A stretch of DNA of 62,124 nt from NCBI GenBank assembly GCA_035316085.1, contig DATFXI010000294.1, positions 1-62,124 of the forward strand, given 5' to 3'. This stretch comes from Candidatus Angelobacter sp. (GTDB lineage Bacteria; Acidobacteriota; Terriglobia; Terriglobales; Acidobacteriaceae). Below are positions 1-62,124 of this stretch, piece by piece. The notes below the pieces were generated by a model. That model saw only the letters and a program-made list of their open reading frames with translations. It was not told the DNA's origin and did not search any database. The position numbers and the translations under genes are program-made. Numbering within the stretch: the first letter of the stretch is position 1; each line of letters opens with the position of its first letter.

Positions 1-21
1 TCTACTACGGACCGTAGTAGA
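1..21. promoter_or_regulatory. Perfect inverted repeat TCTACTACGG-A-CCGTAGTAGA; candidate protein-binding site, function unknown
   Basis: The 10-nt arms are exact reverse complements. A related copy (ACTACGG-N4-TAGTAGA) lies at 3422..3440. It sits at the window edge, so its context is incomplete. Confidence 0.3.
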
Positions 22-259
22 AGCAACAGTCTCAAGGAAGGAGATTTTCGTTTCCAGAAGCGGCTCAGGCTGGACGACACAAAACCCGTCGCGATCTGAG
101 ATTAGAAAATTAAGCCTGCGTGCGGCTTTCGTTCATGAAATAACAATTTTTGGCAGCCAAGGACCTTCGCCGCTCAGCATCGGCTGGCCGTGATTGATTC
201 CGTTGCTGGTGAACAATGCTGCCGATAGGGCGGGCCTCCTGGTAGGAGAAATCACCTGG

Positions 260-288
260 AAAAAACCCGGGGCCTTGCGGCCCCGGGG
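260..288 (-). terminator. Rho-independent terminator of the 311..3313 gene
   Basis: Read on the minus strand: 9-bp GC stem (279..287 pairs with 266..274), loop of 4 nt, then a run of six T (A260..A265 on the plus strand). It starts 23 nt after the stop codon at 311. Confidence 0.8.
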
Positions 289-310
289 TTGGTTGAGTTC
301 TTTTGGCAGC

Positions 311-3300
311 CTACTGAACGTTCAGCGTGACATCGTCAATCACGAATGAAGTCTGCAGGCTGACGTCCTCCCTGCCCAAGAAGCGGATCCTAACCGTCTG
401 CCCCTTGAATTGGATCATGTTGAACGAGCGCAGTTGATAACCCGGCGCTTTGTTCAGGTTGGAGAACGTGCCCAGCGTCGCCAGCACCGTGGTGCCGGTG
501 GAGTTAAGCACCTGCACCTGCAGCGTATCGAACGCCGTGGTGGTGGTGGTTTCCGCCGAGTCGATGTGCAACCAGAAATTCAGCGTTGCAGTGGTAATGC
601 TTGCCGGGATGGTAACGGTCTGGACGGCGGAGTCGGTGTGCGTTGTGCCGTAGCCATCCAACCATGCGTCTCTGACTCCGCTGTGCGGAGGTTCGGCAGC
701 GGAAGAGTTGAGTACGCCAGCAGTCAGCGTCCATGGTGCCGCCGTCGCGTTCTCGAACCCGCCGTTCACGATGAGCTGTTGTGGCGCGTTCGAAGCCACC
801 GTCAGACTGATGGTTGTGCTATGGGTCAGCGCTCCCGAGGTGCCAGTGACCGTTACTGTTGCGGTTCCGACCGTCGCTGTGGCGCTGGCCGTAAAGGTCA
901 ACACACTGGTTGCGGTGGTCGGATTAGTCCCGAACGCGGCGGTCACCCCCGCCGGCAGCCCGGACGCCGAAAGAGTCACGCTACCGGTGAAACCACCGGA
1001 GGGCGTAACCGTGATGGTGCTGCTGCCGCTCGCGCCTTGGGTTACCGTCAAGCTGGCCGGAGAGGCCGACAGGGTGTAGTCCGGCACCGGTGCCGGATTC
1101 ACCACCAGCGTTACGTTGGCGGAATGCACCAGGCTTCCGCTGGTTCCGGTGATGGTTACCGTGTAGGTTCCAGCCGGGGTTGCACTAGTTGTGCTCACCG
1201 ACATCGTGGATGATCCCGACCCGGTCACTGATGCAGGACTGAAACTCGCGCTAGCGCCTGCGGGCAATCCGCTGGCGGCCAGACCAACCACTCCCGTGAA
1301 TCCCCCGGAGGCAGTAACGTTGGCGGTGTAGGAAGTGCTCCCGCCCGCGGTCACCGTCTGCGAAGCCGGAGTCGCCGATACGGCAAAGTCCGGAGCTACA
1401 GGCGCAGTCACTACTAGCGTCACCGAAGCCGTGTGTGTCGTCGTACCGCTGGTTCCGGTAATTGTCAATGGGAAGGTGCCGGTGGGCGTGGTGCTGGTGG
1501 TGGTCACGGTCAGCGTGGAGTTACCCGAAGTCAGCGGTGTTGGACTGAACGTACCGGTTGCGCCGGCTGGCAGTCCGCTCACCGTGAGGTCCACCGATCC
1601 GGTGAAACCACCCGTCGGCGTCACGGTAGCGGTGTACGTTGTGCTGTTACCTTGCGTGACCGATTGCGATGCCGGCGACGCAGAAACCGTATAGTCGGGG
1701 TTTCCGCAAGTGGTGAATTTGAAATTCGCGATGCGCGTGCTCCAGTTGAAGCTGCCGCTGGCTTTCAGATACTCGGTGGTGTACCAGAAAGTGCAATCGT
1801 CAACCGGATCCACGCTCAGGCTGCTGTAATCGCCCCAGCGGCTCAGGCCTCCGGTTTGGGAGCCCACGCCATCAGTGATGTCCACTTCGGTCCCCATAGT
1901 GCCGAGGGGATCGCCGGGGGCGCGACCCGTGAACCGAATGCCGGGACGCAGCGTGCTCGAAGAAATGCTATAGCCGACAGCGATGTTGCCGGCATGGTCC
2001 ATGGCTGCGCTGCCCATCCAGCGGAAGTTGGCGTCGGGAGCAAACGTGCCCTGCTGGAAAATGGTGGGCGAGCTGCCCGGGCTGCGGATTTCATACCAGC
2101 GGATGCCGGCGCTGCTGCCAGAAGTGATGGCGTGGTTCACCACCAACGCTTCGTGGTCGCCAAAATTGCGATAGGCCAGCCGGTACATCAGACGATCGGC
2201 CAGAGAATCAAGCCTCTGCGCAGTGCCAGGCTGCGGAATACAGGTGCCGCCGTTGCAAGCCGGCGAGAAGGCTGCAACCGGGATCGTGGTCGGCCCGCCC
2301 AGCGTCGCAGTGCCGTTCGTGAAGTTGGGATTGGAAATCGTGAATATGTCGAGCGAATTGGTGTTGAAGTCAACGAAATACTCCGGCGAGCCCGCCGGCG
2401 GAGGCGTACTGCCATCGAGATCAGCGGGCAGCACTCCGCCGAAACTCGTGCCCAACTGGAAGCAGATTTGCGTCGCCGCGGTGCCGGCCAGCATAGAAGC
2501 GCGGTCAAAGGCGCAAAGCTTCGGCCCGGCAAAAGTCTGGCCGTTGTTGAACACGTTGTAGGTAATGTAGTACGCGTTGTTCCAAACTCCCAGCTTGGGA
2601 TAGTCGATGAACTGCGTTGTCCCGTAGTTAAACGCGTACACATGATAGGAACCAGTTGCGTCCCCGGTCGCCGATACCGCCACGCACTGCCAGTATCCCT
2701 GCGTGCCGCCGCTCGTCACGGAGAATTGGGTCAGCACCCAGCGGTCGGCCGCTTTGTCGTACTGCGCGATGGGATCGCCGTCATTGTGCACGGCGCATGG
2801 GTGACTTGCGCCCAGCGCCTGAAACAGTGTGTTGCCCGCGGTCGGCCCAGCTAGCAGGACGCCCGTCTTGGAAAATACCGCGAAAGATTCGTTGACCCAC
2901 TGCACCACTTGCGTCGGCCCAACTGAGAGGTTGGTATCTGGTGGCGCGGAGTTGGGAGTGAATCCGTAGTCTCCCTGTCCGACTCCGGCAAAGTTGGTGA
3001 CGTTGCCGACCGTAGGCGCGGCGATGGCCACGCTCTGCAGCGCTGTGTCCACGTGTGGCGCGGGCGCAATTGGTACGCCCCTCCGCGGGAGCAGGCGAAG
3101 CGGCGGCGCTTCATGGCGTTCGCCTCGCACTGGCATCGGCGCCATATCGCGCAAAGGAATGGTGTGGGCATGTTCGCCTTTGATCCACTCCGGGATTGAT
3201 CTCCGGGCGGCCTGGTCGTTAGCCGGGGTTCGTGTTTGTGCCGCTACAAGGTTGGCCAGGGCCACGAGCAGAAAAATCATTGTGGCCTTGACTCTTATAC

Positions 3301-3313
3301 GGGGGAATCTCAT
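311..3313 (-). CDS. Large secreted protein: N-terminal globular (propeller-like?) region, three Ig-like Ser/Thr-rich repeats, C-terminal jelly-roll/CBM-like domain
   Basis: 1000-aa ORF with a signal peptide (MRFPRIRVKATMIFLLVALANLVAAQ). It has a WGDYSSLSVDP motif, three ~100-aa repeats and a C-terminal NGGFE...VIDDVTL domain, and is followed by a terminator. Confidence 0.85.
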   Translation of the reverse strand: MRFPRIRVKATMIFLLVALANLVAAQTRTPANDQAARRSIPEWIKGEHAHTIPLRDMAPMPVRGERHEAPPLRLLPRRGVPIAPAPHVDTALQSVAIAAPTVGNVTNFAGVGQGDYGFTPNSAPPDTNLSVGPTQVVQWVNESFAVFSKTGVLLAGPTAGNTLFQALGASHPCAVHNDGDPIAQYDKAADRWVLTQFSVTSGGTQGYWQCVAVSATGDATGSYHVYAFNYGTTQFIDYPKLGVWNNAYYITYNVFNNGQTFAGPKLCAFDRASMLAGTAATQICFQLGTSFGGVLPADLDGSTPPPAGSPEYFVDFNTNSLDIFTISNPNFTNGTATLGGPTTIPVAAFSPACNGGTCIPQPGTAQRLDSLADRLMYRLAYRNFGDHEALVVNHAITSGSSAGIRWYEIRSPGSSPTIFQQGTFAPDANFRWMGSAAMDHAGNIAVGYSISSSTLRPGIRFTGRAPGDPLGTMGTEVDITDGVGSQTGGLSRWGDYSSLSVDPVDDCTFWYTTEYLKASGSFNWSTRIANFKFTTCGNPDYTVSASPASQSVTQGNSTTYTATVTPTGGFTGSVDLTVSGLPAGATGTFSPTPLTSGNSTLTVTTTSTTPTGTFPLTITGTSGTTTHTASVTLVVTAPVAPDFAVSATPASQTVTAGGSTSYTANVTASGGFTGVVGLAASGLPAGASASFSPASVTGSGSSTMSVSTTSATPAGTYTVTITGTSGSLVHSANVTLVVNPAPVPDYTLSASPASLTVTQGASGSSTITVTPSGGFTGSVTLSASGLPAGVTAAFGTNPTTATSVLTFTASATATVGTATVTVTGTSGALTHSTTISLTVASNAPQQLIVNGGFENATAAPWTLTAGVLNSSAAEPPHSGVRDAWLDGYGTTHTDSAVQTVTIPASITTATLNFWLHIDSAETTTTTAFDTLQVQVLNSTGTTVLATLGTFSNLNKAPGYQLRSFNMIQFKGQTVRIRFLGREDVSLQTSFVIDDVTLNVQ
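788..1699 (-). repeat. Three tandem ~100-codon coding repeats (residues 539-640, 641-743, 744-842)
   Basis: Each unit starts PD[YF][TA][VL]SA[ST]PAS and contains GGFTG[SV]V.L..SGLPAG and T[VI]TGTSG...H[ST]..[VI][TS]L[VT]V. Confidence 0.8.
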
Positions 3314-3421
3314 TCGATGACCTCACTGTTTCAAATTGCGAACGGGCCCAAAACCGGGATTCAAAAAAACATATGAAGCCATCGTGAAAAAATGTCAGCG
3401 AAAAAAACCAGCTCTGGAGTG

Positions 3422-3440
3422 TACTACGGCCGCTAGTAGA
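3422..3440. promoter_or_regulatory. Palindromic motif TACTACGGCCGCTAGTAGA upstream of the secreted-protein gene; candidate operator
   Basis: It lies ~110 nt upstream of the start codon at 3313. It shares ACTACGG-N4-TAGTAGA with the perfect palindrome at 1..21. Confidence 0.3.
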
Positions 3441-3494
3441 TGCGGAAGAGTTTACGAACGCGTTACGCCTTGCAGGAACCCAATTTGGAACACT

Positions 3495-3526
3495 GCGGCG
3501 CCGTTGTCCACGCTATGCGGCGCCGC
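3495..3526 (-). terminator. Possible terminator hairpin after the E2 gene (end of the ubiquitin-like operon)
   Basis: GCGGCGCCG (3495..3503) pairs with CGGCGCCGC (3518..3526), a 9-bp GC stem with a 14-nt loop, 44 nt downstream of the stop at 3570. There is no clear U-tract. Confidence 0.25.
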
Positions 3527-3569
3527 GAAAGACTGAGCGTTATCAAAGCTGAGGAGGGGCTTACGGCGG

Positions 3570-4217
3570 CTACGAGATAACTATCTTTTGTGCCCAAGGA
3601 TCTTCGCCTGGCTCGGCAGCGACTGGTCGCGGTTCAACAGGCTGGGGCGCCTGAACCTGCGTTGCGACTTCCGGTGCCGGAACCGGCACGACGACTGCCG
3701 GCGCCGGAGCTGGCGCCGCGACTCCCGCTGCCGCAGCGGAAGCGCTGCCTTCCAGCGGCGGGGCCACTGGCCGCGGATCCACCGGCAACAGCTGGACGTT
3801 TTGTGCGGCCCACTTGGCGGCCAAGCCGTTGAGCGGGCTCTTGGTGTTGTATTCCTGGTAAGCGATCATGCGGCCGATGCGAATAATGAGGTCGTCAAGC
3901 GATTCGGACGCCGCCCAGAAATCGCCAATGCACACCGAACTATCATCAAAGTTTGGATGGAAGACGGGCGTGAGCATGCGGCACTGGGGCGCGCGCCGAG
4001 GATAGCCCAACGACAGATTGACCTCCAACAGATGCTCGTTGCGCTCCAGAATGGAGCCGTCGGCGGCAACGTACAGTCCGCGCAAGAAGTATTGGAAACG
4101 GTAAATCTCCGGCGGCATGCCAGCCGTGCCCGCGATGCGAATCAGAGGCCATCCGGCCAGGCGTTTAAGCAGTTGTTCGTGATCGAGTTTTAAACGGCGG
4201 ATTCGGGGCGGAAGCAT
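3570..4217 (-). CDS. UBC-fold E2-like ubiquitin-conjugating enzyme homolog with Pro/Ala-rich C-terminal tail
   Basis: Motif string L.L..GYPRRAP....LTPVFHPNFDDSSVCIGDFW...SL.DLI..I......N..SPLNGLAAKW matches the E2 core (YP..PP, HPN, catalytic Cys, SPLN..AA). I prefer the ATG at 4217, which is 4 nt after the DUF2752 stop; the track start at 4262 is TTG. Confidence 0.8.
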   Translation of the reverse strand: MLPPRIRRLKLDHEQLLKRLAGWPLIRIAGTAGMPPEIYRFQYFLRGLYVAADGSILERNEHLLEVNLSLGYPRRAPQCRMLTPVFHPNFDDSSVCIGDFWAASESLDDLIIRIGRMIAYQEYNTKSPLNGLAAKWAAQNVQLLPVDPRPVAPPLEGSASAAAAGVAAPAPAPAVVVPVPAPEVATQVQAPQPVEPRPVAAEPGEDPWAQKIVIS

Positions 4218-4221
4218 AGGC

Positions 4222-4617
4222 TCAAATCGTAAAGGCAATCCCAGCGTTGCGGACCACGACAAAAATTCCAGTCACCACCAACAGGACGGCAATGGCGCTC
4301 CAGTGCAAGCGAATCGGGGGCAGCCGGCGCTCCAGCATCACAGCAGAATACCAGTAAAGAAACCACGCCACCACGACCGGCGCTGCTAGCGTGACCAGGG
4401 CATTCATCCGAAAAGCTTCCCCCGGATTCCCGTGCAGCAACTGGTAAAGGGCGCGGGTGCCTCCGCAGCCGGGACACAGCAGGTGCGTCACTGCATAGAA
4501 AGGACACACCGGATAGAAGTGGTACTCCTGAGGCGGGAAGCTGTAAAGTACCGTGCCGCCGAGCAATGCGAGTCCCAGCACATAATTCGCGCGGCGTTGG
4601 AGACTTGTCAGTCTCAT
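4222..4617 (-). CDS. DUF2752-family membrane protein
   Basis: 131 aa with a CPFYAVTHLLCPGCGGTRA motif typical of DUF2752, plus 3-4 TM helices. It starts 2 nt after the upstream stop. Confidence 0.75.
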   Translation of the reverse strand: MRLTSLQRRANYVLGLALLGGTVLYSFPPQEYHFYPVCPFYAVTHLLCPGCGGTRALYQLLHGNPGEAFRMNALVTLAAPVVVAWFLYWYSAVMLERRLPPIRLHWSAIAVLLVVTGIFVVVRNAGIAFTI

Positions 4618-4619
4618 TC

Positions 4620-5393
4620 TTATCCCTGATATACCTGAGGAGCCAAATATCCAGTCTTCTTCCAGGCGGCGATGCGCGAGAGGTGGTGCTGGAAATAGAG
4701 GATGTTGAAGAAAAACGTCATCACTCCGCTCATACGCAGATTGATTGGCTCCACTGTGTTGTAGTACTCGACCATCGCATCCCGCAGTTTGAAGTTGCCG
4801 ATAATGTTCACCACTGCGCCTCCGAGCAACCCCAACCAGTAGAGCACGACCAGAAAGATGATCCCCGCCGGTGGTTCGTTCGACGACCTGCCGGCCGACG
4901 CCGCTGCCAGACCAATGACGCCCGCGTAGAAAATGATGATTGAACCAATCTGGATGGATAAACCTGTGATGATCAGCGTGAGGTGACTGCTATCCGGCTT
5001 GAGCTTTTTGACGAAGGCGGCTTCGATGAAAATCCATACCAAGTTGAACATGCCGCAGGAGACCATACCCAACAACAGCACCAAGGGCCATTGCAGGTCC
5101 GGGGGAACTGGGCCGGCAACGGCGGGCGCTGCCGCAGCGCCGTAGGCGAGCCCAGCGGCAGCGGGCGTGCCGCTGTAAACAGTTTCACCTGGCGAGGGCA
5201 TGGCCGCAGGCACAGAGGGAGGCGGTGGTGCAGGTAACTCGCCGATGACTTGCGAGACCGGCACCCAGTCCGTCATGCCTTCGCTCCGCGTCAGGTCGTT
5301 CTTGGAGATGTTGCCCTGGGCCACATAACGCTGAAGATCGCCCAGGGTATATGGGCCGTACTCGTTGAGATCGCGTTTGATGAAATATTTCAT
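4620..5393 (-). CDS. GYF_2-domain membrane protein (paralog A)
   Basis: N-terminus MKYFIKRDLNEYGPYTLGDLQRYVAQGNISKNDLTRSEGMTDWVPVSQVIG is a GYF_2/DUF4339 pattern. It is followed by a Pro/Ala linker, about 4 TM helices and a conserved tail YFQHHLSRIAAWKKTG. Confidence 0.8.
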   Translation of the reverse strand: MKYFIKRDLNEYGPYTLGDLQRYVAQGNISKNDLTRSEGMTDWVPVSQVIGELPAPPPPSVPAAMPSPGETVYSGTPAAAGLAYGAAAAPAVAGPVPPDLQWPLVLLLGMVSCGMFNLVWIFIEAAFVKKLKPDSSHLTLIITGLSIQIGSIIIFYAGVIGLAAASAGRSSNEPPAGIIFLVVLYWLGLLGGAVVNIIGNFKLRDAMVEYYNTVEPINLRMSGVMTFFFNILYFQHHLSRIAAWKKTGYLAPQVYQG

Positions 5394-5470
5394 CTAGGGC
5401 TTAGAACTCCTGTCTTCTTCCACCGGGCAATCCGGCTGAAGTGATATTGGAAATAAAGGACGTTACGTTC
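5390..5470 (-). pseudogene. Decayed 3' fragment of a third GYF-membrane paralog
   Basis: The minus-strand frame reads (stop)ERNVLYFQYHFSRIARWKKTGVLSPR(stop), matching the C-termini of both neighbours (FYFQHHFSRIARWKKTGVLAPQG). Its TGA overlaps the ATG of paralog A (ATGA). Confidence 0.65.
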
Positions 5471-5514
5471 TCACTGCGCCGGCGCCCGACGTAATATTGC
5501 AAAGCCTCATGCCC

Positions 5515-6204
5515 TCAGCCTTGCGGCGCCAGTACGCCGGTCTTCTTCCATCGAGCAATCCGCGAGAAATGATGTTGAAAATAAAAGACAGCGAAAAAGA
5601 ACGTCATTACGCCGCTCAGTTGCAGATAGATAGGTTCCACAGAATTGTAGTAGTCCTCAAGTTCACTACGCATGCTAAAGATCGCCACGATATGCAGCAC
5701 AATTCCCGCCAACCAAAATAACGCCCCAAGAGGATGCGTATCAGCATGCGTCACCCCACCACCCATAAAAGCGCTGGCGTAAGAGGCGACAACCGCCAAT
5801 ATCACCAGAACCAAACTCTTGGCCCCGGGCTTTATTTTCTGGATCCAGGCTGCTTCAACGATCAGCCAAGCACTCAAAAACAGCCCGCAAGTGACAACAC
5901 CTATCAGCAGTACCAGGCCCCAATGAAAGTCCGGCGGGACAGGGCCTGAGGCCATGGCCGGGGTGGCTGCCGCACCGTAGGACCCGGCTCCTGCGTACAC
6001 CGTTCCTCCAGCGGCGGGCATGGCCGGCGCCGTGACTGGCACCGGAATGTCGCCGATGACTTGCGAAACCGGCACCCAATCCGTCATACCCTCGCTGCGC
6101 GTCAGGTCAGACAGGGCGATGTTGCCCTGGGCCACGTAGCGCTGAAGCTCAGCCAGTGTGTACGGACCGTACTCATTTATCCCACGCTTGATGGAATATT
6201 TCAT
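5515..6204 (-). CDS. GYF_2-domain membrane protein (paralog B)
   Basis: 229 aa with N-terminus MKYSIKRGINEYGPYTLAELQRYVAQGNIALSDLTRSEGMTDWVPVSQVIG. Architecture and C-terminal tail are the same as paralog A. GGGAGAGGG lies directly upstream of the ATG. Confidence 0.8.
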   Translation of the reverse strand: MKYSIKRGINEYGPYTLAELQRYVAQGNIALSDLTRSEGMTDWVPVSQVIGDIPVPVTAPAMPAAGGTVYAGAGSYGAAATPAMASGPVPPDFHWGLVLLIGVVTCGLFLSAWLIVEAAWIQKIKPGAKSLVLVILAVVASYASAFMGGGVTHADTHPLGALFWLAGIVLHIVAIFSMRSELEDYYNSVEPIYLQLSGVMTFFFAVFYFQHHFSRIARWKKTGVLAPQG

Positions 6205-6225
6205 CCCTCTCCCTTTTGCTGGAAA

Positions 6226-6813
6226 TCAGCTGAACTGTATACCAGCACTATCTTTATCCACAACGCAAATCTCCACGATGGCCCAGATCCATGACACGAT
6301 GGCCAGGTAGAACACGGTCAGCACGCTGAGACACAGCTGGCCGACGGCACGGCCGGTGTATCCCGCGTAAAAGTTGTGGATCCCGAGCGCTCCCAGAAAA
6401 ACTCCCAACACAATGTAGGTGGTACGGCTCTTGGGCGCGCGTCCGGCCGCTGCGACCGGCTGAGCGTACGCTCCGCCTGTAGCAGCCGCCGCGGCTGGTT
6501 GTGCCGCCGGACTAGGCTGGTTGAGTCCCAGCGGCCCACTGTAAGGCGAGGGGTACTGCGGCATCGGAGTGACGGCGGGCTGTTGCACCGCGGCCACGGG
6601 TTGCTGCACCATAGCGGCGTTCAAGTCACTGTAAGAAACCTGAAGCTTAGGATCGTCCGCCGGCGCTTTCGCACAACCGAATACAGTGCAGCCGCCGTTT
6701 TCGTAGTAGCAATCTTCGTGGTGTGGCGTGCCGCAGGCGGTGCAGTAGATCTTCGCCGGACTCCGGTCGTCGAAGGGCATGCGGCAATAAGGACAGACAA
6801 TCGCCTCGGCCAT
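6226..6813 (-). CDS. Prokaryotic RING-like binuclear zinc finger fused to a TM2 membrane domain (candidate membrane E3)
   Basis: N-terminus CPYC-x13-CTAC-x2-HH-x2-C-x6-C-x4-C provides the 8 ligands needed for two Zn, plus an alternative adjacent His. A Pro/Ala/Gln linker follows. C-terminus YIVLGVFLGALGIHNFYAGY...WIWAIVEICVVDKDSAG matches the TM2 domain pattern. Its ATG overlaps the upstream stop (TAATG). Confidence 0.8.
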   Translation of the reverse strand: MAEAIVCPYCRMPFDDRSPAKIYCTACGTPHHEDCYYENGGCTVFGCAKAPADDPKLQVSYSDLNAAMVQQPVAAVQQPAVTPMPQYPSPYSGPLGLNQPSPAAQPAAAAATGGAYAQPVAAAGRAPKSRTTYIVLGVFLGALGIHNFYAGYTGRAVGQLCLSVLTVFYLAIVSWIWAIVEICVVDKDSAGIQFS

Positions 6814-7892
6814 TATTTCCTATGCCTCTCGCGGAAGTGGAACGCGTAGCGGCCGATCTGGATCAGGTCACCACTCTGCAAAGCGCGGCTCCGCACAGGC
6901 TGTCCGGAAACATAGATTTGTGCCTGGGCATGAAGAAACGTCTGAGCTCCGCGCAGCTCGATGCGCGCATGCTGCTGCTGGATCGACGGATCTTTAAACA
7001 GATAGATATCGCACTGCTGGCTGCTGCCGATGGCAGTGATCGGCTTGTACAGAATGAATTGCTTGCCGGCCAGCGGGCCGGAAGCGACGTACAGCCAGCG
7101 GTCTTTGAGAGCGCTCTCGACGATCCCCATCGCCACGCCGGTGGCCATTCCCAGCAAACCGAAACCGACCGCGCGACTGGGCGCGCCGGAATGTGTGGCC
7201 ATGGCAATGGGATCAAAGACCATGCCGCCCAGTCCCGATCCGATGATACCGCCTAATATCCCGTAGCGCACCTTTTTGCCCGAGCGGTCGACGATTCCAT
7301 AGACAATGCCCCCGGCCACTCCGAAGACCATCCAAGCCAGGCCGCGCGCAACCCAAGCTGCCGGGTTGTGGTGCGTGCGTACGCCCAGCTCGTAGCAAAT
7401 CCCCAGGCCGATGGTGTAGAAAATTTCGGCGATGAAGTCAAAGATCACCCCTAAAACCAGTCCCAGAAGAATGGACAGGAAGCCGTTCCAGAGGGCCTTG
7501 CGTATCGACCGCTCCACCAGGCTCTCCGCCGCTCCAAAGCCCAGACATATCAGCGCGATGATGAGCGGCATCATCGCGTGGTCGGCGATCCAGTTGGCCC
7601 ACCCCGTGGGAGGACCATCCACGAACCACGGCTCGCAGATTCCCCAGCCCAGCAGCGCTCCGATCAGCCCGGCTAAGCCCAGATAGAACCAGCCTTGCAA
7701 ATAAATCTTGGACTTGCCTTCATCCACCACCGGCGTATCCGCCGCCCCTGGCGTTGAGATGTTGCCATACTGCCGGGCGGCGCCTGGCGCTACCCCGGCG
7801 CCAGCAACCGCCACAGGTTCCTGACGCAGGTTTACCTTCTCCAAGTCTTCGAGCGTGATTTTCAGCGAAGGTTTATCGTCAGTGTTTGCCAT
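6813..7892 (-). CDS. Polytopic membrane protein with C-terminal FHA domain
   Basis: About 6 TM helices followed by GKQFILYKPITAIGSSQQCDIYLFKDPSIQQQHARIELRG...YVSGQPV....LQSGDLIQIG (FHA pattern). I prefer the ATG at 7892 (MANTDDK), which overlaps the JAB gene by 14 nt. Confidence 0.8.
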   Translation of the reverse strand: MANTDDKPSLKITLEDLEKVNLRQEPVAVAGAGVAPGAARQYGNISTPGAADTPVVDEGKSKIYLQGWFYLGLAGLIGALLGWGICEPWFVDGPPTGWANWIADHAMMPLIIALICLGFGAAESLVERSIRKALWNGFLSILLGLVLGVIFDFIAEIFYTIGLGICYELGVRTHHNPAAWVARGLAWMVFGVAGGIVYGIVDRSGKKVRYGILGGIIGSGLGGMVFDPIAMATHSGAPSRAVGFGLLGMATGVAMGIVESALKDRWLYVASGPLAGKQFILYKPITAIGSSQQCDIYLFKDPSIQQQHARIELRGAQTFLHAQAQIYVSGQPVRSRALQSGDLIQIGRYAFHFRERHRK

Positions 7893-8799
7893 TGGTTCCC
7901 TTCCCAGCGCCGGCCGGAGCTTTCTGTTGTGGTTGCGATGGTTGCTGCGGGCCCTGGGCCCCGGGTGTTCCGGCGCCGGACGGACCAAGTTGTGAGGGGA
8001 ACATGCGCTGAACCCGCGCCTCGCACGAGCGAAGCTCCGGCTCGCACTGCCGGACGACGCCCTGTAACGCGTTAATTTGCGGCTCCAACTCCAGGAACAG
8101 GTCCTGATAGGCGCGGATCTTCGGCTCGGTTTGCCGCGCGTGGATCAGATATCCCAGAACAAATCCCATGGCCATGACTGCAAAATATCCGAGGATTCGG
8201 CTGGTCCAGGTCACCCACAGCGGCTCACCGGAAGCGTTGCCGTCTCCGACGTTGACCCGGGATTCGAGACCCTCTCCCCCGTCCTCGTCGTAATCGTCAA
8301 CCGCATGGGAAGCGGTCGCCTCCACGCTTTGCGAATACCCGGTGCGAATGCCGGAAAGCTTCTCGGTCTTGCCACCGACCCAGCCGAAGCATCCTTCTTC
8401 ATCGGTATGCGGATCGTAGACCCAGGCGATCTGCTGTGGGCTGGAAAAGAAATTCTCCTGGATAAAGAGATCGTGCTCGGAGAGAAATACCCCGAACCCG
8501 GGATGCGAATGGTACCAGCCAACGATCTTGTCGTCAGGAAACTGCTGGTCCTTGATCTTGTAAATGTGCTCCCAGGTGTCTTGAGTGAAGGTCACATGGG
8601 CGCCGCCTTGCGCCGCGTTGATGCCCGCGATGCAGGCCTCTATCACGGTGCGGTCATTGTCCAGCGTGCCGATGAGCACACCGCAGACTTCAGCCTTCAT
8701 CGAGGTGCGCGCGTGCTGGCGGATCTTGCGCGCCACTTCCGCTTCCATCACCACTACGGGCTGGCTTTTGATTTTCACCTTGATGTGTTGCGATGTCAT
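7879..8799 (-). CDS. JAB/MPN+ (JAMM) metalloisopeptidase with C-terminal TM helix and Pro/Gln-rich tail
   Basis: The JAMM motif is intact: EVCGVLIG ... GWYHSHPGFGVFLSEHD (E, HxH, S, D). The TM segment is ILGYFAVMAMGFVLGYLIHA. The start at 8799 (MTSQHIKV) forms ATGA with the E1 stop, and the long N-terminal extension in the ORF track lies inside the E1 gene. Confidence 0.85.
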   Translation of the reverse strand: MTSQHIKVKIKSQPVVVMEAEVARKIRQHARTSMKAEVCGVLIGTLDNDRTVIEACIAGINAAQGGAHVTFTQDTWEHIYKIKDQQFPDDKIVGWYHSHPGFGVFLSEHDLFIQENFFSSPQQIAWVYDPHTDEEGCFGWVGGKTEKLSGIRTGYSQSVEATASHAVDDYDEDGGEGLESRVNVGDGNASGEPLWVTWTSRILGYFAVMAMGFVLGYLIHARQTEPKIRAYQDLFLELEPQINALQGVVRQCEPELRSCEARVQRMFPSQLGPSGAGTPGAQGPQQPSQPQQKAPAGAGKGTNGKH

Positions 8800-10064
8800 T
8801 GTGACGCTCCCGACGCGCGACTGCCCTGCCTGGCTGCTGCCAGCGGCCCGAGCACGGCCGGCTCGTCGCCCGCGATCAGATATGCCACTTCCCGCTCCGC
8901 CGAGCGCGCCGTGAAAACATCGAAGAGCGGCAACCCCATTTCCGCCACGGTGCGCTTGCCGTACGATTCCGTCGGTTCCCTGCCGCTGTAGCCGTGGGCT
9001 GTGATCACAGCGCGGCGCTGGCCACACTTCGGACATTTTCCATGCGCGTAGGCCACAGCGCCTACTGCTGCAAACACTTCTTCCTCTGTGCCGCATCCGG
9101 CGCAAGCCAGCTTATGAATCACGTCGCGGCTGAACTCCAGTGTCGCGTCCTGCGAGCCCAGGTCGCGCCGCGCGCGCTCAAGCAGCTGGCGGAGTGTCAG
9201 CTCGCGCGAAGTTTCTCCCACCGAGACTACTTCCTCCAGCGTGTGATGGCTCATACAGGCGTCGTTCTCGGTGTATTCAACTTTGTACGAGGTGTGGTTC
9301 AGGCCTTCGAAAATGAATCCCTGGCCGGCCAGCACCGGCAGGCCGTGCAGCAGCTTCACCGCTTCCTGCACTTCGAGTCCGGCAATAATCGAAGAGATGG
9401 TGGGCGTGGTGGCCACCTTGCCCTCGCTCGAGGCTTCGAGCGCCAGCAAATTGCACGACATCCTCTTGTTCAGAATGGCCCAGTCCGTCTCACCCAGCGT
9501 GCATTCGTAACAAGGCGGGCGGCCGGGAAGAAACGCGCGGGCCACGCCGTTGATGCCTTCAATGGCGCCGTCAATCCACGGCCTGTTCATCTTCCAGCAG
9601 GCACGGTTGATCCACAGCCGGGCTTCGCGATTGTCCAAACCGGCCAGCACGACGTCAGCCCAGTGGAACAATCCCAGCCCCAGCCCGTGCACCACATCGC
9701 CCTGGATAGGCTGGACCTGGGCTTCAGGAAGAATGTTGCGCACGGCTTCGGCAGCGGCTTCCGCCTTGGACCGGCCTATGTCTTCGGCGCGATAGAGAAT
9801 GCTGCGCGAAAGGTTGGAGGCTTCGATTGCATCCAGGTCCACCACTGCGATGTGGGTGAAACCGAGCAGAGCCAGATTTTTGAGGATTTCATTTCCCAAC
9901 GCGCCGGCGCCGATCACCAGCACCCGTGCCGCGCGAATTTTTTCCTGGTCCCACCAGCCGATGAGACGAAAACGGCTGAAGCGGTCTTCTGCGGCAGACT
10001 TCGGGGTCCCCGGACCGGGCCGGTTTTGCCCGGGCTGGGGTGGGGGCGCTACCGGCTGGCTCAT
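8796..10064 (-). CDS. E1-like adenylyltransferase (ThiF/MoeB/UBA superfamily)
   Basis: Rossmann motif VLVIGAGALGNEILKNLALLG, then VVDLDAIEASNLSRSILY. Zn-type CxxC pairs (PPCYEC; CAGC...CPKC), a crossover-loop Cys (RMSCN), and a ~120-aa C-terminal extension. Its ATG overlaps the Ubl stop (ATGA). Confidence 0.9.
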   Translation of the reverse strand: MSQPVAPPPQPGQNRPGPGTPKSAAEDRFSRFRLIGWWDQEKIRAARVLVIGAGALGNEILKNLALLGFTHIAVVDLDAIEASNLSRSILYRAEDIGRSKAEAAAEAVRNILPEAQVQPIQGDVVHGLGLGLFHWADVVLAGLDNREARLWINRACWKMNRPWIDGAIEGINGVARAFLPGRPPCYECTLGETDWAILNKRMSCNLLALEASSEGKVATTPTISSIIAGLEVQEAVKLLHGLPVLAGQGFIFEGLNHTSYKVEYTENDACMSHHTLEEVVSVGETSRELTLRQLLERARRDLGSQDATLEFSRDVIHKLACAGCGTEEEVFAAVGAVAYAHGKCPKCGQRRAVITAHGYSGREPTESYGKRTVAEMGLPLFDVFTARSAEREVAYLIAGDEPAVLGPLAAARQGSRASGASQ

Positions 10065-10336
10065 CGCGCTCCTGCGGTGATCTCCGGCTGCAGGCGCAGG
10101 ATGTCACCATCTTTCACGGCGGCGTCGGCCAGGGTCTGCGCGTCCTGGATCTGGCGCCCAGAATTCTTGTGATGAAATTTATAGCTCAGCGGCGCACCGT
10201 CAGGGCCGTTGGGCGGGAGCTGAAGCTTTTCCACCAGCACAGCAATGATGCGGTTGGCGGGAGCATCATCAGGAAGCTCCACAGGCACGCGTTTGTTTTC
10301 CGTGGAATCGTACACAGTGACAGTGATGTTGGCCAT
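10061..10336 (-). CDS. Ubiquitin-like beta-grasp protein (Ubl), C-terminus ...ILRLQPEITAGAR
   Basis: 91 aa. The alternating hydrophobic pattern ITVTVYD...VPVELPDD....II..LVEKL.LP......LSYKF......QIQDAQTLADAAVKDGDILRL resembles ubiquitin/YukD-type beta-grasp domains. Its position immediately 5' of the E1, with translational coupling, supports the call. Confidence 0.7.
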   Translation of the reverse strand: MANITVTVYDSTENKRVPVELPDDAPANRIIAVLVEKLQLPPNGPDGAPLSYKFHHKNSGRQIQDAQTLADAAVKDGDILRLQPEITAGAR

Positions 10337-10350
10337 GGTTCGTAGAATCC

Positions 10351-11490
10351 CTATCGCGCCCCATTCTTGTTATCGTGGGTTGGTTTGTCCGGAGAAGAAT
10401 CTTCTTTCTTGGGGTCGCCGCGCACTTTGGCTTTGTGCACGAAGTCAGTGAATTCATTCTTGGCGGTTGCGGTGCCCACCAGCTCCCAGTCGCCCTCATG
10501 CAGCAGAGCATCGGTGCTCACGGCAAAATTCAGGTTCTCGGCTTCCGGTTCTGCCGAACGCGCGACCTTGGACGTGACCACACCTAGCAGGTTGCCGAGT
10601 TCGTCATACACTGGCCCGCCGCTGTTGCCTGGGCTCACCGGCGCTGAAACCTGGAGCACGTCATTGCCGGGCGTACGCGAAACAATTCCGTTGCTGATGC
10701 TGAAGTTCAAACCCTCAGGGTGTCCGATGACGTAAATCTTCTCGCCCGCCTGCACGCTCGCATATGTGGCAACTGGCTGACGGAAGACGCCGTCACCGAA
10801 CTTGCGTTCCAGCCATAGCAAGGCGACGTCGAAACGCTTGTGGCGGCCCAACACTGTGGCCGCGGCCCAGCCGTTCATGCCGTCGGAAACCATCACCTTT
10901 TGCGCGCCCTTCTTCGTGCGCCAGTCTTCACCGTCCGCCACGTGTCGCGCGGTGGCCAGCAGGTAACCGCGGGCGTCGGCTTGCAGAATCAACGCCGCGC
11001 CCAGCAGGCCGGAAGTGCTCTCTGTTTTCGAGAACCAGCGTTTGGCGGCAGGCGATGCCAACAGCACCAACGGCTTCAACGTTGCGCTCAACTCCACGCC
11101 CGACATGGTTTTTTCCGCCGGCAGGCTGGGAAACGCGCTGCGCTCGTCCAGGCCAGAGAGTGCAACGCCCACCGCGTCCGGCGCCGGCGCCCAGGAGAGC
11201 GAAATCGCCAGCAGCATGATGACGGTGGAGAAGAATCCGCTGCCAATCATCAACGCCAGCAGGTAAGACCACCAGGCTTGCATCGCGCGTGGCGTCTGGC
11301 TCCGCACTGTTACCCGTAAGATCAGTGCTACTAACGCCAGCAGCGGAAGCACCAGGACCAGCGGGAGCAGGGCCAATCTCGCCCACACAGGCACAGGGTT
11401 CGGCAGCCTTGGGCGCGACGGTTCCTGCACGCCAGGCACCGGGACCGGTGTCCGGTCAACTTCTTGAGTAGTAATGACGATACGTTCCAT
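10351..11490 (-). CDS. Membrane-anchored trypsin-like (S1/Trypsin_2) serine protease
   Basis: N-terminal TM helices are followed by catalytic triad candidates ATARHV (His), FDVALLW (Asp) and PGNSGGPVY (Ser). It is the first gene of the operon and ends 14 nt upstream of the Ubl start. Confidence 0.85.
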   Translation of the reverse strand: MERIVITTQEVDRTPVPVPGVQEPSRPRLPNPVPVWARLALLPLVLVLPLLALVALILRVTVRSQTPRAMQAWWSYLLALMIGSGFFSTVIMLLAISLSWAPAPDAVGVALSGLDERSAFPSLPAEKTMSGVELSATLKPLVLLASPAAKRWFSKTESTSGLLGAALILQADARGYLLATARHVADGEDWRTKKGAQKVMVSDGMNGWAAATVLGRHKRFDVALLWLERKFGDGVFRQPVATYASVQAGEKIYVIGHPEGLNFSISNGIVSRTPGNDVLQVSAPVSPGNSGGPVYDELGNLLGVVTSKVARSAEPEAENLNFAVSTDALLHEGDWELVGTATAKNEFTDFVHKAKVRGDPKKEDSSPDKPTHDNKNGAR

Positions 11491-11644
11491 GGAACTCGAG
11501 TCTCGACCTGGGGAGGAAATCTAGGGCAACAATCTTTGCTGCCGGGAAGTTAACAGTTTTATAACGTATTCTGCCTGAAATCAAGCGAAAGCCAGCCATG
11601 AATGCAGCCAAAAGTGCCTTGAACCCTGGCGATTAATGAGATAT

Positions 11645-12319
11645 TTACCGCCGGATGTGGCAATTCTCGGTGGTTGGATTGGCGGGCAGACGGAGGATCG
11701 TCGGGAACGCGATCACCGGCGCGGCAATCAGGTCTCCATAGCGCACCCACTGCTGCTGCAAGCCCGCCGCATTGCGCGCGAAAGGCCAGGTCTGCAGCTC
11801 CACGCTGAACGCCAGATTGCCTGGATACGCGGTCCCGGGGACGGTTTGCGCACGGTTGTTCCGTACCGGAATGCCGTACACCACGGTGAATTCGAACTTC
11901 TGGTTGTGCTTGAGGACAGCGAAAGTGTCGTCGTCGGGCGCGGGACCGAACGCCGTGCTGTCGGCCCGAAGACGGGCAGCGCGCACCGGCGTACCCAGTT
12001 CATAGCGGCCGGCCTGCACGTCGTCGTTGGTCTTACCCAGCAACACCCTCTGCACTTGTAACGCCCGCGCCAAGATGATCGGCGCGCGCCGGCCGTTGAC
12101 AATGGTCACGTCAATCGGGATATACACCACGTAGGCATCCGGCCCGAAGGCGCAGAATCGCGAAGGTTCCAGCGCAAGCGCTGTAACTTCCACGCCCTCC
12201 GTAGGGTCGGGGGTTGGAGTCGGTTTGGCTTGCGACAGTTGAACCACGGACCGGGAGGCGCTACCCGCGTTTGCGCCGATTGCCAACGCCGCTGCCGACA
12301 CCAGCGCCACGCTCATCAT
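11645..12319 (-). CDS. Secreted hypothetical protein
   Basis: Signal-like start MMSVALVSAAALAIGANA, chosen at 12319. The longer track ORF adds an Arg/Cys/His-rich, non-protein-like extension. No recognisable motifs. Confidence 0.55.
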   Translation of the reverse strand: MMSVALVSAAALAIGANAGSASRSVVQLSQAKPTPTPDPTEGVEVTALALEPSRFCAFGPDAYVVYIPIDVTIVNGRRAPIILARALQVQRVLLGKTNDDVQAGRYELGTPVRAARLRADSTAFGPAPDDDTFAVLKHNQKFEFTVVYGIPVRNNRAQTVPGTAYPGNLAFSVELQTWPFARNAAGLQQQWVRYGDLIAAPVIAFPTILRLPANPTTENCHIRR

Positions 12320-12658
12320 CAGAACGGTTTGATTCCCAAGCCTGGACAAATCCGATCCCTTAAAGACAATTTCAACTTTGCAAGTATGCCTGCGATGACG
12401 GTGTGCCAGCAAGCACCTACTTCGGTTCTTTTTGCGTAATTCGCGAAATGGACCCTCCTGGTGCGGGTGATCGCGACTAAGCAAGGGCGCGTGTAGGGGT
12501 TCGCCGTAACGGCAGGAGCGTATGGATGGCGAAGCACGATAGGGACAAACTGGTTTAAGAGTAAGAAATGCCCTCACTAGCCTCAGATTAGAGTTTGTTT
12601 AAAATTTTATTTTATGACAGAGAAAACTGCAGTTCTGGTTTAAAATACTACCTCCCCA

Positions 12659-13198
12659 ATGGATTCGAATTTAAGAACCGATAAGCTTTTGGACCAAATT
12701 GGCTGGAAATTGCTCCATGAGCTGCAAGTCAACGGGCGGCTCTCCTACGCGGAGCTGGGCCGCCGCGTGGGCCTGACTACGCCCGCGGTTGTGGAACGCG
12801 TAAAACGCATGGAAGAAGCCGGCATCATCATCGGCTATCACGCCGACGTGGATCCCATGAAGGTCGGGATGCCGATCACGGCGTTCATCCGCATGTCCGT
12901 GGTGGGTGACGTGTTTACCCGAATTACTACCGTGGTAAAGAATTCGCCGGAAGTGGTGGAATGTCATCGTGGCACTGGCGCCGACTCGTTCATCATGAAA
13001 GTCCACGTGCGCTCGGTGGAACATCTGGAATCGTTGATTGACAGGCTTACGCCGTTTGGTACCACTTCAACGTCAATTGTGCTGTCGTCACCGGTGGAGC
13101 GGCGGGAAATCCACCGGCCGGACGAGAGCACGCCCGCTTCTGCTTCCCCGGCGGCGCATGCCGCCGCTCACGCTGCGCACTCCGCGCAAAAGAAATAA
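12659..13198 (+). CDS. Lrp/AsnC-family transcriptional regulator
   Basis: [50 protein letters not shown], followed by a RAM/AsnC_trans_reg-like domain. Confidence 0.9.
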
Positions 13199-13206
13199 CC
13201 GGACTT

Positions 13207-13806
13207 CTAGCCCCGGGCGTAATCCGGATTGCGGGCCGCAGCTCGATGCTTGAGGTCTTCGGCCACTTGGTCGAGCCAGCGCAATTCGGATTTGAACTGC
13301 TCGATGACCAAGGTGAGCATCCAGACGGCTTCATGGTGGGCATGGCCGACTTCGCTCAAGACGTCGCGCAAGGTAGCCTCCTCACGTTCCAACTCAGCAG
13401 CAAGGAATCTTCGCCGGCGCTGAATTTGTTTCCTGACGACTCCCGGTCGCGCTTGCCAGGAAAGCGCAAGCCAGGTAAGAAACCGGGGACGCTCTCGCTG
13501 CGTGGTCCAGTCTTCGTGCTCGAGAGCATCAGCCAATGCCGCACGGCCGCCGGCGGTCACCGCAAGCACGCTTCGGTCAGGGCCGGCAGCAGGTACTGAA
13601 TCCTTCCTGATCCGGAGCAGCCCCAACCCTTCCAGTTTTTCCAGCGAATAGTAAACCTGCGGACGAGAGACTCCGGCCCAGTCGCGCACCTGCCGGCGCT
13701 CCAGCTCCAGGTTTGCCTGGTATCCGTGCATGGGCCGCTCCGCCAGCAGGCTGAGCAACACCAGATCGGGTATGGTGAGCGCGCGCTTGCTCTTATGCTT
13801 GACCAC
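13207..13806 (-). CDS. PadR-family transcriptional regulator
   Basis: Winged helix LVLLSLLAERPMHGYQANLELERRQVRDWAGVSRPQVYYSLEKLEGLGLL. I chose the GTG start at 13806. The long track ORF (to 14034) overlaps the better-supported 13793..14092 gene in another frame. Confidence 0.75.
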   Translation of the reverse strand: MVKHKSKRALTIPDLVLLSLLAERPMHGYQANLELERRQVRDWAGVSRPQVYYSLEKLEGLGLLRIRKDSVPAAGPDRSVLAVTAGGRAALADALEHEDWTTQRERPRFLTWLALSWQARPGVVRKQIQRRRRFLAAELEREEATLRDVLSEVGHAHHEAVWMLTLVIEQFKSELRWLDQVAEDLKHRAAARNPDYARG

Positions 13807-14092
13807 GGGTTTTCCGTTTGCGGCTCCAATACCACCATAGGCATTGCTCCGCCGGCAAGGTGGGATTGCGTGCCTGCGCGACCGCCGCGCGGAAGACGTC
13901 CAGCACGCAGATGTCTTGATGTCGTTCCGTAATGCGGCCCAGTCGCGTGTACATGCGCTCGGGACTCGAGCGGGCCAAACCATCCATGGTTGCGATCCCC
14001 AGCAGCTCAAAGTCGCGCAGGATCGCAGGCCCAACCGAGATCAGATCCTGCAACCGGCGTTCACCCGCCGGCACGAAATTTCCTCTTGACAT
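13793..14092 (-). CDS. Helix-hairpin-helix protein (Cdd1 / pathogenicity-locus-like)
   Basis: 99 aa. LQDLISVGPAILRDFELLGI...SPERMYTRL is typical of the small HhH Cdd1-like family. Confidence 0.65.
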   Translation of the reverse strand: MSRGNFVPAGERRLQDLISVGPAILRDFELLGIATMDGLARSSPERMYTRLGRITERHQDICVLDVFRAAVAQARNPTLPAEQCLWWYWSRKRKTRGQA

Positions 14093-14118
14093 AGGGCATA
14101 GCCTCGCTTATTTTTTTA

Positions 14119-14137
14119 CTAGTCTAATTTAGACTAG
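14119..14137. promoter_or_regulatory. Perfect palindrome CTAGTCTAA-T-TTAGACTAG; candidate PadR operator
   Basis: The 9-nt arms are exact reverse complements. It lies in the 74-nt divergent intergenic region between the HhH/PadR operon (start 14092) and the VOC gene (start 14167). Confidence 0.5.
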
Positions 14138-14166
14138 ATATAAACAATGTCAAGGAGAAATTCAAG

Positions 14167-14613
14167 ATGCGCAACGGTTCAGGCCAATCCGGGATCGAGG
14201 AGACAAGAAAAGAAATGACGGTGAAGCGAATTACGCCCGTTCTGTATGTCAAAGAAATCGAGCCCTGTGTGACGTTCTGGGTAGACGGCCTGGGCTTCAA
14301 GAAAACAGTCGAGGTCCCGGACGGCGATCGCCTGGGCTTCGTCATTCTGCAAAAGGGAAGCCTGGAGATCATGTATCAGAGCTTTGCCAGTGCGGAGAAG
14401 GACGCCCCCATGGCGGCCGAGGAGATCGATGGCGGTCGCACTTTTCTTTACGTTGAGGTAGACAGTTTGCAAAGCGTCATGGACGCGGTCAGGGACGCGC
14501 GCATCGTGCTCCCCCTGCGGACTACCTTCTACGGGGCAACTGAGATCGGCGTGAAGGACCCCGCCGGACATGTGATTGTGTTCGCTGAGATGACGGCTGA
14601 GCCCCAAAACTAA
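14167..14613 (+). CDS. VOC (glyoxalase/bleomycin-resistance) family protein
   Basis: ITPVLYVKEIEPCVTFWVDGLGF....E......GFVILQKGSLEIM is a VOC pattern. AAGGAGA lies 9 nt upstream of the ATG at 14167. An alternative start is at 14215 (MTVKR). Confidence 0.8.
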   Translation: MRNGSGQSGIEETRKEMTVKRITPVLYVKEIEPCVTFWVDGLGFKKTVEVPDGDRLGFVILQKGSLEIMYQSFASAEKDAPMAAEEIDGGRTFLYVEVDSLQSVMDAVRDARIVLPLRTTFYGATEIGVKDPAGHVIVFAEMTAEPQN

Positions 14614-14727
14614 CCGGAGTTCACTACAATTCCGCGCGCTCGTTACTGCGGCGGCCACGGCAAGGGCCTATGCCGCGATGCAGCAGGCAAAACTGACACG
14701 GCATCCAATCGGGAGGAGGAAAAACGG

Positions 14728-14913
14728 ATGCCGGATGATAAGCGCAAGCGTGGATCGCAAGATCGTAACCTTATCAGCTTAACCCAAGAACATGAAGTGC
14801 GTTATTGGACCAAGGCGCTGGGAGTGAGTCGAGAGCACTTAGAGGAATTGGTGCGCCAGCACGGCCACTCTGCCGCGAAGATACGCGAGGCATTGAAAAA
14901 GAAAGCGGCCTGA
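14728..14913 (+). CDS. DUF3606-family small protein
   Basis: 61 aa. I.L.QEHEVRYWTKALGVSREHLEELVRQHGHSAAKIREAL is the typical DUF3606 signature. GGGAGGAGG SD upstream. Confidence 0.8.
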   Translation: MPDDKRKRGSQDRNLISLTQEHEVRYWTKALGVSREHLEELVRQHGHSAAKIREALKKKAA

Positions 14914-15016
14914 GCTGAATAGCACTTTCGGCGGCGCCATGGAACGCCGTCCGTCTGTCGCCTCACATTCAAATTGTTCTCCGACATGACGGCTGCAGCC
15001 AAAACGAAGCGAGATT

Positions 15017-16087
15017 TCATTTCGGTTTCGCGCGCTCGTACTGCGGCGGCCACTGGATATCGTGCCCGAGCGCTCGCGCCGCGATGAGCGGCCAGTAAGG
15101 ATCGCGCAGGAACTGACGCGCCAGAAACACCACATCTGCCTGGCCGGCGCGAATGATGTCATCGGCCTGCTTGGGTTCAGTGATCAAGCCGACGGCGCCG
15201 GTCAGGATGCCGGCTTCGCCGCGAAGGTGTTCGGCAAACGGCACTTGATATCCCGGGCCGAGCGGAATTTTGGCCGAAGCAATGTTACCGCCGGAAGAAC
15301 AATCGATTAGGTCCACGCCGAGCTTTCCAAGGACTTGCGCCAGCGCCACAGAATCCTCGATCGTCCAGCCGCCTTCCGTCCAGTCGCTGCACGAGAGGCG
15401 AAGAAACAGAGGGTACTTCTCAGGCCAGACTTTGCGCACCGCCATCACGGTCTCACACACCAGGCGAATGCGGTTGGGGAATGTGCCGCCGTATTTGTCG
15501 GTCCGTTGGTTGCTGAGCGGGGAGAGAAACGAGTGCAGCAGATATCCATGGGCTGAGTGAAGTTCAACTAATTTGGCGCCGGCGGCTTCCGACCGGCGCG
15601 CAGCAGCAGCAAACGAATCGATGATGGTTGCTATCTCGGCTTCGCTCAGCGCGCGCGGTAGCTGATAACCTTCCGCGAAGGCGATGGCGCTGGGCGCAAC
15701 AATCGGCGTCCATCCGCCGGCTTCCGGCGCCAGCGGCCTGCCGCCTTTCCATGGTTCCATGGTGCTGGCTTTGCGTCCGGCGTGCGCCAGTTGGATCCCG
15801 GGAACCCCGCCTTGCTGCTCGATGAAAGAGAACGCGCGGCGCAGCGGCTCAATCTGCTGGTCGTTCCACAAACCAAGGTCCGCAGGACTGATCCGGCCGT
15901 CCGCGGTCACCGCGGTCGCTTCGGCAAATACCGCGGCGGCGCGTCCCACGGCGCGGCTGCCCAGGTGCACTAAGTGCCAGTCTTGCGCCATGCCGTCGCG
16001 GCAGGAATATTGGCACATGGGAGAGACGAAAATACGATGAGAGAAATCTAAACTGCGGATCCGCAGCGGCTCAAATAAGTGTGGCAT
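15017..16087 (-). CDS. NADH:flavin oxidoreductase, Old Yellow Enzyme family (YqjM/NamA-like)
   Basis: MPHLFEPLRIRSLDFSHRIFVSPMCQYS..., HAGRKAS, ELHSAHGYLLHSFLSPLSN, and the characteristic tail QWPPQYERA. Confidence 0.9.
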   Translation of the reverse strand: MPHLFEPLRIRSLDFSHRIFVSPMCQYSCRDGMAQDWHLVHLGSRAVGRAAAVFAEATAVTADGRISPADLGLWNDQQIEPLRRAFSFIEQQGGVPGIQLAHAGRKASTMEPWKGGRPLAPEAGGWTPIVAPSAIAFAEGYQLPRALSEAEIATIIDSFAAAARRSEAAGAKLVELHSAHGYLLHSFLSPLSNQRTDKYGGTFPNRIRLVCETVMAVRKVWPEKYPLFLRLSCSDWTEGGWTIEDSVALAQVLGKLGVDLIDCSSGGNIASAKIPLGPGYQVPFAEHLRGEAGILTGAVGLITEPKQADDIIRAGQADVVFLARQFLRDPYWPLIAARALGHDIQWPPQYERAKPK

Positions 16088-16199
16088 AAAGTGAAGAATT
16101 CATTGTAAATAAGGGCAAGAATCACGGGTATCTTAGTGGATATCCTTGGGGTCTTTTGACGATTGAATTTTGTTCGAAAAGAGTTCAGAGTTTGTGAGT

Positions 16200-16496
16200 A
16201 TGGAGCAGTCTCCGTTGAGGAACGACAGGTATAAAGATGAATGGGGAACCGGCACACGGGAAGGCTATGAGGACCGTGGCGCGTTCCGTCCGCCTCGTGA
16301 ACCGAAAAGACAGTCAGGAAGTTCGCTGCTGCGCACTTTGGGTGCGTTGGCTATCGTGGGCGGCGTCTTTTGGGGGACGTATCTTTGGACGCAGGAGCAC
16401 GATATCGTGCAGGCCCTGCAGCAGAACCACGGTCCCGTCGCCGTCATTGCGCTGGGCGTGGTTGCCTCGTTGCTGGGAAAATATATCCGCGTCTAG
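16200..16496 (+). CDS. Small hypothetical membrane protein
   Basis: Charged N-terminus followed by two hydrophobic helices (LLRTLGALAIVGGVFWGTYLW; PVAVIALGVVASLLG). ATG at 16200; the track start at 16170 is TTG. Confidence 0.45.
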   Translation: MEQSPLRNDRYKDEWGTGTREGYEDRGAFRPPREPKRQSGSSLLRTLGALAIVGGVFWGTYLWTQEHDIVQALQQNHGPVAVIALGVVASLLGKYIRV

Positions 16497-16505
16497 AGTG
16501 TCAGG

Positions 16506-17564
16506 CTAGCGCGCGGTTGCGTAATACCCGGCTCTGGCCTGGACCACCAGGTCCTTCTGCTTCGTCTTCAAGCTGATTTTGTGATAGCCGGAGCCTGGAT
16601 CGGTGCGGTCCGGCGTGTAACCCAGGTTGTACTGGTTGCGCAACTCGTCTTCAATCTGCGAGTAAATCTTGCCGACCGTTTCCTTTCCGGAGACTTCGAA
16701 AAGACGGCCACCGGTTTCCTTGGAGATCTGCTCGAGGACTTTCTTCCCGTCAACCTGTTCCTCCGGATAACGGCCGCGACCGCCACGGTGCCCGCCGAAC
16801 CCTCCGAAGCCCGAATATGGTTCGTCGCCCTTAAAAAAGATGGCGTAGACAATGGTGTCCGCGCGTTGCGCGGCCTCAATCGCGCTCTTCAGCGACTCAA
16901 TGCTGCCATGATCAACGCCGTCGGAAAGGATCACGACCGCTTTCCGCCCTGTCTGCTTCTTCATCAGGTCGTTGGAGGCGAGATAGACGGCGTCATAAAG
17001 GTGCGTTCCACCGCCGCTGTGTGAACCGCCCGTGCCGCCGCGGCGACGCGGATATCCCGGACCTCCTCCGCGCTGGCGATCCAACTGCGGCGGTTGCAAC
17101 TGGTCCATCGCCGACCGCAGCTTCTCTCGCGAATCGGTCAGGTCCTCGAGAAGTTCTACGTCAAAATCGAAATGAATCAGGAACGCCAGGTCTTTATCGG
17201 GCCGCAACATGTCGTCGAGAAAACTGAAACTTGCCGTCCGCTCCTGGTCTAGCACCCGAAGCTGGCTTAGGCTGGTGTCCACCAGCAGGCCCAAAGTCAG
17301 TGGCAGATCGCTCTCACGCGCAAAATAATGGATGGACTGCGGCCGGCTGTCTTCTTCCAAGATGAAATCGTCCTTGGTCAGATCGTGAATGATCTTGCCA
17401 TGTTTATCGCGCACGGTAGCGGGAACGTTGACGACTTTTACCTGCACGCTGTACTTCGGTTCTTGCTGCGCCGGCGCTGGCCCCCCGGACAGCGTCAAGT
17501 TGGCCACTGCCAACAGCGCCGTTGTGCGCCACCATTTGCGCTGCGGCTCACTGGATTTCGCCAT
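16506..17564 (-). CDS. VWA domain protein of the Acidobacterial VWFA-related type
   Basis: Signal peptide, then YSVQVKVVNVPATVRDKHGKIIHDLTKDDFILEEDSRPQSIHYF, the typical N-terminus of this family. A VWA core follows (VVILSDGVDHGS). Confidence 0.85.
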   Translation of the reverse strand: MAKSSEPQRKWWRTTALLAVANLTLSGGPAPAQQEPKYSVQVKVVNVPATVRDKHGKIIHDLTKDDFILEEDSRPQSIHYFARESDLPLTLGLLVDTSLSQLRVLDQERTASFSFLDDMLRPDKDLAFLIHFDFDVELLEDLTDSREKLRSAMDQLQPPQLDRQRGGGPGYPRRRGGTGGSHSGGGTHLYDAVYLASNDLMKKQTGRKAVVILSDGVDHGSIESLKSAIEAAQRADTIVYAIFFKGDEPYSGFGGFGGHRGGRGRYPEEQVDGKKVLEQISKETGGRLFEVSGKETVGKIYSQIEDELRNQYNLGYTPDRTDPGSGYHKISLKTKQKDLVVQARAGYYATAR

Positions 17565-17771
17565 TTGCCTCTCTCCAACTGGTTTAAGCGCGCCCCCGCA
17601 TCGGACATGCGCCGGGGGATGACAGCCCTAATGATCGTCTGTGCAAGCCTGTGTTCTAGGATGAGCCCAATTCCCCGCGAGTCACGCAGCCGAATCGTTA
17701 AAAAATGTAAGGGAGGCCGCCGCCTGCCCTGGACTCACAGCTAACCTGTGCGAAATCAATCGAATAAAGAT

Positions 17772-17845
17772 ATTTTGAACTGATTCAATACTTTCCTTGA
17801 CAAAGCCGGTGGCCAGCTTTAGGATTATTTTGAACGCGTTCAATA
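17772..17845 (+). promoter_or_regulatory. Promoter (TTGACA-N17-TAGGAT) bracketed by two copies of the 19-nt operator ATTTTGAAC-N3-TTCAATA
   Basis: Operator copies are at 17772..17790 and 17827..17845 and differ only in the central 3 nt. The second contains the perfect palindrome TTGAACGCGTTCAA. -35 at 17797..17802, -10 at 17820..17825. AAAGGAGG SD, then ATG at 17864. Confidence 0.6.
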
Positions 17846-17863
17846 TTCCATAAAGGAGGCACC

Positions 17864-18295
17864 ATGAACGAAGCTACGATTATTGTCAGCGCTTATGTGG
17901 TGTACTTGCTCGTCAGCGTAACGCTAACTATCTGGGTGGCGCGCACCCTGCACCAACGCGGGGCCATCTTTTTGGTGGACGCCTTCCACGGCAATGCCGA
18001 GTTGGCGGCTTCCGTCAACCATCTGCTGGTAGTGGGTTTCTATTTGATCAACATCGGGTTTGTCAGCCTGGCACTCAAGAGCAATGCCCATATCGCGACT
18101 GCGCGTGACGCGATCGAGATGCTCAGCGACAAACTTGGCTGGGTTCTGCTGGCACTGGGCAGCATGCACTTCTTCAACCTGTTCGTCTTTTCACGCATCC
18201 GCAGCCGGGGACGCATGCGCGTTCCACCCCCGCCGCCGGTTGCGCCCGATGCCATCCTTCGTGTTGCGCCACCGCCCCCTCAGGCCGCGAGGTGA
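17864..18295 (+). CDS. Hypothetical integral membrane protein with Pro-rich tail
   Basis: 143 aa with 4 predicted TM helices and a C-terminal PPPPPVAP...PPPPQ. It is the first gene behind the operator-flanked promoter. Confidence 0.7.
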   Translation: MNEATIIVSAYVVYLLVSVTLTIWVARTLHQRGAIFLVDAFHGNAELAASVNHLLVVGFYLINIGFVSLALKSNAHIATARDAIEMLSDKLGWVLLALGSMHFFNLFVFSRIRSRGRMRVPPPPPVAPDAILRVAPPPPQAAR

Positions 18296-18298
18296 ACC

Positions 18299-18748
18299 AT
18301 GAATACGCTCTACGTGCTTTATGATCCCAAGTGCGCGCTGTGCCAGCGACTGAAAGACTGGCTGCTGGGACAGCCCTCCTGGCTGCGACTGTGCGTGGTT
18401 CCGGCGGGCTCGAAGAAAGCGAGAGAGATGTTCCCTACTCTTGACCAGATTGCTTCCACGAACGATCTGGTGGTCATCAGCGACGAAGGCCAGGTCTATC
18501 TCAACGACCGCGCCTGGATCATGGTCATGTATGCGCTCGAGGAGTATCGCGACTGGGCGCCGCGCCTGACGCATCCTTTGTTGATGCCGCTCGCGCGCCA
18601 GGCCTTCGCCGCGATTTCCAAGAACCGGCACGCCTTTTCGCGCTGGCTGCTCGTTGCCGATCCTGAAGCTCTGGCCGGAGAGTTCCGCCAAGTGAAGCTG
18701 GAGCCGTGCGCCGTGGACCAGGAAACGATTTCGGACTACTTACAATGA
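18299..18748 (+). CDS. DCC1-like thiol-disulfide oxidoreductase (DUF393 family)
   Basis: N-terminus LYVLYDPKCALCQRLKDWL carries the CxxC motif characteristic of DUF393/DCC proteins. Confidence 0.7.
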   Translation: MNTLYVLYDPKCALCQRLKDWLLGQPSWLRLCVVPAGSKKAREMFPTLDQIASTNDLVVISDEGQVYLNDRAWIMVMYALEEYRDWAPRLTHPLLMPLARQAFAAISKNRHAFSRWLLVADPEALAGEFRQVKLEPCAVDQETISDYLQ

Positions 18749-19428
18749 CAACATCGCAACTGAAACCCCGTCCTACACCCCGCGCCGAGGACACGCGGCG
18801 GCGGATTTACGAATCCGCGCTCAAGCTGTTTCGCGAAAAAGGATTCGAGCCGACCACCATGCGCGATATTGCCGGCAGGGCCGGCGTGGCCCTGGGCGCC
18901 GCCTATTATTACTTCTCTTCGAAGGAAGCGATTGTGCTCGAGTTTTATCAGGAGATGCAGGAGAGCAGCCACGATGCCATCCTGGAGGCGCTGTCCGGAG
19001 AAAAGAAACTGAAGGACCGCATTCGCGTGGTACTGGAAAAGCGTTTTGAGCTCCTGGCGCCCAACCGCAAGTTCTGCGACGCGCTCTTCCGCCACGCTCC
19101 CGACACACACGATCCATTGTCCCCGTTCAGTGTGGAGACGCGTCCCATCCGCGAGCGTGCTATCGAACATCTGCGCGTCGCGCTCGAAGGCGGCGACGTG
19201 AAAGTCCCCGCCGACCTGAAACCGCAGCTGCCGTTCTTGCTTTGGCTTTACCAGATGGCGATGATTCTCTTCTGGCTTTACGACCGCTCGCCGCGCCAGG
19301 AGCGTACGCAAAAACTAGTGGAGAAGAGCCTGGGTCTGCTGGTAAGCTTGCTGCGCATGTCGGGACTGCCGCTGATGAAGCCCGTACGCAAAACAGTGCT
19401 GGAGCTGGTGGAGACGTTAGCGGTGTAA
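18745..19428 (+). CDS. TetR/AcrR-family transcriptional regulator
   Basis: HTH RRRIYESALKLFREKGFEPTTMRDIAGRAGVALGAAYYYFSSKEAI. The ATG at 18745 overlaps the upstream stop (ATGA). Confidence 0.9.
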   Translation: MTTSQLKPRPTPRAEDTRRRIYESALKLFREKGFEPTTMRDIAGRAGVALGAAYYYFSSKEAIVLEFYQEMQESSHDAILEALSGEKKLKDRIRVVLEKRFELLAPNRKFCDALFRHAPDTHDPLSPFSVETRPIRERAIEHLRVALEGGDVKVPADLKPQLPFLLWLYQMAMILFWLYDRSPRQERTQKLVEKSLGLLVSLLRMSGLPLMKPVRKTVLELVETLAV

Positions 19429-19449
19429 GGGTTTTTCCGTCTGCGATCG

Positions 19450-21153
19450 TCAGCCCTCTTCCAGCTCAATCTTCTTTGCCGCCGCATCCAGCGCGACGAT
19501 TCGGAAGCTGCGTATCTCGCCTGAGCGGGCGGATTCCGGTTTCGATGTAGCGCTTCCTCCGCCACTCTTCCAACGGGCTTGCAACATGGAGCTTAGTGAC
19601 GACAAATCTGCCTTGACTTCCTTGCGCGCCGGTTTGCTTGCACTCGCTTTTTCCGCGCTCGCTGCGGCCAGGCGGCACGGAGCGTAAACGCCTTCGCCCA
19701 GCTCCACGCGCGCGGTTCCACCGGAGACTTCGACTACGCGTCCGCTGACCACATCGCCTGGCTTGTGTTCGGCAAAGTATTCGTCGAGACTCGAGGGCGC
19801 CATCTGCTTGATGCCCAGCTTGACGCGCCGTCTCTCCAGGTCCAACTCGAGCACTTGCGCCTTGACCCGTTGCCCAACCTTCAGCATTTCCTGGGGATGA
19901 TTCAATCGCTTCTCTGCGCTGATGTCGCTGATGTGAATCATGCCTTCGATGCCCTCAGCCAGCTCAACAAAGGCGCCGAACTTGGCCAGGCTGGTCACCG
20001 GGCCTTCCACCACGGAACCTACGGGGAACCTCTGTGCCGCATCGGCCCACGGATCGCCCAGCGTCTGCTTAAGCCCGAGCGACAACCGGCGCTCGCCGGC
20101 ATTCACGCCCAAAATCACGGCTTCCACAGTTTCACCCGGTTTGACCACGTCGCTGGGTCTGCGCACCTTTTTGATCCACGACATCTCTGACACGTGGACC
20201 AGGCCTTCAATTCCCGGCTCCAGCTCCACAAACGCTCCGAAATCAGTCACGCGGGTCACTGTGCCGCGCACGCGCTCGCCGGCTTTGTATTTTTCCGCGG
20301 CCGAATCCCAGGGATGCGGTTGCAGCTGCTTCATGCCCACCGAGATGCGTTGCTTGCCAGGATCGGTGGTGATTTTCAGGATCTTGACCTCGACTTCCTG
20401 ACCCACGGAGAGCACGTCGGCGGGATTGCTGACACGGCTCCACGCCAGATCGCTGACGTGCAGCAGCGCATCCACCTCGCCAATATCAACGAATGCGCCG
20501 TACGCGGCCAGGCTGCGTACGGTGCCGCGCACCGTTTCGCCCTCCTTGATCTCGGAGTATCGGCGCTCCTTGACAGCGAGCTCTTCCGCCTCAGCGACTA
20601 CCCGGCGGTCCACCACGACATCTTCATCCGCGACGTCGAGTTTGATGATTCGGCAACGAATCTCCTGCCCTACCAGTTTCTCCATCTCCGCGGCATCACG
20701 CGCCCGGCTGCGCGACGCGGGCAGAAATGCGCGCACGCCCACATCCACGCTCAGCCCGCCCTTCACCACTCCGATGACTGTCCCGGATATGGTGGTCTTC
20801 TCGGCAAACGCCCTTTCCAGCGATTCCCAATCTTTCGGCTGCGCCACGCGGCCGCGGGAAAGTTCGTAGTAGCCTTCCGCATTGCGGCCTTTTACCGTGA
20901 CCGGCAGCCTGTCGCCTGGCTTTACGGCTTGGCCCGGGAACGCCGTCAGCGGCAGCACGCCCTCAGTTTTGAAACCGATATCCAGGATCACCGAGTCGGG
21001 GGTGAGGGCGATTACCGTGCCTTCGCGCGGCTGCCCGCCGCCGGTGGCCTGAGAATGGCTCTTCTCGTACTGAGAAAGCATGTCGTCAAATGATTCGTCG
21101 AGTTCGGTGGATTCTGCCAGGGAATTGGATTCAGGAAGATCGGGATTGGACAT
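19450..21153 (-). CDS. rpsA: 30S ribosomal protein S1
   Basis: Six consecutive S1 domains (repeated G..V.G.V......GAFV.....EG..H.S patterns). I prefer the start at 21153 (MSNPDLPES). Confidence 0.9.
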   Translation of the reverse strand: MSNPDLPESNSLAESTELDESFDDMLSQYEKSHSQATGGGQPREGTVIALTPDSVILDIGFKTEGVLPLTAFPGQAVKPGDRLPVTVKGRNAEGYYELSRGRVAQPKDWESLERAFAEKTTISGTVIGVVKGGLSVDVGVRAFLPASRSRARDAAEMEKLVGQEIRCRIIKLDVADEDVVVDRRVVAEAEELAVKERRYSEIKEGETVRGTVRSLAAYGAFVDIGEVDALLHVSDLAWSRVSNPADVLSVGQEVEVKILKITTDPGKQRISVGMKQLQPHPWDSAAEKYKAGERVRGTVTRVTDFGAFVELEPGIEGLVHVSEMSWIKKVRRPSDVVKPGETVEAVILGVNAGERRLSLGLKQTLGDPWADAAQRFPVGSVVEGPVTSLAKFGAFVELAEGIEGMIHISDISAEKRLNHPQEMLKVGQRVKAQVLELDLERRRVKLGIKQMAPSSLDEYFAEHKPGDVVSGRVVEVSGGTARVELGEGVYAPCRLAAASAEKASASKPARKEVKADLSSLSSMLQARWKSGGGSATSKPESARSGEIRSFRIVALDAAAKKIELEEG

Positions 21154-21231
21154 GAGGGACCAACGTCTCGCTAAGAAGTTATAGAGGTAGGATAACATCA
21201 GCCGCGAGGCAGGGCGTTCCTCGGCAGCAGG

Positions 21232-21795
21232 TTACGCCTGCGCTGTGGCGGCAGCAGGGGCTTTTTCCCGCAGCTTGTGGCACCGCCACCCGAACCACGC
21301 GACTGTACCCAGCATCCCACCCCAGGCTATGAAGCGGACTGCGGTGCCGATCTGAATGGCGTGCGGCAGCACACCGAGACGGGTAAAGATGTTGACCCAG
21401 TCATGCTGGGATTCGTCGGCCACGGCGCCTACTGTTACTAAGGGCAGCTCCAGCCGCAGCGCATCGATCATATAGGTAGCCACGCCGGTCAGGCTGTGGA
21501 AGAACGCCACCGTGCAGAAGGCGGTCCCGGGAACCTCGCGCCGCGCGGCAAAACTCACTGCTAGTGCGGCCGGAACCAGAAGCTGGAGAATCGTCCCGCC
21601 CCAGAGACCCAGGGTGTCTCCTAGATAGCTAAACAGCAAATGCCCGGCTTCATGAATGGGCAGATGAGCGTTATCGAGCAGGGTCAGCTCGTGAAAGTTC
21701 AACGCCAGAAAGAAAAGCAGCAGCGCATAGAAAACGGACCAGCCGATGAACGCCAGGCGTCCGACTGGCTGCCACTTGATTTCAGGAATGCTCAT
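21232..21795 (-). CDS. Hypothetical membrane protein with HExxH motif
   Basis: 187 aa with about 5 TM helices and LPIHEAGHLLFSYLG, a possible metallopeptidase-type motif. No further assignment. Confidence 0.65.
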   Translation of the reverse strand: MSIPEIKWQPVGRLAFIGWSVFYALLLFFLALNFHELTLLDNAHLPIHEAGHLLFSYLGDTLGLWGGTILQLLVPAALAVSFAARREVPGTAFCTVAFFHSLTGVATYMIDALRLELPLVTVGAVADESQHDWVNIFTRLGVLPHAIQIGTAVRFIAWGGMLGTVAWFGWRCHKLREKAPAAATAQA

Positions 21796-21956
21796 CGTTC
21801 TTCATGGATATCACAGGGAGAACCTGGTTGCGGCGATCGTGAAGACTGAAAGTAACGTGATTGAAGTAACGTTACTGCCCTAAAGCATACCAAGCAGCGT
21901 TCTAAGGTCTTCGAGCGATTCGTGGAAACGGTCACAGGCCCAACAATGTTTTGCCC

Positions 21957-22160
21957 ATGAATACGATTGTCAACAAATTTGTGCAGGCCCACGACCGGTA
22001 TATGGAGTTGGACCGTATTCGCACGCAATGCGCCAGCCCGGCAGAACGCGAGTCGATCCACATTGCGATCCTCACTGCTTACCTTGAAGTCCAGTTTCAT
22101 GCGCGGCAGATCGCCGGTCTGCAGTTCGCTGACGGCATGGATTTCGCCGAAGTGAACTAA
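21957..22160 (+). CDS. Small hypothetical protein
   Basis: The 67-aa ORF has helical-looking, balanced composition and G/C-rich third positions. It ends 9 nt before the large palindrome. I prefer it over the antisense ORF 21792..22238, but the call is uncertain. Confidence 0.35.
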   Translation: MNTIVNKFVQAHDRYMELDRIRTQCASPAERESIHIAILTAYLEVQFHARQIAGLQFADGMDFAEVN

Positions 22161-22168
22161 GGAGAATC

Positions 22169-22264
22169 GGGTAATTGAGTAATTTGGTAATTGGGTAATT
22201 GCCGAGAGGCTCAGCAGCCTGGTTTTCCAATTACGCAATTACCAAATTACCCAATTACCAAATT
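22169..22264. repeat. ~96-bp imperfect palindrome built from GGTAATTG(N) units (REP-like element / bidirectional terminator candidate)
   Basis: The left arm 22169..22202 (GGGTAATTGAGTAATTTGGTAATTGGGTAATTGC) pairs with the right arm 22227..22264 over ~34 bp with 2 mismatches. The 24-nt loop holds its own AGGCT-CAGC-AGCCT hairpin. It lies between convergent genes. Confidence 0.75.
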
Positions 22265-22315
22265 TTCTTACTCTCTTCCTGAACAACCATTCACCCTTGA
22301 CACTTCCTCTTCGAA

Positions 22316-22726
22316 TCACTCCCTGTAGAGCCCTGCGCCGGCGAGCGTGGCCAGGATAAGCGCCGGCAGCGTCCCGATCATGAGCGGGATAACCGTACTC
22401 GGCGGGAAAATACCGAAAGAACACCAGGTGGCATCGCCCAAGCTGACGATGAACCACCATGCGAACGCCGCGATAAGTGCGGCCTTCGCGCCCGGGCCGT
22501 AGCGCGGACGGATGGCGGCGTAGAGCCACAGGATGGAGATGCCCTCGAGCAAATCGAGAACGAGATTGAAGAGAACGAAGCCGGGCGTAGGTGCGGCCAG
22601 ACGGTTATGGGGCAGAGCAGCGAAGTTGCGCCCGAGCAGTGCCGTGACCGCGGTGCCAAGGATGATCCAAACGATCCCCGCCAGCAGTCCGCAGCCGAGC
22701 ACGCGAGCCCAATTGATCTTGCCCAT
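22316..22726 (-). CDS. Hypothetical integral membrane protein
   Basis: 4 TM helices. I prefer the start MGKINWARVLGCGLLAG at 22726. Confidence 0.6.
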   Translation of the reverse strand: MGKINWARVLGCGLLAGIVWIILGTAVTALLGRNFAALPHNRLAAPTPGFVLFNLVLDLLEGISILWLYAAIRPRYGPGAKAALIAAFAWWFIVSLGDATWCSFGIFPPSTVIPLMIGTLPALILATLAGAGLYRE

Positions 22727-22842
22727 GAGTTCGGATTGATTATCTGAGAGATTGATCGAACCAGCAAGCAGGCTCTTCGATTGAGTTCGGGATGCTCCAA
22801 GTTTTGACCGCAAATGAATTGGACGTCACGACACGAAAACGC

Positions 22843-25362
22843 CTATCGTGAGACTTCGGCGCCGTGCAGTTCGCTGGGCGGAAATGTCAACGGCTGGAAT
22901 TCGCCTCTTGCTGGCCGTATATGCCAGATATCGCGAGCATATTCGCGGACGGTGCGGTCGCTCGAAAACATTCCGGTGCGCGCCACATTGAGGATGGCTC
23001 TCTGCGCCCAGCGTACGGTTTCCCGATAGTCCTGGGCGGCGCGAGAGCTGGCTTCCAGGTACGACGGCAAGTCAGCCATATGGAAGTAACGGTCGCCGCG
23101 ATCCAGGATTTCATCCACAATCCACCGAAACAGGCCGCGCTCGTCAGGAGAGAAACGGTCAGAGGCCAGGCTGTCCATCACGCGGCGCAGTGACGGGTTG
23201 GCCTGGTACAGGTCGCGCGGGCGGTAGTCGCCCTGGCGCTGGCGAAGAGTGACTTCACGCGGGCTGAGCCCGAAGGCGTAGAAGTTCTCGGCCCCCACGG
23301 CATCGAGGATTTCGATATTGGCGCCGTCGAGCGTGCCCAGGGTCAGCGCGCCGTTCATGGCCAGTTTCATGTTGCCGGTGCCGGAAGCTTCCATGCCGGC
23401 CGTGGAAATCTGCTGGCTCAAGTCGGCCGCGGGCATGATGATCTCTGCCAGCGAGACGCGGTAGTCCGGCACGAAGACGACCTTGAGGCGGCCTTCCACG
23501 CGCGGATCGGCGTTCACTACCTGCGCCACGTTGTTGATGAGCTTGATAATCTGCTTGGCTGCCCAGTAACCTGGCGCGGCTTTGCCGGCAAAGATGTAAG
23601 TTCGCGGCGAGGGCGGCGTGGCGCCGTCCTCCACCACAGCCAGATACTCATGGATGATCCGCATCACGTTCAGCAACTGCCGCTTGTATTCGTGAATTCG
23701 TTTCACGTGGACGTCAAACATGGAGCCGGGGTCCACGCTCACCGCTGTGGTGCGAAGGATCTCCTCGGACAGCTTCTCCTTGTTGCGCCGCTTGATGGCC
23801 AAAAACTCCTCTTGGAACGCGCTGTCGCCGGAGTAGCGCTCGATGCCGCGGACCTGTTCCAGGTCAGTGATCCAGCCTTCGCCCACGGTGCGCGTGAGGA
23901 GTGCGGCCAAGCCGGGATTGGCCTTCATGATCCAGCGCCGCGGCGCCACCCCGTTGGTCTTGTTGCTGAATCGCTGCGGCCACAGGCTGGCGAAGTCCGG
24001 GGCTAGGAGATTTTTGAGCAGTTCTGTGTGCAGCATAGAAACGCCGTTAATCGCGTGGCTGCCGGTGATCGCCAAGTGCGCCATGCGCACCTGCTTCTCC
24101 GGGCCCTCCTCGATGATGGACATGCGGCGCTGCCGTTCGAAGTCCAGGGGCCAGCGCCGACCGACTTCACGCAACAACTGGTGATTGATGCCGAAAATGA
24201 TGTCCGTGTGCCGCGGCAGAATGTGCTCCATCAGCGACAGCGGCCATTTTTCCAGTGCTTCCGGCAGCAACGTATGGTTGGTGTAGCCAAGCGTGGCTTG
24301 CGTGATCTCCCAGGCGCGGTCCCAATCCACGTCGTGATCGTCTACCAGCAGACGCATCAGCTCGGCCACCGCCAGGCTGGGATGCGTATCGTTCATCTGC
24401 ACCGCGACCTTGGCGGGGAAATCGTCAAAGCTACCGTGCCCCGCCAGGTAGCGGCGCAAGATGTCCTGAAGCGAGCATGCCACCAGAAAATATTCCTGGG
24501 TCAGGCGCAGCTCTTTGCCCGAGAGCACGGAGTCGGAAGGATACAGCACGCGGGAAATGTTCTCGGAAGCGATTTTCTGCTCTACGGCGCGGATGTAATC
24601 GCCACGGTTGAAAATCTCGATGTCAAAGTCCTGCGACGACCGTGCCGTAAACAGGCGCAGGTAATTCACCGTCTGGCCGTTGAGTCCGGCCACGGGCATG
24701 TCGTCAGGCACGCCGACTACAACTTTGGCGTCCACCCAACGCTGGCGGCGGTTGCCTTGCGAATCACGGGTGCTTTCCACCCGTCCGTACAAAGGGACAG
24801 CGCAGGCTTCCTGGGCGCGTTCGATGAAAAACGGTGTGCCTTCCGCTTTCCAGTTGTCCGGCTTCTCCCTTTGATGTCCAGCTACGATCTCCTGCTTGAA
24901 GAGACCGTATTGGTAGTCAATCCCATAGCCGAAGCCGGGCATGTCCATGGTGGCCAGCGACTCGAGAAAGCACGCGGCCAGCCGTCCCAGACCCCCGTTG
25001 CCCAGCCCGGCGTCCGGTTCGGCCTCCAGCACGTCTTCCAGCCGGATGTTGAGCTCGGCCAGTACGGCGCGGCACTGGTCTTCCAGACGCAAGTTAGAGA
25101 GATTGTCACTCAGCCAGCGCCCCATCAGGAATTCCATGGAGAGGTAGTACAGACGCTTGGCGTCCTGCTGGCGGTACCGCTGCTCCGTAGTGAGCAGCCG
25201 GTCGATCATGCAGTCGCGAATGGCCAGTGACACCGGCTTGAGCATCTCGCGGGGTAAAAAATGGTTCGAAGGACGTGCCAGTGTGTAGCGGATGTGCCGC
25301 AGAATCGACTGCCGGAGCGAGTCCGGAGCGCAGGTTGGTTCGTTAGGCGAATCGGCGGCCAT
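22843..25362 (-). CDS. glgP: Glycogen/alpha-glucan phosphorylase
   Basis: GNGGLGRLAACFLESLATMDMPGFGYGIDYQYGLFKQ, plus the PLP-site motif EASGTGNMKLAMNGALTLGTLDGANIE. Start chosen at 25362 (MAADSP). Confidence 0.95.
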   Translation of the reverse strand: MAADSPNEPTCAPDSLRQSILRHIRYTLARPSNHFLPREMLKPVSLAIRDCMIDRLLTTEQRYRQQDAKRLYYLSMEFLMGRWLSDNLSNLRLEDQCRAVLAELNIRLEDVLEAEPDAGLGNGGLGRLAACFLESLATMDMPGFGYGIDYQYGLFKQEIVAGHQREKPDNWKAEGTPFFIERAQEACAVPLYGRVESTRDSQGNRRQRWVDAKVVVGVPDDMPVAGLNGQTVNYLRLFTARSSQDFDIEIFNRGDYIRAVEQKIASENISRVLYPSDSVLSGKELRLTQEYFLVACSLQDILRRYLAGHGSFDDFPAKVAVQMNDTHPSLAVAELMRLLVDDHDVDWDRAWEITQATLGYTNHTLLPEALEKWPLSLMEHILPRHTDIIFGINHQLLREVGRRWPLDFERQRRMSIIEEGPEKQVRMAHLAITGSHAINGVSMLHTELLKNLLAPDFASLWPQRFSNKTNGVAPRRWIMKANPGLAALLTRTVGEGWITDLEQVRGIERYSGDSAFQEEFLAIKRRNKEKLSEEILRTTAVSVDPGSMFDVHVKRIHEYKRQLLNVMRIIHEYLAVVEDGATPPSPRTYIFAGKAAPGYWAAKQIIKLINNVAQVVNADPRVEGRLKVVFVPDYRVSLAEIIMPAADLSQQISTAGMEASGTGNMKLAMNGALTLGTLDGANIEILDAVGAENFYAFGLSPREVTLRQRQGDYRPRDLYQANPSLRRVMDSLASDRFSPDERGLFRWIVDEILDRGDRYFHMADLPSYLEASSRAAQDYRETVRWAQRAILNVARTGMFSSDRTVREYARDIWHIRPARGEFQPLTFPPSELHGAEVSR

Positions 25363-25470
25363 TACAAAATAGCAAAAACTGCAACTCGGGTTAGTATGAC
25401 ACACATCCCGCCTAAGTCACACTGAGTCAAACACCTGACTACTCCTGGGTGAGGGCAGCGAATCCGCGAA

Positions 25471-25890
25471 TCAGTGGGTAGGTCCCGTAAGGTTCTCATT
25501 CATCTGCGAACTCTCCATTTCTCCCGGCAGGATTTCGCTTAGGGCCCACTGGATGCGCTGGACCGAGTCCTGAATCAGCGGGATTTGCCTTGCCTGCTCC
25601 GCGTACGGTGCGTAAGTGATGGATTGCAAAGCATTGCGCACATGGTGGTTCATGGCGGCGATCACCGCGATCTTCTTCAGCACTTCCCGGTGCTGACGCT
25701 GCTCGTAGGCAAACACCACCAGTCCGGTAATGACTCCGACGACCACGTCATCGAGCGAGGCGAGACTGAGAGGCGAAGTACCCTGGACGAAATACTCTAA
25801 CAGCAAGCCTGCGGCGGCAACCGCTAAGCCCAAACCGATGCTGGTAGAAACCCGACGAAGAAGCGAGTAGCCTCTGGGAACTTGGCGCAT
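25471..25890 (-). CDS. 2-TM protein with stand-alone HisKA_2-like (DHp) helix, no ATPase domain
   Basis: Two TM helices, then IAVIAAMNHHVRNALQSI...SVQRIQWALSEILP. The H-box resembles HisKA_2 (HHRVKNNLQ). It is a paralog of 34742..35230. Confidence 0.65.
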   Translation of the reverse strand: MRQVPRGYSLLRRVSTSIGLGLAVAAAGLLLEYFVQGTSPLSLASLDDVVVGVITGLVVFAYEQRQHREVLKKIAVIAAMNHHVRNALQSITYAPYAEQARQIPLIQDSVQRIQWALSEILPGEMESSQMNENLTGPTH

Positions 25891-25947
25891 AACCGATTAT
25901 CCCACCGGCGGCGCTTAGCTTCAGCGGGAACCGCGGTCCGGAAGCGT

Positions 25948-27354
25948 CTAGAGTTGAGGACGCTGCCGGTGCCATTGCGTGTGACCCTGATAGAGCCGCG
26001 CTGCCTGCACTACTCTGGCGTCTTCGAGCACGCGGCCGATGAACTGCAAGCCGATCGGCAGACCGTCCTTGCCGAAACCACATGGCACGCTGATGGCCGG
26101 CAGGCCGCACACGTTGCCGATGCCGCCGATCGGATCGGCAAAAGACAACGCTAAATCCAGGTTCGCGTCCAGTTTGCTGGCCGTAACCGGCAGCGAAGTC
26201 GAAACAAGAACGTCGACGCCGTCAAAGATTTCGTCCATCTTCTTTTGTAGGATGCTGCGTATGCGCTGGGCCAGGATGAAATCCGAAGCGCTGATCTCCT
26301 CGTTCATGTAAGCCCCAATCCTGCCCAGCGGATCGCTTAGCTCGGCCACCTGACCGGATTGCACCATCGAGCGGAAGGCGGCCGCTCCTTCCACGGAGAC
26401 GATTACTCCCGCCGCGGCTTCCCACGGGCCGTCAGGCAGGCTGATGTCTTTCATGGGCTTGGACACAGCCTGCTCCAGTACTTTGCGCGCCGCTGTGGCT
26501 GCTGTCTTCACCTCAGGCGCTGTATCCTTTTCCTTCCACTGGTTGGCCAGCCAACCCATTCGCAGCGGCGCCGCCGCGGTGGAAGCGCCTTCGTACTTTG
26601 CCGAGGCTTCAGGCAACGACCCAGCATCGGCCGGGTCGTGTCCAGAGATGACTTTCAAAACCAAGTCGCAGTCGTCGGCCGTGCGGCACATGGGCCCGAT
26701 CTTGTCCATGGAGTAGGAAAGGGCCATCGCGCCGGCTCGGCTCACGCGTCCAAACGTCGGGCGCAGCCCGCTGACGCCGCAGAATCCCGACGGACAAATA
26801 ATCGAGCCCCAAGTCTCCGTGCCGATGGCCAACGCCGCCAGTCCCGCCGCCATGACGGCGCCCGAGCCGCTCGAAGAGCCGCAGGTCCAGTAATCCGTGT
26901 TCCACGGATTCTTGGCCGGACCAGTGCACGAGGCCGAGGCGTAGCGGTAGCCCATGCCACCTGCCAGCTCGATCATGGCGGCTTTGCCCAGCAGCACGGC
27001 GCCGGCCTGGTTGAGCTTGCGAATCACGGTGGCGTCGTAATCAAACTTCTGAGAGGCCAAGGGTCGCGCGCCCCAGGTGGTGGGATACCCCTTCACAGCG
27101 AGCAGGTCTTTGGCAGCGTAAGGAATGCCGTGCAGGGCACCGCGGTACTTTCCTGCCGCAATCTCTTTTTCCGCAGCGCGCGCCTGCTCGAGCGCCAGCT
27201 CGGGCGTGAGCGTGGCATACGCGTTCAACCGTGGACCAATTTTGCGGCTGCGCTCCAGATAGCTCTCCGTGAGTTCAACCGGAGAAAGCTGCCGCCCGCG
27301 GACGCGCTTGGCTAACTCTCCAACGGGAAGAAAAAGAACATCTTCATTCACCAT
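25948..27354 (-). CDS. Amidase (amidase-signature family)
   Basis: The signature region GSSSGSGAVMAAGLAALAIGTETWGSI is followed by CGVSGLRPTFGRVSR. No signal peptide. Confidence 0.9.
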   Translation of the reverse strand: MVNEDVLFLPVGELAKRVRGRQLSPVELTESYLERSRKIGPRLNAYATLTPELALEQARAAEKEIAAGKYRGALHGIPYAAKDLLAVKGYPTTWGARPLASQKFDYDATVIRKLNQAGAVLLGKAAMIELAGGMGYRYASASCTGPAKNPWNTDYWTCGSSSGSGAVMAAGLAALAIGTETWGSIICPSGFCGVSGLRPTFGRVSRAGAMALSYSMDKIGPMCRTADDCDLVLKVISGHDPADAGSLPEASAKYEGASTAAAPLRMGWLANQWKEKDTAPEVKTAATAARKVLEQAVSKPMKDISLPDGPWEAAAGVIVSVEGAAAFRSMVQSGQVAELSDPLGRIGAYMNEEISASDFILAQRIRSILQKKMDEIFDGVDVLVSTSLPVTASKLDANLDLALSFADPIGGIGNVCGLPAISVPCGFGKDGLPIGLQFIGRVLEDARVVQAARLYQGHTQWHRQRPQL

Positions 27355-27749
27355 TATTTCTTCCCATCCTTCCTGTAGATCTGGAACACGGTGGCCGGCT
27401 GTTCAGAATTCTCTACAACGAAGGCGCGCATCTTTTCCAGACCCTCCTGGCCTTCGGCCATCACTTTGCGGATGTCCGCCTTCTGGGCGGCGCTGAGTTT
27501 GTCTCCGTACTTGCGGAAGATCTCCGCGATCTTCATCTCGACTTCCGCCCGGCCCTGCGGAGAAAGCTTGGCGAGGGCGGCTTGCGTCTGTTCTTCCAGA
27601 CTGCCCGGCGTGGGGGTCTGGCTTTGCGCCGGCGCTGAAGCCGGCGTCGCGTTTTGACTGAGCGCCTGGTCAGGACGAAGGATTGCGGTGGTGGCTGCGG
27701 CGGCCGCGGCGATCGTAAACCGCCGGCGGTTCATGGAGAATTCGCGCAT
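27354..27749 (-). CDS. Small Tat-signal protein, translationally coupled to the amidase
   Basis: Twin-arginine motif MNRRRFTIAAAAAATTAIL. The stop overlaps the amidase ATG (TAATG). The mature part is helical and charged. Confidence 0.7.
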   Translation of the reverse strand: MREFSMNRRRFTIAAAAAATTAILRPDQALSQNATPASAPAQSQTPTPGSLEEQTQAALAKLSPQGRAEVEMKIAEIFRKYGDKLSAAQKADIRKVMAEGQEGLEKMRAFVVENSEQPATVFQIYRKDGKK

Positions 27750-27875
27750 CGAACACTCTCCTTGCGATGAAAAGGATGGAAGCCGGAGAGTACCCGAAGC
27801 GGCGGGGGAAAATCAAACCCTTCTCACGGATACGAGCTACCGCTACAACGCGGGCTTCGGGGCGACAAGGAAAAG

Positions 27876-29582
27876 CTAGAACGTGAACGCGACGCCGCCG
27901 CGCAGAGAACGCGCCGACTGCACCAGATAAACCAGGCGGCCATCGGGGCCCATCACCGGCAGATATCCTTGTGCCAGCAGGTTACGCAGGTCCACCAGGG
28001 CATCCATCTTGGCAGGGATCAGAGACGTAGCCGGGAGCGGCTGGCGGATGAAGAGGCTGAGGTAAGGATCGGTTTGCCCCGGCGAGGCATTGAAGGCATC
28101 GACTACGGAAACGGTGTTGCCGCTGGTCCATTTATAGGAAGCGATCCAGCGAGTGCCGGAAGCGGGAACGTAGCCGGCCAGTTTGGCGCCGAGAGATTGC
28201 TGGCGGCGTGTCACTAGCGTCTGGGCCAGGTTCTGCCAGGTCCCAGGCACCGACTCCGCGGTTACCGCACCGCCGCTTGAATAGTCGAGAGTGGCAGCCA
28301 GATCGTCGAGAATCTTGCGCTCAAGCACCACGCGTGCGCCCGTCGTGTTCAGCGCGCCAGCGAACGCGTAAGAGAACGTGCCCGAGTAAATGTCGGGTAG
28401 CACGTCATCGGAGTAGGCGGAAGGATCGCCGGCGCCGGTGAGTACGGCGTTGCGGACGTGGTCAAGATAACAGGCCACCTGGAGGCTGGTCTTGCCGAAA
28501 CGCCGCGACACGGAAACTTCTTGATGCTGGGCTTGTTCGATGTTGGGCTCCCCGTTGGCCAGCGCCATGCGAGGCCCTGATTCACTCAAATCGGCCGGCG
28601 CAGTATCAAAACCTTTCGCGGCACGGGTGTTTGGTTCCGAAGTGGAGTAGCGATATTCCACCACAAAGCTGGGTGTCAGGTGCACGGTGACCGCGCCGTA
28701 GGGCCGCAGCGCCGTGATCCGCTTGGCAAATTCCATGGATTGAATGGCGGCGCCATATTGGAGTTCGACGAAGTCGCCCACCGTCATGCGGTCTGAGCTG
28801 TTCAATTCGACGGCAGCCACCGGAGAATTCCCTACAAAGGTGCCCGGGGCGGCGAAGCGGCGATAAATCAAGGCAAATACCGGGTGCTGTGATGTGCCGA
28901 AATCTTGCGAATAAGAAGCACGCAGCACGCCGGCAGGATCGCCTGAGGAAGCACCGATGTTGCCGTCAAAAGAAAACGTGCCCGAACCGAACAGGGACTT
29001 CTCCAAGGCGAACGCCGTGGTCATGTCCCCAGCGCTGCCGAACCCTCCAGCTTCAGACCCGGCAAAAAAGGCGACGCGCGCTTTCAGGCTGTGATCGTCC
29101 GTCTGCTCTGCTGCTGCGGAGGCAGGGTCCCCGGCATTGTTGTCCTGGTCCACGGCGCGCAGCACAGGACGGTTGGCGGAAGAACGCAGCACCCAATGCC
29201 AGTCATCGGGTTCGGTGGCGACTGAACGCCGTGCGGGCAGCGCCTGCGTGGCGCTCGCCATGGCATTCAACGTCACATTCACCAGCACTCTCGCCCCAGC
29301 GCGCAGGCCTACATTCTCGCGTAAAGCGGGCAGGAAGGAAACGGCGCTGACTCTGACGTAGTAGGTTCCCGGAGCAAGGTTTTCCGCGGTATAAAACCCG
29401 CGGCTGTCGGTGAAGACGGTAGCGCCCAAAGCGGCAGCGGAGGTAAAAATCTCCACCACGGCTCCCATTTGCGGCGTGCCCGTGCTGTCTTTGACGGTCC
29501 CGGAAATGGCGCCCACATCCGCCGCGAACGCGGATGTGCCCCCCACCAGGACCAGCAACAAACATGCGAGTTTACGGGCCAT
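27876..29582 (-). CDS. CarboxypepD_reg-domain outer-membrane beta-barrel protein
   Basis: Signal peptide, then ISGTVKDSTGTPQMGAVVEIF....TDSRGFYTAENLAPGTYYVRV (carboxypeptidase regulatory-like fold). The C-terminal beta-signal is ...GGVAFTF. Confidence 0.8.
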   Translation of the reverse strand: MARKLACLLLVLVGGTSAFAADVGAISGTVKDSTGTPQMGAVVEIFTSAAALGATVFTDSRGFYTAENLAPGTYYVRVSAVSFLPALRENVGLRAGARVLVNVTLNAMASATQALPARRSVATEPDDWHWVLRSSANRPVLRAVDQDNNAGDPASAAAEQTDDHSLKARVAFFAGSEAGGFGSAGDMTTAFALEKSLFGSGTFSFDGNIGASSGDPAGVLRASYSQDFGTSQHPVFALIYRRFAAPGTFVGNSPVAAVELNSSDRMTVGDFVELQYGAAIQSMEFAKRITALRPYGAVTVHLTPSFVVEYRYSTSEPNTRAAKGFDTAPADLSESGPRMALANGEPNIEQAQHQEVSVSRRFGKTSLQVACYLDHVRNAVLTGAGDPSAYSDDVLPDIYSGTFSYAFAGALNTTGARVVLERKILDDLAATLDYSSGGAVTAESVPGTWQNLAQTLVTRRQQSLGAKLAGYVPASGTRWIASYKWTSGNTVSVVDAFNASPGQTDPYLSLFIRQPLPATSLIPAKMDALVDLRNLLAQGYLPVMGPDGRLVYLVQSARSLRGGVAFTF

Positions 29583-29615
29583 CGTGCACCACCGAACGTG
29601 GACGTCACTTACCGA

Positions 29616-31355
29616 CTACTGGACCGCGAATTTTGCCGTTGGCGAAATGGTTTGCTTGGAAACCTGGTCGCTCACCTTGATCGTAACCTGATATACGCCG
29701 GGCTCCAGCTTGGCCAGCGGCAAGGTCCTTGCCAAGGTCACATGCTCACCGACGTTGCCCATTTGCGCCGTTGATTCAGTAAAGTTTAGCACGGGTTGAT
29801 TCGTGACCGTATTAATAACTTGATATTCAACCGTCGCCGAAGGCCTTTTCGTCTTCTCGTCCAGACCTAGGTTATAGACCTGCATCCAGAAGCTTACTTT
29901 CTCGCTCTGCTTGAAGGCCACCGGCTTGCCGTCACCCGGCTGTACCCGCGGCCGCACCTTGTTGGTGCCGATCACAAAATTGCCCGTCCCCACTTCATTG
30001 GAGGGTACGTTGGTCAGCCAGTCGGCAAGAATCAGCGTAGAGGCCGACAGCTTTTCTTCGTTACTGAAATCGGGCACCTGGTAGCTGCGGCTGAAGATGC
30101 CGACCTTGTCCCCGTTCACGTCTTTGGCCACTACATCCAGTCGGTACAAGCCGGGCTTCATGGGCAGCGCTTTCCAGTACAGTGACGTGTTGTTGATTTC
30201 CTTTTCCAGCAATTCAGCCGGGATGTCTTTGCGCAAACTGTCTTCAAACGTCTGGACAATTTTCCCGGAGAGCGTTTGCAGTTGCCCGTACACGTTGACC
30301 ACCGCGCGCTGCACCCCGTCTTTGTTGTTCCAGGTGAGCGCACGCAGCGGCACTTGCAGGGTAATCGGCATCAGCACCGTCTGCGGGTCAAGCCGCACGA
30401 AATCCACACGCACGTCAAAGGGCAGCGGGTTGGTGCGGATGCGATGGCTAACCAGTTCGCCGCGCAATTCTCCGTACTTGACGTCGGGTGCACGGTTCAG
30501 CTTGGCAAACGTTTCCAGGCGGTCAAATTCTTTGGTGTTGTTGTTTTTGTTGAAAAAGCCTTCGCCCAGGCTTTCGATACCGCGGAAGCGATCGGCTTTG
30601 TTGGCCATGCCCATGGACTCCATGTCCGTCAGCCCGGCATTGGGCACGTGCAGCAGTGCATCCTTGCGCGAGCGGTCCATGGTCATTTCGTAGGCGCCGC
30701 AGTTGCAGTCATCCACGAATTCAATCTCGATTTCCTGGCCGACGCCTTCCAGGTAGCGGTAACGCCAGATTTCGAACGGATAAGTCGATGTGCTCCCTCC
30801 GCCTTCTTCCGGCGTGCGCTGGTAAGGACCGCCCATGGGATGGGAATCAATGCTGTCGGGCTTCCCGTACATGATGTAGATGCGCCCGCGGTCTGTCTTC
30901 CATCCCGGCATACCTGCAGCAAAATGCTCGTTGGCGTACTGGATACGCCGGTAATGTTCGTCCTTGTATTCGTTCTCCGCAGTGTCCGGTGTGGGATCAC
31001 GACGCAGCCAGAACTGCTCGATAAACTGGTCGCGCTCTGTGTTGTTGCTCAGCTTCTTGAACGCCCCCAACTCTTCGTCGGTGATGATCCAACGCACGTC
31101 TTCGTCGAGCCACTTTTTGTAAACTCCGCCGAGTTTCTCTTTGATGGCTCCCTTGTCGTCAGTCTTGCGCTGCCGCTTCAGCGGATCTGCATCCTGATCC
31201 TGCTGCGTGGAGGACGATTTCTTCTTGGCGGACTTGTCGTTGGATTGAGTTGGGGATTGCGCTGTCTGACTGGGTTCCTGCGCGAGCAGTACGAAACAAC
31301 CAAGAATAAGGACAACACTAGCGGTAAAAAAATGTCGAAACCGGGATAAAACCAC
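29616..31355 (-). CDS. GWxTD domain-containing protein
   Basis: Signal peptide and the GWKTDRGRIYIMYGKPDSI motif (GWxTD). Confidence 0.8.
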   Translation of the reverse strand: MVLSRFRHFFTASVVLILGCFVLLAQEPSQTAQSPTQSNDKSAKKKSSSTQQDQDADPLKRQRKTDDKGAIKEKLGGVYKKWLDEDVRWIITDEELGAFKKLSNNTERDQFIEQFWLRRDPTPDTAENEYKDEHYRRIQYANEHFAAGMPGWKTDRGRIYIMYGKPDSIDSHPMGGPYQRTPEEGGGSTSTYPFEIWRYRYLEGVGQEIEIEFVDDCNCGAYEMTMDRSRKDALLHVPNAGLTDMESMGMANKADRFRGIESLGEGFFNKNNNTKEFDRLETFAKLNRAPDVKYGELRGELVSHRIRTNPLPFDVRVDFVRLDPQTVLMPITLQVPLRALTWNNKDGVQRAVVNVYGQLQTLSGKIVQTFEDSLRKDIPAELLEKEINNTSLYWKALPMKPGLYRLDVVAKDVNGDKVGIFSRSYQVPDFSNEEKLSASTLILADWLTNVPSNEVGTGNFVIGTNKVRPRVQPGDGKPVAFKQSEKVSFWMQVYNLGLDEKTKRPSATVEYQVINTVTNQPVLNFTESTAQMGNVGEHVTLARTLPLAKLEPGVYQVTIKVSDQVSKQTISPTAKFAVQ

Positions 31356-31695
31356 CGGAGCCTCCTTGCAGGCAAAAGAGTACAGGTGCTTAGAATTTTA
31401 AGTCTTTTAAACTTCTGAGGCAAGAACCGGGAGCCACTTTTGGGACCTTAGAAGGTCCTTAACAATATCAAACTAAGGGACTTGACATCAAACGAGGGTG
31501 CTTGACCCACGGCTATTGCTTACGCCGAGGGCCGATTTCAGACCGCTGGGTCTCCTCGCCATCCTTGTATATAATCGAGGACGGTCCCGCCACCATGGAA
31601 AAAAGATAGTAAACCTGCCTCAGAGGGGAACTCTTGTCGCGCGAGCGGCGTATTTAGGAATGTACATCTCCGTGGTGAGCACTCCGGAAGGATCC

Positions 31696-33078
31696 ATGAA
31701 GACAAAGTGGAAGGTGTTAATCGTCATCGTTATCATTCTTGGGGTCGGTTTGCTGGTCGGCCTCACGGTGACCCAGACGCAGAAAAGCATCGTGACGGTG
31801 CAAACCGGCAAGGTGGTCAAACAGGACATTGCGTCTTTGGTGACTGCGTCCGGCGAAATCAAACCTATGACCTATGTCAATGTGGGCGCCAACGCAATGG
31901 GACGGATCGTGCGTCTGCACGTGAAGGAAGGGGACAAGGTCAAGAAGGGACAGTTGCTGGCCCAACTTGAAAATGTCCAGTCAGCGGCCGACGTTCACGG
32001 TATGCAGGCCACGCTGGCAGCCAGCCAGACTGACGCCGTCGCTGCTGAGGCCGCGTTGAATACGGCTCTCGCCCAGCAAAATAGCAGCAAGGCGACCCTA
32101 GCCCAGTCAAAGCTTGATTTTGAGCGAAGCTCCGGTCTTTACAAGGACCAATTGATTTCCAAAGCGGATTTCGACGCAAAAAAAGCGGCCTACGAAGTGG
32201 CTCAGGCTGTGAGTGCGCAAGATCAAGCTCGCGTGGCCCAGGCCAAAGCCAATGTGGATTCCGCACGCGGCCGCGTGAATCAGTCGCGTGCCCAGCTTAC
32301 TCGTGTCAGCGACGTCCTGAGCAAGACGGTTTACACCGCGCCGTTTGACGGCGTGGTCACCAACCTTCCCGTGCACGAAGGCGAGACCGTGGTTATGGGC
32401 ATCCAGAACGCCCCGGGCAGCACGCTGATGACGGTGGCTGATATGAACGTCATCACTGCGGAAGTTCGCGTGGATGAAACTGACATTGTCAACGTGAAAA
32501 TTGATCAGCCTGCTGAAGTGACGATTGACGCCATTCCGGGGAAAACTTTTAAAGGGAAAGTTACCCAGATTGGCGACAATGCCATCATCCGTTCGACCGG
32601 TGTTTCTACCTCACAGAGCACAGCAAGCAGCCAGGAAGCCAAGGATTTCAAAGTGGTCATCACCCTGGAGAACCCGCCGGACAAGTTGCGTCCTGGGCTC
32701 TCTGCGACGGCCAAGATCACTACCGGCTCTGAGCACGGCGTGCTGACCATTCCCATCCAGGCCCTTACCATGCGTGACAAGAATTCCCTGGAGGCTGATT
32801 CTGATAAGAAAAAAGCGGCCAAGCCGGCGGCCACGCCGACCCAGCAGGCCAAGAAGGAAACCCAGGATATTCAGGGCGTTTTCGTGATCACCTCCGCGAA
32901 AAAAGCGGAGTTTCGCCAGGTGGAAACCGGCCTGACCGGGACCACTGACATTCAGGTGAAAAGCGGCCTGAAGGAAAACGACGAGATCATCACCGGCAGC
33001 TACAAAGTGCTGCGTACCTTGAAAAACGGTACGGGAGTGAAAGTAGATAATTCCACCGGCAACAAGGGAGAATCGTAA
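31696..33078 (+). CDS. Efflux periplasmic adaptor subunit (HlyD/MacA-like membrane fusion protein)
   Basis: N-terminal TM helix, a coiled-coil hairpin ([27 protein letters not shown]...), and [21 protein letters not shown] at 31696 is preceded by GGAAGG. Confidence 0.85.
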
Positions 33079-33152
33079 ACGCCGGACGCCGTGACGCGTC
33101 TAATACTAGAGAGAGGACTTTCTTTCGCGTGGGCCCCAACCAGGAGAACAAC

Positions 33153-33893
33153 ATGGCAACTCAAGTCGCCGCCGTTACCGAGAACGCCCTGAAAACTCCG
33201 CCGCAGAACTGCATGATCTGCACCGAAGACTTGTGGAAGACCTACGAGATGGGTGCGGAACAGGTGCACGCCCTGCGCGGCGTGAACCTGAGCATCAATC
33301 GCGGCGAGTATGTGGCTATTATGGGCCCTTCCGGGTCGGGAAAATCCACGCTGATGAACCTCATCGGCTGCCTGGACACGCCGACGAAAGGCCGCTATTG
33401 GCTCAACAGCAGCCTGGTCAGCGAGCTTGACGATGACGAACTGGCCCGCATCCGCAATAAGGAAATCGGCTTCGTTTTCCAGACCTTCAACCTGCTCGCC
33501 CGCGCCACGGCTCTGCACAACGTGGAACTGCCGCTCATATACAGCGGCACGGCTGCGGAAGAAAGAATCGCGCGCGCCAAAGAGGCCCTGACTGCGGTGG
33601 ATTTAGCCGACCGCATGAGCCACAAGCCCAACGAGCTTTCCGGCGGCCAGCGCCAGCGCGTGGCCATTGCCCGCGCCCTGGTCAACCACCCCTCCATCAT
33701 TCTGGCTGACGAGCCCACCGGCAACCTGGATTCACAAACTGGCCAGGAAATCATGGGGCTGTTCGCAGAACTGCACAAGAAAGGCAATACCATCGTGCTG
33801 GTGACGCACGAAGCCGACATCGCGCAGCACGCACACCGGGTGATCCACATCAGGGACGGTGTGATCGCCAGCGACGAGCGCGTGAGCCGTTAG
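33153..33893 (+). CDS. ABC transporter ATP-binding protein (MacB/LolD-type)
   Basis: Walker [10 protein letters not shown], signature LSGGQRQR, Walker [20 protein letters not shown] upstream of the ATG at 33153. Confidence 0.9.
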
Positions 33894-34010
33894 GAATCAA
33901 GTCCATCCGCCACATGATTTCGAGCGGTGAGCGGGCGGCGAGATCGTCCCTCCCAAAGTGCCAGGCATTGGCTGTGTGAATCCGGCCTGCCTTCCCTTAC
34001 ACTAGCTTGC

Positions 34011-34700
34011 ATGTCCGCAGCCAAGCCGAAAGAAAAAACTTTCGACGCCCTGCTCGAACACGGTTCCAACAACCTGGGCTGGACCATTATCCGCGTACCC
34101 TTTGACGTGGCTCAGGTGTGGGGCAAGCGGGGTCACCTCAGAGTCAAAGGCGAGATCAACGGGTTCGCCTTCCGCACTGCACTGTTCCCTACGCGCCTTG
34201 GCCAGCACATGCTGCTGGTCAACAAGAAGATGCAGAAGGGGGCAAACGCCCGGGTGGGCGTCAAGGCTCGATTCCGCATGGAACCGGATACAGCGCCGCG
34301 CCCGGTGATCGTGCCTCAGGAGTTGGTGGCAGTGCTGCGCCAGTCGCAGCGGGTGAAGAAGTTTTACGAGTCGCTCAATCCATCGACCCGCCGCGATATC
34401 GCCCGGTCGATCGCCGACATGAAGTCGAGCGACGCCCGAAACCGTCGTGCCGAGCGTCTGGCCGAGCATTTGATGGAAACCATAGAAGCCGAGCGGCAGC
34501 TGCCTCCGCTGATCGAGCGCTCGCTGGCGCAGAATCCTCTGGCCCGCGAAGGATGGAAGCTCATGCCACCCCGCCAACGCCGGTGGCACTTGCTGGGAAT
34601 CTTGGGCTACCGCAGTCCGGAGTCACGCGACCGACGCCTCGAGAAAGCTGTGCAGGAGATGGTCAAGTACGCAGAGAAACACGCCAGCCGGCGATCGTGA
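34011..34700 (+). CDS. DUF1905 + YdeI/OmpD-associated family protein
   Basis: WTIIRVPFDVAQVWGKRGHLRVKGEINGFAFRTALFP (DUF1905), then a C-terminal YdeI-like helical region. Start chosen at 34011 (MSAAKPK). Confidence 0.7.
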   Translation: MSAAKPKEKTFDALLEHGSNNLGWTIIRVPFDVAQVWGKRGHLRVKGEINGFAFRTALFPTRLGQHMLLVNKKMQKGANARVGVKARFRMEPDTAPRPVIVPQELVAVLRQSQRVKKFYESLNPSTRRDIARSIADMKSSDARNRRAERLAEHLMETIEAERQLPPLIERSLAQNPLAREGWKLMPPRQRRWHLLGILGYRSPESRDRRLEKAVQEMVKYAEKHASRRS

Positions 34701-34741
34701 AGCGCGGCGCTTCCCCACACTCCGGCAAACGCAGGTTGGCT

Positions 34742-35230
34742 TCACGAGATAGCGCGGGGCCCTCGCTGGACAACACTGGGACCGGACTCAGGTGCCTTCG
34801 CTGCATCCATTCCCACCGGATATTTGGGGAGCACTTCTCGCAGCGCCCATTCCACGCGTTCCACGGATGCGTTGATGAGCTGGAGTTGGTCATCCCCGAT
34901 GCTCGCGGGCCGCGGGCCAACGCCCACCGCCTTGATGACCTGCAGAGCGTTCCGGATGTGATGATTCATATCGGCAATCGTTGTCATCCGGGCGCGCATC
35001 ATCTCGCGCTCCGCTCGCTCGTGTCTGGCCATCTGATAGGAGAGGACGCCGGCTACGATTCCGGTCAAGGTGTTGGTCAGCAGCAGCATGGTGCTGTGGG
35101 GTATTCCCTGCAACATCAAAAACCCATCGAGCAGGTAGCCCAGGGCCGAGACCAGCACAACAACTGCGAAAGCCATCCAGGCCGAGTGTCTTGTCCGGAA
35201 AGACTCGAATTGAATAGGCTTCTTCTGCAC
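34742..35230 (-). CDS. 2-TM protein with stand-alone HisKA_2-like (DHp) helix, no ATPase domain
   Basis: Two TM helices, then TTIADMNHHIRNALQVI...SVERVEWALREVLP. It is a paralog of 25471..25890. Confidence 0.65.
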   Translation of the reverse strand: MQKKPIQFESFRTRHSAWMAFAVVVLVSALGYLLDGFLMLQGIPHSTMLLLTNTLTGIVAGVLSYQMARHERAEREMMRARMTTIADMNHHIRNALQVIKAVGVGPRPASIGDDQLQLINASVERVEWALREVLPKYPVGMDAAKAPESGPSVVQRGPRAIS

Positions 35231-35382
35231 AAGCCCATTCTAGTCGCGCTGATACCGGCGTTAATGAAGCAAGTGTCAAGAATTGCTAAGTCGAGGCGCT
35301 TAGCAGGCGTCTGAACCTGCTCTGAGATCCTGCTCCGCGAAGGAACTTGCTTCCCGAATGTGTGCCTACCCGGGACGTGTCC

Positions 35383-37263
35383 TTACTCTACGGTGACCGA
35401 CTTGGCGAGATTACGTGGCTGGTCCACATCGCAGCCGCGGCGCACCGCGATGTGGTAAGCCAGTAGTTGCAGTGGCACTACTTCCAGAATCGGCAACAGC
35501 AGCTCCGGCGCGGGCGGCACGTAGAGCACGTGATCCACATGCTCTCTGATTTCCGAATCACCTTCGACCGCCACCGCGATGACCTGGCCTTCGCGGGCTT
35601 TCACTTCTTTCACATTGGACATGGTCTTCTCATAGCGCAACACGGAGTTAGGATCGTTCGGATCGTACGTGGCAACGATGACCACCGGCAGATTTTCGTC
35701 AATCAGCGCGTTCGGTCCATGCTTCATTTCGCCTGCGGGATAACCTTCCGCATGGATGTAGGAGATTTCCTTGAGCTTGAGTGCGCCTTCCAAAGCAATG
35801 GGGTAATGAATGCCTCGGCCGAGGAACAGAAAGTCCTGCGATTTGGCGTATTGACGCGCAAGGTCTTCAACATTCTGGTCGTGACTGAGCAGGTGTTCCA
35901 GTTTGCCGGGAATTTTCAACAACTCGTCAATGTAACGCTTGGCTTGCTCGCGCGACGTGGTGCCCCGAACTTCCCCCAAGTACAGCGCCAGCAGGAACAG
36001 CGCGGTTAGTTGCGCGGTGAAAGCCTTGGTGGAAGCCACGCCGATCTCTGGCCCGGCATGGGTGTATACCGTGCCCGCGGCCTCGCGCGCAATCATGGCG
36101 CCGACCACGTTGCAGATGGCCAGCGTCTTCGATCCCTTCTGCTTCGCTTCACGCTGCGCGGCGATGGTGTCCGCCGTTTCGCCGGACTGCGTGATCAGCA
36201 GCGTAATCTCTTTGTTCGAAGTGATGGGATCGCGGTAGCGGAATTCGCTCGAGTAGTCCACTTCCACCGGGATGCGAGCCAGCCGCTCGAGCATGAACTT
36301 GCCGGCAAGGCCGGCGTGCCAGCTGGTGCCGCACGCCGCGATGTTGATTTTTTCGAGGTTACGGAATTCCTGTTCCGTGATCTCCATCTCTTCCAGGAAA
36401 ACTTGGCCGGTATCGGGCGAGATGCGTCCCAGGGCGGTATCGCGGACAGCGCGCGGCTGCTCGTGGATTTCCTTGAGCATAAAGTGCTTGTAGCCGCCCT
36501 TTTCCGCCATGATGGGGTCCCAGGTCACGTGCTGTACTTCCCGCACCACGGATTTGCCGTCGAAGTCGGTGAGCTGCACGCCAGCCGGCGTGACCACCGC
36601 CAGGTCGCCGTCATGCAGGAAGAACAGGTCGCGCGTATGGTTGAGGATGGGCGGCACGTCAGACGCAAGAAAGTATTCGCCGTCGCCAAGTCCGATCACC
36701 GCCGGCGGGCCGTTGCGCGCGGCCACAATCTTGTTGGGCTCTTCCTCGGAGATCACCCCCAGCGCAAATACCCCGGTGAGTTGCTTCACCGTCTTGCGCA
36801 CAGCTTCTTCCAGGCTCGGACGGTGGCCGTTGGCGCTATGGAGAAAATGTTTCTCCACCAGGTGGGCAATGACTTCCGTGTCCGTGTCGGTGGTAAATTT
36901 ATGGCCTTCTTCGATCAACTTTTTCTTGAGCGAGAGGTAGTTCTCAACAATGCCGTTGTGGACCACCACGATCTTGCCGGTGCAGTCGCGATGCGGATGG
37001 GCGTTTTCCTCCGTGGGGCGCCCGTGGGTGGCCCAGCGCGTGTGGCCGATGCCATAGGTGCCGTCGAGCGGCTTCAACCGGATAGCTTCTTCTAGGTTGC
37101 GCAGCTTGCCTTCGGCGCGCCGTACCTGGAGTTCGCCCCCGGTTCCGTTGCCAGCCACGGCGATCCCGGCGGAGTCGTATCCGCGGTATTCCAGCTTCTT
37201 AAGTCCATCAAGGATGACCGGAACTACCCGTTTTTTGCCGACATAACCGACGATGCCACACAT
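35383..37263 (-). CDS. glmS: Glutamine--fructose-6-phosphate aminotransferase
   Basis: N-terminal MCGIVGY, two SIS domains, C-terminal ...NLAKSVTVE. Confidence 0.95.
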
Positions 37264-37516
37264 GTTGAAGACCCTCGGGAGCCTCGATCCATCATCTTCC
37301 GTTCACGCCAGTCGCCAGCCTGACGCCACTATTAGACTCGCGCTTTTGAACGGGAGATTCTCATTCATTGTACTCCGGAAATCTGCCCTGCCATGGTTAC
37401 CTCCGGCGGCGGGACGATGAAAGTCCTTGTTCTCCGGCCCGAAAACAAGACACGGAGATAGCTGCAACGGAATCGCAGGCAGGAAAGAATCCTGCCGAGA
37501 ATTTCGATCCAAGAAA

Positions 37517-38695
37517 TCAGGCCGACTGAGCAGACGGTTTTTTCTGTGCCATAAAAGCACGGATCACACGTATTCCATCCAAGCCGAAGCTGCTGCATGC
37601 ACTGACCGCAAGGCACAGGAGGAGAAGTTCACAGAGGTTGGCGCCGTTCAATGCGGAAACCAGACCACTGAAGCGCATTCCGCCCAGAAGGACAACGAAC
37701 GTAATTACAAAGAAGGCAAAAAACCGCGGCGCAGTTTGCGCCGCGACGCTCTTGGGACGCAACGCGGCCATACACAGCTGCCGCAGGTTCCGGGCCACCC
37801 GGCTCAGCTGTTCTCCCACGGCTCTAAAATCTGCGGGTTCTTGGCCAGTAAGCCGCGCGAAGCCCGGGGCAACATCCTGAAGGCGTAGTCCGGTGCTCAG
37901 AAAAAGTTGTTCCGCGCGTTCGAGCTCCACCAGTGAGTCAGCAGTTGCCCCGCCGCTGAGGGCCTTTTGCAGCACGGAAGCATAGATTGTCTGTGCTTGC
38001 GTCCATCCCTCCAGTCCTGTCGTCATACCCTTCATCAACTTGGTAACTTCGCTTTCCTGACCGACGGCGTTGAAACTTTCCAGGACACTGGTGAACTTCG
38101 CCGAGGCTTCCTGGAAGTAAGCGGCGGCGGCGTCCAACTCCATCCGCGACTGCGCCGAAGCAGCCTGGGTAAGCAATTGCAACGCGTCAAAGTAGGTTAA
38201 GAAGCCTTTCATGGTTACGCGGTCAAGGGATGCGGAATCCGAGGACTGCGCTATCTGCCGCATACCATCACGCTGCTGGTCTTCGATGGACTTCAGCTCC
38301 GCTGAGATCTCCTGCTGTTCGAGTCTAAGCAGTTTGGATCGTGCCTGTAGAATCTGCTGGTTCACGCCGGCTTGCCACTCTGCGGACGTGGAGAGCTCTC
38401 CGCCACGGCATTTTTCAAGCCGATCGAGGATTGTCTGCAATTCCTCTTTTGAATTGCTGCCAAGCAGCAGGAACACGCTATCAAGGAACTCCAGGATTGT
38501 GGCCGCAACCGCAGCCAACGCCGGCTCAGTCTGTTTCGATTCCTTGATGAGCTCTTTCAACTCGCGCATAGGCTGTTCGGCCTGCTGCCGGTTGAGGTCG
38601 CGCATTGCCTGCGAGAGTCGTTTTGATACGCGGTCAAAACGATCTGACAACGATTCTGGAAGGTTAGGGCCCGACGCTGGACTAGATGACGCCAC
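37517..38695 (-). CDS. Hypothetical coiled-coil protein with C-terminal TM helices
   Basis: 392-aa ORF with a long helical, Gln/Glu/Leu-rich region and two C-terminal hydrophobic segments. No family recognised. Confidence 0.6.
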   Translation of the reverse strand: MASSSPASGPNLPESLSDRFDRVSKRLSQAMRDLNRQQAEQPMRELKELIKESKQTEPALAAVAATILEFLDSVFLLLGSNSKEELQTILDRLEKCRGGELSTSAEWQAGVNQQILQARSKLLRLEQQEISAELKSIEDQQRDGMRQIAQSSDSASLDRVTMKGFLTYFDALQLLTQAASAQSRMELDAAAAYFQEASAKFTSVLESFNAVGQESEVTKLMKGMTTGLEGWTQAQTIYASVLQKALSGGATADSLVELERAEQLFLSTGLRLQDVAPGFARLTGQEPADFRAVGEQLSRVARNLRQLCMAALRPKSVAAQTAPRFFAFFVITFVVLLGGMRFSGLVSALNGANLCELLLLCLAVSACSSFGLDGIRVIRAFMAQKKPSAQSA

Positions 38696-38774
38696 GGGGT
38701 CCTCCTAAGCTTTAAAACGGCTCAAAGCGCGAAGAACTATACCACGCTTCCGTACGGCCTAGAGGAAGGCCGCT

Positions 38775-39020
38775 TTATTCGTCAATCCGGTAGCTGAACT
38801 CTTCAATCACGGGATTGGTCAGGACTTCCTTGGCGATGCGTTCCACTTCAGCCTTGGCAGCAGCCTTGTCCAAACCGCCGTCCAGTGCGATCTCAAAAAA
38901 CTTGCCCTGGCGCACGCCATCCACTCCTTTGTATCCCATCTTTTTCAGAGCTCCCTGGATGGTCTTGCCCTGAGGATCGAGCACCGTGTTCTTCAGCATG
39001 ACCGTGACGTAAGCCTTCAT
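38775..39020 (-). CDS. purS: Phosphoribosylformylglycinamidine synthase subunit PurS
   Basis: 81 aa. MKAYVTVMLKNTVLDPQGKTIQGALKKMGY is the typical PurS sequence. Confidence 0.9.
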   Translation of the reverse strand: MKAYVTVMLKNTVLDPQGKTIQGALKKMGYKGVDGVRQGKFFEIALDGGLDKAAAKAEVERIAKEVLTNPVIEEFSYRIDE

Positions 39021-39098
39021 GGTTGAATTCGATTATAACCAACCTGGGATAACCTTTTGCCCGCTGGAAGGTCCAAGACTTGGCTACGAGGTGCGCTT

Positions 39099-39557
39099 AT
39101 GCTCAGGAATTTACAGAAATCGGTTCAGGTGCTGCTCGCCGTTATCGCGATGACGCCAGGCTTGTTGATCGCGCAGAACAACACCGGCAAGAAGGCCGCT
39201 TCTGTGAACGATGAATCGGTTTTGGTCGGCGATTGGCGCGGCGATTCCATCTGCCAGGTCCATCCCAGCGCGTGCCACGACGAAGACTCGTTGTATCACT
39301 TCAGCAAAGTTGCCGGGAAACCGGGGGCTTATTCCCTGAAAGCCGACAAGATCGTCAACGGCCAGGCAGAGACCATGGGAACTCTTGATTGCAGTTACGA
39401 TGCGAAAGCTCAGGCGCTCGAGTGCACCATCCCCGAGCGAGCTATCCTTCGCTTTACCTGGGAAGGTACTGAGATGCATGGCACCATGACGCTGACCGAT
39501 AAAACCTTTTGGCGCAAGATCAGCCTCAAGAAAGTCGAAACCAAGAAGACTTCATAA
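39099..39557 (+). CDS. Secreted hypothetical protein
   Basis: Signal peptide MLRNLQKSVQVLLAVIAMTPGLLIAQ. No family recognised. Confidence 0.6.
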   Translation: MLRNLQKSVQVLLAVIAMTPGLLIAQNNTGKKAASVNDESVLVGDWRGDSICQVHPSACHDEDSLYHFSKVAGKPGAYSLKADKIVNGQAETMGTLDCSYDAKAQALECTIPERAILRFTWEGTEMHGTMTLTDKTFWRKISLKKVETKKTS

Positions 39558-39593
39558 GCAGGCCGCTTCCCCGGCTCTTGATAGACTGTCCTC

Positions 39594-40451
39594 GTGCCTT
39601 CCAACCAAAAGCTGGGCCTGATCGCCGGCAACGGCAGCTTTCCCCTGCTGATGCTTGATGCGGCGCGCGCCCAGGGCGCCGAAGTCGTCGTCGCCGCCAT
39701 CAAGGAAGAAACCTCGCCGCAGATCGAGCAGCGCGGAGCCGCCGCGGTCTATTGGATGTCGCTGGGCGAGCTGGGCAAGCTCATTGACACGTTCAAAAAA
39801 GAAGGCGTGCATACCGCGGTGATGGCCGGGCAGGTCAAGCACAAGCAGATCTTCTCCGCCATCCGGCCGGACTGGCGTTTGGCGAAGGTTCTGCTTTCTC
39901 TCGGCACGCGCAATACCGATTCGCTCATCGGCGCGGTGGCCAAGGTCCTTGAGGACGAAGGCATCCATCTCATCAGCTCGACTTCGTATCTGGAGCCGCT
40001 GCTGGCCAAGCCGGGCGTGCTTACACGCCGCGCGCCGACCGACGCCGAGTACAAGAACGTCGCCTACGGACGCCAAGTCGCGCGGCATTTAGCGCAATAC
40101 GATATCGGCCAGACCGTGGTGATTGCTGAATCGGCCTGCGTGGCGGTTGAAGCCATGGAAGGCACGGACGCCACGATCCTGCGCGCCGGCGAGATCATGA
40201 GAAGTTCCGCTCACGCCCACGATGACGCGCCGGTGCTCAGTCGCGCGCTCACCGTGGTGAAGGTAGCCAAACCCAATCAGGATATGCGTTTTGACGTTCC
40301 TGTGGTGGGCGTGAAAACCATGGAAACCATGGCTCAGGCCGGCGCGACTTGCCTGGCGATCGATGCCGGCAAGTGCCTGTTCCTTGACGGCGACCGCGTC
40401 GTCCAGGCCGCCGACCAGGCAGGCATCACTATCGTCGCGGGCGAAGTTTAG
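39594..40451 (+). CDS. lpxI: UDP-2,3-diacylglucosamine diphosphatase LpxI (DUF1009)
   Basis: KLGLIAGNGSFPL, GQVKHK and DIGQTVVIAESACVAVEAMEGTDATILRAG are characteristic of LpxI. GTG start. Confidence 0.8.
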   Translation: MPSNQKLGLIAGNGSFPLLMLDAARAQGAEVVVAAIKEETSPQIEQRGAAAVYWMSLGELGKLIDTFKKEGVHTAVMAGQVKHKQIFSAIRPDWRLAKVLLSLGTRNTDSLIGAVAKVLEDEGIHLISSTSYLEPLLAKPGVLTRRAPTDAEYKNVAYGRQVARHLAQYDIGQTVVIAESACVAVEAMEGTDATILRAGEIMRSSAHAHDDAPVLSRALTVVKVAKPNQDMRFDVPVVGVKTMETMAQAGATCLAIDAGKCLFLDGDRVVQAADQAGITIVAGEV

Positions 40452-40454
40452 CTC

Positions 40455-41210
40455 TCATTTCGCCGATTCCGCGCGTTTCGCAATCGCGCGCAGCCACATG
40501 CGGCGGATCAATGCGCTTCCAGGATAGATCACGCGCCAATAAGCGGCGAAGCGCCGGCGCGCCGAGGCGTCGGTAGCGAAGACACGGGTCTCGGTGGTGA
40601 CAATCGTTACGCCCGGCTCACTCTCGGCATCTTCAAGCCGGAAATTCATTGCGGCCAAGGCAAAGCCGGGTGCTCGCAGGGCCTTGAATTTTTCCGGCGT
40701 CCCCTTGCCGTTGGGCCGCCAGCCTTCCGGCGCACCCACCAGAGTACCTACAACAATCTCGCGATCAGGTTCTTCAGCCAGGACAATAAAACTGGTTCGC
40801 GTGGCAACATCCAGCAGTGGCTGGCCCTGCGGCGGATTGAGAATGCTTTCCGGGCCGGGACGCCCCAGACGGCGTATCCATACCAGCGTGTGAAAAAGAG
40901 TAATCTCATCGGCAGTGACCGCTTTGATGGCGCGATACGCCTCTTCCCGCGATGCTTTTACCCGCGTAGAGTGGAACTCGTTGAACTGGTAAACAGGAAC
41001 AAATTCGTCCAGGTGTGTGCGCGGGTCAGCCACGCGCTGGTCCGCCGCGGGCAGCAAAGCGCCAATCAGGACGACAAGAATCCCTGCCGCCACGATCAGC
41101 AGAGCGAGCCTCCGCGAGCGGATTGCCAAGAATGACAATGGTCGCAGGAGAGAGACAACTCCCAGGAACGCAGCGCCCAAGCCGAAGTAGACCACCACCG
41201 TGCCGAGCAC
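40455..41210 (-). CDS. Hypothetical membrane-anchored protein
   Basis: Two N-terminal TM helices followed by a ~180-aa soluble domain. No motif recognised. Confidence 0.6.
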   Translation of the reverse strand: MLGTVVVYFGLGAAFLGVVSLLRPLSFLAIRSRRLALLIVAAGILVVLIGALLPAADQRVADPRTHLDEFVPVYQFNEFHSTRVKASREEAYRAIKAVTADEITLFHTLVWIRRLGRPGPESILNPPQGQPLLDVATRTSFIVLAEEPDREIVVGTLVGAPEGWRPNGKGTPEKFKALRAPGFALAAMNFRLEDAESEPGVTIVTTETRVFATDASARRRFAAYWRVIYPGSALIRRMWLRAIAKRAESAK

Positions 41211-41328
41211 GGCCCCTATCCTACTCCATGAAAGAACACCTTATGTTCTGACCAATCCTGGCTCCGGCAGATCCCAACCGCCACAACCCGCAACCGTCCG
41301 CCCTGGCCGGACTGGGACTGCCCCGGTC

Positions 41329-42576
41329 CTACTTTGCGGTAGTTTTCGGCGATCCAAACTTGGCTTGAATCACTAGACCCAGGGTCAGCTTGTTGTCTAT
41401 CAGCTTGAACGCCGGCGGCTCGCTGCCGTACTCATGGCCGAAAGAAATGCCGAGCCAGTCCTTCATCATAAAATTGATCTTCGACGTGACCCGGTCCTTG
41501 GGGGCTGTCCCGACGCTGGTCAGGTGGAGAACGTCCTTGGAATCCGTCCGGTATCCGAGTTCGGTCTCGAGCGGCCAGCGGCGCACGTAGTCGGAAGTAA
41601 TTGAGATCGCCTGCAAGTGCGGAACCTTGGTGAAGGCCAGAGCGAAAGAAACGCCGGCCAACGGACGCGCCCTGCCCGTGCCATCCACCGTCGCCAGCGG
41701 CGCCTCGATGTTCCTGCCGGCCTCAACCCCCACAAAAGGCTCGAGGTATCCCCGCCGGTTCTTTCTAGCGCTGGCCAGTGTAGGAAGCTCGAACGTAAAA
41801 CGAGTTTCGGAAATGAAGTTGCGATCCGAGAAGTCGCGGGTCGTTTCCATGCGCAAGTCTTCCTTGGCGAACATGCCTTTGAAACGGCCGTGGATGCCGA
41901 TCAGGCGCGCGCTCCATTGCACGCCGTATTTCAGACTGTCGGGGTCGGCACTGGGATCGTTGCTGCTCTGCAGAGTCAGTGACGGGCCGAACTGATGATC
42001 GAATCGCGTGTTCCCAACAGAAAACGGCCTTTGTATTTTCAGGTCCACGGAGCCCGCCCAGCTCCAGTCCTGGCCGCCCACCGCCCAGATCGTCCCGGAA
42101 AAGTACAGATCGGCTTTCTCTTTCGAGTCCGCTCCCTGCACATTGGCGATGACGCTTTCGAGCGCGCTTGCCTGTTTTGTCGCGGAAGCAGCGCCTGTTT
42201 TCCCAGCGTCCGCCGGCGTAGCGGCATGAAACGTGACTTTCCCATTCGTAACGTCCGCGGATGACTTGCCTTGCACCGTGGTTCCCATCGCAAACACCAG
42301 ATAGGTCCGCTTGGGATCCAACATCTCCTGCATAGTGAGGCTGAACCCGTCGCGCGATGGGTCGGCGAGGACCGACGGAACGATGCGGCCGGCCACAGGG
42401 TCAAAGAGATAGGCCTTGAGCCGTGGGACGGAGTTTTCATCCGCGCTCGGGGAAAAAACGCACACCACTTGCCAGTGGTGGTCGGGAGTGTCGAATGCGT
42501 CGCAGCTCTTAATGCCCTGCGCGTGCACTGCAGCCGACACGAAGAGCATGGTAACGGCAGCCAGGACCCTGATCAT
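41329..42576 (-). CDS. Secreted hypothetical protein (possible outer-membrane beta-barrel)
   Basis: Signal peptide MIRVLAAVTMLFVSAAVHAQG. The C-terminal half shows an alternating beta-strand-like pattern. Confidence 0.6.
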   Translation of the reverse strand: MIRVLAAVTMLFVSAAVHAQGIKSCDAFDTPDHHWQVVCVFSPSADENSVPRLKAYLFDPVAGRIVPSVLADPSRDGFSLTMQEMLDPKRTYLVFAMGTTVQGKSSADVTNGKVTFHAATPADAGKTGAASATKQASALESVIANVQGADSKEKADLYFSGTIWAVGGQDWSWAGSVDLKIQRPFSVGNTRFDHQFGPSLTLQSSNDPSADPDSLKYGVQWSARLIGIHGRFKGMFAKEDLRMETTRDFSDRNFISETRFTFELPTLASARKNRRGYLEPFVGVEAGRNIEAPLATVDGTGRARPLAGVSFALAFTKVPHLQAISITSDYVRRWPLETELGYRTDSKDVLHLTSVGTAPKDRVTSKINFMMKDWLGISFGHEYGSEPPAFKLIDNKLTLGLVIQAKFGSPKTTAK

Positions 42577-42614
42577 AAAGCGCTCCAATTCTTGAGTTAC
42601 GTTGTGCTTTGCCC

Positions 42615-42905
42615 CTACGCCGTTTCGTCCCCTGCCGGCGCGGCCTTCCTTACGACTTGGCTGGTGACGTCAGAAACCTGTGAGGTCTCGTCAAAACTGA
42701 AGTCGCCTGTGGACATGGTGTGATTCTCGCTGGGGACTCCGATTTCGGAATTAGTGGAGATCTCAATCTTGAGACTGCGCTGGCTGTTGGCGCTTTGAAT
42801 CCCAACCGCTTGCAACTGGTCACCCATGTTGATGTCCCCGGAAAAATCGCTGACAAACCGAATGCAATCGCGCACAATCTTGGCTGCTTGCGAAGTTGTT
42901 AACAT
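42615..42905 (-). CDS. Small hypothetical protein
   Basis: The ATG at 42905 is preceded by a GGAGGG SD. No family recognised. Confidence 0.45.
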   Translation of the reverse strand: MLTTSQAAKIVRDCIRFVSDFSGDINMGDQLQAVGIQSANSQRSLKIEISTNSEIGVPSENHTMSTGDFSFDETSQVSDVTSQVVRKAAPAGDETA

Positions 42906-43280
42906 TCTTGCCCTCCGCTCTGTTTTCCCTCGAGAAGCTCCGCTCAAGAGTGACTTTTTGGCGTGGATGTTACCGGAGAAATTGGACCGCCCAGGAGCGC
43001 GCCCTTTTGAGCGCCGCCATCCTACCTGTGCGCGATTGCGGAAACAATATCCAGGATTGAAAGAAGAGATTTTTTGTCTTCCCGTTTTGGAACGCCGTTG
43101 GCCAAGTGGTCGCTCCGAGCTGACGTTCGCCGCCGTGTTAAGACGATATTGTCAGCGGTGCGTGCCTACCGCCTTCCGACTAGGTCGCGATTGCCGATCT
43201 TGTAAGCGGAGTTCCTTATTTCACTCCTGGCGGGCGTGACGCAAGATGGCCGGGCGACGCTTCTTACATAGCCCGGGCCC

Positions 43281-43781
43281 ATGAAAACCATTGCCGCCGC
43301 AGTCTCTGTTGTGATTCTGTTCTGCTGCTCTTCCGTATTCGCGCAGGAGGCAAGCTCGCAACCGGCCGCGACTAGCAGCACCACGCCCGCCAGCGACGCG
43401 AACAACGCGCCGGCCAAGCAGCCCGAGCTGACCTCTGCCATTACGCCAGGCGCCGACCAGCCGCACCGCTTTTTTGACACAAAGAACACATTCGCGGCCG
43501 GTGCGTTTGCTGTCGGACTGGCCGGCGACTCCTGGTCCACGCAGCGGGCCCTTGCATATCCCAGAGCGCGCGAGGCCAACCCGCTGGCGCGTCCGTTCGT
43601 CTCCAGCTCCGCCGGCGAGGCGGTTTATTCGGCAAGCAGCCTTGGCTTCCTGCTGGGCGGGATGTACCTGGCCCACAAGACCCACCATCACAAGCTGGAA
43701 AGAGTGGTCCCCTGGGCGTTGGCGGGCTGGGAAGGCTTTCTTACCGCCTGGAACCTTCACCAGATTTCGCGACTGCGCTAG
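43281..43781 (+). CDS. Secreted/membrane hypothetical protein
   Basis: Signal peptide MKTIAAAVSVVILFCCSSVFAQ, followed by later hydrophobic segments. Confidence 0.6.
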   Translation: MKTIAAAVSVVILFCCSSVFAQEASSQPAATSSTTPASDANNAPAKQPELTSAITPGADQPHRFFDTKNTFAAGAFAVGLAGDSWSTQRALAYPRAREANPLARPFVSSSAGEAVYSASSLGFLLGGMYLAHKTHHHKLERVVPWALAGWEGFLTAWNLHQISRLR

Positions 43782-43786
43782 CCCGT

Positions 43787-45091
43787 CTATTTCGACGCGG
43801 GCGGATGGGCTTTGGCTTCCCTGTACTCCGCCAGGGCTTTCTGGTAATTCTCGCGGTCCGGGGCGATAGCGAGAGCCTTGGTTTGCAATTCAATGGCTTT
43901 GTCCACGTCGCCTAGCTGGAAATAAACGCGGGCCAGAGTGTCGAGCGCATACGCTTCCCTGCCGCCGCTCAGATCTACAGCCTTCTGCGCGTAGGGCAGG
44001 GCTTTCTGCGGGTCGCGAAGCTTCCTGTCTTCTGCGGTCACCAAGATCCAGGCGTAATTGTTGTACGCCACGTAGTGCCTATCGTTCTTAGCGATCACCT
44101 GGAGATAAGCCTCCAGCGCCTTGGATTCGTTCTTGGGCGTGCCCCGGCCGGCGTTGTACATAGTGGCCAACATGAACATGGCCGGTTCGTAATTCCTTTC
44201 CGCCGATTGCTTGACCAGGGAGAACGCGCGAGGCTCGTCGCGCTGAACACCGCGGCCGCTGGCCAGCGCCTGCCCCGCCAGGTACAAAAAGCGTTCCGAT
44301 TCGAAGTGCGGCGCCCCCGCCGGCGGACTGGTGGCAAGGCGTAGCGCCGCGTAGAACGATCCATGATCGGCGGCTTTCTTGAACCAGTCCACCGACTCCT
44401 TGGGGTCCTTGTCGCCGCCCAGACCCAGCTCGTATAGCATGCCCAGCCGATATTCCGCATCGGAATCGCCATCGCTGGCTTGGGCGGCGCTTTCATACCA
44501 GTCGCGCGCGGTCTCGTAGTCCTGCTCCACGCCCCGGCCCTGGTCGTACAGAGTAGCCAAGTTGTATTCGGCTTCGTGCAGGCTTTGTTGCGACGCGATG
44601 CGGAACAGCCGCGCTGCATTGGCCTCATTCTTGGTCACGCCCTGGCCCAGTCGTAGCGCCACGCCCAGATTGTTCTGGGCCCGCGCGTCATCCGCAACGG
44701 CCGCTTTCTCGAACCAGGCCACAGCCTTCTGCATGTCCCTGGCGCCGGCCTTGCCGTCACGATAGGCTTCACCCAGCGTGAGCTGGGCGTGAGCGTTGCC
44801 TTGCGCCGCCGCTCGCTCCAACAGCTTGGTCCCTTCGCTGGGGTTCTTGTCGTCCTGGCAAGTGGAAAGATGAAACGTGCCCAAACGGTCCTGGGCATTG
44901 GCTTCGCCGGCCGCGGCACGACGGGTCAAATCTTCGCGCTCTTGCTGGGAAGGACAATTGAAAAACGAGGTGCTCCACTTGGAAACCGGCGACCAGGCTG
45001 GTACAGCCTGTCCCGACGCGCTCGCGCCGGCTGTCAGCAGGACGCTCGCCGCGAGTGCGGGTCGCAAAAAGGTTCTCTTGGACATCTTCAT
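43787..45091 (-). CDS. Sel1-like/TPR repeat protein, secreted
   Basis: Signal peptide, then multiple Sel1 repeats (A..WF.KAA..G...AQ..LG..Y..G.GV..D) and C-terminal TPRs. Confidence 0.85.
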   Translation of the reverse strand: MKMSKRTFLRPALAASVLLTAGASASGQAVPAWSPVSKWSTSFFNCPSQQEREDLTRRAAAGEANAQDRLGTFHLSTCQDDKNPSEGTKLLERAAAQGNAHAQLTLGEAYRDGKAGARDMQKAVAWFEKAAVADDARAQNNLGVALRLGQGVTKNEANAARLFRIASQQSLHEAEYNLATLYDQGRGVEQDYETARDWYESAAQASDGDSDAEYRLGMLYELGLGGDKDPKESVDWFKKAADHGSFYAALRLATSPPAGAPHFESERFLYLAGQALASGRGVQRDEPRAFSLVKQSAERNYEPAMFMLATMYNAGRGTPKNESKALEAYLQVIAKNDRHYVAYNNYAWILVTAEDRKLRDPQKALPYAQKAVDLSGGREAYALDTLARVYFQLGDVDKAIELQTKALAIAPDRENYQKALAEYREAKAHPPASK

Positions 45092-45242
45092 GTTCTATGT
45101 TCCCCGGAGGGGAAGTCGCTGGAGCTCGTGGTGCCGTGACGCAGGCGCCGTAAGAGAGAAAGAATGTTACCAGTTTTTCCCGAAGCGGTGCGACTCCCCA
45201 ACTCAGCAACAGCTTGTGCGGCAAGCATGATGGTTGGTCCCT

Positions 45243-46625
45243 TCACCCGCCCCACCGGAAATAGAGAATGTATCCGTTCAGATCGCGAATGCCGAACTCC
45301 CGCCCTCCGTACGGAGGATTATCGATGTCGGCGACAAACTCGACCACCTGTTGCTCCTGCGGCGCACCGGCGAGAGCAGCTTGCGCGGCCGAGATCTGGC
45401 GCGCCTTGAGCTGCTGGTAGAGCTCATCGACTTTGTCGGTATAAAACCACAGGGTCACGTCGTGGGCGCCGGCCATGCCGCCCAGGTTCAGCATGAGTGC
45501 GGCTCTTCCCAATTGCACGATGCCCCAGTTTACCTGGCCCTGGTGCGCGTACCGGCCAAGTTCCTTGAACCCGATGGACACATACCAGTCGAGCGTCTGC
45601 GCGATGTCCGGGACACGGATCATGGGGATAATCTTCGTGACCGATTCCGCCATTTTGGCCATGCCTTCAATGAAAGCCGAGGGCTCTGCCGCTGGCTTGG
45701 CCCCGGGCCCAAGCATCCAGCCCTTGTTGCCTTTCGCGCCCGCCGCGTGCAGCCGGTGGATTGCCTGGCGATCGCCGCGCATCATCGCCACCGCCAGCGC
45801 CGTGTGGCCACTCAAGTCTTCGGCTTCCAGGTCCGCCCCCAGATTGATCAGGAGATCGAGAATGTCATAACGCTTCAGGCTGACGGCAAAATGCAGGGCA
45901 GTCTGCCCGCCCTCGAAGCGTGATGTCCGGCGTTCGAGCGCTTTCGGGTTCTGCTTCACCACTGTGCGTATCAGCTGCGGATCGCCGAGAGAAATCGCGG
46001 AGAAGATGTGGTGGTGAGCGCCGCATTCGACCAGGAGTGCCGCAACTTCCGGTTTATCACCATGCGCACCGCCCGGCTCATGGTAGAACGTGGCCCAGCC
46101 AATCGCGTCGAGCTCATGCACGTCGCCAATGCCTTGCGCGTCGCCGCCCGCATCCAGTAGCGCGCGCACAATCTCCACGTGCCTGTTGGCGGCAGCCCAG
46201 TGCAGCGGATAGGTGTTGTCTCCGGCCTCGCGCGCGTTGGGGTCCGCGCCGTGCCGGAGCAGCAGCTTTACCGCCTCCAGGTAGCCGCTCCGCGCTGCGG
46301 TGTGCAGGCCGGTCCAGCCCGGGTAATCTCCTTTAGGATCGCCGATACGCGTCAGGCCTGAATCATTCGCAAGCAGGGTTCTCAACGTTGCGATGTCACC
46401 TTTGGCGCAGGCTGTGAAGAAGAGCGCAGAGTTGTCTGGTCGCCCCTTATCGACCTCGGCCTTCAGTGCACGCCAGCTGGGAAAGCCGTGGTCTCGAGCG
46501 ACGGCCAGCTGGGCGGCGGCCAGCTTTACGCCAGGGTCTGCGCGCCGCAGCTCCCGCAGGCGCTCCTTGGCCAGTTTTTTCAAGTATTCGAGCGAGGCAC
46601 GCTCAGGGAGTTTTGCCTTTGACAT
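45243..46625 (-). CDS. Ankyrin-repeat protein fused to a C-terminal VOC/glyoxalase-like domain
   Basis: Ankyrin units (GWTGLHTAARSGYLEAVKLLLRHGADPNA; YPLHWAAANRHVEIVRALLDAGGD; TALHFAVSLKRYDILDLLINLGADLEA). The C-terminus IIPMIRVPDIAQTLDWYVSIGF...FGIRDLNGYILYF is VOC-like. Confidence 0.8.
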   Translation of the reverse strand: MSKAKLPERASLEYLKKLAKERLRELRRADPGVKLAAAQLAVARDHGFPSWRALKAEVDKGRPDNSALFFTACAKGDIATLRTLLANDSGLTRIGDPKGDYPGWTGLHTAARSGYLEAVKLLLRHGADPNAREAGDNTYPLHWAAANRHVEIVRALLDAGGDAQGIGDVHELDAIGWATFYHEPGGAHGDKPEVAALLVECGAHHHIFSAISLGDPQLIRTVVKQNPKALERRTSRFEGGQTALHFAVSLKRYDILDLLINLGADLEAEDLSGHTALAVAMMRGDRQAIHRLHAAGAKGNKGWMLGPGAKPAAEPSAFIEGMAKMAESVTKIIPMIRVPDIAQTLDWYVSIGFKELGRYAHQGQVNWGIVQLGRAALMLNLGGMAGAHDVTLWFYTDKVDELYQQLKARQISAAQAALAGAPQEQQVVEFVADIDNPPYGGREFGIRDLNGYILYFRWGG

Positions 46626-46845
46626 AGACGCCTTCCTTCCATAGCTTGCCCGGCGTCCGCATTACTCGGGCTGGAAGTCAGGGTCTCTGACTGTTGAAGA
46701 TTTGAGCGGTGGGTTCAACCCTTTACGCGGACCGTAGGCCGCCTCTCGGCCTTGTCCGGGATTATAGCGCAACGGGTGACTTTGCTTTGGATTTTGGGTG
46801 GTAGGCCAATTTGAAAAACTGACCCACCAGCAGTATCAGCGTCTA

Positions 46846-46865
46846 GCGATTCGCTTGCGAATCGC
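46846..46865 (-). terminator. Possible terminator hairpin GCGATTCGC-TT-GCGAATCGC
   Basis: Perfect 9-bp inverted repeat 38 nt downstream of the stop of the 46903..47292 gene. No clear U-tract. Confidence 0.3.
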
Positions 46866-46902
46866 GCGCCTTTAGGCAGACATTCATCGCCTTCGAAGAA
46901 AC

Positions 46903-47292
46903 CTACCGCTCTTGCTGCACTTCCATGCGCTGGTCCACGCTGAGGCTCTTGGGCATGCCCGAGCTGACGGGGCAGTTGCATGTAGCCACGATGCGGAAGC
47001 TGGAGTCGCTGACTTCAGCTGAGTAGGTGTAGGGGCCGCGGTTGTTGCGGGTCATGGTAAGCGAGCCTTGAGAACGAAGGTCGTCGAGGGAAACGTATTT
47101 GCCGTTCAGGGCGGCGTAGCTACGCTCGGCCTGGGCGATGACCAGCAAGTCCTGTCGGACACCGACCAGGTCCACAGTAGCGATCGGATCACTGGTGCCG
47201 GCCGTCATCACACCTTGCGTTTGCCGCATGTAAATGTAGGCGCCTATGCCAACCACGATGATCAAGGTAATGAAACCGAAAGCGCGCGACAT
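46903..47292 (-). CDS. Hypothetical membrane-anchored protein
   Basis: The start MSRAFGFITLIIVVGIGAYIY (at 47292) gives a single N-terminal TM helix and a ~100-aa extracytoplasmic domain. Confidence 0.6.
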   Translation of the reverse strand: MSRAFGFITLIIVVGIGAYIYMRQTQGVMTAGTSDPIATVDLVGVRQDLLVIAQAERSYAALNGKYVSLDDLRSQGSLTMTRNNRGPYTYSAEVSDSSFRIVATCNCPVSSGMPKSLSVDQRMEVQQER

Positions 47293-47367
47293 ATTGCAGC
47301 CTCCTTCGATCGCCCGACCTTGATGATAAGGTTTGTCGCTTCTGTCCGCCTCTGAGAGAATCAACCC

Positions 47368-48408
47368 GTGGCAAACGAAAGTGTAATCCGGACAGCGGTC
47401 GTTGGTGTGGGCTCATTCGGCAAGAACCACGCCCGCGTGTATCACGAACTGCAGCAGCAGGGTCACGGCGTGGAACTGGCTGCGGTAGTCGACGCGAACA
47501 CTTCTTTGGCCCAATCCGTGGCCGCGCAGTTCGGCTGCCCGGCGCTGGCCGGCGTGGACGCACTCGCAGGCAAAGTTGATGCCGCGTCGGTAGCTGTGCC
47601 CACGGTTGATCACTTGAGCGTGGCGGCAAAGCTGATGGCATCGGGCGTAGACGTGCTCATCGAAAAACCGCTGGCCTCATCGCTCGACGAAGCCGACGAG
47701 CTGATCGCACTCTCCAAAAGGCACGGTCGAATCGCGCAGGTGGGGCACTTGGAGCGCTTCAATCCCGCCGTGCGTGCCACAAGTCCGCTTATCACCAAAC
47801 CGATGTTTTTCGAGGTCCACCGGCTGAGCGTGTTCACGCCACGCAGCCTCGACGTAGATGTGGTCCTGGATTTGATGGTCCACGATATTGATGTCGTTCT
47901 TTCTTTCGTGAAGTCGCCCATCACCGAGATTCGCGCGGTAGGCCTGCCGGTGGTCACAGGCAAAGTGGACATCGCCAACGTGCGCATGGAGTTTGCCTCG
48001 GGCTGCGTGGCCAACCTCACTGCGAGCCGCATCAGCACGGAGCGGGTGCGCAAGCTGCGCTTCTTTCAGCCGAAGGAATACATTTCCATCGACTACGGCA
48101 GGCAGGACGTGTTGCAGATCCGCGTGACCGCGGAAGAAAAATTTCCTCTCAGCCAGCTGATCGAAATGGCATCGTCGAATTCCGGAGTGCCGATTCCTGG
48201 CGTCTCAATCAACAAACCCGCGGTCCAGGCTGAAGAGCCGCTGCATGCCGAGCTGAAGGCTTTTCTGGATGCCGTACGCGGCCGCCGCCGGCCTACGGTC
48301 TCGCTGGAAGACGGCCGGGCAGCCCTGGCGGCGGGTTTGGACATCCTCTCGGCCATCCACCAACACAGCTTACGGGCGGGCATCGATGCGCTTGAGCTTG
48401 GGTCGTAG
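47368..48408 (+). CDS. Gfo/Idh/MocA-family oxidoreductase
   Basis: N-terminal Rossmann IRTAVVGVGSFGKNHARVY, then EKPLA and a C-terminal Gfo/Idh/MocA fold. Confidence 0.85.
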   Translation: MANESVIRTAVVGVGSFGKNHARVYHELQQQGHGVELAAVVDANTSLAQSVAAQFGCPALAGVDALAGKVDAASVAVPTVDHLSVAAKLMASGVDVLIEKPLASSLDEADELIALSKRHGRIAQVGHLERFNPAVRATSPLITKPMFFEVHRLSVFTPRSLDVDVVLDLMVHDIDVVLSFVKSPITEIRAVGLPVVTGKVDIANVRMEFASGCVANLTASRISTERVRKLRFFQPKEYISIDYGRQDVLQIRVTAEEKFPLSQLIEMASSNSGVPIPGVSINKPAVQAEEPLHAELKAFLDAVRGRRRPTVSLEDGRAALAAGLDILSAIHQHSLRAGIDALELGS

Positions 48409-48447
48409 GTCAGTTTCATCCGCGGCATCTCACCATCCGACACGTGA

Positions 48448-48509
48448 GTTCATCGCTAACGCGATGAACGTCTGATACCGACAATGGGCCAGTTCGGTGG
48501 AACTGGCCC
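48448..48509 (+). terminator. Two consecutive perfect hairpins downstream of the oxidoreductase gene
   Basis: GTTCATCGC-TAAC-GCGATGAAC (48448..48469) and GGGCCAGTTC-GGTG-GAACTGGCCC (48486..48509). A T-run (GATTTTTG) follows 12 nt later. Confidence 0.45.
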
Positions 48510-48689
48510 ACGTTCCGAGATTTTTGTAAAAAGTTGTAAAGCAAGGCCTGTAGTTTCACAAGAAACCCAAGAAAATCTATTGTTTTCGAGGTTTCTTCAA
48601 GTTATCCGCCTGCAAGGAAGTCTCGCGACTGTCGTTCTAATGAGACAATAGAAACACATACTTCTTGCTGGGCTGGTGTTGTCATTCCA

Positions 48690-49700
48690 GTGATGGAACC
48701 TCCAATTCGCGAAGCGCCGAAAGCCGCGGTCCCCGCACCCATCCTGGATGGCGAGTTGCACCTGCTCATCGGCGACCTGCGAGAAGATGTGGCCCGTTAC
48801 CGCCGCCGGGAAGCTGTCTGGATCTCGCTCGCCGCGCACGGCCTGTTGCTCCTGGCGTTGATGTTTGTTCCCAAGTGGCTCCCCAAACCGATTGTCGTAG
48901 TTCCTCTGCCGCAGAAAGAGCAGGCTACGGACATCGTGATCAGTCCGTCGGCGCCGCCCAAGACCAAACCGCCTGAAATCTCGTCGAACCGGATCCACCA
49001 GCAGAAGCAGGCCCCGGTGCCGAGCCGCGAAGATTTGCGCCGCCTGGTGGAAGCCAGCCGGGCGCCCGGCCGCGAGACTCCTCCACCCAAACCTGCGCCG
49101 CAGCAAGCCATGCAACCGCCGCAGCAGCAGCCCCCGCAGCCACAGACGCAAGAACCCGCCGCGGCCCAGCAACGCACCTCGGAGACAGCCAAGCTCGAAA
49201 TGCCTGCGCCTAAGCAGAACCCGTTTTCCATGTCCTCACCAGGCTCATCGATTGATCAGGCGATCCACTCCGCTGCCAACAATCGCACCGGCGCTGACGT
49301 AGGCGCGACTGGGGGACACACTGCCGGGGTTCGTCCGAAAGTTGACCGCATCGGCGATTTCCAAGTCCTGACCGACACGCTGGGCGTGGACTTCGGGCCT
49401 TATTGGAAGCGCGTGCAGATCAGCGTGCAGGACCATTGGGACCCGCTGGTCCCGGAAGTGGCCCGCGCCCCGATGATGAAGAAAGGCGTGGTGGTTATTG
49501 AGTTCGCCATCATGAAAAACGGTACTATCCAGGGCATGAAGCTCATCTCCACCTCCGGCGACCTGGCGCTGGACCGCGCTGCCTGGGGCGCGCTGACCTC
49601 CGCTGATCCGCTGCCTCAGCTTCCCGTGAAGTTCACTGGCGATTTTGTTCTGATTCGCGCGGCGTTTTATTACAACCCTGACAAAAGCGAATTCCAATAA
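48690..49700 (+). CDS. Energy transducer TonB
   Basis: N-terminal TM helix, a long Pro-rich spacer (PPKTKPPE...PPPKPAPQQAMQPPQQQPPQPQ), and a C-terminal TonB_C pattern VVVIEFAIMKNGTIQGMKLISTSGDLALDRAA. Confidence 0.85.
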   Translation: MMEPPIREAPKAAVPAPILDGELHLLIGDLREDVARYRRREAVWISLAAHGLLLLALMFVPKWLPKPIVVVPLPQKEQATDIVISPSAPPKTKPPEISSNRIHQQKQAPVPSREDLRRLVEASRAPGRETPPPKPAPQQAMQPPQQQPPQPQTQEPAAAQQRTSETAKLEMPAPKQNPFSMSSPGSSIDQAIHSAANNRTGADVGATGGHTAGVRPKVDRIGDFQVLTDTLGVDFGPYWKRVQISVQDHWDPLVPEVARAPMMKKGVVVIEFAIMKNGTIQGMKLISTSGDLALDRAAWGALTSADPLPQLPVKFTGDFVLIRAAFYYNPDKSEFQ

Positions 49701-49715
49701 GCTCTGGTCCGCCGC

Positions 49716-50576
49716 TCATGCGCGGCGGGCGATCATCTTCATCAGCACCCGCTGCGCGAAAGGCATATAGATCAACGCCGCGGAAGCGCCCAGCGCCAGG
49801 CCGATTCCCATGCGGTCAGCCAGCAGCAGCGGGGAAAGCGCCCAGATCATGTCCAGCACCAGAAGCGCGGGAAAAAGAATGCGGTACTTTTCACCCAGCA
49901 GATGGTAGTCGAAACTTGTGGCCGTGATCAGATACAAGCGCACGGCAACTCCGGCCATCGCCGTGACCAGGAACGTCACGAATACGGCCGTTCCTTCGCC
50001 CGGCCAGATCATGAACGAGGCCCGATGAAGTTGCTGCCAATCAAACAAGGCGGAGATGTAGAAGATCACATACATGATCTGCGCCAGCACAAACAGCACA
50101 CGAGTTGTACCGCGGCGGGCGCGGGGAAGATCGCTTGCTTCAGGAGCACCGGCGCTGATGGGCGGAATGGTTCGCGGCGCGCTGGCCTCCGCAGCATGAG
50201 TCGCCGGCGGATTTGCCGTAGCGATGAGCGAAGCCGAAACCGGCGTCTGGACGATTTGGGCCTCGCCCAGAAAGCGGTAGCCGCGCTTGGCAATGGTCTC
50301 AATGTAGCGCGGGTTTCCCGCAGAATCGCCCAGCACGTCGCGCAGCTTGGCCATCGCAGTGTTTAGACCATGGTCGAAATCAACGAACGTGTCTTGCGGC
50401 CAAAGGCGTTGCCGCAACTCTTCGCGTGTGACCACGTCACGCGGGCGCTCCAGCAGCGCCACCAGAACTTGAAAAGGCTGCATCTGCAGTTTGAGGCGAA
50501 TGCCGTTCCGGCGCAGCTCAGCAGCGTTGACGTCGGCTTCAAACTGGTCGAACTGGTATTTGAGCGCGGTTGGCAT
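49716..50576 (-). CDS. Membrane-bound transcriptional regulator with OmpR/PhoB-type winged-helix domain (CadC/ToxR-like)
   Basis: YQFDQFEADVNAAELRRNGIRLKLQMQPFQVLVALLERPRDVVTREEL...AMAKLRDVLGD....YIETIAKRGYRF, followed by about 4 TM helices. Confidence 0.8.
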   Translation of the reverse strand: MPTALKYQFDQFEADVNAAELRRNGIRLKLQMQPFQVLVALLERPRDVVTREELRQRLWPQDTFVDFDHGLNTAMAKLRDVLGDSAGNPRYIETIAKRGYRFLGEAQIVQTPVSASLIATANPPATHAAEASAPRTIPPISAGAPEASDLPRARRGTTRVLFVLAQIMYVIFYISALFDWQQLHRASFMIWPGEGTAVFVTFLVTAMAGVAVRLYLITATSFDYHLLGEKYRILFPALLVLDMIWALSPLLLADRMGIGLALGASAALIYMPFAQRVLMKMIARRA

Positions 50577-50817
50577 CCGTTTCCGGCGGTTGGCGAAGTT
50601 TCTGCTGACAGAAGTTTAACATTCTGCAATTCCGGATCAGGAGCGCAGGCGCCCTCGCCTGCGTTAGCAAACACCTCCACGCCGAGGCTGGCTGCGCTCA
50701 ATCCTGTCTCCGGGTTTTGATGGTTACAATGTCTGCCATGGACGCACGACGCCAACAAGCTCTCGGCCTGGCCTTGATCGCACTGATGGCGCTGCTGTTC
50801 GTGTTGCTGCGTCGCTG

Positions 50818-51753
50818 GTGGAGCGCTCTGTGACCGCGCCCCTGCTGGTGATTGTCGGTCCGACGGGAAGCGGCAAGACGGCTCTTTCCCTGCATGTGGC
50901 GCAAAAGATGCGCGGCGAGATTGTGAGTTGCGATTCCGTCGCCGTCTATCGCGAGCTGGAGATCGGCACGGCCAAGCCATCGCGCGAAGAGCGGCGCATG
51001 GTGCCACACCACCTGATCGACATCGCTGAGCCCACTGAGGTGGTCACGGCCGGCGACTATTCCCGCCTGGCGCGGAAAGCCATCACGGAAATCAGCGCGC
51101 GCGGGCATTTACCCGTTGTCGTCGGAGGTACCGGCCTCTACCTGCGGGCTTTGCTGGAAGGGCTGTTTGCGGGTCCGCCCCGCTCGGAAGAGTTGCGCGC
51201 GCGTTTGCGCGAACGCGCCCGGGAACGCGGGGCGCAGTACCTTCACCGCATGCTGCGGCGTCTGGATGCGAACTCGGCAAACGCCGTCCACGCCAATGAC
51301 GTCGCCAAAGTGGTCCGCGCGTTGGAAGTCTCTCTCAGTGCGCGCCGTCCTATGACCGATCTTTGGCGCCAAGGCCGCGATCCGCTGCTCGGTTACAGAA
51401 TTCTGCGCCTCGGGCTGAATCCCAGCCGCGAGAATCTTTATCAACAAATCAACGAAAGAGCCGGGAAAATGTTTGCTGGCGGCTTGATAGAAGAAACCCG
51501 CGCTCTCCGCGAACGCTACGGAAGCAACGCGCGCCCGCTGGATTCGCTGGGCTACAAGCAGGCCACGCAATTTCTCCTCGGCGAGCTTTCTTTGCCGGAG
51601 ACGATTGCCGCGGCCCAGCAAGCGCACAGAAATTATGCCAAGCGCCAGATCACGTGGTTCCGCCGCGAGCCTGATGTGCATTGGATGGCCGGCTTCGGCA
51701 CGGATGCCGCTGTACAGAAGCGAGGCATGGAGTGGATTGGGAAACAATTGTGA
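50818..51753 (+). CDS. miaA: tRNA dimethylallyltransferase
   Basis: P-loop VIVGPTGSGKTALS, then DSVAVYRELEIGTAKPS and PHHLID. GTG starts are possible at 50818 or 50830. Confidence 0.9.
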   Translation: MERSVTAPLLVIVGPTGSGKTALSLHVAQKMRGEIVSCDSVAVYRELEIGTAKPSREERRMVPHHLIDIAEPTEVVTAGDYSRLARKAITEISARGHLPVVVGGTGLYLRALLEGLFAGPPRSEELRARLRERARERGAQYLHRMLRRLDANSANAVHANDVAKVVRALEVSLSARRPMTDLWRQGRDPLLGYRILRLGLNPSRENLYQQINERAGKMFAGGLIEETRALRERYGSNARPLDSLGYKQATQFLLGELSLPETIAAAQQAHRNYAKRQITWFRREPDVHWMAGFGTDAAVQKRGMEWIGKQL

Positions 51754-51972
51754 ACCGCACGCGCTCAAGATGTTCTTGCTCCGGCCGATCGCGAATGATT
51801 TTTGAGCTACATCTCCAAAGCGGTGAAATTATTTTAGTACTCGGCGGAGCAGCACAAAAATGACGAGCACAGTGGCCACAATTAGCACGGCGCGGACAAT
51901 CATGACCAGCAGCGTACCCTAAAAACATTTCGCGTGCCGGACTTCCTGCTCCGCTTTGCCTCATTTTTTTTA

Positions 51973-52002
51973 TTGACAACGTGCCGTGCGTATCTCAATA
52001 TT
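51973..52002 (+). promoter_or_regulatory. Sigma70-like promoter with A/T-rich UP-like tract
   Basis: TTGACA (51973..51978), 18-nt spacer, AATATT (51997..52002), preceded by TCATTTTTTTTA. It lies ~90 nt upstream of the micro-ORF. Confidence 0.5.
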
Positions 52003-52093
52003 TTGGGTGTGGACCTGCAAGACCGTTTGCTAGGGGATTGCGGGAGACCACAAAGGGCCTCAGCTATAGAAAAATCTTTGAGGAGGGACACGA

Positions 52094-52138
52094 ATGGCAA
52101 CGAAGAAAAAAGCAGCGAAGAAGAAAAAGAAAAAGTAA
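52094..52138 (+). CDS. 14-codon lysine-rich micro-ORF MATKKKAAKKKKKK
   Basis: The GAGGAGGG SD (52080..52087) is 6 nt upstream of the ATG. The ORF is too short for the ORF track. It has its own promoter upstream and a terminator downstream. Confidence 0.45.
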   Translation: MATKKKAAKKKKKK

Positions 52139-52197
52139 CTGAGTCGCGGAGCTAAGTCTCCGTGAACGATCCAACAACAAGGGAAAATAGTTGTGAC

Positions 52198-52229
52198 GGG
52201 TGTTCGAACAAGAACACCCTTTTTAATTT
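52198..52229 (+). terminator. Rho-independent terminator
   Basis: GGGTGTTC-GAACAA-GAACACCC, a perfect 8-bp stem, followed by TTTTTAATTT. It lies 60 nt after the micro-ORF stop and 144 nt before the MscS-family gene. Confidence 0.75.
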
Positions 52230-52372
52230 GCCGTACAAAAACAGCGATTGCGCAGCCCTGAAAAACAACCTTTTCAGTTCATCCAGACTCTAACCACTCA
52301 CCTGGTTAAATCCAAAATTATCTCCGTGTTGCAGTCAATCTCGCCGCTTCACAACAAACAGTCGAGTCGCCA

Positions 52373-54286
52373 ATGCAGCAAACAAGAACTTCGAGACATC
52401 TGGTGGTTGTTGCTCTTTTGATGATATGCGTCTCGTTACGCAGTCAAACCGGTACGAGCAGTGTTTCCGTTCCCGGAGAAGAGATCATCCCATTCCTCAA
52501 CCAGAGCGTGGTCTGGCACCGCCAGCTGTCCGCCCAGCAGCAATTGGTGAGTGAGCCCAGTGACGTCCTCTTTCTGCGCGACAATCGCCAGCTTGCCGAC
52601 CAGATCGTGCGTCTATCGTTTGACTTCGCAAAGGCACAAGCTCAGACGCTCGCGAATCAAGCCAATTCCGGCACGCCGGGCGCGACCACTCAACCACCTT
52701 CACAGTATCAGCGCCTCGCCGAATATTCCGCCAAAACGGAGGCCCAGGTGAAGCAGTCGCAGCAGGAACTCGATGCCCTGCGGAAGAAGCTGGAGACGGC
52801 GACCGGAAACAAGCGCCGCACGTTGTTGGCAAACATTGCGGAAACCGAAAGCGAACTCGAACTGTTTGAGGCCCGGCGCGATGCTGTGCGCAGTATGCTC
52901 CAGGTGAGCAGCACCGGCGGCAAAGGCAGCGCTGCCAGCTTACCCGCTCAAATCGACGAGCTGGCGCGCACTGTGCCTGCAGTCGAAAGTTCCAAGGAAG
53001 CGGGAGGAACCGGTAATCCATCGTCCGCCGCCTCGCCGGCCCAGGCGACTCCGGCGCCTCAGGAGCACAAGACAGCCCCTTCTGGCATTATCGCTGTGTT
53101 CTCGGAACTGTTCGCCCTGAGCCACAAGATCGACAGCCTCGACGACAATCTGCGATCGACCGATGCTCTTCAACAATCTGCCAAAGAGTTGCGCAGCCCT
53201 TTGGTGGCTCAGATCCGCGCGCTCACGCAAAAGGGTGATCAATTGGCGGCCCAGCCCAGCTCTAACGATCCAGCCGCGCTCACCCAGCAGAAGAAGGAAT
53301 TGGACGCGCTGACCGCACAGTACAAGCAGCTCTCCGCCAGCCTGCTGCCGCTGGGTAAGCAATCTATCCTGCTTGATCTGTACAAACGCAGCGTCGGCAA
53401 CTGGCGCGCGGCGGCGCAGAGCCAGTACTCGACTTTGCTCAAGGGATTGCTGTTACGACTCGCGGCTCTGGGCGTCATTTTGGGGATCGTACTCGGAATT
53501 TTCGAGCTGTGGCGCCGCGCCACGTTTCGTTACGTGACCGACCCGCGGCGCCGCAACCAGTTTCTGTTGCTGCGCCGGATCGCTCTATGGTGCGTGATGG
53601 CCATTATCATCTCGGTGGCTTTCGCCAGCGAACTCGGGGCCATTACAACCTTTGCCGGCCTGCTGACCATCGGCATTACTCTGGCTTTGCAGAACGTGAT
53701 TCTCTCCGTGGCTGGATATTTCTTCTTGATCGGGAAGTACGGCGTGCGGGTTGGCGACCGTGTGCAGGTTGCGGGGATCACCGGCGACGTAGTCGATGTC
53801 GGGATCGTGCGCCTGCACCTGATGGAACTCACCGGCGGCACCAGCCCAAGGCCGACGGGACGCGTCGCCGTCTTCTCGAACGCGGTGGTCTTTCAGGCAG
53901 GCGCCGGCCTGTTCAAGCAGATCCCGGGAACGAATTTCTTGTGGCATGAGATCACTCTCACGCTGCGTCCGGAGCAAGATTATCTTGAGGTGGAACAGCG
54001 GTTGCTGGACGCTGTGAAGAAGGTCTTTGCCGGATATCAAGACACGCTTGAGAGACAGCGCCGCTATCTCGAGCGTAATTTGCAGGCGGTGCAAATCGGC
54101 GCCTTAGTGCCGGAGAGCCGCTTGCGACTGACAGCCTCCGGTCTCGAAGTGGTGATCCGCTATCCCGTCGAGTTAAGCAGCGCCGCGGAGACGGATGACC
54201 GCGTTACGCGCCAACTGCTTGAGGCTATCGCGCATGAACCCAAGCTCTCGCTCTTAGGGGCGCAAATTGAAGCAAAATCTGCCTGA
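52373..54286 (+). CDS. Mechanosensitive ion channel family protein (MscS/MscK-like)
   Basis: Signal/TM N-terminus, a long coiled-coil periplasmic region, TM helices, then the MscS core GDRVQVAGITGDVVDVGIVRLHLME. Confidence 0.85.
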   Translation: MQQTRTSRHLVVVALLMICVSLRSQTGTSSVSVPGEEIIPFLNQSVVWHRQLSAQQQLVSEPSDVLFLRDNRQLADQIVRLSFDFAKAQAQTLANQANSGTPGATTQPPSQYQRLAEYSAKTEAQVKQSQQELDALRKKLETATGNKRRTLLANIAETESELELFEARRDAVRSMLQVSSTGGKGSAASLPAQIDELARTVPAVESSKEAGGTGNPSSAASPAQATPAPQEHKTAPSGIIAVFSELFALSHKIDSLDDNLRSTDALQQSAKELRSPLVAQIRALTQKGDQLAAQPSSNDPAALTQQKKELDALTAQYKQLSASLLPLGKQSILLDLYKRSVGNWRAAAQSQYSTLLKGLLLRLAALGVILGIVLGIFELWRRATFRYVTDPRRRNQFLLLRRIALWCVMAIIISVAFASELGAITTFAGLLTIGITLALQNVILSVAGYFFLIGKYGVRVGDRVQVAGITGDVVDVGIVRLHLMELTGGTSPRPTGRVAVFSNAVVFQAGAGLFKQIPGTNFLWHEITLTLRPEQDYLEVEQRLLDAVKKVFAGYQDTLERQRRYLERNLQAVQIGALVPESRLRLTASGLEVVIRYPVELSSAAETDDRVTRQLLEAIAHEPKLSLLGAQIEAKSA

Positions 54287-54442
54287 CCGCACGACACCGA
54301 CCATCGTATTCTCGAGACATGCCGCCCCGGATGAGAGATAATAGTCTGCAAGTAGACCACGGGAAAAAACGGACGTATTGACGCAGAGAAAAGCGGGGTT
54401 TGAACGCCCGCGGCTTAATTGCCTTCTCTGCGTTCCGTGCAA

Positions 54443-55834
54443 ATGGACCTGAAAACGCTGTCGCAACATGTGGAGGACCATGTGAAGACCGTGTTCGTGA
54501 TCGGCGCCGGACCAGCAGGAATGTTCGCTGCGCAAAAAATCGCCCAGGGCGGGCATGAAGTCATCATCTTCAATCGCGACATCAAACCCGGCGGCCTGGC
54601 CGAGTACGGCATTTATCCCACCAAAGACAAGATGAAGGTCGGCTTGCGCAAGCAGTTCGCCAAAGTGTTGAGCTTGCCCAACGTACACTACTTCGGCCAC
54701 GTGCCAGTGAGCGCGGAGTCGGCGGTCTCGATTGACGATCTGCGCCGCTTTTCACCGGCAGCCATGGTCTTCTCGGTGGGGGCGCAGGGCACCAAGAAGC
54801 TCGGTCTGCCCGGCGAGACTGCCCGGGGCGTCTATCCGGCAAAGGACTTCGTCTATTACTACAATCTGCTCCCGCCGTTCACCGCTAAGGATTTTTCCGT
54901 CGGCAAGCGCGTGGCCGTGGTGGGCATGGGCAACGTCATGGTGGACGTTGCTCACTGGCTGCTGGTGGATGATCCCAAAAAGACGACGGAGGAAGTGATC
55001 GTGGTGGCGCGGCGCGGCCCATTCGAGGCTAAGTTCGATAAAAAGGAATTCAAAGACATTGAAGAATTCCTTGATCGCGCAGCGTTTGATGCTGAACTGC
55101 AACGCATCCAGCCGCAGCTGGCCGCGGTGGGACAGGACCCCAACAAGCTGGCAGAAGAGACGTTTCCCGTCTTGGCCAAGCCGGCGCAGGAAGTCCAGGG
55201 CGGGCGGCTTCGCTTCCGCTTCCTTTGCTCGCCGCAAGCCATCCACGCCGGCGCCGACGGAAGGATCAGCCGGCTGACAGTTGTCGAAAATGTTCTGCAG
55301 CAACGCGATGACAACATTGCCTGTAAAGCTACCGACAAGACTGCAGACCTTGAGGTAGACACCATGATCTTCGCGATTGGCGACGTTGCCGATCCGGCGG
55401 TAGGCCTGCCCTATAACCGCGATTCTTATGTGACCAATCCTGCCGTTGGTGAAGACACCAAGGGCGCCCCCCACTACGAGCTGTTCGATCCTCAGACCGG
55501 CAAAGTCTTGCCGGGAATGTACGCTGTGGGCTGGGCGCGCAAAGCCAGCGAGGGACTGGTCGGCATCGCCCGGCACGACGGTGAGGTCGGCGCGGCGCAC
55601 GTTCTCAAATACCTCGAGGGCGTGAGTGATGGCCAGGGCGCTTGCGCGCAGCAGGTCCGCCAGCATCTGGAGAGCAAGGGCGTGCGCGTAGTGGATAAGA
55701 GTGATCTTGAATCGCTGGGGCACGCTGAAGAAAAAATCGCTCAGGAACGCGGGCTAACGTGGTTCAAGTTCGATAAGGACGAGGACATGCTCGCGGCCAT
55801 CGATGCCAACAAGGCGAAAACGGTTTCGGTCTAG
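54443..55834 (+). CDS. FAD-dependent NADPH:ferredoxin/adrenodoxin-type reductase (FprA-like)
   Basis: FAD-binding VFVIGAGPAGMFAAQKIAQGGHEVIIFNRDIKPGGL and a second Rossmann VAVVGMGNVMVDVA. ATG at 54443; the track start is TTG. Confidence 0.8.
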   Translation: MDLKTLSQHVEDHVKTVFVIGAGPAGMFAAQKIAQGGHEVIIFNRDIKPGGLAEYGIYPTKDKMKVGLRKQFAKVLSLPNVHYFGHVPVSAESAVSIDDLRRFSPAAMVFSVGAQGTKKLGLPGETARGVYPAKDFVYYYNLLPPFTAKDFSVGKRVAVVGMGNVMVDVAHWLLVDDPKKTTEEVIVVARRGPFEAKFDKKEFKDIEEFLDRAAFDAELQRIQPQLAAVGQDPNKLAEETFPVLAKPAQEVQGGRLRFRFLCSPQAIHAGADGRISRLTVVENVLQQRDDNIACKATDKTADLEVDTMIFAIGDVADPAVGLPYNRDSYVTNPAVGEDTKGAPHYELFDPQTGKVLPGMYAVGWARKASEGLVGIARHDGEVGAAHVLKYLEGVSDGQGACAQQVRQHLESKGVRVVDKSDLESLGHAEEKIAQERGLTWFKFDKDEDMLAAIDANKAKTVSV

Positions 55835-55881
55835 CCGCGACTCATTTTTATCGCGCGGGCGGGCGGCTTCACGATGTAGAG

Positions 55882-55913
55882 AAAAAATGCCGGCGTGGAA
55901 AGCCCACGCCGGC
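55882..55913 (-). terminator. Rho-independent terminator of the TonB-dependent receptor gene
   Basis: Minus strand: GCCGGCGTGG-GCTTT-CCACGCCGGC, a 10-bp stem, followed by ATTTTTTCTCT. It begins 23 nt after the stop at 55936. Confidence 0.8.
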
Positions 55914-55935
55914 AAATGTAAATTGTGGTTGGCGG

Positions 55936-58900
55936 TCAGAACGTAAACTTCACCGCGAGTTGGGCCTGCAGTGGATCACCTACACCCTGGCGCAGGAAAC
56001 CGTCAAAATTGAACAGCCCCGGCGTGACCAGCGGGTTTACGTTGTTCTTATTGTTAAAACTGTTGAACACCTCCACCATCGGGATCAGAGCGTAACGATC
56101 GCCAAAGTGGATTGGCCTGAGTGCACGCCAATCAAAGGTGAAGAAACCGTTGTCTTTGCGAAGGTGATTGCGGCCGCAGTCGACGCCGGCAACCACCCGA
56201 GTCAGAGAGTTGTTGGGAGTGCAGGGAGTACCGGTCCCGGTTCCCAGAGGATTGTCGGTAATGGGCTGCGCGGTGTGAGCCTGGATGCGCGCGCCGAACT
56301 CAAAACCCGCGGGCAGTTTTGTGGTGGCATAAAAGTTGAATTTGTGGCGGCTGTCGCGGTCGGAAAACGTGTAGTCTTTGCGGAAATTGAAGCGATTGAA
56401 GTAGCGGAACGTGAATGGGTCGCGTTCGTTGGAATCATCATCCACATCTTCCGAAAGTACATAGTTCCCTTCAAGTTGGACGCCGTGACTCATCCGCTTC
56501 CTCACGCCTATGGTCATGCCACGATAGAGGGAATGGGCTGAACTCTGAGTATCCGTAACCGAACCGAGATTTCCGAACGGCGCCGGTCCCGAGTAAATTA
56601 CGGTGTCACCGTTTGCGGGAACAGTGACGGTAGAACCGGTGTTGGGGTCGACAAACCGGGTTAAATAGACTCCCTTCGCCCAAGTGAGATCGAGATAGCC
56701 CGCCCAGTTAGGAGCAAGCTGCTGCGAGAAGCCGAAGTTGGCTACGTAGATACGGGGATTGTTGTAGTTTTTGTCAAAGACTGTGACGCCAGGCTGGAAC
56801 GGAAACGTTCCAGGCGGTAGCGCCGCCGGAGTTATGGGATTAGGCCAAACGGGAGGAGGCCCGTTAGGGCTGATAAATATTCCAGGGCCCACATCCCCGG
56901 CAAACAGAGTTTGCTGCTGGACGCCGTTGGTAGTAATGGCGCCCACTTGCGTAAGCATGTTCTGCTGCGCGTTGTAGATGCCCCAACTGGCGCGAACGAC
57001 CGACTTCCCGTTGCTGCGGACGTCCCACGCCAGGCCAAGCCGTGGCTGAAACATTTTAGTAGCGTTGGGAATTTTCCCCGTGGAGGGGAATCGGGGATCA
57101 CTGAGATTTACACCGTAGGCAGTCTGTGCTGGAGGAATTACCGGGTCGGGGAAGATCTGCGCTTCCCAGCGCAGGCCGTAGTCCAAGGTCAGGTTCGGCC
57201 GAATCTGCCACTTATCTTGCAGGAACAGCGCATAGTTTTCGTTGCTGATGTCGGACGCACCGGCGGCATCGGTTGTAGCTCCGTTGGTCCCTGCATGCTG
57301 CAGATACAGGAGGAGCGGACTGAAGGGTGTAGCGGACGATCCCGCCGCCGTGCATTGAGCAGGCGTGCCGTACACACCATTTGCACAGAGACGCACTGAA
57401 GGGCCGTCCGTGGCGTAGTGCAGGAAGCCCAGCACCGAATCAAAGATGAAGCGGCCGGTGAAGAACCCGCGGAACACCTGCGTATTGTTGCTGTGCAGCC
57501 ACTCCCCTCCGAACTTGATGGTGTGCTTGCCCGCCAGGATCGAAAAATTGTCCCTCACCTGGACGCGTTTAAACACTTCGTCAATCTTAGGTTCTAAGAA
57601 GAAGGGCGCGCCAAAGCGGAAGGTGGTAGCGAATCCCATGGCGGTATCAGCGGGCACATTGGATGTGACTGCCGAGCGCGGACGGTCTTCGCGCCCGAAG
57701 CCGACATGGCCTTCGTTCACCTTCTTCGCCGACACCGTGGTGAACATGTTGAAGTTGACGGCGTTAATCTTGGAGGGCCCTTCAATCCCGTTGGCTGAAT
57801 TGCCATAGGTGGGAACATCGAACGTCTGATTCGTGTTGTTGGAACGGTCAAAATTGTAGGAGGCGCTTACCTTGTTGGCCTCATTGACATTCCAATCGAA
57901 CTTTCCCAGGATCGCGGTGTTGCGGATAGGGTGCTCGATCGGCAGGCCTTCCTGCTGATTGCGATTGGTCTGGAAGAAGTTGATCAGGGCCAGGCGCTGG
58001 CAATCCGCATTACTTGCGATCAGAGCCGAGTTTGCCGCGACCGTTGGCGTCGGCACAGGGCAAGCCGTTTTTCCTTGTTGCACGCTGAGATTAGGCCTGA
58101 TCAGATGTTCGAAAATCTGCTCGACTGCTCCGAAGACGAACATCTTCTGCCTCACGATTGGGCCGCCGATCGTGCCGCCGAACTGCTCGCGATGAAAGTC
58201 CTGCAGCGGTTTATCGTCTGAAGTATTGGCGGTGAGCGCTTCCATGCGTTGGAAGTGGAAGAGGCTGCCGTGCACTTGGTCGGTGCCCGATTTGGTGATA
58301 ACGTTCACCACCCCACCGGCGGTGCGACCGAACTCTGCTGTGGCGCCACTGGCCACCACCTGGAATTCCTTGACTGCATCCAGGGTGATGTCAATGGCTG
58401 CGCGCTGCCCGCCGGCCTGCTCACCGAAGAAGCCGTTGTTGTAGTCGCCGCCATCAAGGCTCACGTTGTTGAAGATGCCTCGCTGGCCCGCGAAGCTGAT
58501 TTCGTCGCCGTCCGGGCCCTGTACAACGCTCACTCCCGGTGTGAGCGTGAGCAAATCTTCAAATTTTCTTCCCAGGACCGGTGTCGCGCTGACCGCAATC
58601 TCATTCAGCGTCGTGCTGGATACGCTCTCGGTGGGCTCAATCGTCGGACTCTCCGTGACCACGACGGTCTCGGCGACGGCTGAAACCTTGAGAGTGAGCT
58701 TGAGAGAAATTGCTTGGCCCACCGTGAGGTCCAGATCTTTTTGAATCACCTTAGAGAAACCGCCTTTGGAAGCAGTGACCGAGTACCGCCCCGGCCTCAA
58801 TGAAAGGAAGACAAACCGGCCATCTCCGTCAGTCTTCTGCGCGGTTTCAGTTTGTGTGTCCAGGTTCCTAGCGGTTACATCGGCGCCAACGATCACGGCG

Positions 58901-59022
58901 CCGGATTGGTCCAGAGTAGTTCCCTGGATGACTCCGGTTGTGATTTGCGTTTGAGCGACCGCAAGGCCGGTTAGAGAGAAAGCGAAAAAGAGACAAATAA
59001 GACAACACCGTAGCCTCACCAT
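55936..59022 (-). CDS. TonB-dependent receptor with N-terminal CarboxypepD_reg domain
   Basis: Signal peptide, TTGVIQGTTLDQSGAVIVGADVTARNLDTQT....TDGDGRFVFLSLRPGRYSV, a plug region, a ~800-aa barrel, and terminal ...LAVKFTF. Confidence 0.9.
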   Translation of the reverse strand: MVRLRCCLICLFFAFSLTGLAVAQTQITTGVIQGTTLDQSGAVIVGADVTARNLDTQTETAQKTDGDGRFVFLSLRPGRYSVTASKGGFSKVIQKDLDLTVGQAISLKLTLKVSAVAETVVVTESPTIEPTESVSSTTLNEIAVSATPVLGRKFEDLLTLTPGVSVVQGPDGDEISFAGQRGIFNNVSLDGGDYNNGFFGEQAGGQRAAIDITLDAVKEFQVVASGATAEFGRTAGGVVNVITKSGTDQVHGSLFHFQRMEALTANTSDDKPLQDFHREQFGGTIGGPIVRQKMFVFGAVEQIFEHLIRPNLSVQQGKTACPVPTPTVAANSALIASNADCQRLALINFFQTNRNQQEGLPIEHPIRNTAILGKFDWNVNEANKVSASYNFDRSNNTNQTFDVPTYGNSANGIEGPSKINAVNFNMFTTVSAKKVNEGHVGFGREDRPRSAVTSNVPADTAMGFATTFRFGAPFFLEPKIDEVFKRVQVRDNFSILAGKHTIKFGGEWLHSNNTQVFRGFFTGRFIFDSVLGFLHYATDGPSVRLCANGVYGTPAQCTAAGSSATPFSPLLLYLQHAGTNGATTDAAGASDISNENYALFLQDKWQIRPNLTLDYGLRWEAQIFPDPVIPPAQTAYGVNLSDPRFPSTGKIPNATKMFQPRLGLAWDVRSNGKSVVRASWGIYNAQQNMLTQVGAITTNGVQQQTLFAGDVGPGIFISPNGPPPVWPNPITPAALPPGTFPFQPGVTVFDKNYNNPRIYVANFGFSQQLAPNWAGYLDLTWAKGVYLTRFVDPNTGSTVTVPANGDTVIYSGPAPFGNLGSVTDTQSSAHSLYRGMTIGVRKRMSHGVQLEGNYVLSEDVDDDSNERDPFTFRYFNRFNFRKDYTFSDRDSRHKFNFYATTKLPAGFEFGARIQAHTAQPITDNPLGTGTGTPCTPNNSLTRVVAGVDCGRNHLRKDNGFFTFDWRALRPIHFGDRYALIPMVEVFNSFNNKNNVNPLVTPGLFNFDGFLRQGVGDPLQAQLAVKFTF

Positions 59023-59058
59023 ACTGATGCCTCCTCCAGAAGCGGCGGCATTCTAGTC

Positions 59059-59081
59059 CAATTTCACAACAATTGAAATTG
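59059..59081. promoter_or_regulatory. Inverted repeat CAATTTCA-N7-TGAAATTG upstream of the TonB-dependent receptor; candidate operator
   Basis: Exact 8-nt arms located 37-59 nt upstream of the ATG at 59022, in an A/T-rich patch. Confidence 0.3.
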
Positions 59082-59185
59082 AAATCTCGGGGAAGCAATC
59101 CCCTCCCCGTCGCGTGTTGGTGTCTGCTGGAATGTCGGCCCTCGCGGACTGCAAGATCTGGCAGGCAATTCGCTCAGAGCGGGGC

Positions 59186-60079
59186 CTATCCGACGATCGC
59201 CGTGAGATAGAGAACCCTCTCGCCCAGACTTCGGTTTCCACGGATGTCTATCTGCTCGCGAGCTAGATCTCGATCGATGCCCTTTGTAAAAAGCCGCCAA
59301 GCCAGTTCCTGCGGTATCACGACCTGGGCTGCGAAGTCTCCGGACGATGGTTTTGCGAGACTCCATCCCGTCGACCCCTTGGACAAATACCAGGACCCGC
59401 CGCACTCGCCGGTAATCTCCACGAGAAGCGCTGTGCCGGCCGGCGCCTCGATATCTCGGAAGTGATGCGGCATTCCCCTCATAAAACAATCCAGGACTGG
59501 GTGGTAGAGGTCCGGCGTCATAAGGCCAGGACGATTCGTGGCCAATCGAATCTGCTGCTGGTGATGCCAGCGTTCGGTCAATTCGGGAGCCGTGTCAAAC
59601 CAGTTCAGAGAGGTTACTTCCCCCGCCCAGCTGACAGAGAATGCTGCAGGAGCGAACGGATCAAGAGATTCGTGAAAGCTGGCGCTCTGTTGACAGGCTA
59701 TTTTCATCATGTCGATGAGAATCGGTGGGCTCAGACGCCGGTAAACGCTCACTCCTTCCCGGTTCAGATGATTCACCAGCGTGACTACATTTTGAGGCAA
59801 ACTGATTTCGCCAGATTCCACATGCCATTTGTCCCGCACCAGGGAAAGTTTGCGAAGCGTCGTATCGAGCAGGTGGGCTGCGACGTCGCGGACCTTCCGC
59901 AATGGCGCGACGGTTTGGAGGTCCCATTCGCTCGCGGTAAGCGAACGCAACAGGTCAATCAACTTTTCGTCCACTTGGCGGAGCAGATGAGCACAGAGGA
60001 TGGGCGCCGGGCCGGGGTCCCCAGACTGGGCCGGTTTTGCCCTGGCCGGGGCAGAGGGGTCGCCGGATTGGCCATTCAT
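59186..60079 (-). CDS. DinB/maleylpyruvate-isomerase-N-terminal family protein
   Basis: LLRQVDEKLIDLLRSLTASEWDLQTVAPLRKVRDVAAHLLDT is typical of the MDMPI_N/DinB_2 helical bundle. Confidence 0.7.
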   Translation of the reverse strand: MNGQSGDPSAPARAKPAQSGDPGPAPILCAHLLRQVDEKLIDLLRSLTASEWDLQTVAPLRKVRDVAAHLLDTTLRKLSLVRDKWHVESGEISLPQNVVTLVNHLNREGVSVYRRLSPPILIDMMKIACQQSASFHESLDPFAPAAFSVSWAGEVTSLNWFDTAPELTERWHHQQQIRLATNRPGLMTPDLYHPVLDCFMRGMPHHFRDIEAPAGTALLVEITGECGGSWYLSKGSTGWSLAKPSSGDFAAQVVIPQELAWRLFTKGIDRDLAREQIDIRGNRSLGERVLYLTAIVG

Positions 60080-60149
60080 GCCATCAAGCTAACATAGGGG
60101 TGGCGCCTCGTGGCAAAACGCCCGTGTTTCTTCGCTTGATCCCGTCCGC

Positions 60150-60950
60150 ATGCAACCGTTAGATTCTCAGTTAATGCCCGATTGGGACGCTAAACTCTAT
60201 GTGAGGTTTTCCAGCCAGCGGGCGCGTCCTGCAACCGACCTGATCGCGCAAGTAGAACTTGAGAATCCGCGGCGCCTCATGGATTTGGGTTGTGGCACCG
60301 GCAACAGCACCGAACAGTTGCACGCGCGCTGGCCACAAGCTGAAATCACCGGCCTGGACAACTCGGCGGAAATGTTGGCCCAGGCGCGGGCTAATCATCC
60401 CGATTGGAGATGGATTGCATCCAGCGTAGAGGCTTGGAAGCCTGATTCGGCTCTTGATCTGATCTTCTCCAACGCCTGTCTGCACTGGGTGGCGCACCAC
60501 GCAAAGCTGTTTCCGCGTCTGCTGAACTACGTTGCCCCGGGCGGCGCGCTGGCCGTGCAGATGCCCAACAGCTACCATGTTCCGGCCCATACACTCATGA
60601 AAGATGTCGCGCTCGCGCCGGGCATGCCCTGGACCGGCAAGCTGCCCCCGGCTTCGAAAAGTTACACCGTTCAGCCCGTCGCGTTTTATTACCACGCGCT
60701 GCGCAAACTGACCCGCCGCCTGAACATTTGGGAAACTGAATACCAGCAAATTATGGAAGGACCGCGCGCAGTGCTTGACTGGGTGCGCAGCACGGCCATG
60801 CGCCCGTATCTGGAGCGCTTGCCGAGCGACGACCAGCGCCGTCTGTTTGAGCAGCGCTGTCTGGAACGGTTTGAAGAAGCGTATCCTGCCAACGACCAGG
60901 GACAAACACTGTTTCCCTACCGCCGGATGTTCATCATCGCCTATCGATGA
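60150..60950 (+). CDS. tam: Trans-aconitate 2-methyltransferase
   Basis: WDAKLYVRFSSQRARPATDLI and the SAM motif LMDLGCGTGNST. The length and C-terminus fit Tam. Confidence 0.8.
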   Translation: MQPLDSQLMPDWDAKLYVRFSSQRARPATDLIAQVELENPRRLMDLGCGTGNSTEQLHARWPQAEITGLDNSAEMLAQARANHPDWRWIASSVEAWKPDSALDLIFSNACLHWVAHHAKLFPRLLNYVAPGGALAVQMPNSYHVPAHTLMKDVALAPGMPWTGKLPPASKSYTVQPVAFYYHALRKLTRRLNIWETEYQQIMEGPRAVLDWVRSTAMRPYLERLPSDDQRRLFEQRCLERFEEAYPANDQGQTLFPYRRMFIIAYR

Positions 60951-60980
60951 GTGCCGAAGCTTTGTTACCATGACCATCCC

Positions 60981-61856
60981 ATGCTGCAGAACTGTCTGCA
61001 AAGGATCGCGTTCGTGCTGGTGGGAGTGTCAGGCGCTTCGGCTTCCGTGCAGAAGATCGCGCCCGACCTTTACGCCTACATCTCTGAAAATGACTCCAGC
61101 GCCAACGCCACGTTTTTGATCAGCGACAAAGGCATCCTGGTTGTGGACACCGGCCTCAATCTGCCGGAAGGCCGTAAGCTGCTGGAAGAGATCAGGAAGA
61201 TTTCTCCGCTGCCGGTGCGCTGGATCGTCAATACCCACTACCATCCCGACCATCGTGGCGGCAACAGCGTGGTGGGACCGGATGCGGTCATCATCAGCAC
61301 GCACTACACACGCAGTCGCGTGCGGCGAGCTCTAGAGGAGCAGGCGGTCCAGAATGGCCAGCGCCCGCCGCCGGAGTACGAGTTGAATGAGGTCATCGAC
61401 AGGATGATTGTTCTTCATCTGGGAAGTCATGAGGTTCGCATTTACCACCCGGGCCCGGCGCACACCATGGGTGACCTTGTCGTTTATTTCGCTGACCAGC
61501 ATGCCATCGCCACCGGCGACCTGTTTCTCACCAATTCCTGCCCGGCGATGGACGAGGGTGATCTGGAAAACTGGGTCCACGCTCTCGACCAAATACTCCA
61601 TCTTCCGGTGGAGCACATTGTTCCCGGCCATTTTGCGCTGGCAACCAAGAAGGAACTGCGCCACTTCCGCGACTACTTGGCCGAGCTGCGCGATCAGGTA
61701 GACCGCATGTATAGCAAAGGCCTTAAACTCCCCCAGGTGCAGCAAGGCTTGAAGCTCACGGGGTATGAAGATCTTCGTCAGTTCCCGAAATATGAAGCCA
61801 CATTCGCTGATAATGCCGCCGCGTATTACGGTCAGCTCCAGCGCAAAGCCCCGTGA
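60981..61856 (+). CDS. MBL-fold metallo-hydrolase (secreted)
   Basis: HYHPDHRGGN (HxHxDH), a downstream GHT/D motif, and a signal-like N-terminus from the ATG at 60981. Confidence 0.85.
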   Translation: MLQNCLQRIAFVLVGVSGASASVQKIAPDLYAYISENDSSANATFLISDKGILVVDTGLNLPEGRKLLEEIRKISPLPVRWIVNTHYHPDHRGGNSVVGPDAVIISTHYTRSRVRRALEEQAVQNGQRPPPEYELNEVIDRMIVLHLGSHEVRIYHPGPAHTMGDLVVYFADQHAIATGDLFLTNSCPAMDEGDLENWVHALDQILHLPVEHIVPGHFALATKKELRHFRDYLAELRDQVDRMYSKGLKLPQVQQGLKLTGYEDLRQFPKYEATFADNAAAYYGQLQRKAP

Positions 61857-61924
61857 CTCGGAAACGGACGGTGGCGAACTTTGGTTACACCCTAAGTGTC
61901 CCCGGTGAAAACTACAATACATCC

Positions 61925-62124
61925 ATGTCAGAGCCTTCCGCAGCGCCGGCTCGAAAGCCAGAGTTCATGAATCGGACCACCCAAGGCATCATCGCGGGAC
62001 TCCTGGGGGGTGTGCTCTGTGTTCTCGGGCTGGGCCTGATTGCCAGCCGGGCGGAATCCGGTCTGCTGGCGAAGTTGTGGTCGGCCATGACTGGCCGCAG
62101 CACTCGCGTCGCCAGCCAAGGCAG
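61925..62124 (+). CDS. 5' part of a hypothetical membrane protein gene (runs off the window)
   Basis: The frame from the ATG at 61925 stays open to the window end, with G/C-rich third positions and a TM-like segment IIAGLLGGVLCVLGLGLIA. It is absent from the ORF track because no stop codon is reached. Confidence 0.4.
   Translation, partial: MSEPSAAPARKPEFMNRTTQGIIAGLLGGVLCVLGLGLIASRAESGLLAKLWSAMTGRSTRVASQG

Follow-up and report, generated by a model that had tools for sequence, protein, structure and literature searches.

Organization of the locus

Does a soil acidobacterium encode a complete machinery for conjugating a ubiquitin-like protein (Ubl), and is this machinery bound to the membrane? 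The question is raised by ten genes lying in a row on the minus strand, between positions 3570 and 11490 of the window (the whole stretch of 62,124 nucleotides analyzed here). All ten ORFs were found where the initial annotation had placed them (Table 1), and the junctions that it described match exactly. ATGA overlaps connect Ubl to E1 and E1 to JAB, TAATG connects FHA to RING, JAB and FHA overlap by 14 nt, and the remaining gaps measure 2, 4, 14 and 21 nt, apart from a single gap of 121 nt (5394-5514). In one frame, the latter reads ...NVLYFQYHFSRIARWKKTGVLSP*, matching the C-terminus of the GYF paralogs (...FYFQHHFSRIARWKKTGVLAPQG), and it is therefore a decayed 3' gene fragment, as had been suggested. 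The translational coupling at these junctions counts toward a role in Ubl conjugation.

Table 1. Features of the operon and its surroundings (positions in the window).
Feature	Coordinates	Strand	Basis
Gene 1, membrane-anchored trypsin-like (S1/HtrA-like) serine protease, 379 aa	10351..11490	-	Trypsin_2 74 bits
Gene 2, YukD-family beta-grasp Ubl precursor, 91 aa	10061..10336	-	Pfam YukD 58 bits
Gene 3, E1-like activating enzyme, 422 aa	8796..10064	-	Pfam ThiF 185 bits
Gene 4, JAMM/MPN+ metallopeptidase, 306 aa	7879..8799	-	Pfam JAB 61, Prok-JAB 44 bits
Gene 5, polytopic (5-6 TM) membrane protein, 359 aa	6813..7892	-	Yop-YscD_cpl 47, FHA 41 bits
Gene 6, membrane RING-type E3 candidate, 195 aa	6226..6813	-	Prok-RING_1 32.2 bits (cut-off 29.1), TM2 48 bits
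Gene 7, GYF_2-domain membrane protein, paralog 1, 229 aa	5515..6204	-	GYF_2 38 bits
Intergenic remnant, 3' end of GYF-paralog gene	5394..5514	-	Frame translation ...YFQYHFSRIARWKKTGVLSP*; nucleotide alignment to GYF1 3' end
Gene 8, GYF_2-domain membrane protein, paralog 2, 257 aa	4620..5393	-	GYF_2 41 bits; paralog alignment
Gene 9, DUF2752 small membrane protein, 131 aa	4222..4617	-	DUF2752 69 bits
Gene 10, UBC-fold E2, 215 aa	3570..4217	-	Pfam UQ_con 34 bits (cut-off 27)
AsnC/Lrp-family regulator, divergent	12659..13198	+	85-94% identical copies divergent just upstream of operon in 24 related loci

Each of the ten products scores above the Pfam gathering score for the domain first assigned to it. 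TM segments were found by a Kyte-Doolittle scan in seven of the ten, the same count as in the initial annotation, and are carried by the RING, JAB, FHA, GYF, DUF2752 and protease products; a physical tie of the Ubl/E1/E2/RING/JAB set to the membrane is thus supported. The AsnC/Lrp-family gene is a possible transcriptional regulator of the operon, the two being associated by synteny only. In the window, the two are separated by an inserted, lineage-specific ORF (11645-12577).

Conservation and inheritance of the operon

The gene set is kept in the same order and on the same strand in 50 of 53 Terriglobia genomes (species-level genomes having enough flanking DNA), and the arrangement is therefore far beyond chance. 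Its core, composed of a YukD-type Ubl, E1, JAB, the 6-TM FHA protein, a membrane RING and E2, recurs in Planctomycetota, in 19-20 of 21 metagenome loci and at the distant loci L083 and L085-L090. The expected co-conservation with membrane partners thus holds both within and beyond Acidobacteriota. The operon is chromosomal and syntenic (AsnC and OYE flank it in 20-24 loci), and its identities scale with relatedness over 50 species. Its inheritance in Terriglobia is vertical, not patchy.

These patterns bear on two alternative explanations. Prokaryotic Ubl operons containing E2 and JAB have been read by the Aravind group as “protein-level restriction-modification” (PMC3417536), and the operon would accordingly be a mobile selfish element whose ligase arm destabilizes proteins that its JAB arm rescues. 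Such a coupling of opposing activities and the sporadic distribution of the class across all bacteria (PMC4197634) agree with this idea. In Terriglobia, however, the operon is not mobile, since its flanks are conserved, its identities track relatedness and neither integrase nor transposase genes adjoin it in the window. Moreover, locus L042 lost it via a simple internal deletion, with no sign of addiction, and we consider this explanation extremely improbable.

The second alternative is anti-phage or stress defence, as in Bil, type II CBASS (Cap2/Cap3) or Bub, where infection would trigger conjugation onto phage or host proteins. The experimentally characterized bacterial E1/E2/JAB conjugation systems are all defensive or suspected to act in stress, and WYL regulators accompany many Bub operons (PMC11601596, PMC11601603); a WYL-domain gene fragment was found at the edge of the distant locus L090. 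PADLOC also recognized the JAB domain and the adenylation core of the E1, but these matches are generic, reflecting shared folds only, and it gave no match for the Ubl, E2, RING, FHA, GYF or DUF2752 proteins. Furthermore, a vertically inherited chromosomal locus, no defence genes as neighbours within the window, a search of viral contigs that found no relatives, and an extremely conserved Ubl lacking arms-race diversification all argue against defence. Our results support that the operon falls outside the Bil, CBASS and Bub systems, and a defensive function appears unlikely.

The predicted conjugation enzymes

The claim of a complete Ubl/E1/E2/RING/JAB set was borne out: the catalytic residues are intact and invariant in orthologs. 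In the E1, a ThiF adenylation domain (residues 32-264) precedes a C-terminal domain (~280-422) that carries a CxxC...Cxx[C/D] ribbon. Of the solved structures, the E1 best matches the active adenylation domains of eukaryotic UBA7, SAE2, UBA3 and UBA1 (E 1e-34 to 1e-24), with ThiF and MoeB ranking behind them. The invariant Cys204 (codon 9453-9455), located in the crossover region, is the candidate catalytic Cys, C185xxC188...C270xxH273 constitutes a putative Zn site, and R[MR]SCNLL is kept across phyla. No solved relative of the C-terminal domain was detectable, and an E2-recruiting UFD is thus only putative. In the JAB, the E37, H97-x-H99, S107 and D110 motif is invariant in orthologs, and a C-terminal hydrophobic anchor (residues 202-220), found as a TM in all distant variants, precedes a tail of ~86 aa. 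The best-matching solved structures are those of Rpn11 (2e-12), the Caldiarchaeum Rpn11-like protein 6fjv (4e-10) and CSN5.

The most likely start codon of the E2 is the ATG at 4217, not the TTG at 4262. Beyond its core (residues 1-155), which contains H87-P88-N89 and the catalytic Cys96 (codon 3930-3932), the protein varies along a Pro/Ala linker but is conserved again in a C-terminal EDPWxQKIVIS motif (3573-3605). An apparent TM segment in this protein was rejected, as it corresponds to the Pro/Ala linker. HPN and Cys96 are invariant in 82 sequences and in register with UBE2C, UBE2A and UBE2N in PDB sequence matches. The proposed UBC fold was confirmed by AF2 (core pLDDT >90) and by Foldseek, which retrieved 390 PDB matches at E<=1e-3, the top ones all being eukaryotic E2s (prob 1.0). 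Fusions of E2 to FHA, kinase, Trypsin_2 or Zn ribbon were also seen; with the other fusions described below, they tie the components of the system to one another. Among solved structures, E1, JAB and E2 are thus closest to eukaryotic E1s, Rpn11 and E2s, respectively.

The identification of gene 6 must be interpreted more cautiously. An N-terminal binuclear Zn finger (C7 C10 C24 C27 H32 C35 C42 C47; 6664-6813) is joined to the helical hairpin of a TM2 domain (residues ~127-189; 6247-6435) through a disordered Pro/Gln/Ala linker, in which a YxGPLGL motif is conserved. All eight Zn ligands are conserved, with identical spacing in distant variants, and GYF_2-TM2 and FHA-RING-TM fusions are seen in relatives. 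The ligand conservation, together with a Pfam score just above the cut-off and the context, makes it a candidate RING. The RING-like finger originally proposed therefore stands at the level of the profile and its ligands, but not of structure: the RING region was modelled with moderate confidence (AF2 pLDDT 66-77), and the top Foldseek matches (PHD, FYVE, RING-H2), none of them significant, do not separate RING from PHD or FYVE.

The Ubl and its C-terminus

The beta-grasp assignment of gene 2 is correct, although the family is YukD and not ubiquitin, which scores only 16 bits. It is the best-conserved component of the operon, with a median of 89% within Terriglobia and 63-65% across phyla, vs 30-55% for the other components. 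Maturation is predicted to remove an Ala-Arg tail and to leave Ala88-Gly89 (Gly codon 10070-10072) at the C-terminus. Ala88 and Gly89 are invariant in 55 sequences, the ending ...LRLQPEITAG does not vary among Terriglobia and Planctomycetota-type loci, and alignment to ubiquitin 46-70 places G89 in register with Ub G76. Approximately half of the orthologs stop exactly at the Gly, while the others add 1-7 variable residues, resembling a ubiquitin precursor. An invariant terminal Gly with an absent or variable tail is what would be expected of a Ubl that can be processed and conjugated. In contrast, the terminus is Ala-Gly instead of Gly-Gly, and YukD, the prototype of the family, acts non-covalently; both count against conjugation.

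Indeed, the Ubl might remain unconjugated, serving as a YukD-like clamp on the FHA domain of the 6-TM protein that organizes a membrane complex, with E1, E2 and JAB otherwise employed or vestigial. YukD is its best family match, and a cryo-EM structure shows YukD bound to FHA domains, stabilizing them non-covalently (PMC12637312). The FHA-domain membrane protein, which always accompanies the Ubl, was found in 50/53 Terriglobia and 20/21 metagenome loci. Its C-terminal FHA domain (residues ~269-356; 6825-7088) was rightly named, but the implied phosphothreonine reading must be qualified, as the pThr-binding Arg, Ser and Asn are systematically replaced: in the alignment to GarA, 63/64 orthologs have Ser in place of the Arg, L/A/Q stands at the Ser of SxxH, and NGT is not retained. 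In this respect it resembles the FHA-like domains of secretion systems. Nevertheless, E1, E2 and JAB retain intact, invariant active sites, and in two phyla E2 and RING have been inherited together with the Ubl; neither would be easily understood if the Ubl were not conjugated. The invariant Gly with a variable removable tail is a conjugation signature for which the YukD of T7SS has no known requirement. Genes for an EssC/FtsK ATPase or WXG100 are absent from the listed neighbours, and binding is in any case compatible with conjugation. A purely non-covalent Ubl is thus very unlikely.

Membrane partners

The protease has a TM hairpin (residues 39-57 and 78-96) and a catalytic domain (~175-304) whose triad H183/D221/S290 is invariant in 53 orthologs. 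It is present in 51/53 Terriglobia and 17/21 metagenome loci, and a RING-TM-protease fusion occurs in many of the latter. Its N-terminal motif, ERIVITTQEV, and that of the 6-TM FHA protein, LKITLEDL, share a pattern defined post hoc from the data, (D/E)(K/R)-hydrophobic-x-hydrophobic-x-x-acidic-acidic-hydrophobic. Gene 7 encodes an N-terminal GYF domain, a Pro-rich linker and 3-4 TM; most orthologous loci have a single GYF gene, and GYF_2 partners also occur at the distant loci L085 and L087. The DUF2752 protein, found in 35/53 Terriglobia and 10/21 metagenome loci, displays C38 and a C48-P-G-C51-G-x-T-R motif with invariant Cys residues.

The E3 and the DUB are membrane-anchored in every variant, and no protein target is indicated by any of the data. 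The Ubl could therefore be joined to a non-protein amine of the membrane, such as phosphatidylethanolamine (PE), with the JAB acting in delipidation, similarly to Atg8 lipidation or to PE ubiquitination by the yeast transmembrane RING E3 Tul1. Atg8 and Ufm1 also terminate in a single small-residue-Gly, and PE is plentiful in diderm inner membranes. However, the N-terminal motifs common to the partner membrane proteins and the substrate-reader-like domains fused to E3 in relatives (a near-canonical FHA in L083 and L085) suggest protein recognition, making lipidation quite unlikely.

A proposed membrane-tethered conjugation pathway

Our results suggest that the operon probably encodes a membrane-tethered, eukaryote-like E1-E2-RING Ubl-conjugation system, with processing and deconjugation by JAB. 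The full enzyme set, its invariant catalytic residues and the TM-bearing partners agree with the tagging machine at the membrane that was initially proposed, whose chemistry we infer. Such a machine might serve inner-membrane signalling, ERAD-like quality control or turnover. The Ubl precursor would lose the two residues after Ala88-Gly89, most likely via the membrane-anchored Rpn11-like JAB. Using ATP, the E1 would then adenylate Gly89 and load the Ubl on Cys204, from which it would pass to Cys96 of the E2, beside the HPN motif. At the inner membrane, the RING-TM2 protein would recruit the charged E2 and steer transfer to nearby targets, probably membrane proteins, the first candidates being the motif-bearing protease and 6-TM FHA protein. 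By analogy with type VIIb secretion, in which the YukB FHA domains receive YukD, the non-canonical FHA may be a phospho-independent docking module and perhaps a receptor of the Ubl. The JAB could additionally reverse conjugation, and the GYF and DUF2752 proteins may be lineage-variable adaptors. Because it is fused to RING in other lineages, the protease could be an integral output or partner of the E3; if periplasmic, however, its catalytic domain could not act on cytoplasmic conjugates, which counts against this pathway.

Relation to predicted bacterial systems

In Caldiarchaeum, the E1/E2/RING cascade is functional in vitro, and an Rpn11-like JAB both cuts at the di-glycine of a Ub fusion and removes conjugated Ub (PMC5654768). 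For bacteria, we found in the literature no report of an experimental test of a RING-containing version, nor evidence of adenylation, thioester or conjugate for any member of the class, in agreement with the initial annotation. Its claim of novelty was nevertheless overstated, because bacterial operons combining a YukD-like Ubl with E1, E2, JAB and RING had been predicted in 2011 by Burroughs, Iyer and Aravind, their existence in Acidobacteria and Planctomycetes has been restated (PMC4197634, PMC5654768), and Pfam already holds the Prok-RING_1 family. The operon therefore belongs to this predicted bacterial class and, while not categorically new, is an interesting and testable member of it.

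Organization of the operon

The ORF list and the junction script agreed exactly with the initial annotation, which had described ten consecutive minus-strand genes running from position 11490 to 3570. The junctions were likewise recovered as annotated, with ATGA at Ubl/E1 and at E1/JAB, TAATG at FHA/RING and a 14-nt overlap between the JAB and FHA genes; the remaining gaps of the operon measure 2, 4, 14 and 21 nt, plus a single gap of 121 nt. The proposal that the latter is a decayed gene copy was borne out, as one of its frames translates to ...NVLYFQYHFSRIARWKKTGVLSP followed by a stop, matching the C-terminus common to both GYF proteins, and its nucleotides align to the 3' end of GYF1. This spacer between the GYF genes is the 3'-end remnant of a third GYF copy (...YFQYHFSRIARWKKTGVLSP, then a stop). 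As only one GYF gene is found in most relatives, the two copies and the remnant of the window point to local tandem duplication and decay.

All ten products scored above the Pfam curated cut-offs, in agreement with the domains assigned initially, and TM segments were again found in seven of the ten. All TM and topology assignments, these included, derive from a crude hydropathy (Kyte-Doolittle) scan, in which the apparent TM segment of the E2 is a Pro/Ala-rich linker. The RING protein is publicly annotated as 'NINE protein' or 'TM2 domain-containing membrane protein YozV'. Searches for Rfam elements and tRNAs gave no matches, and the promoter and terminator scans returned background level only.

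Positions of the operon genes, sequence motifs and neighbouring features in the window
Feature	Position	Strand	Basis
Protease	10351-11490	-	ORF list
Ubl	10061-10336	-	ORF list
E1	8796-10064	-	ORF list
JAB	7879-8799	-	ORF list
FHA protein	6813-7892	-	ORF list
RING-TM2	6226-6813	-	ORF list
GYF paralogs	5515-6204 and 4620-5393	-	ORF list
DUF2752	4222-4617	-	ORF list
E2	3570-4217	-	ORF list
121-nt spacer with GYF remnant	5394-5514	-	
N-terminal motif, protease (ERIVITTQEV)	11458-11487	-	
N-terminal motif, 6-TM FHA protein (LKITLEDL)	7842-7865	-	
Conserved E2 C-terminus (EDPWxQKIVIS)	3573-3605	-	
RING-TM2 linker motif (YxGPLGL)	6523-6546	-	
ORF between the operon and the AsnC gene	11645-12577	-	
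AsnC/Lrp-family regulator	12659-13198	+	
Predicted secreted protein downstream of E2	311-3313	-	

Predicted conjugation enzymes and their nearest relatives

The best-supported model, and a well-supported one in terms of sequence and predicted structure, is that the operon encodes a membrane-tethered E1-E2-RING cascade. This cascade would conjugate the Ubl at the membrane, and the JAB would both mature the Ubl and reverse its conjugation.

The active sites were compared in orthologs taken from 80 species-level genomes. Invariant residues include H87-P88-N89 and Cys96 of the E2 (82 sequences), C185xxC188, Cys204 (RMSCN) and C270xxH273 of the E1 (53 sequences), the E37, H97, H99, S107 and D110 forming the E...HxH...S...D motif of the JAB (35 sequences), and H183, D221 and S290 of the protease (53 sequences). 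The eight putative ligands of the RING-type finger (C7, C10, C24, C27, H32, C35, C42 and C47) are present in all orthologs covering this region.

The assignment of a UBC-fold E2 is supported by three agreeing lines. The protein lies above the Pfam cut-off for UQ_con, and its alignment to UBE2C, UBE2A and UBE2N (sequence against solved structures) places the HPN and the catalytic Cys in register. Its AlphaFold2 model shows the canonical UBC topology with pLDDT >90 over most of the core, and Foldseek retrieved 390 PDB matches at E<=0.001, the top ones all being eukaryotic E2s at probability 1.0, UBE2K, Rad6 and Ubc13 among them. The E1 matches ThiF with 185 bits (Pfam), and its nearest solved relatives are the active adenylation domains of UBA7, SAE2, UBA3 and UBA1 (E 1e-34 to 1e-24), with ThiF and MoeB ranking behind these eukaryotic proteins. 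Its Cys204 is a candidate catalytic residue, for which thioester chemistry is predicted; all 53 orthologs have this Cys, and the motif around it, R[MR]SCNLL, is kept across phyla. A conserved C-terminal domain of ~140 aa is also present in the E1, for which a profile search against PDB sequences found no solved relative, the E2-presenting ubiquitin-fold domain (UFD) of E1s included.

The JAB scores above the cut-offs for both Pfam JAB and Prok-JAB, and its nearest solved relatives are, in order, Rpn11, the Rpn11-like protein of Caldiarchaeum and CSN5. The RING finger matches Prok-RING_1 with 32.2 bits against a cut-off of 29.1. In the AlphaFold2 model of the RING-TM2 protein, a zinc finger with a pLDDT of 66-77 leads through a disordered linker to the TM2 domain, modelled as a helical hairpin, and Foldseek returned PHD, FYVE and EL5 RING-H2 domains, all cross-brace zinc fingers, none of them significant (E>0.3). 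Because the model is of moderate quality and these matches are not significant, the assignment as a RING depends on its ligand pattern, its context and its score against Prok-RING_1. Sequence or structure shows each enzyme to be present with its fold (for the RING, at the sequence level) and with an intact active site, and every chemical step of the cascade is a prediction.

The Ubl as a probable processed tag of high conservation

The Ubl belongs to the YukD family of beta-grasp proteins (58 bits, against only 16 bits for the ubiquitin family in Pfam), and its Gly89 lies in register with Gly76 of ubiquitin in what is a weak alignment. Ala88-Gly89 is invariant (55 sequences), so that the conserved terminus is Ala-Gly and not Gly-Gly. 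Every Terriglobia ortholog contains ...LRLQPEITAG, and about half of them end precisely at that point; the others continue with AR, AQ, SR, AK, AE, GR, S, A, ARRRE or SIILP. Distant loci share this invariant end, after which come no further residues, MH, GITL or SSVVRRG. A tail that varies and can be missing, behind an invariant Gly, is what one expects of a Ubl made as a precursor and trimmed ahead of its activation. The Ubl of the window would accordingly be cut after Gly89, with removal of Ala-Arg, and residues 1-89 would form the mature tag.

The Ubl is also the best-conserved component of the system. Its median identity within Terriglobia is 89%, followed by the E1 (68%), E2 (67%), FHA protein (60%), JAB (56%), GYF (50%), protease (49%), RING (48%) and DUF2752 (45%), and across phyla it retains 63-65% identity versus 30-55% for the other components.

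Regarding the enzyme that would trim the precursor, the protease is a less likely candidate than the JAB, given the analogy with the Caldiarchaeum Rpn11 and with BilC, and the possibility that the protease faces the periplasm. The precursor signature of the tag, the membrane anchoring and the co-inheritance of the genes are read from sequence or structure, and the identity of the processing enzyme is what we infer.

Conservation and synteny in Terriglobia

Among 185,579 species genomes scanned with a pattern, 226 contain a close relative of the E2. The best 80 of these 226 are almost all Terriglobia MAGs, of the genera Ca. Angelobacter, Acidoferrum, Sulfotelmatobacter and Terracidiphilus, and all relatives retrieved come from MAG or metagenome assemblies. 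The gene neighbourhood was surveyed in the 53 loci in which 7.5 kb or more precede the E2: the protease, Ubl, E1, JAB, FHA, RING, GYF and E2 genes follow each other in the same order and on the same strand in 50 of them, and DUF2752 was detected in 35.

The upstream flank is also shared, with a divergent AsnC/Lrp regulator (85-94% identity) and an OYE reductase common to 20-24 loci. In one related locus (L042, 7000-10600), the E2 and this OYE-AsnC flank are kept together with part of the protease gene, and the Ubl, E1, JAB, FHA, RING, GYF and DUF2752 genes are missing, which looks like an internal deletion and shows that the system is dispensable. Together, the common flanks and this deleted locus indicate that the locus is chromosomal, vertically inherited and dispensable, and not a mobile island. 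Operons of this kind have been read as mobile selfish elements (PMC3417536), and such a reading fits less well here, since the vertical and syntenic inheritance of the Terriglobia locus speaks against mobility.

Several observations concern the surroundings of the operon. The AsnC/Lrp-family regulator, divergently upstream in 24 related genomes, is a candidate for the control of the operon. Between it and the operon lies an ORF with no Pfam match and an internal signal-peptide-like stretch (MMSVALVSAAALAIGANAGSAS); its presence only in the closest relative (L002, 82%) marks it as a lineage-specific insertion. Immediately downstream of the E2, a predicted secreted protein of 1000 aa, with no Pfam match at E<=1e-5, contains about three internal repeats of ~95 aa (TVTP.GGFTGSV.L..SGLPAG....FSP...), and partial relatives of it follow the operon in seven loci, with long matches in only four. 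Lone E2 genes occur as well in some Terriglobia: one locus (L065, 10001-11419) carries a stand-alone E2 paralog fused to TPR repeats (472 aa) away from Ubl/E1 genes, and another (L079) likewise has a lone E2.

Distribution beyond Terriglobia and domain fusions

An exhaustive search with the E2 core covering 1.84 billion representatives retrieved 1,496 clusters at E<=1e-3, of which 831 reach E<=1e-10 and 180 reach E<=1e-30. The HPN...C signature is retained in 123 of the 127 distant E2s, 30 of which carry at least one TM segment (crude scan), and fusions were found to FHA (9), zinc ribbons, TPR, Ser/Thr kinase (2), Trypsin_2 (1) and DUF4190. Among the distant E2s whose contexts were inspected, the named relatives are Planctomycetota.

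An ordered core of YukD, ThiF, JAB, 6-TM FHA protein, membrane RING and E2 was seen in five distant loci (L083, L085, L086, L089 from Tepidisphaeraceae, GCA_036565145.1, and L090 from a Planctomycetes bacterium, GCA_018814795.1). Two others, L087 and L088, add the Trypsin_2 protease, the former also having a GYF_2 membrane protein, and a GYF_2+TM2 fusion adjoins the cluster in L085. Throughout these distant loci, a C-terminal TM is found in the JAB, six TMs in the FHA protein and two to three in the RING protein, and the ligand spacing of the RING is unchanged (C-x2-C-x13-C-x2-C-x4-H-x2-C-x6-C-x4-C).

The same association was found in a metagenome census using HMMs built from the ortholog sets of this analysis. 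Among the 21 loci with enough upstream DNA, JAB, FHA and RING were each detected in 20 and Ubl and E1 each in 19, followed by the protease (17), DUF2752 (10), GYF (4) and TM2 (3). The operonic linkage of all five parts of the class (Ubl, E1, E2, RING and JAB) is conserved. Furthermore, 11 of the 14 loci inspected encode a fusion in which an N-terminal RING motif is followed by TM helices (two to four crude predictions) and then by the protease, and most of these loci have a second RING-domain match in a separate ORF. Such RING-protease fusions, together with the domain shuffling among the same partners, argue for one membrane complex. The fusion lies at 8665-9975 in L121 and is also present in L094, L100, L109, L118, L128, L133, L138, L143, L146 and L149.

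Some neighbours are specific to particular lineages. In the Planctomycetota-type loci L083, L085, L086 and L089, a divergent gene with ParA/CbiA-type ATPase domains, possibly a BY-kinase, adjoins the cluster upstream of the Ubl; in L086 and L089 it also has a Wzz domain. The polysaccharide genes Bac_transf and WecG follow in L083, L085 and L086. These neighbours may reflect lineage synteny, or they may tie the system functionally to the export of envelope polysaccharides. In the Planctomycetes MAG locus L090 (2527-9225), MotA/ExbB and ExbD genes are inserted between those of the Ubl and the E1, and a fragment of a WYL-domain gene lies at the contig edge. ExbB and ExbD form a proton-motive-force motor pair.

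Membrane partners

The FHA domain of the 6-TM protein passes its Pfam match at the fold level, with the FHA-like cytoplasmic domain of the T3SS protein YscD as best match. In the alignment to GarA, the Arg of the GR motif is Ser in 63 of 64 orthologs, the Ser of SxxH is Leu, Ala or Gln, and NGT is replaced, with D or A in place of the Asn; the pThr-contact residues are replaced in the distant loci too. Judged by these residues, this domain is not a canonical phosphothreonine reader. A different role is suggested by a structural precedent, the cryo-EM structure of the Bacillus T7SSb, which shows YukD bound to the FHA domains of YukB and holding them in place (PMC12637312). From this precedent, we propose the FHA domain of the 6-TM protein as a putative docking module for the Ubl.

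The FHA domain that L083 and L085 carry in fusion with their RING differs, having retained the Arg and Ser-x-x-His (IGR...VSRLHA), so that phosphorylation may be read at the E3 in some variants. A PP2C-type (SpoIIE) gene lies beside L085. Taken together, the features at 9030-10004 of L083 and 8994-10004 of L085, the E2-kinase fusions and this SpoIIE gene hint at a phosphorylation-dependent choice of substrate in some lineages.

The protease and the 6-TM FHA protein share an N-terminal motif, roughly (D/E)(K/R)-hydrophobic-x-hydrophobic-x-x-acidic-acidic-hydrophobic. In the protease it reads M[DE]xIVITxQEV in Terriglobia, EKITIRPEEV in L087 and EKLKITADDL in L088, and in the FHA protein KPxLKITLEDL in Terriglobia and EKIxIxWDDL or DKIRISWxEV elsewhere; an extra single-TM protein of L088 begins with GEKIRISPEEI. 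The motif is present in L083 and L085-L088 and is conserved across phyla. The corresponding pattern matches one of the 154 ORFs of the window, namely the protease, and eight N-termini in five distant loci, all of them membrane proteins of the system. As the pattern was written after the sequences had been seen, it is to be taken as a lead and not as a test. The motif resembles a beta-strand docking peptide such as the SUMO-interaction motif, and the protease and the 6-TM FHA protein are the first candidate substrates. Lipid conjugation, in which the Ubl would be joined to a membrane lipid, fits less well than the cascade model.

Two further short stretches stand out from variable surroundings. 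The E2 ends, after its variable Pro/Ala-rich linker, in a conserved EDPWxQKIVIS, in place of which distant E2s often have a zinc ribbon or TM segments. In the RING-TM2 protein, a nearly invariant S..Y.GPLGL (YxGPLGL) interrupts a linker that is otherwise disordered and variable. Speculatively, both could be docking peptides, possibly for the GYF domains.

The topology of the protease is less clear-cut, as its positive-inside signals conflict (a basic N-flank, a basic loop and an acidic C-flank); the single-TM relative in L088 suggests a periplasmic protease domain. For the FHA, GYF, DUF2752 and protease proteins, as for the targets of the tag, any role assigned here is a proposal.

Comparison with known systems

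Burroughs, Iyer and Aravind reportedly predicted, in Mol Biosyst in 2011, operons combining a YukD-like Ubl with an E1, an E2, a JAB and a prokaryotic RING, and their abstract reportedly raises the possibility that these systems conjugate YukD-like Ubls. The five enzymatic parts, the Pfam families (Prok-RING_1, Prok-JAB) and the phyla of this class are all the same as those of the window, and the operon of the window is a member of it. The membrane-localised tagging machine proposed in the initial annotation is supported in part: a conjugation machine at the membrane is well supported by the enzymes, their anchoring and their co-inheritance, an ERAD-like purpose is a proposal, and the novelty was overstated, the class having been predicted in 2011. 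Acidobacteria and Planctomycetes have also been named as carriers of such uncharacterised operons (PMC4197634), and 'complete operons' in bacteria have been noted (PMC5654768). An influential broad survey stated that no bacterial genome has a complete Ub toolkit (PMC4327156), which suggests that the system is under-appreciated. The literature searched contained no experiments on a bacterial RING-containing system, an absence that is no proof.

The nearest experimentally characterised relative is the cascade of Caldiarchaeum (PMC5654768). In Caldiarchaeum subterraneum (Nunoura, 2011; reconstituted by Hennell James, 2017), the Ubl, E1, E2 and RING are likewise encoded in an operonic set with a JAMM protein. 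Its RING (C-x2-C-x11-C-x2-C-x4-H-x2-C-x10-C-x2-C) has nearly the ligand pattern of the window, its Rpn11-like protein is related to the JAB of the window (6fjv, E 4e-10), and the logic of a Ubl precursor processed by a JAMM enzyme matches as well (PMC5654768). In contrast, the parts of the archaeal system are soluble, its Ubl belongs to the ubiquitin family and ends in Gly-Gly, and a proteasome is present, whereas the window encodes a YukD-family Ubl with Ala-Gly, a membrane-anchored E3 and DUB, and extra FHA, protease, GYF and DUF2752 partners.

Bil, CBASS Cap2/Cap3 and Bub, the only bacterial Ubl-type cascades demonstrated biochemically (PMC11601596, PMC11601603), likewise rely on adenylation by an E1-type domain, on a JAB peptidase and on a substrate that is a beta-grasp protein or ends in Gly. 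They differ in having no RING and E2s from families other than that of the window, and in lying in defence islands or mobile contexts, whereas the window locus is syntenic and chromosomal. PADLOC matched only the generic Rossmann core of the E1 and the JAB fold, its E1-E2 models covering only residues ~35-190 of the E1. For Bil, the match to the BilD model was partial and fell on this core (38.6 bits), alongside the generic JAB, with none for the Ubl or the E2; moreover, the Bil Ubl is ISG15-like or multi-beta-grasp, and the Bil E2 has a CEHH motif (PMC11354881) and that of the window HPN...C. Type II CBASS has an E2-E1 fusion that acts on a CD-NTase, with Cap3 as its JAB, whereas E1 and E2 are separate genes in the window, where inspection of the ORFs, and of neighbour genes, turned up no CD-NTase. 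Bub relies on oxyester chemistry (E1 Tyr, E2 Ser) and on the DUF6527 serine protease BubE (PMC11601596); the E2 of the window keeps a Cys at the catalytic position, its protease is a Trypsin_2 with a His-Asp-Ser triad, and no operon product matched DUF6527 in the Pfam scan. With PADLOC matches at the fold level only, membership in Bil, CBASS or Bub was rejected. A role as a defence system fits less well than the best-supported model, and no relative was found on viral contigs.

With the T7SSb proteins YukD/EsaB and YukB/EssC, the window shares the family of its Ubl, which is always encoded together with membrane proteins bearing a non-canonical FHA. However, T7SSb has no E1, E2, RING or JAB, and YukD acts non-covalently; a purely structural Ubl fits less well here than a conjugated one. 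Membership in type VIIb secretion was also rejected: the YukD match is there, and no EssC/YukB FtsK-type ATPase, EssB pseudokinase or WXG100 protein was seen among the operon products or listed neighbours. A sulfur-carrier or cofactor-biosynthesis role of the ThiS/MoaD type was discarded since biosynthetic genes are missing, E2, RING and JAB are present, and the E1 resembles eukaryotic E1s more closely than it does ThiF or MoeB.

In eukaryotes, Hrd1 and Doa10 (ERAD, with Ubc6/Ubc7) and Dsc/Tul1 pair a membrane RING E3 with a UBC-fold E2 to act on membrane-associated targets, with a JAMM deubiquitinase downstream. The likeness of the operon to these pathways is a functional analogy only, the common ground considered being the RING, UBC and JAMM folds. 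The operon has no Cdc48-like segregase or proteasome, and the trypsin-like protease is the sole degradative enzyme of the set.

Implications for ubiquitin-like tagging in bacteria

As far as we checked, the Ala-Gly signature of the precursor, a tag with ubiquitin-like conservation, the vertical and syntenic inheritance, the non-canonical FHA with its YukD precedent, the shared N-terminal motif and the RING-protease fusions are new. A bolder reading, which we consider tentative and on the whole unlikely, is that the tag marks inner-membrane proteins bearing the N-terminal docking motif and that the E3-associated trypsin-like protease either receives them or is regulated by the system. On this reading the system, vertically inherited and with a tag conserved like ubiquitin, would be a housekeeping one and not a defence island. 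If true, the operon would provide a self-contained 'tag-and-cut' pathway of membrane proteostasis or signalling, analogous to ERAD/Dsc, in two bacterial phyla, and YukD-FHA recognition would be the ubiquitin-receptor principle of this pathway.

The existence of the operon will be no surprise to the specialist; nevertheless, the system bears on the origin of RING-dependent ubiquitination. It is now sharply testable through the tag 1-89, the candidate cysteines C204 of the E1 and C96 of the E2, the candidate docking motif and the proposed Ubl-FHA interaction. All bacterial Ubl-conjugation cascades tested so far (CBASS Cap2, Bil, Bub) work without an E3 and serve phage defence or a suspected stress function (PMC11601596, PMC11601603), from which a chromosomal bacterial E1-E2-RING cascade, abundant in soil Acidobacteriota and Planctomycetota, would differ. 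If this cascade works at the membrane, RING-dependent tagging of endogenous targets would not be confined to archaea and eukaryotes.
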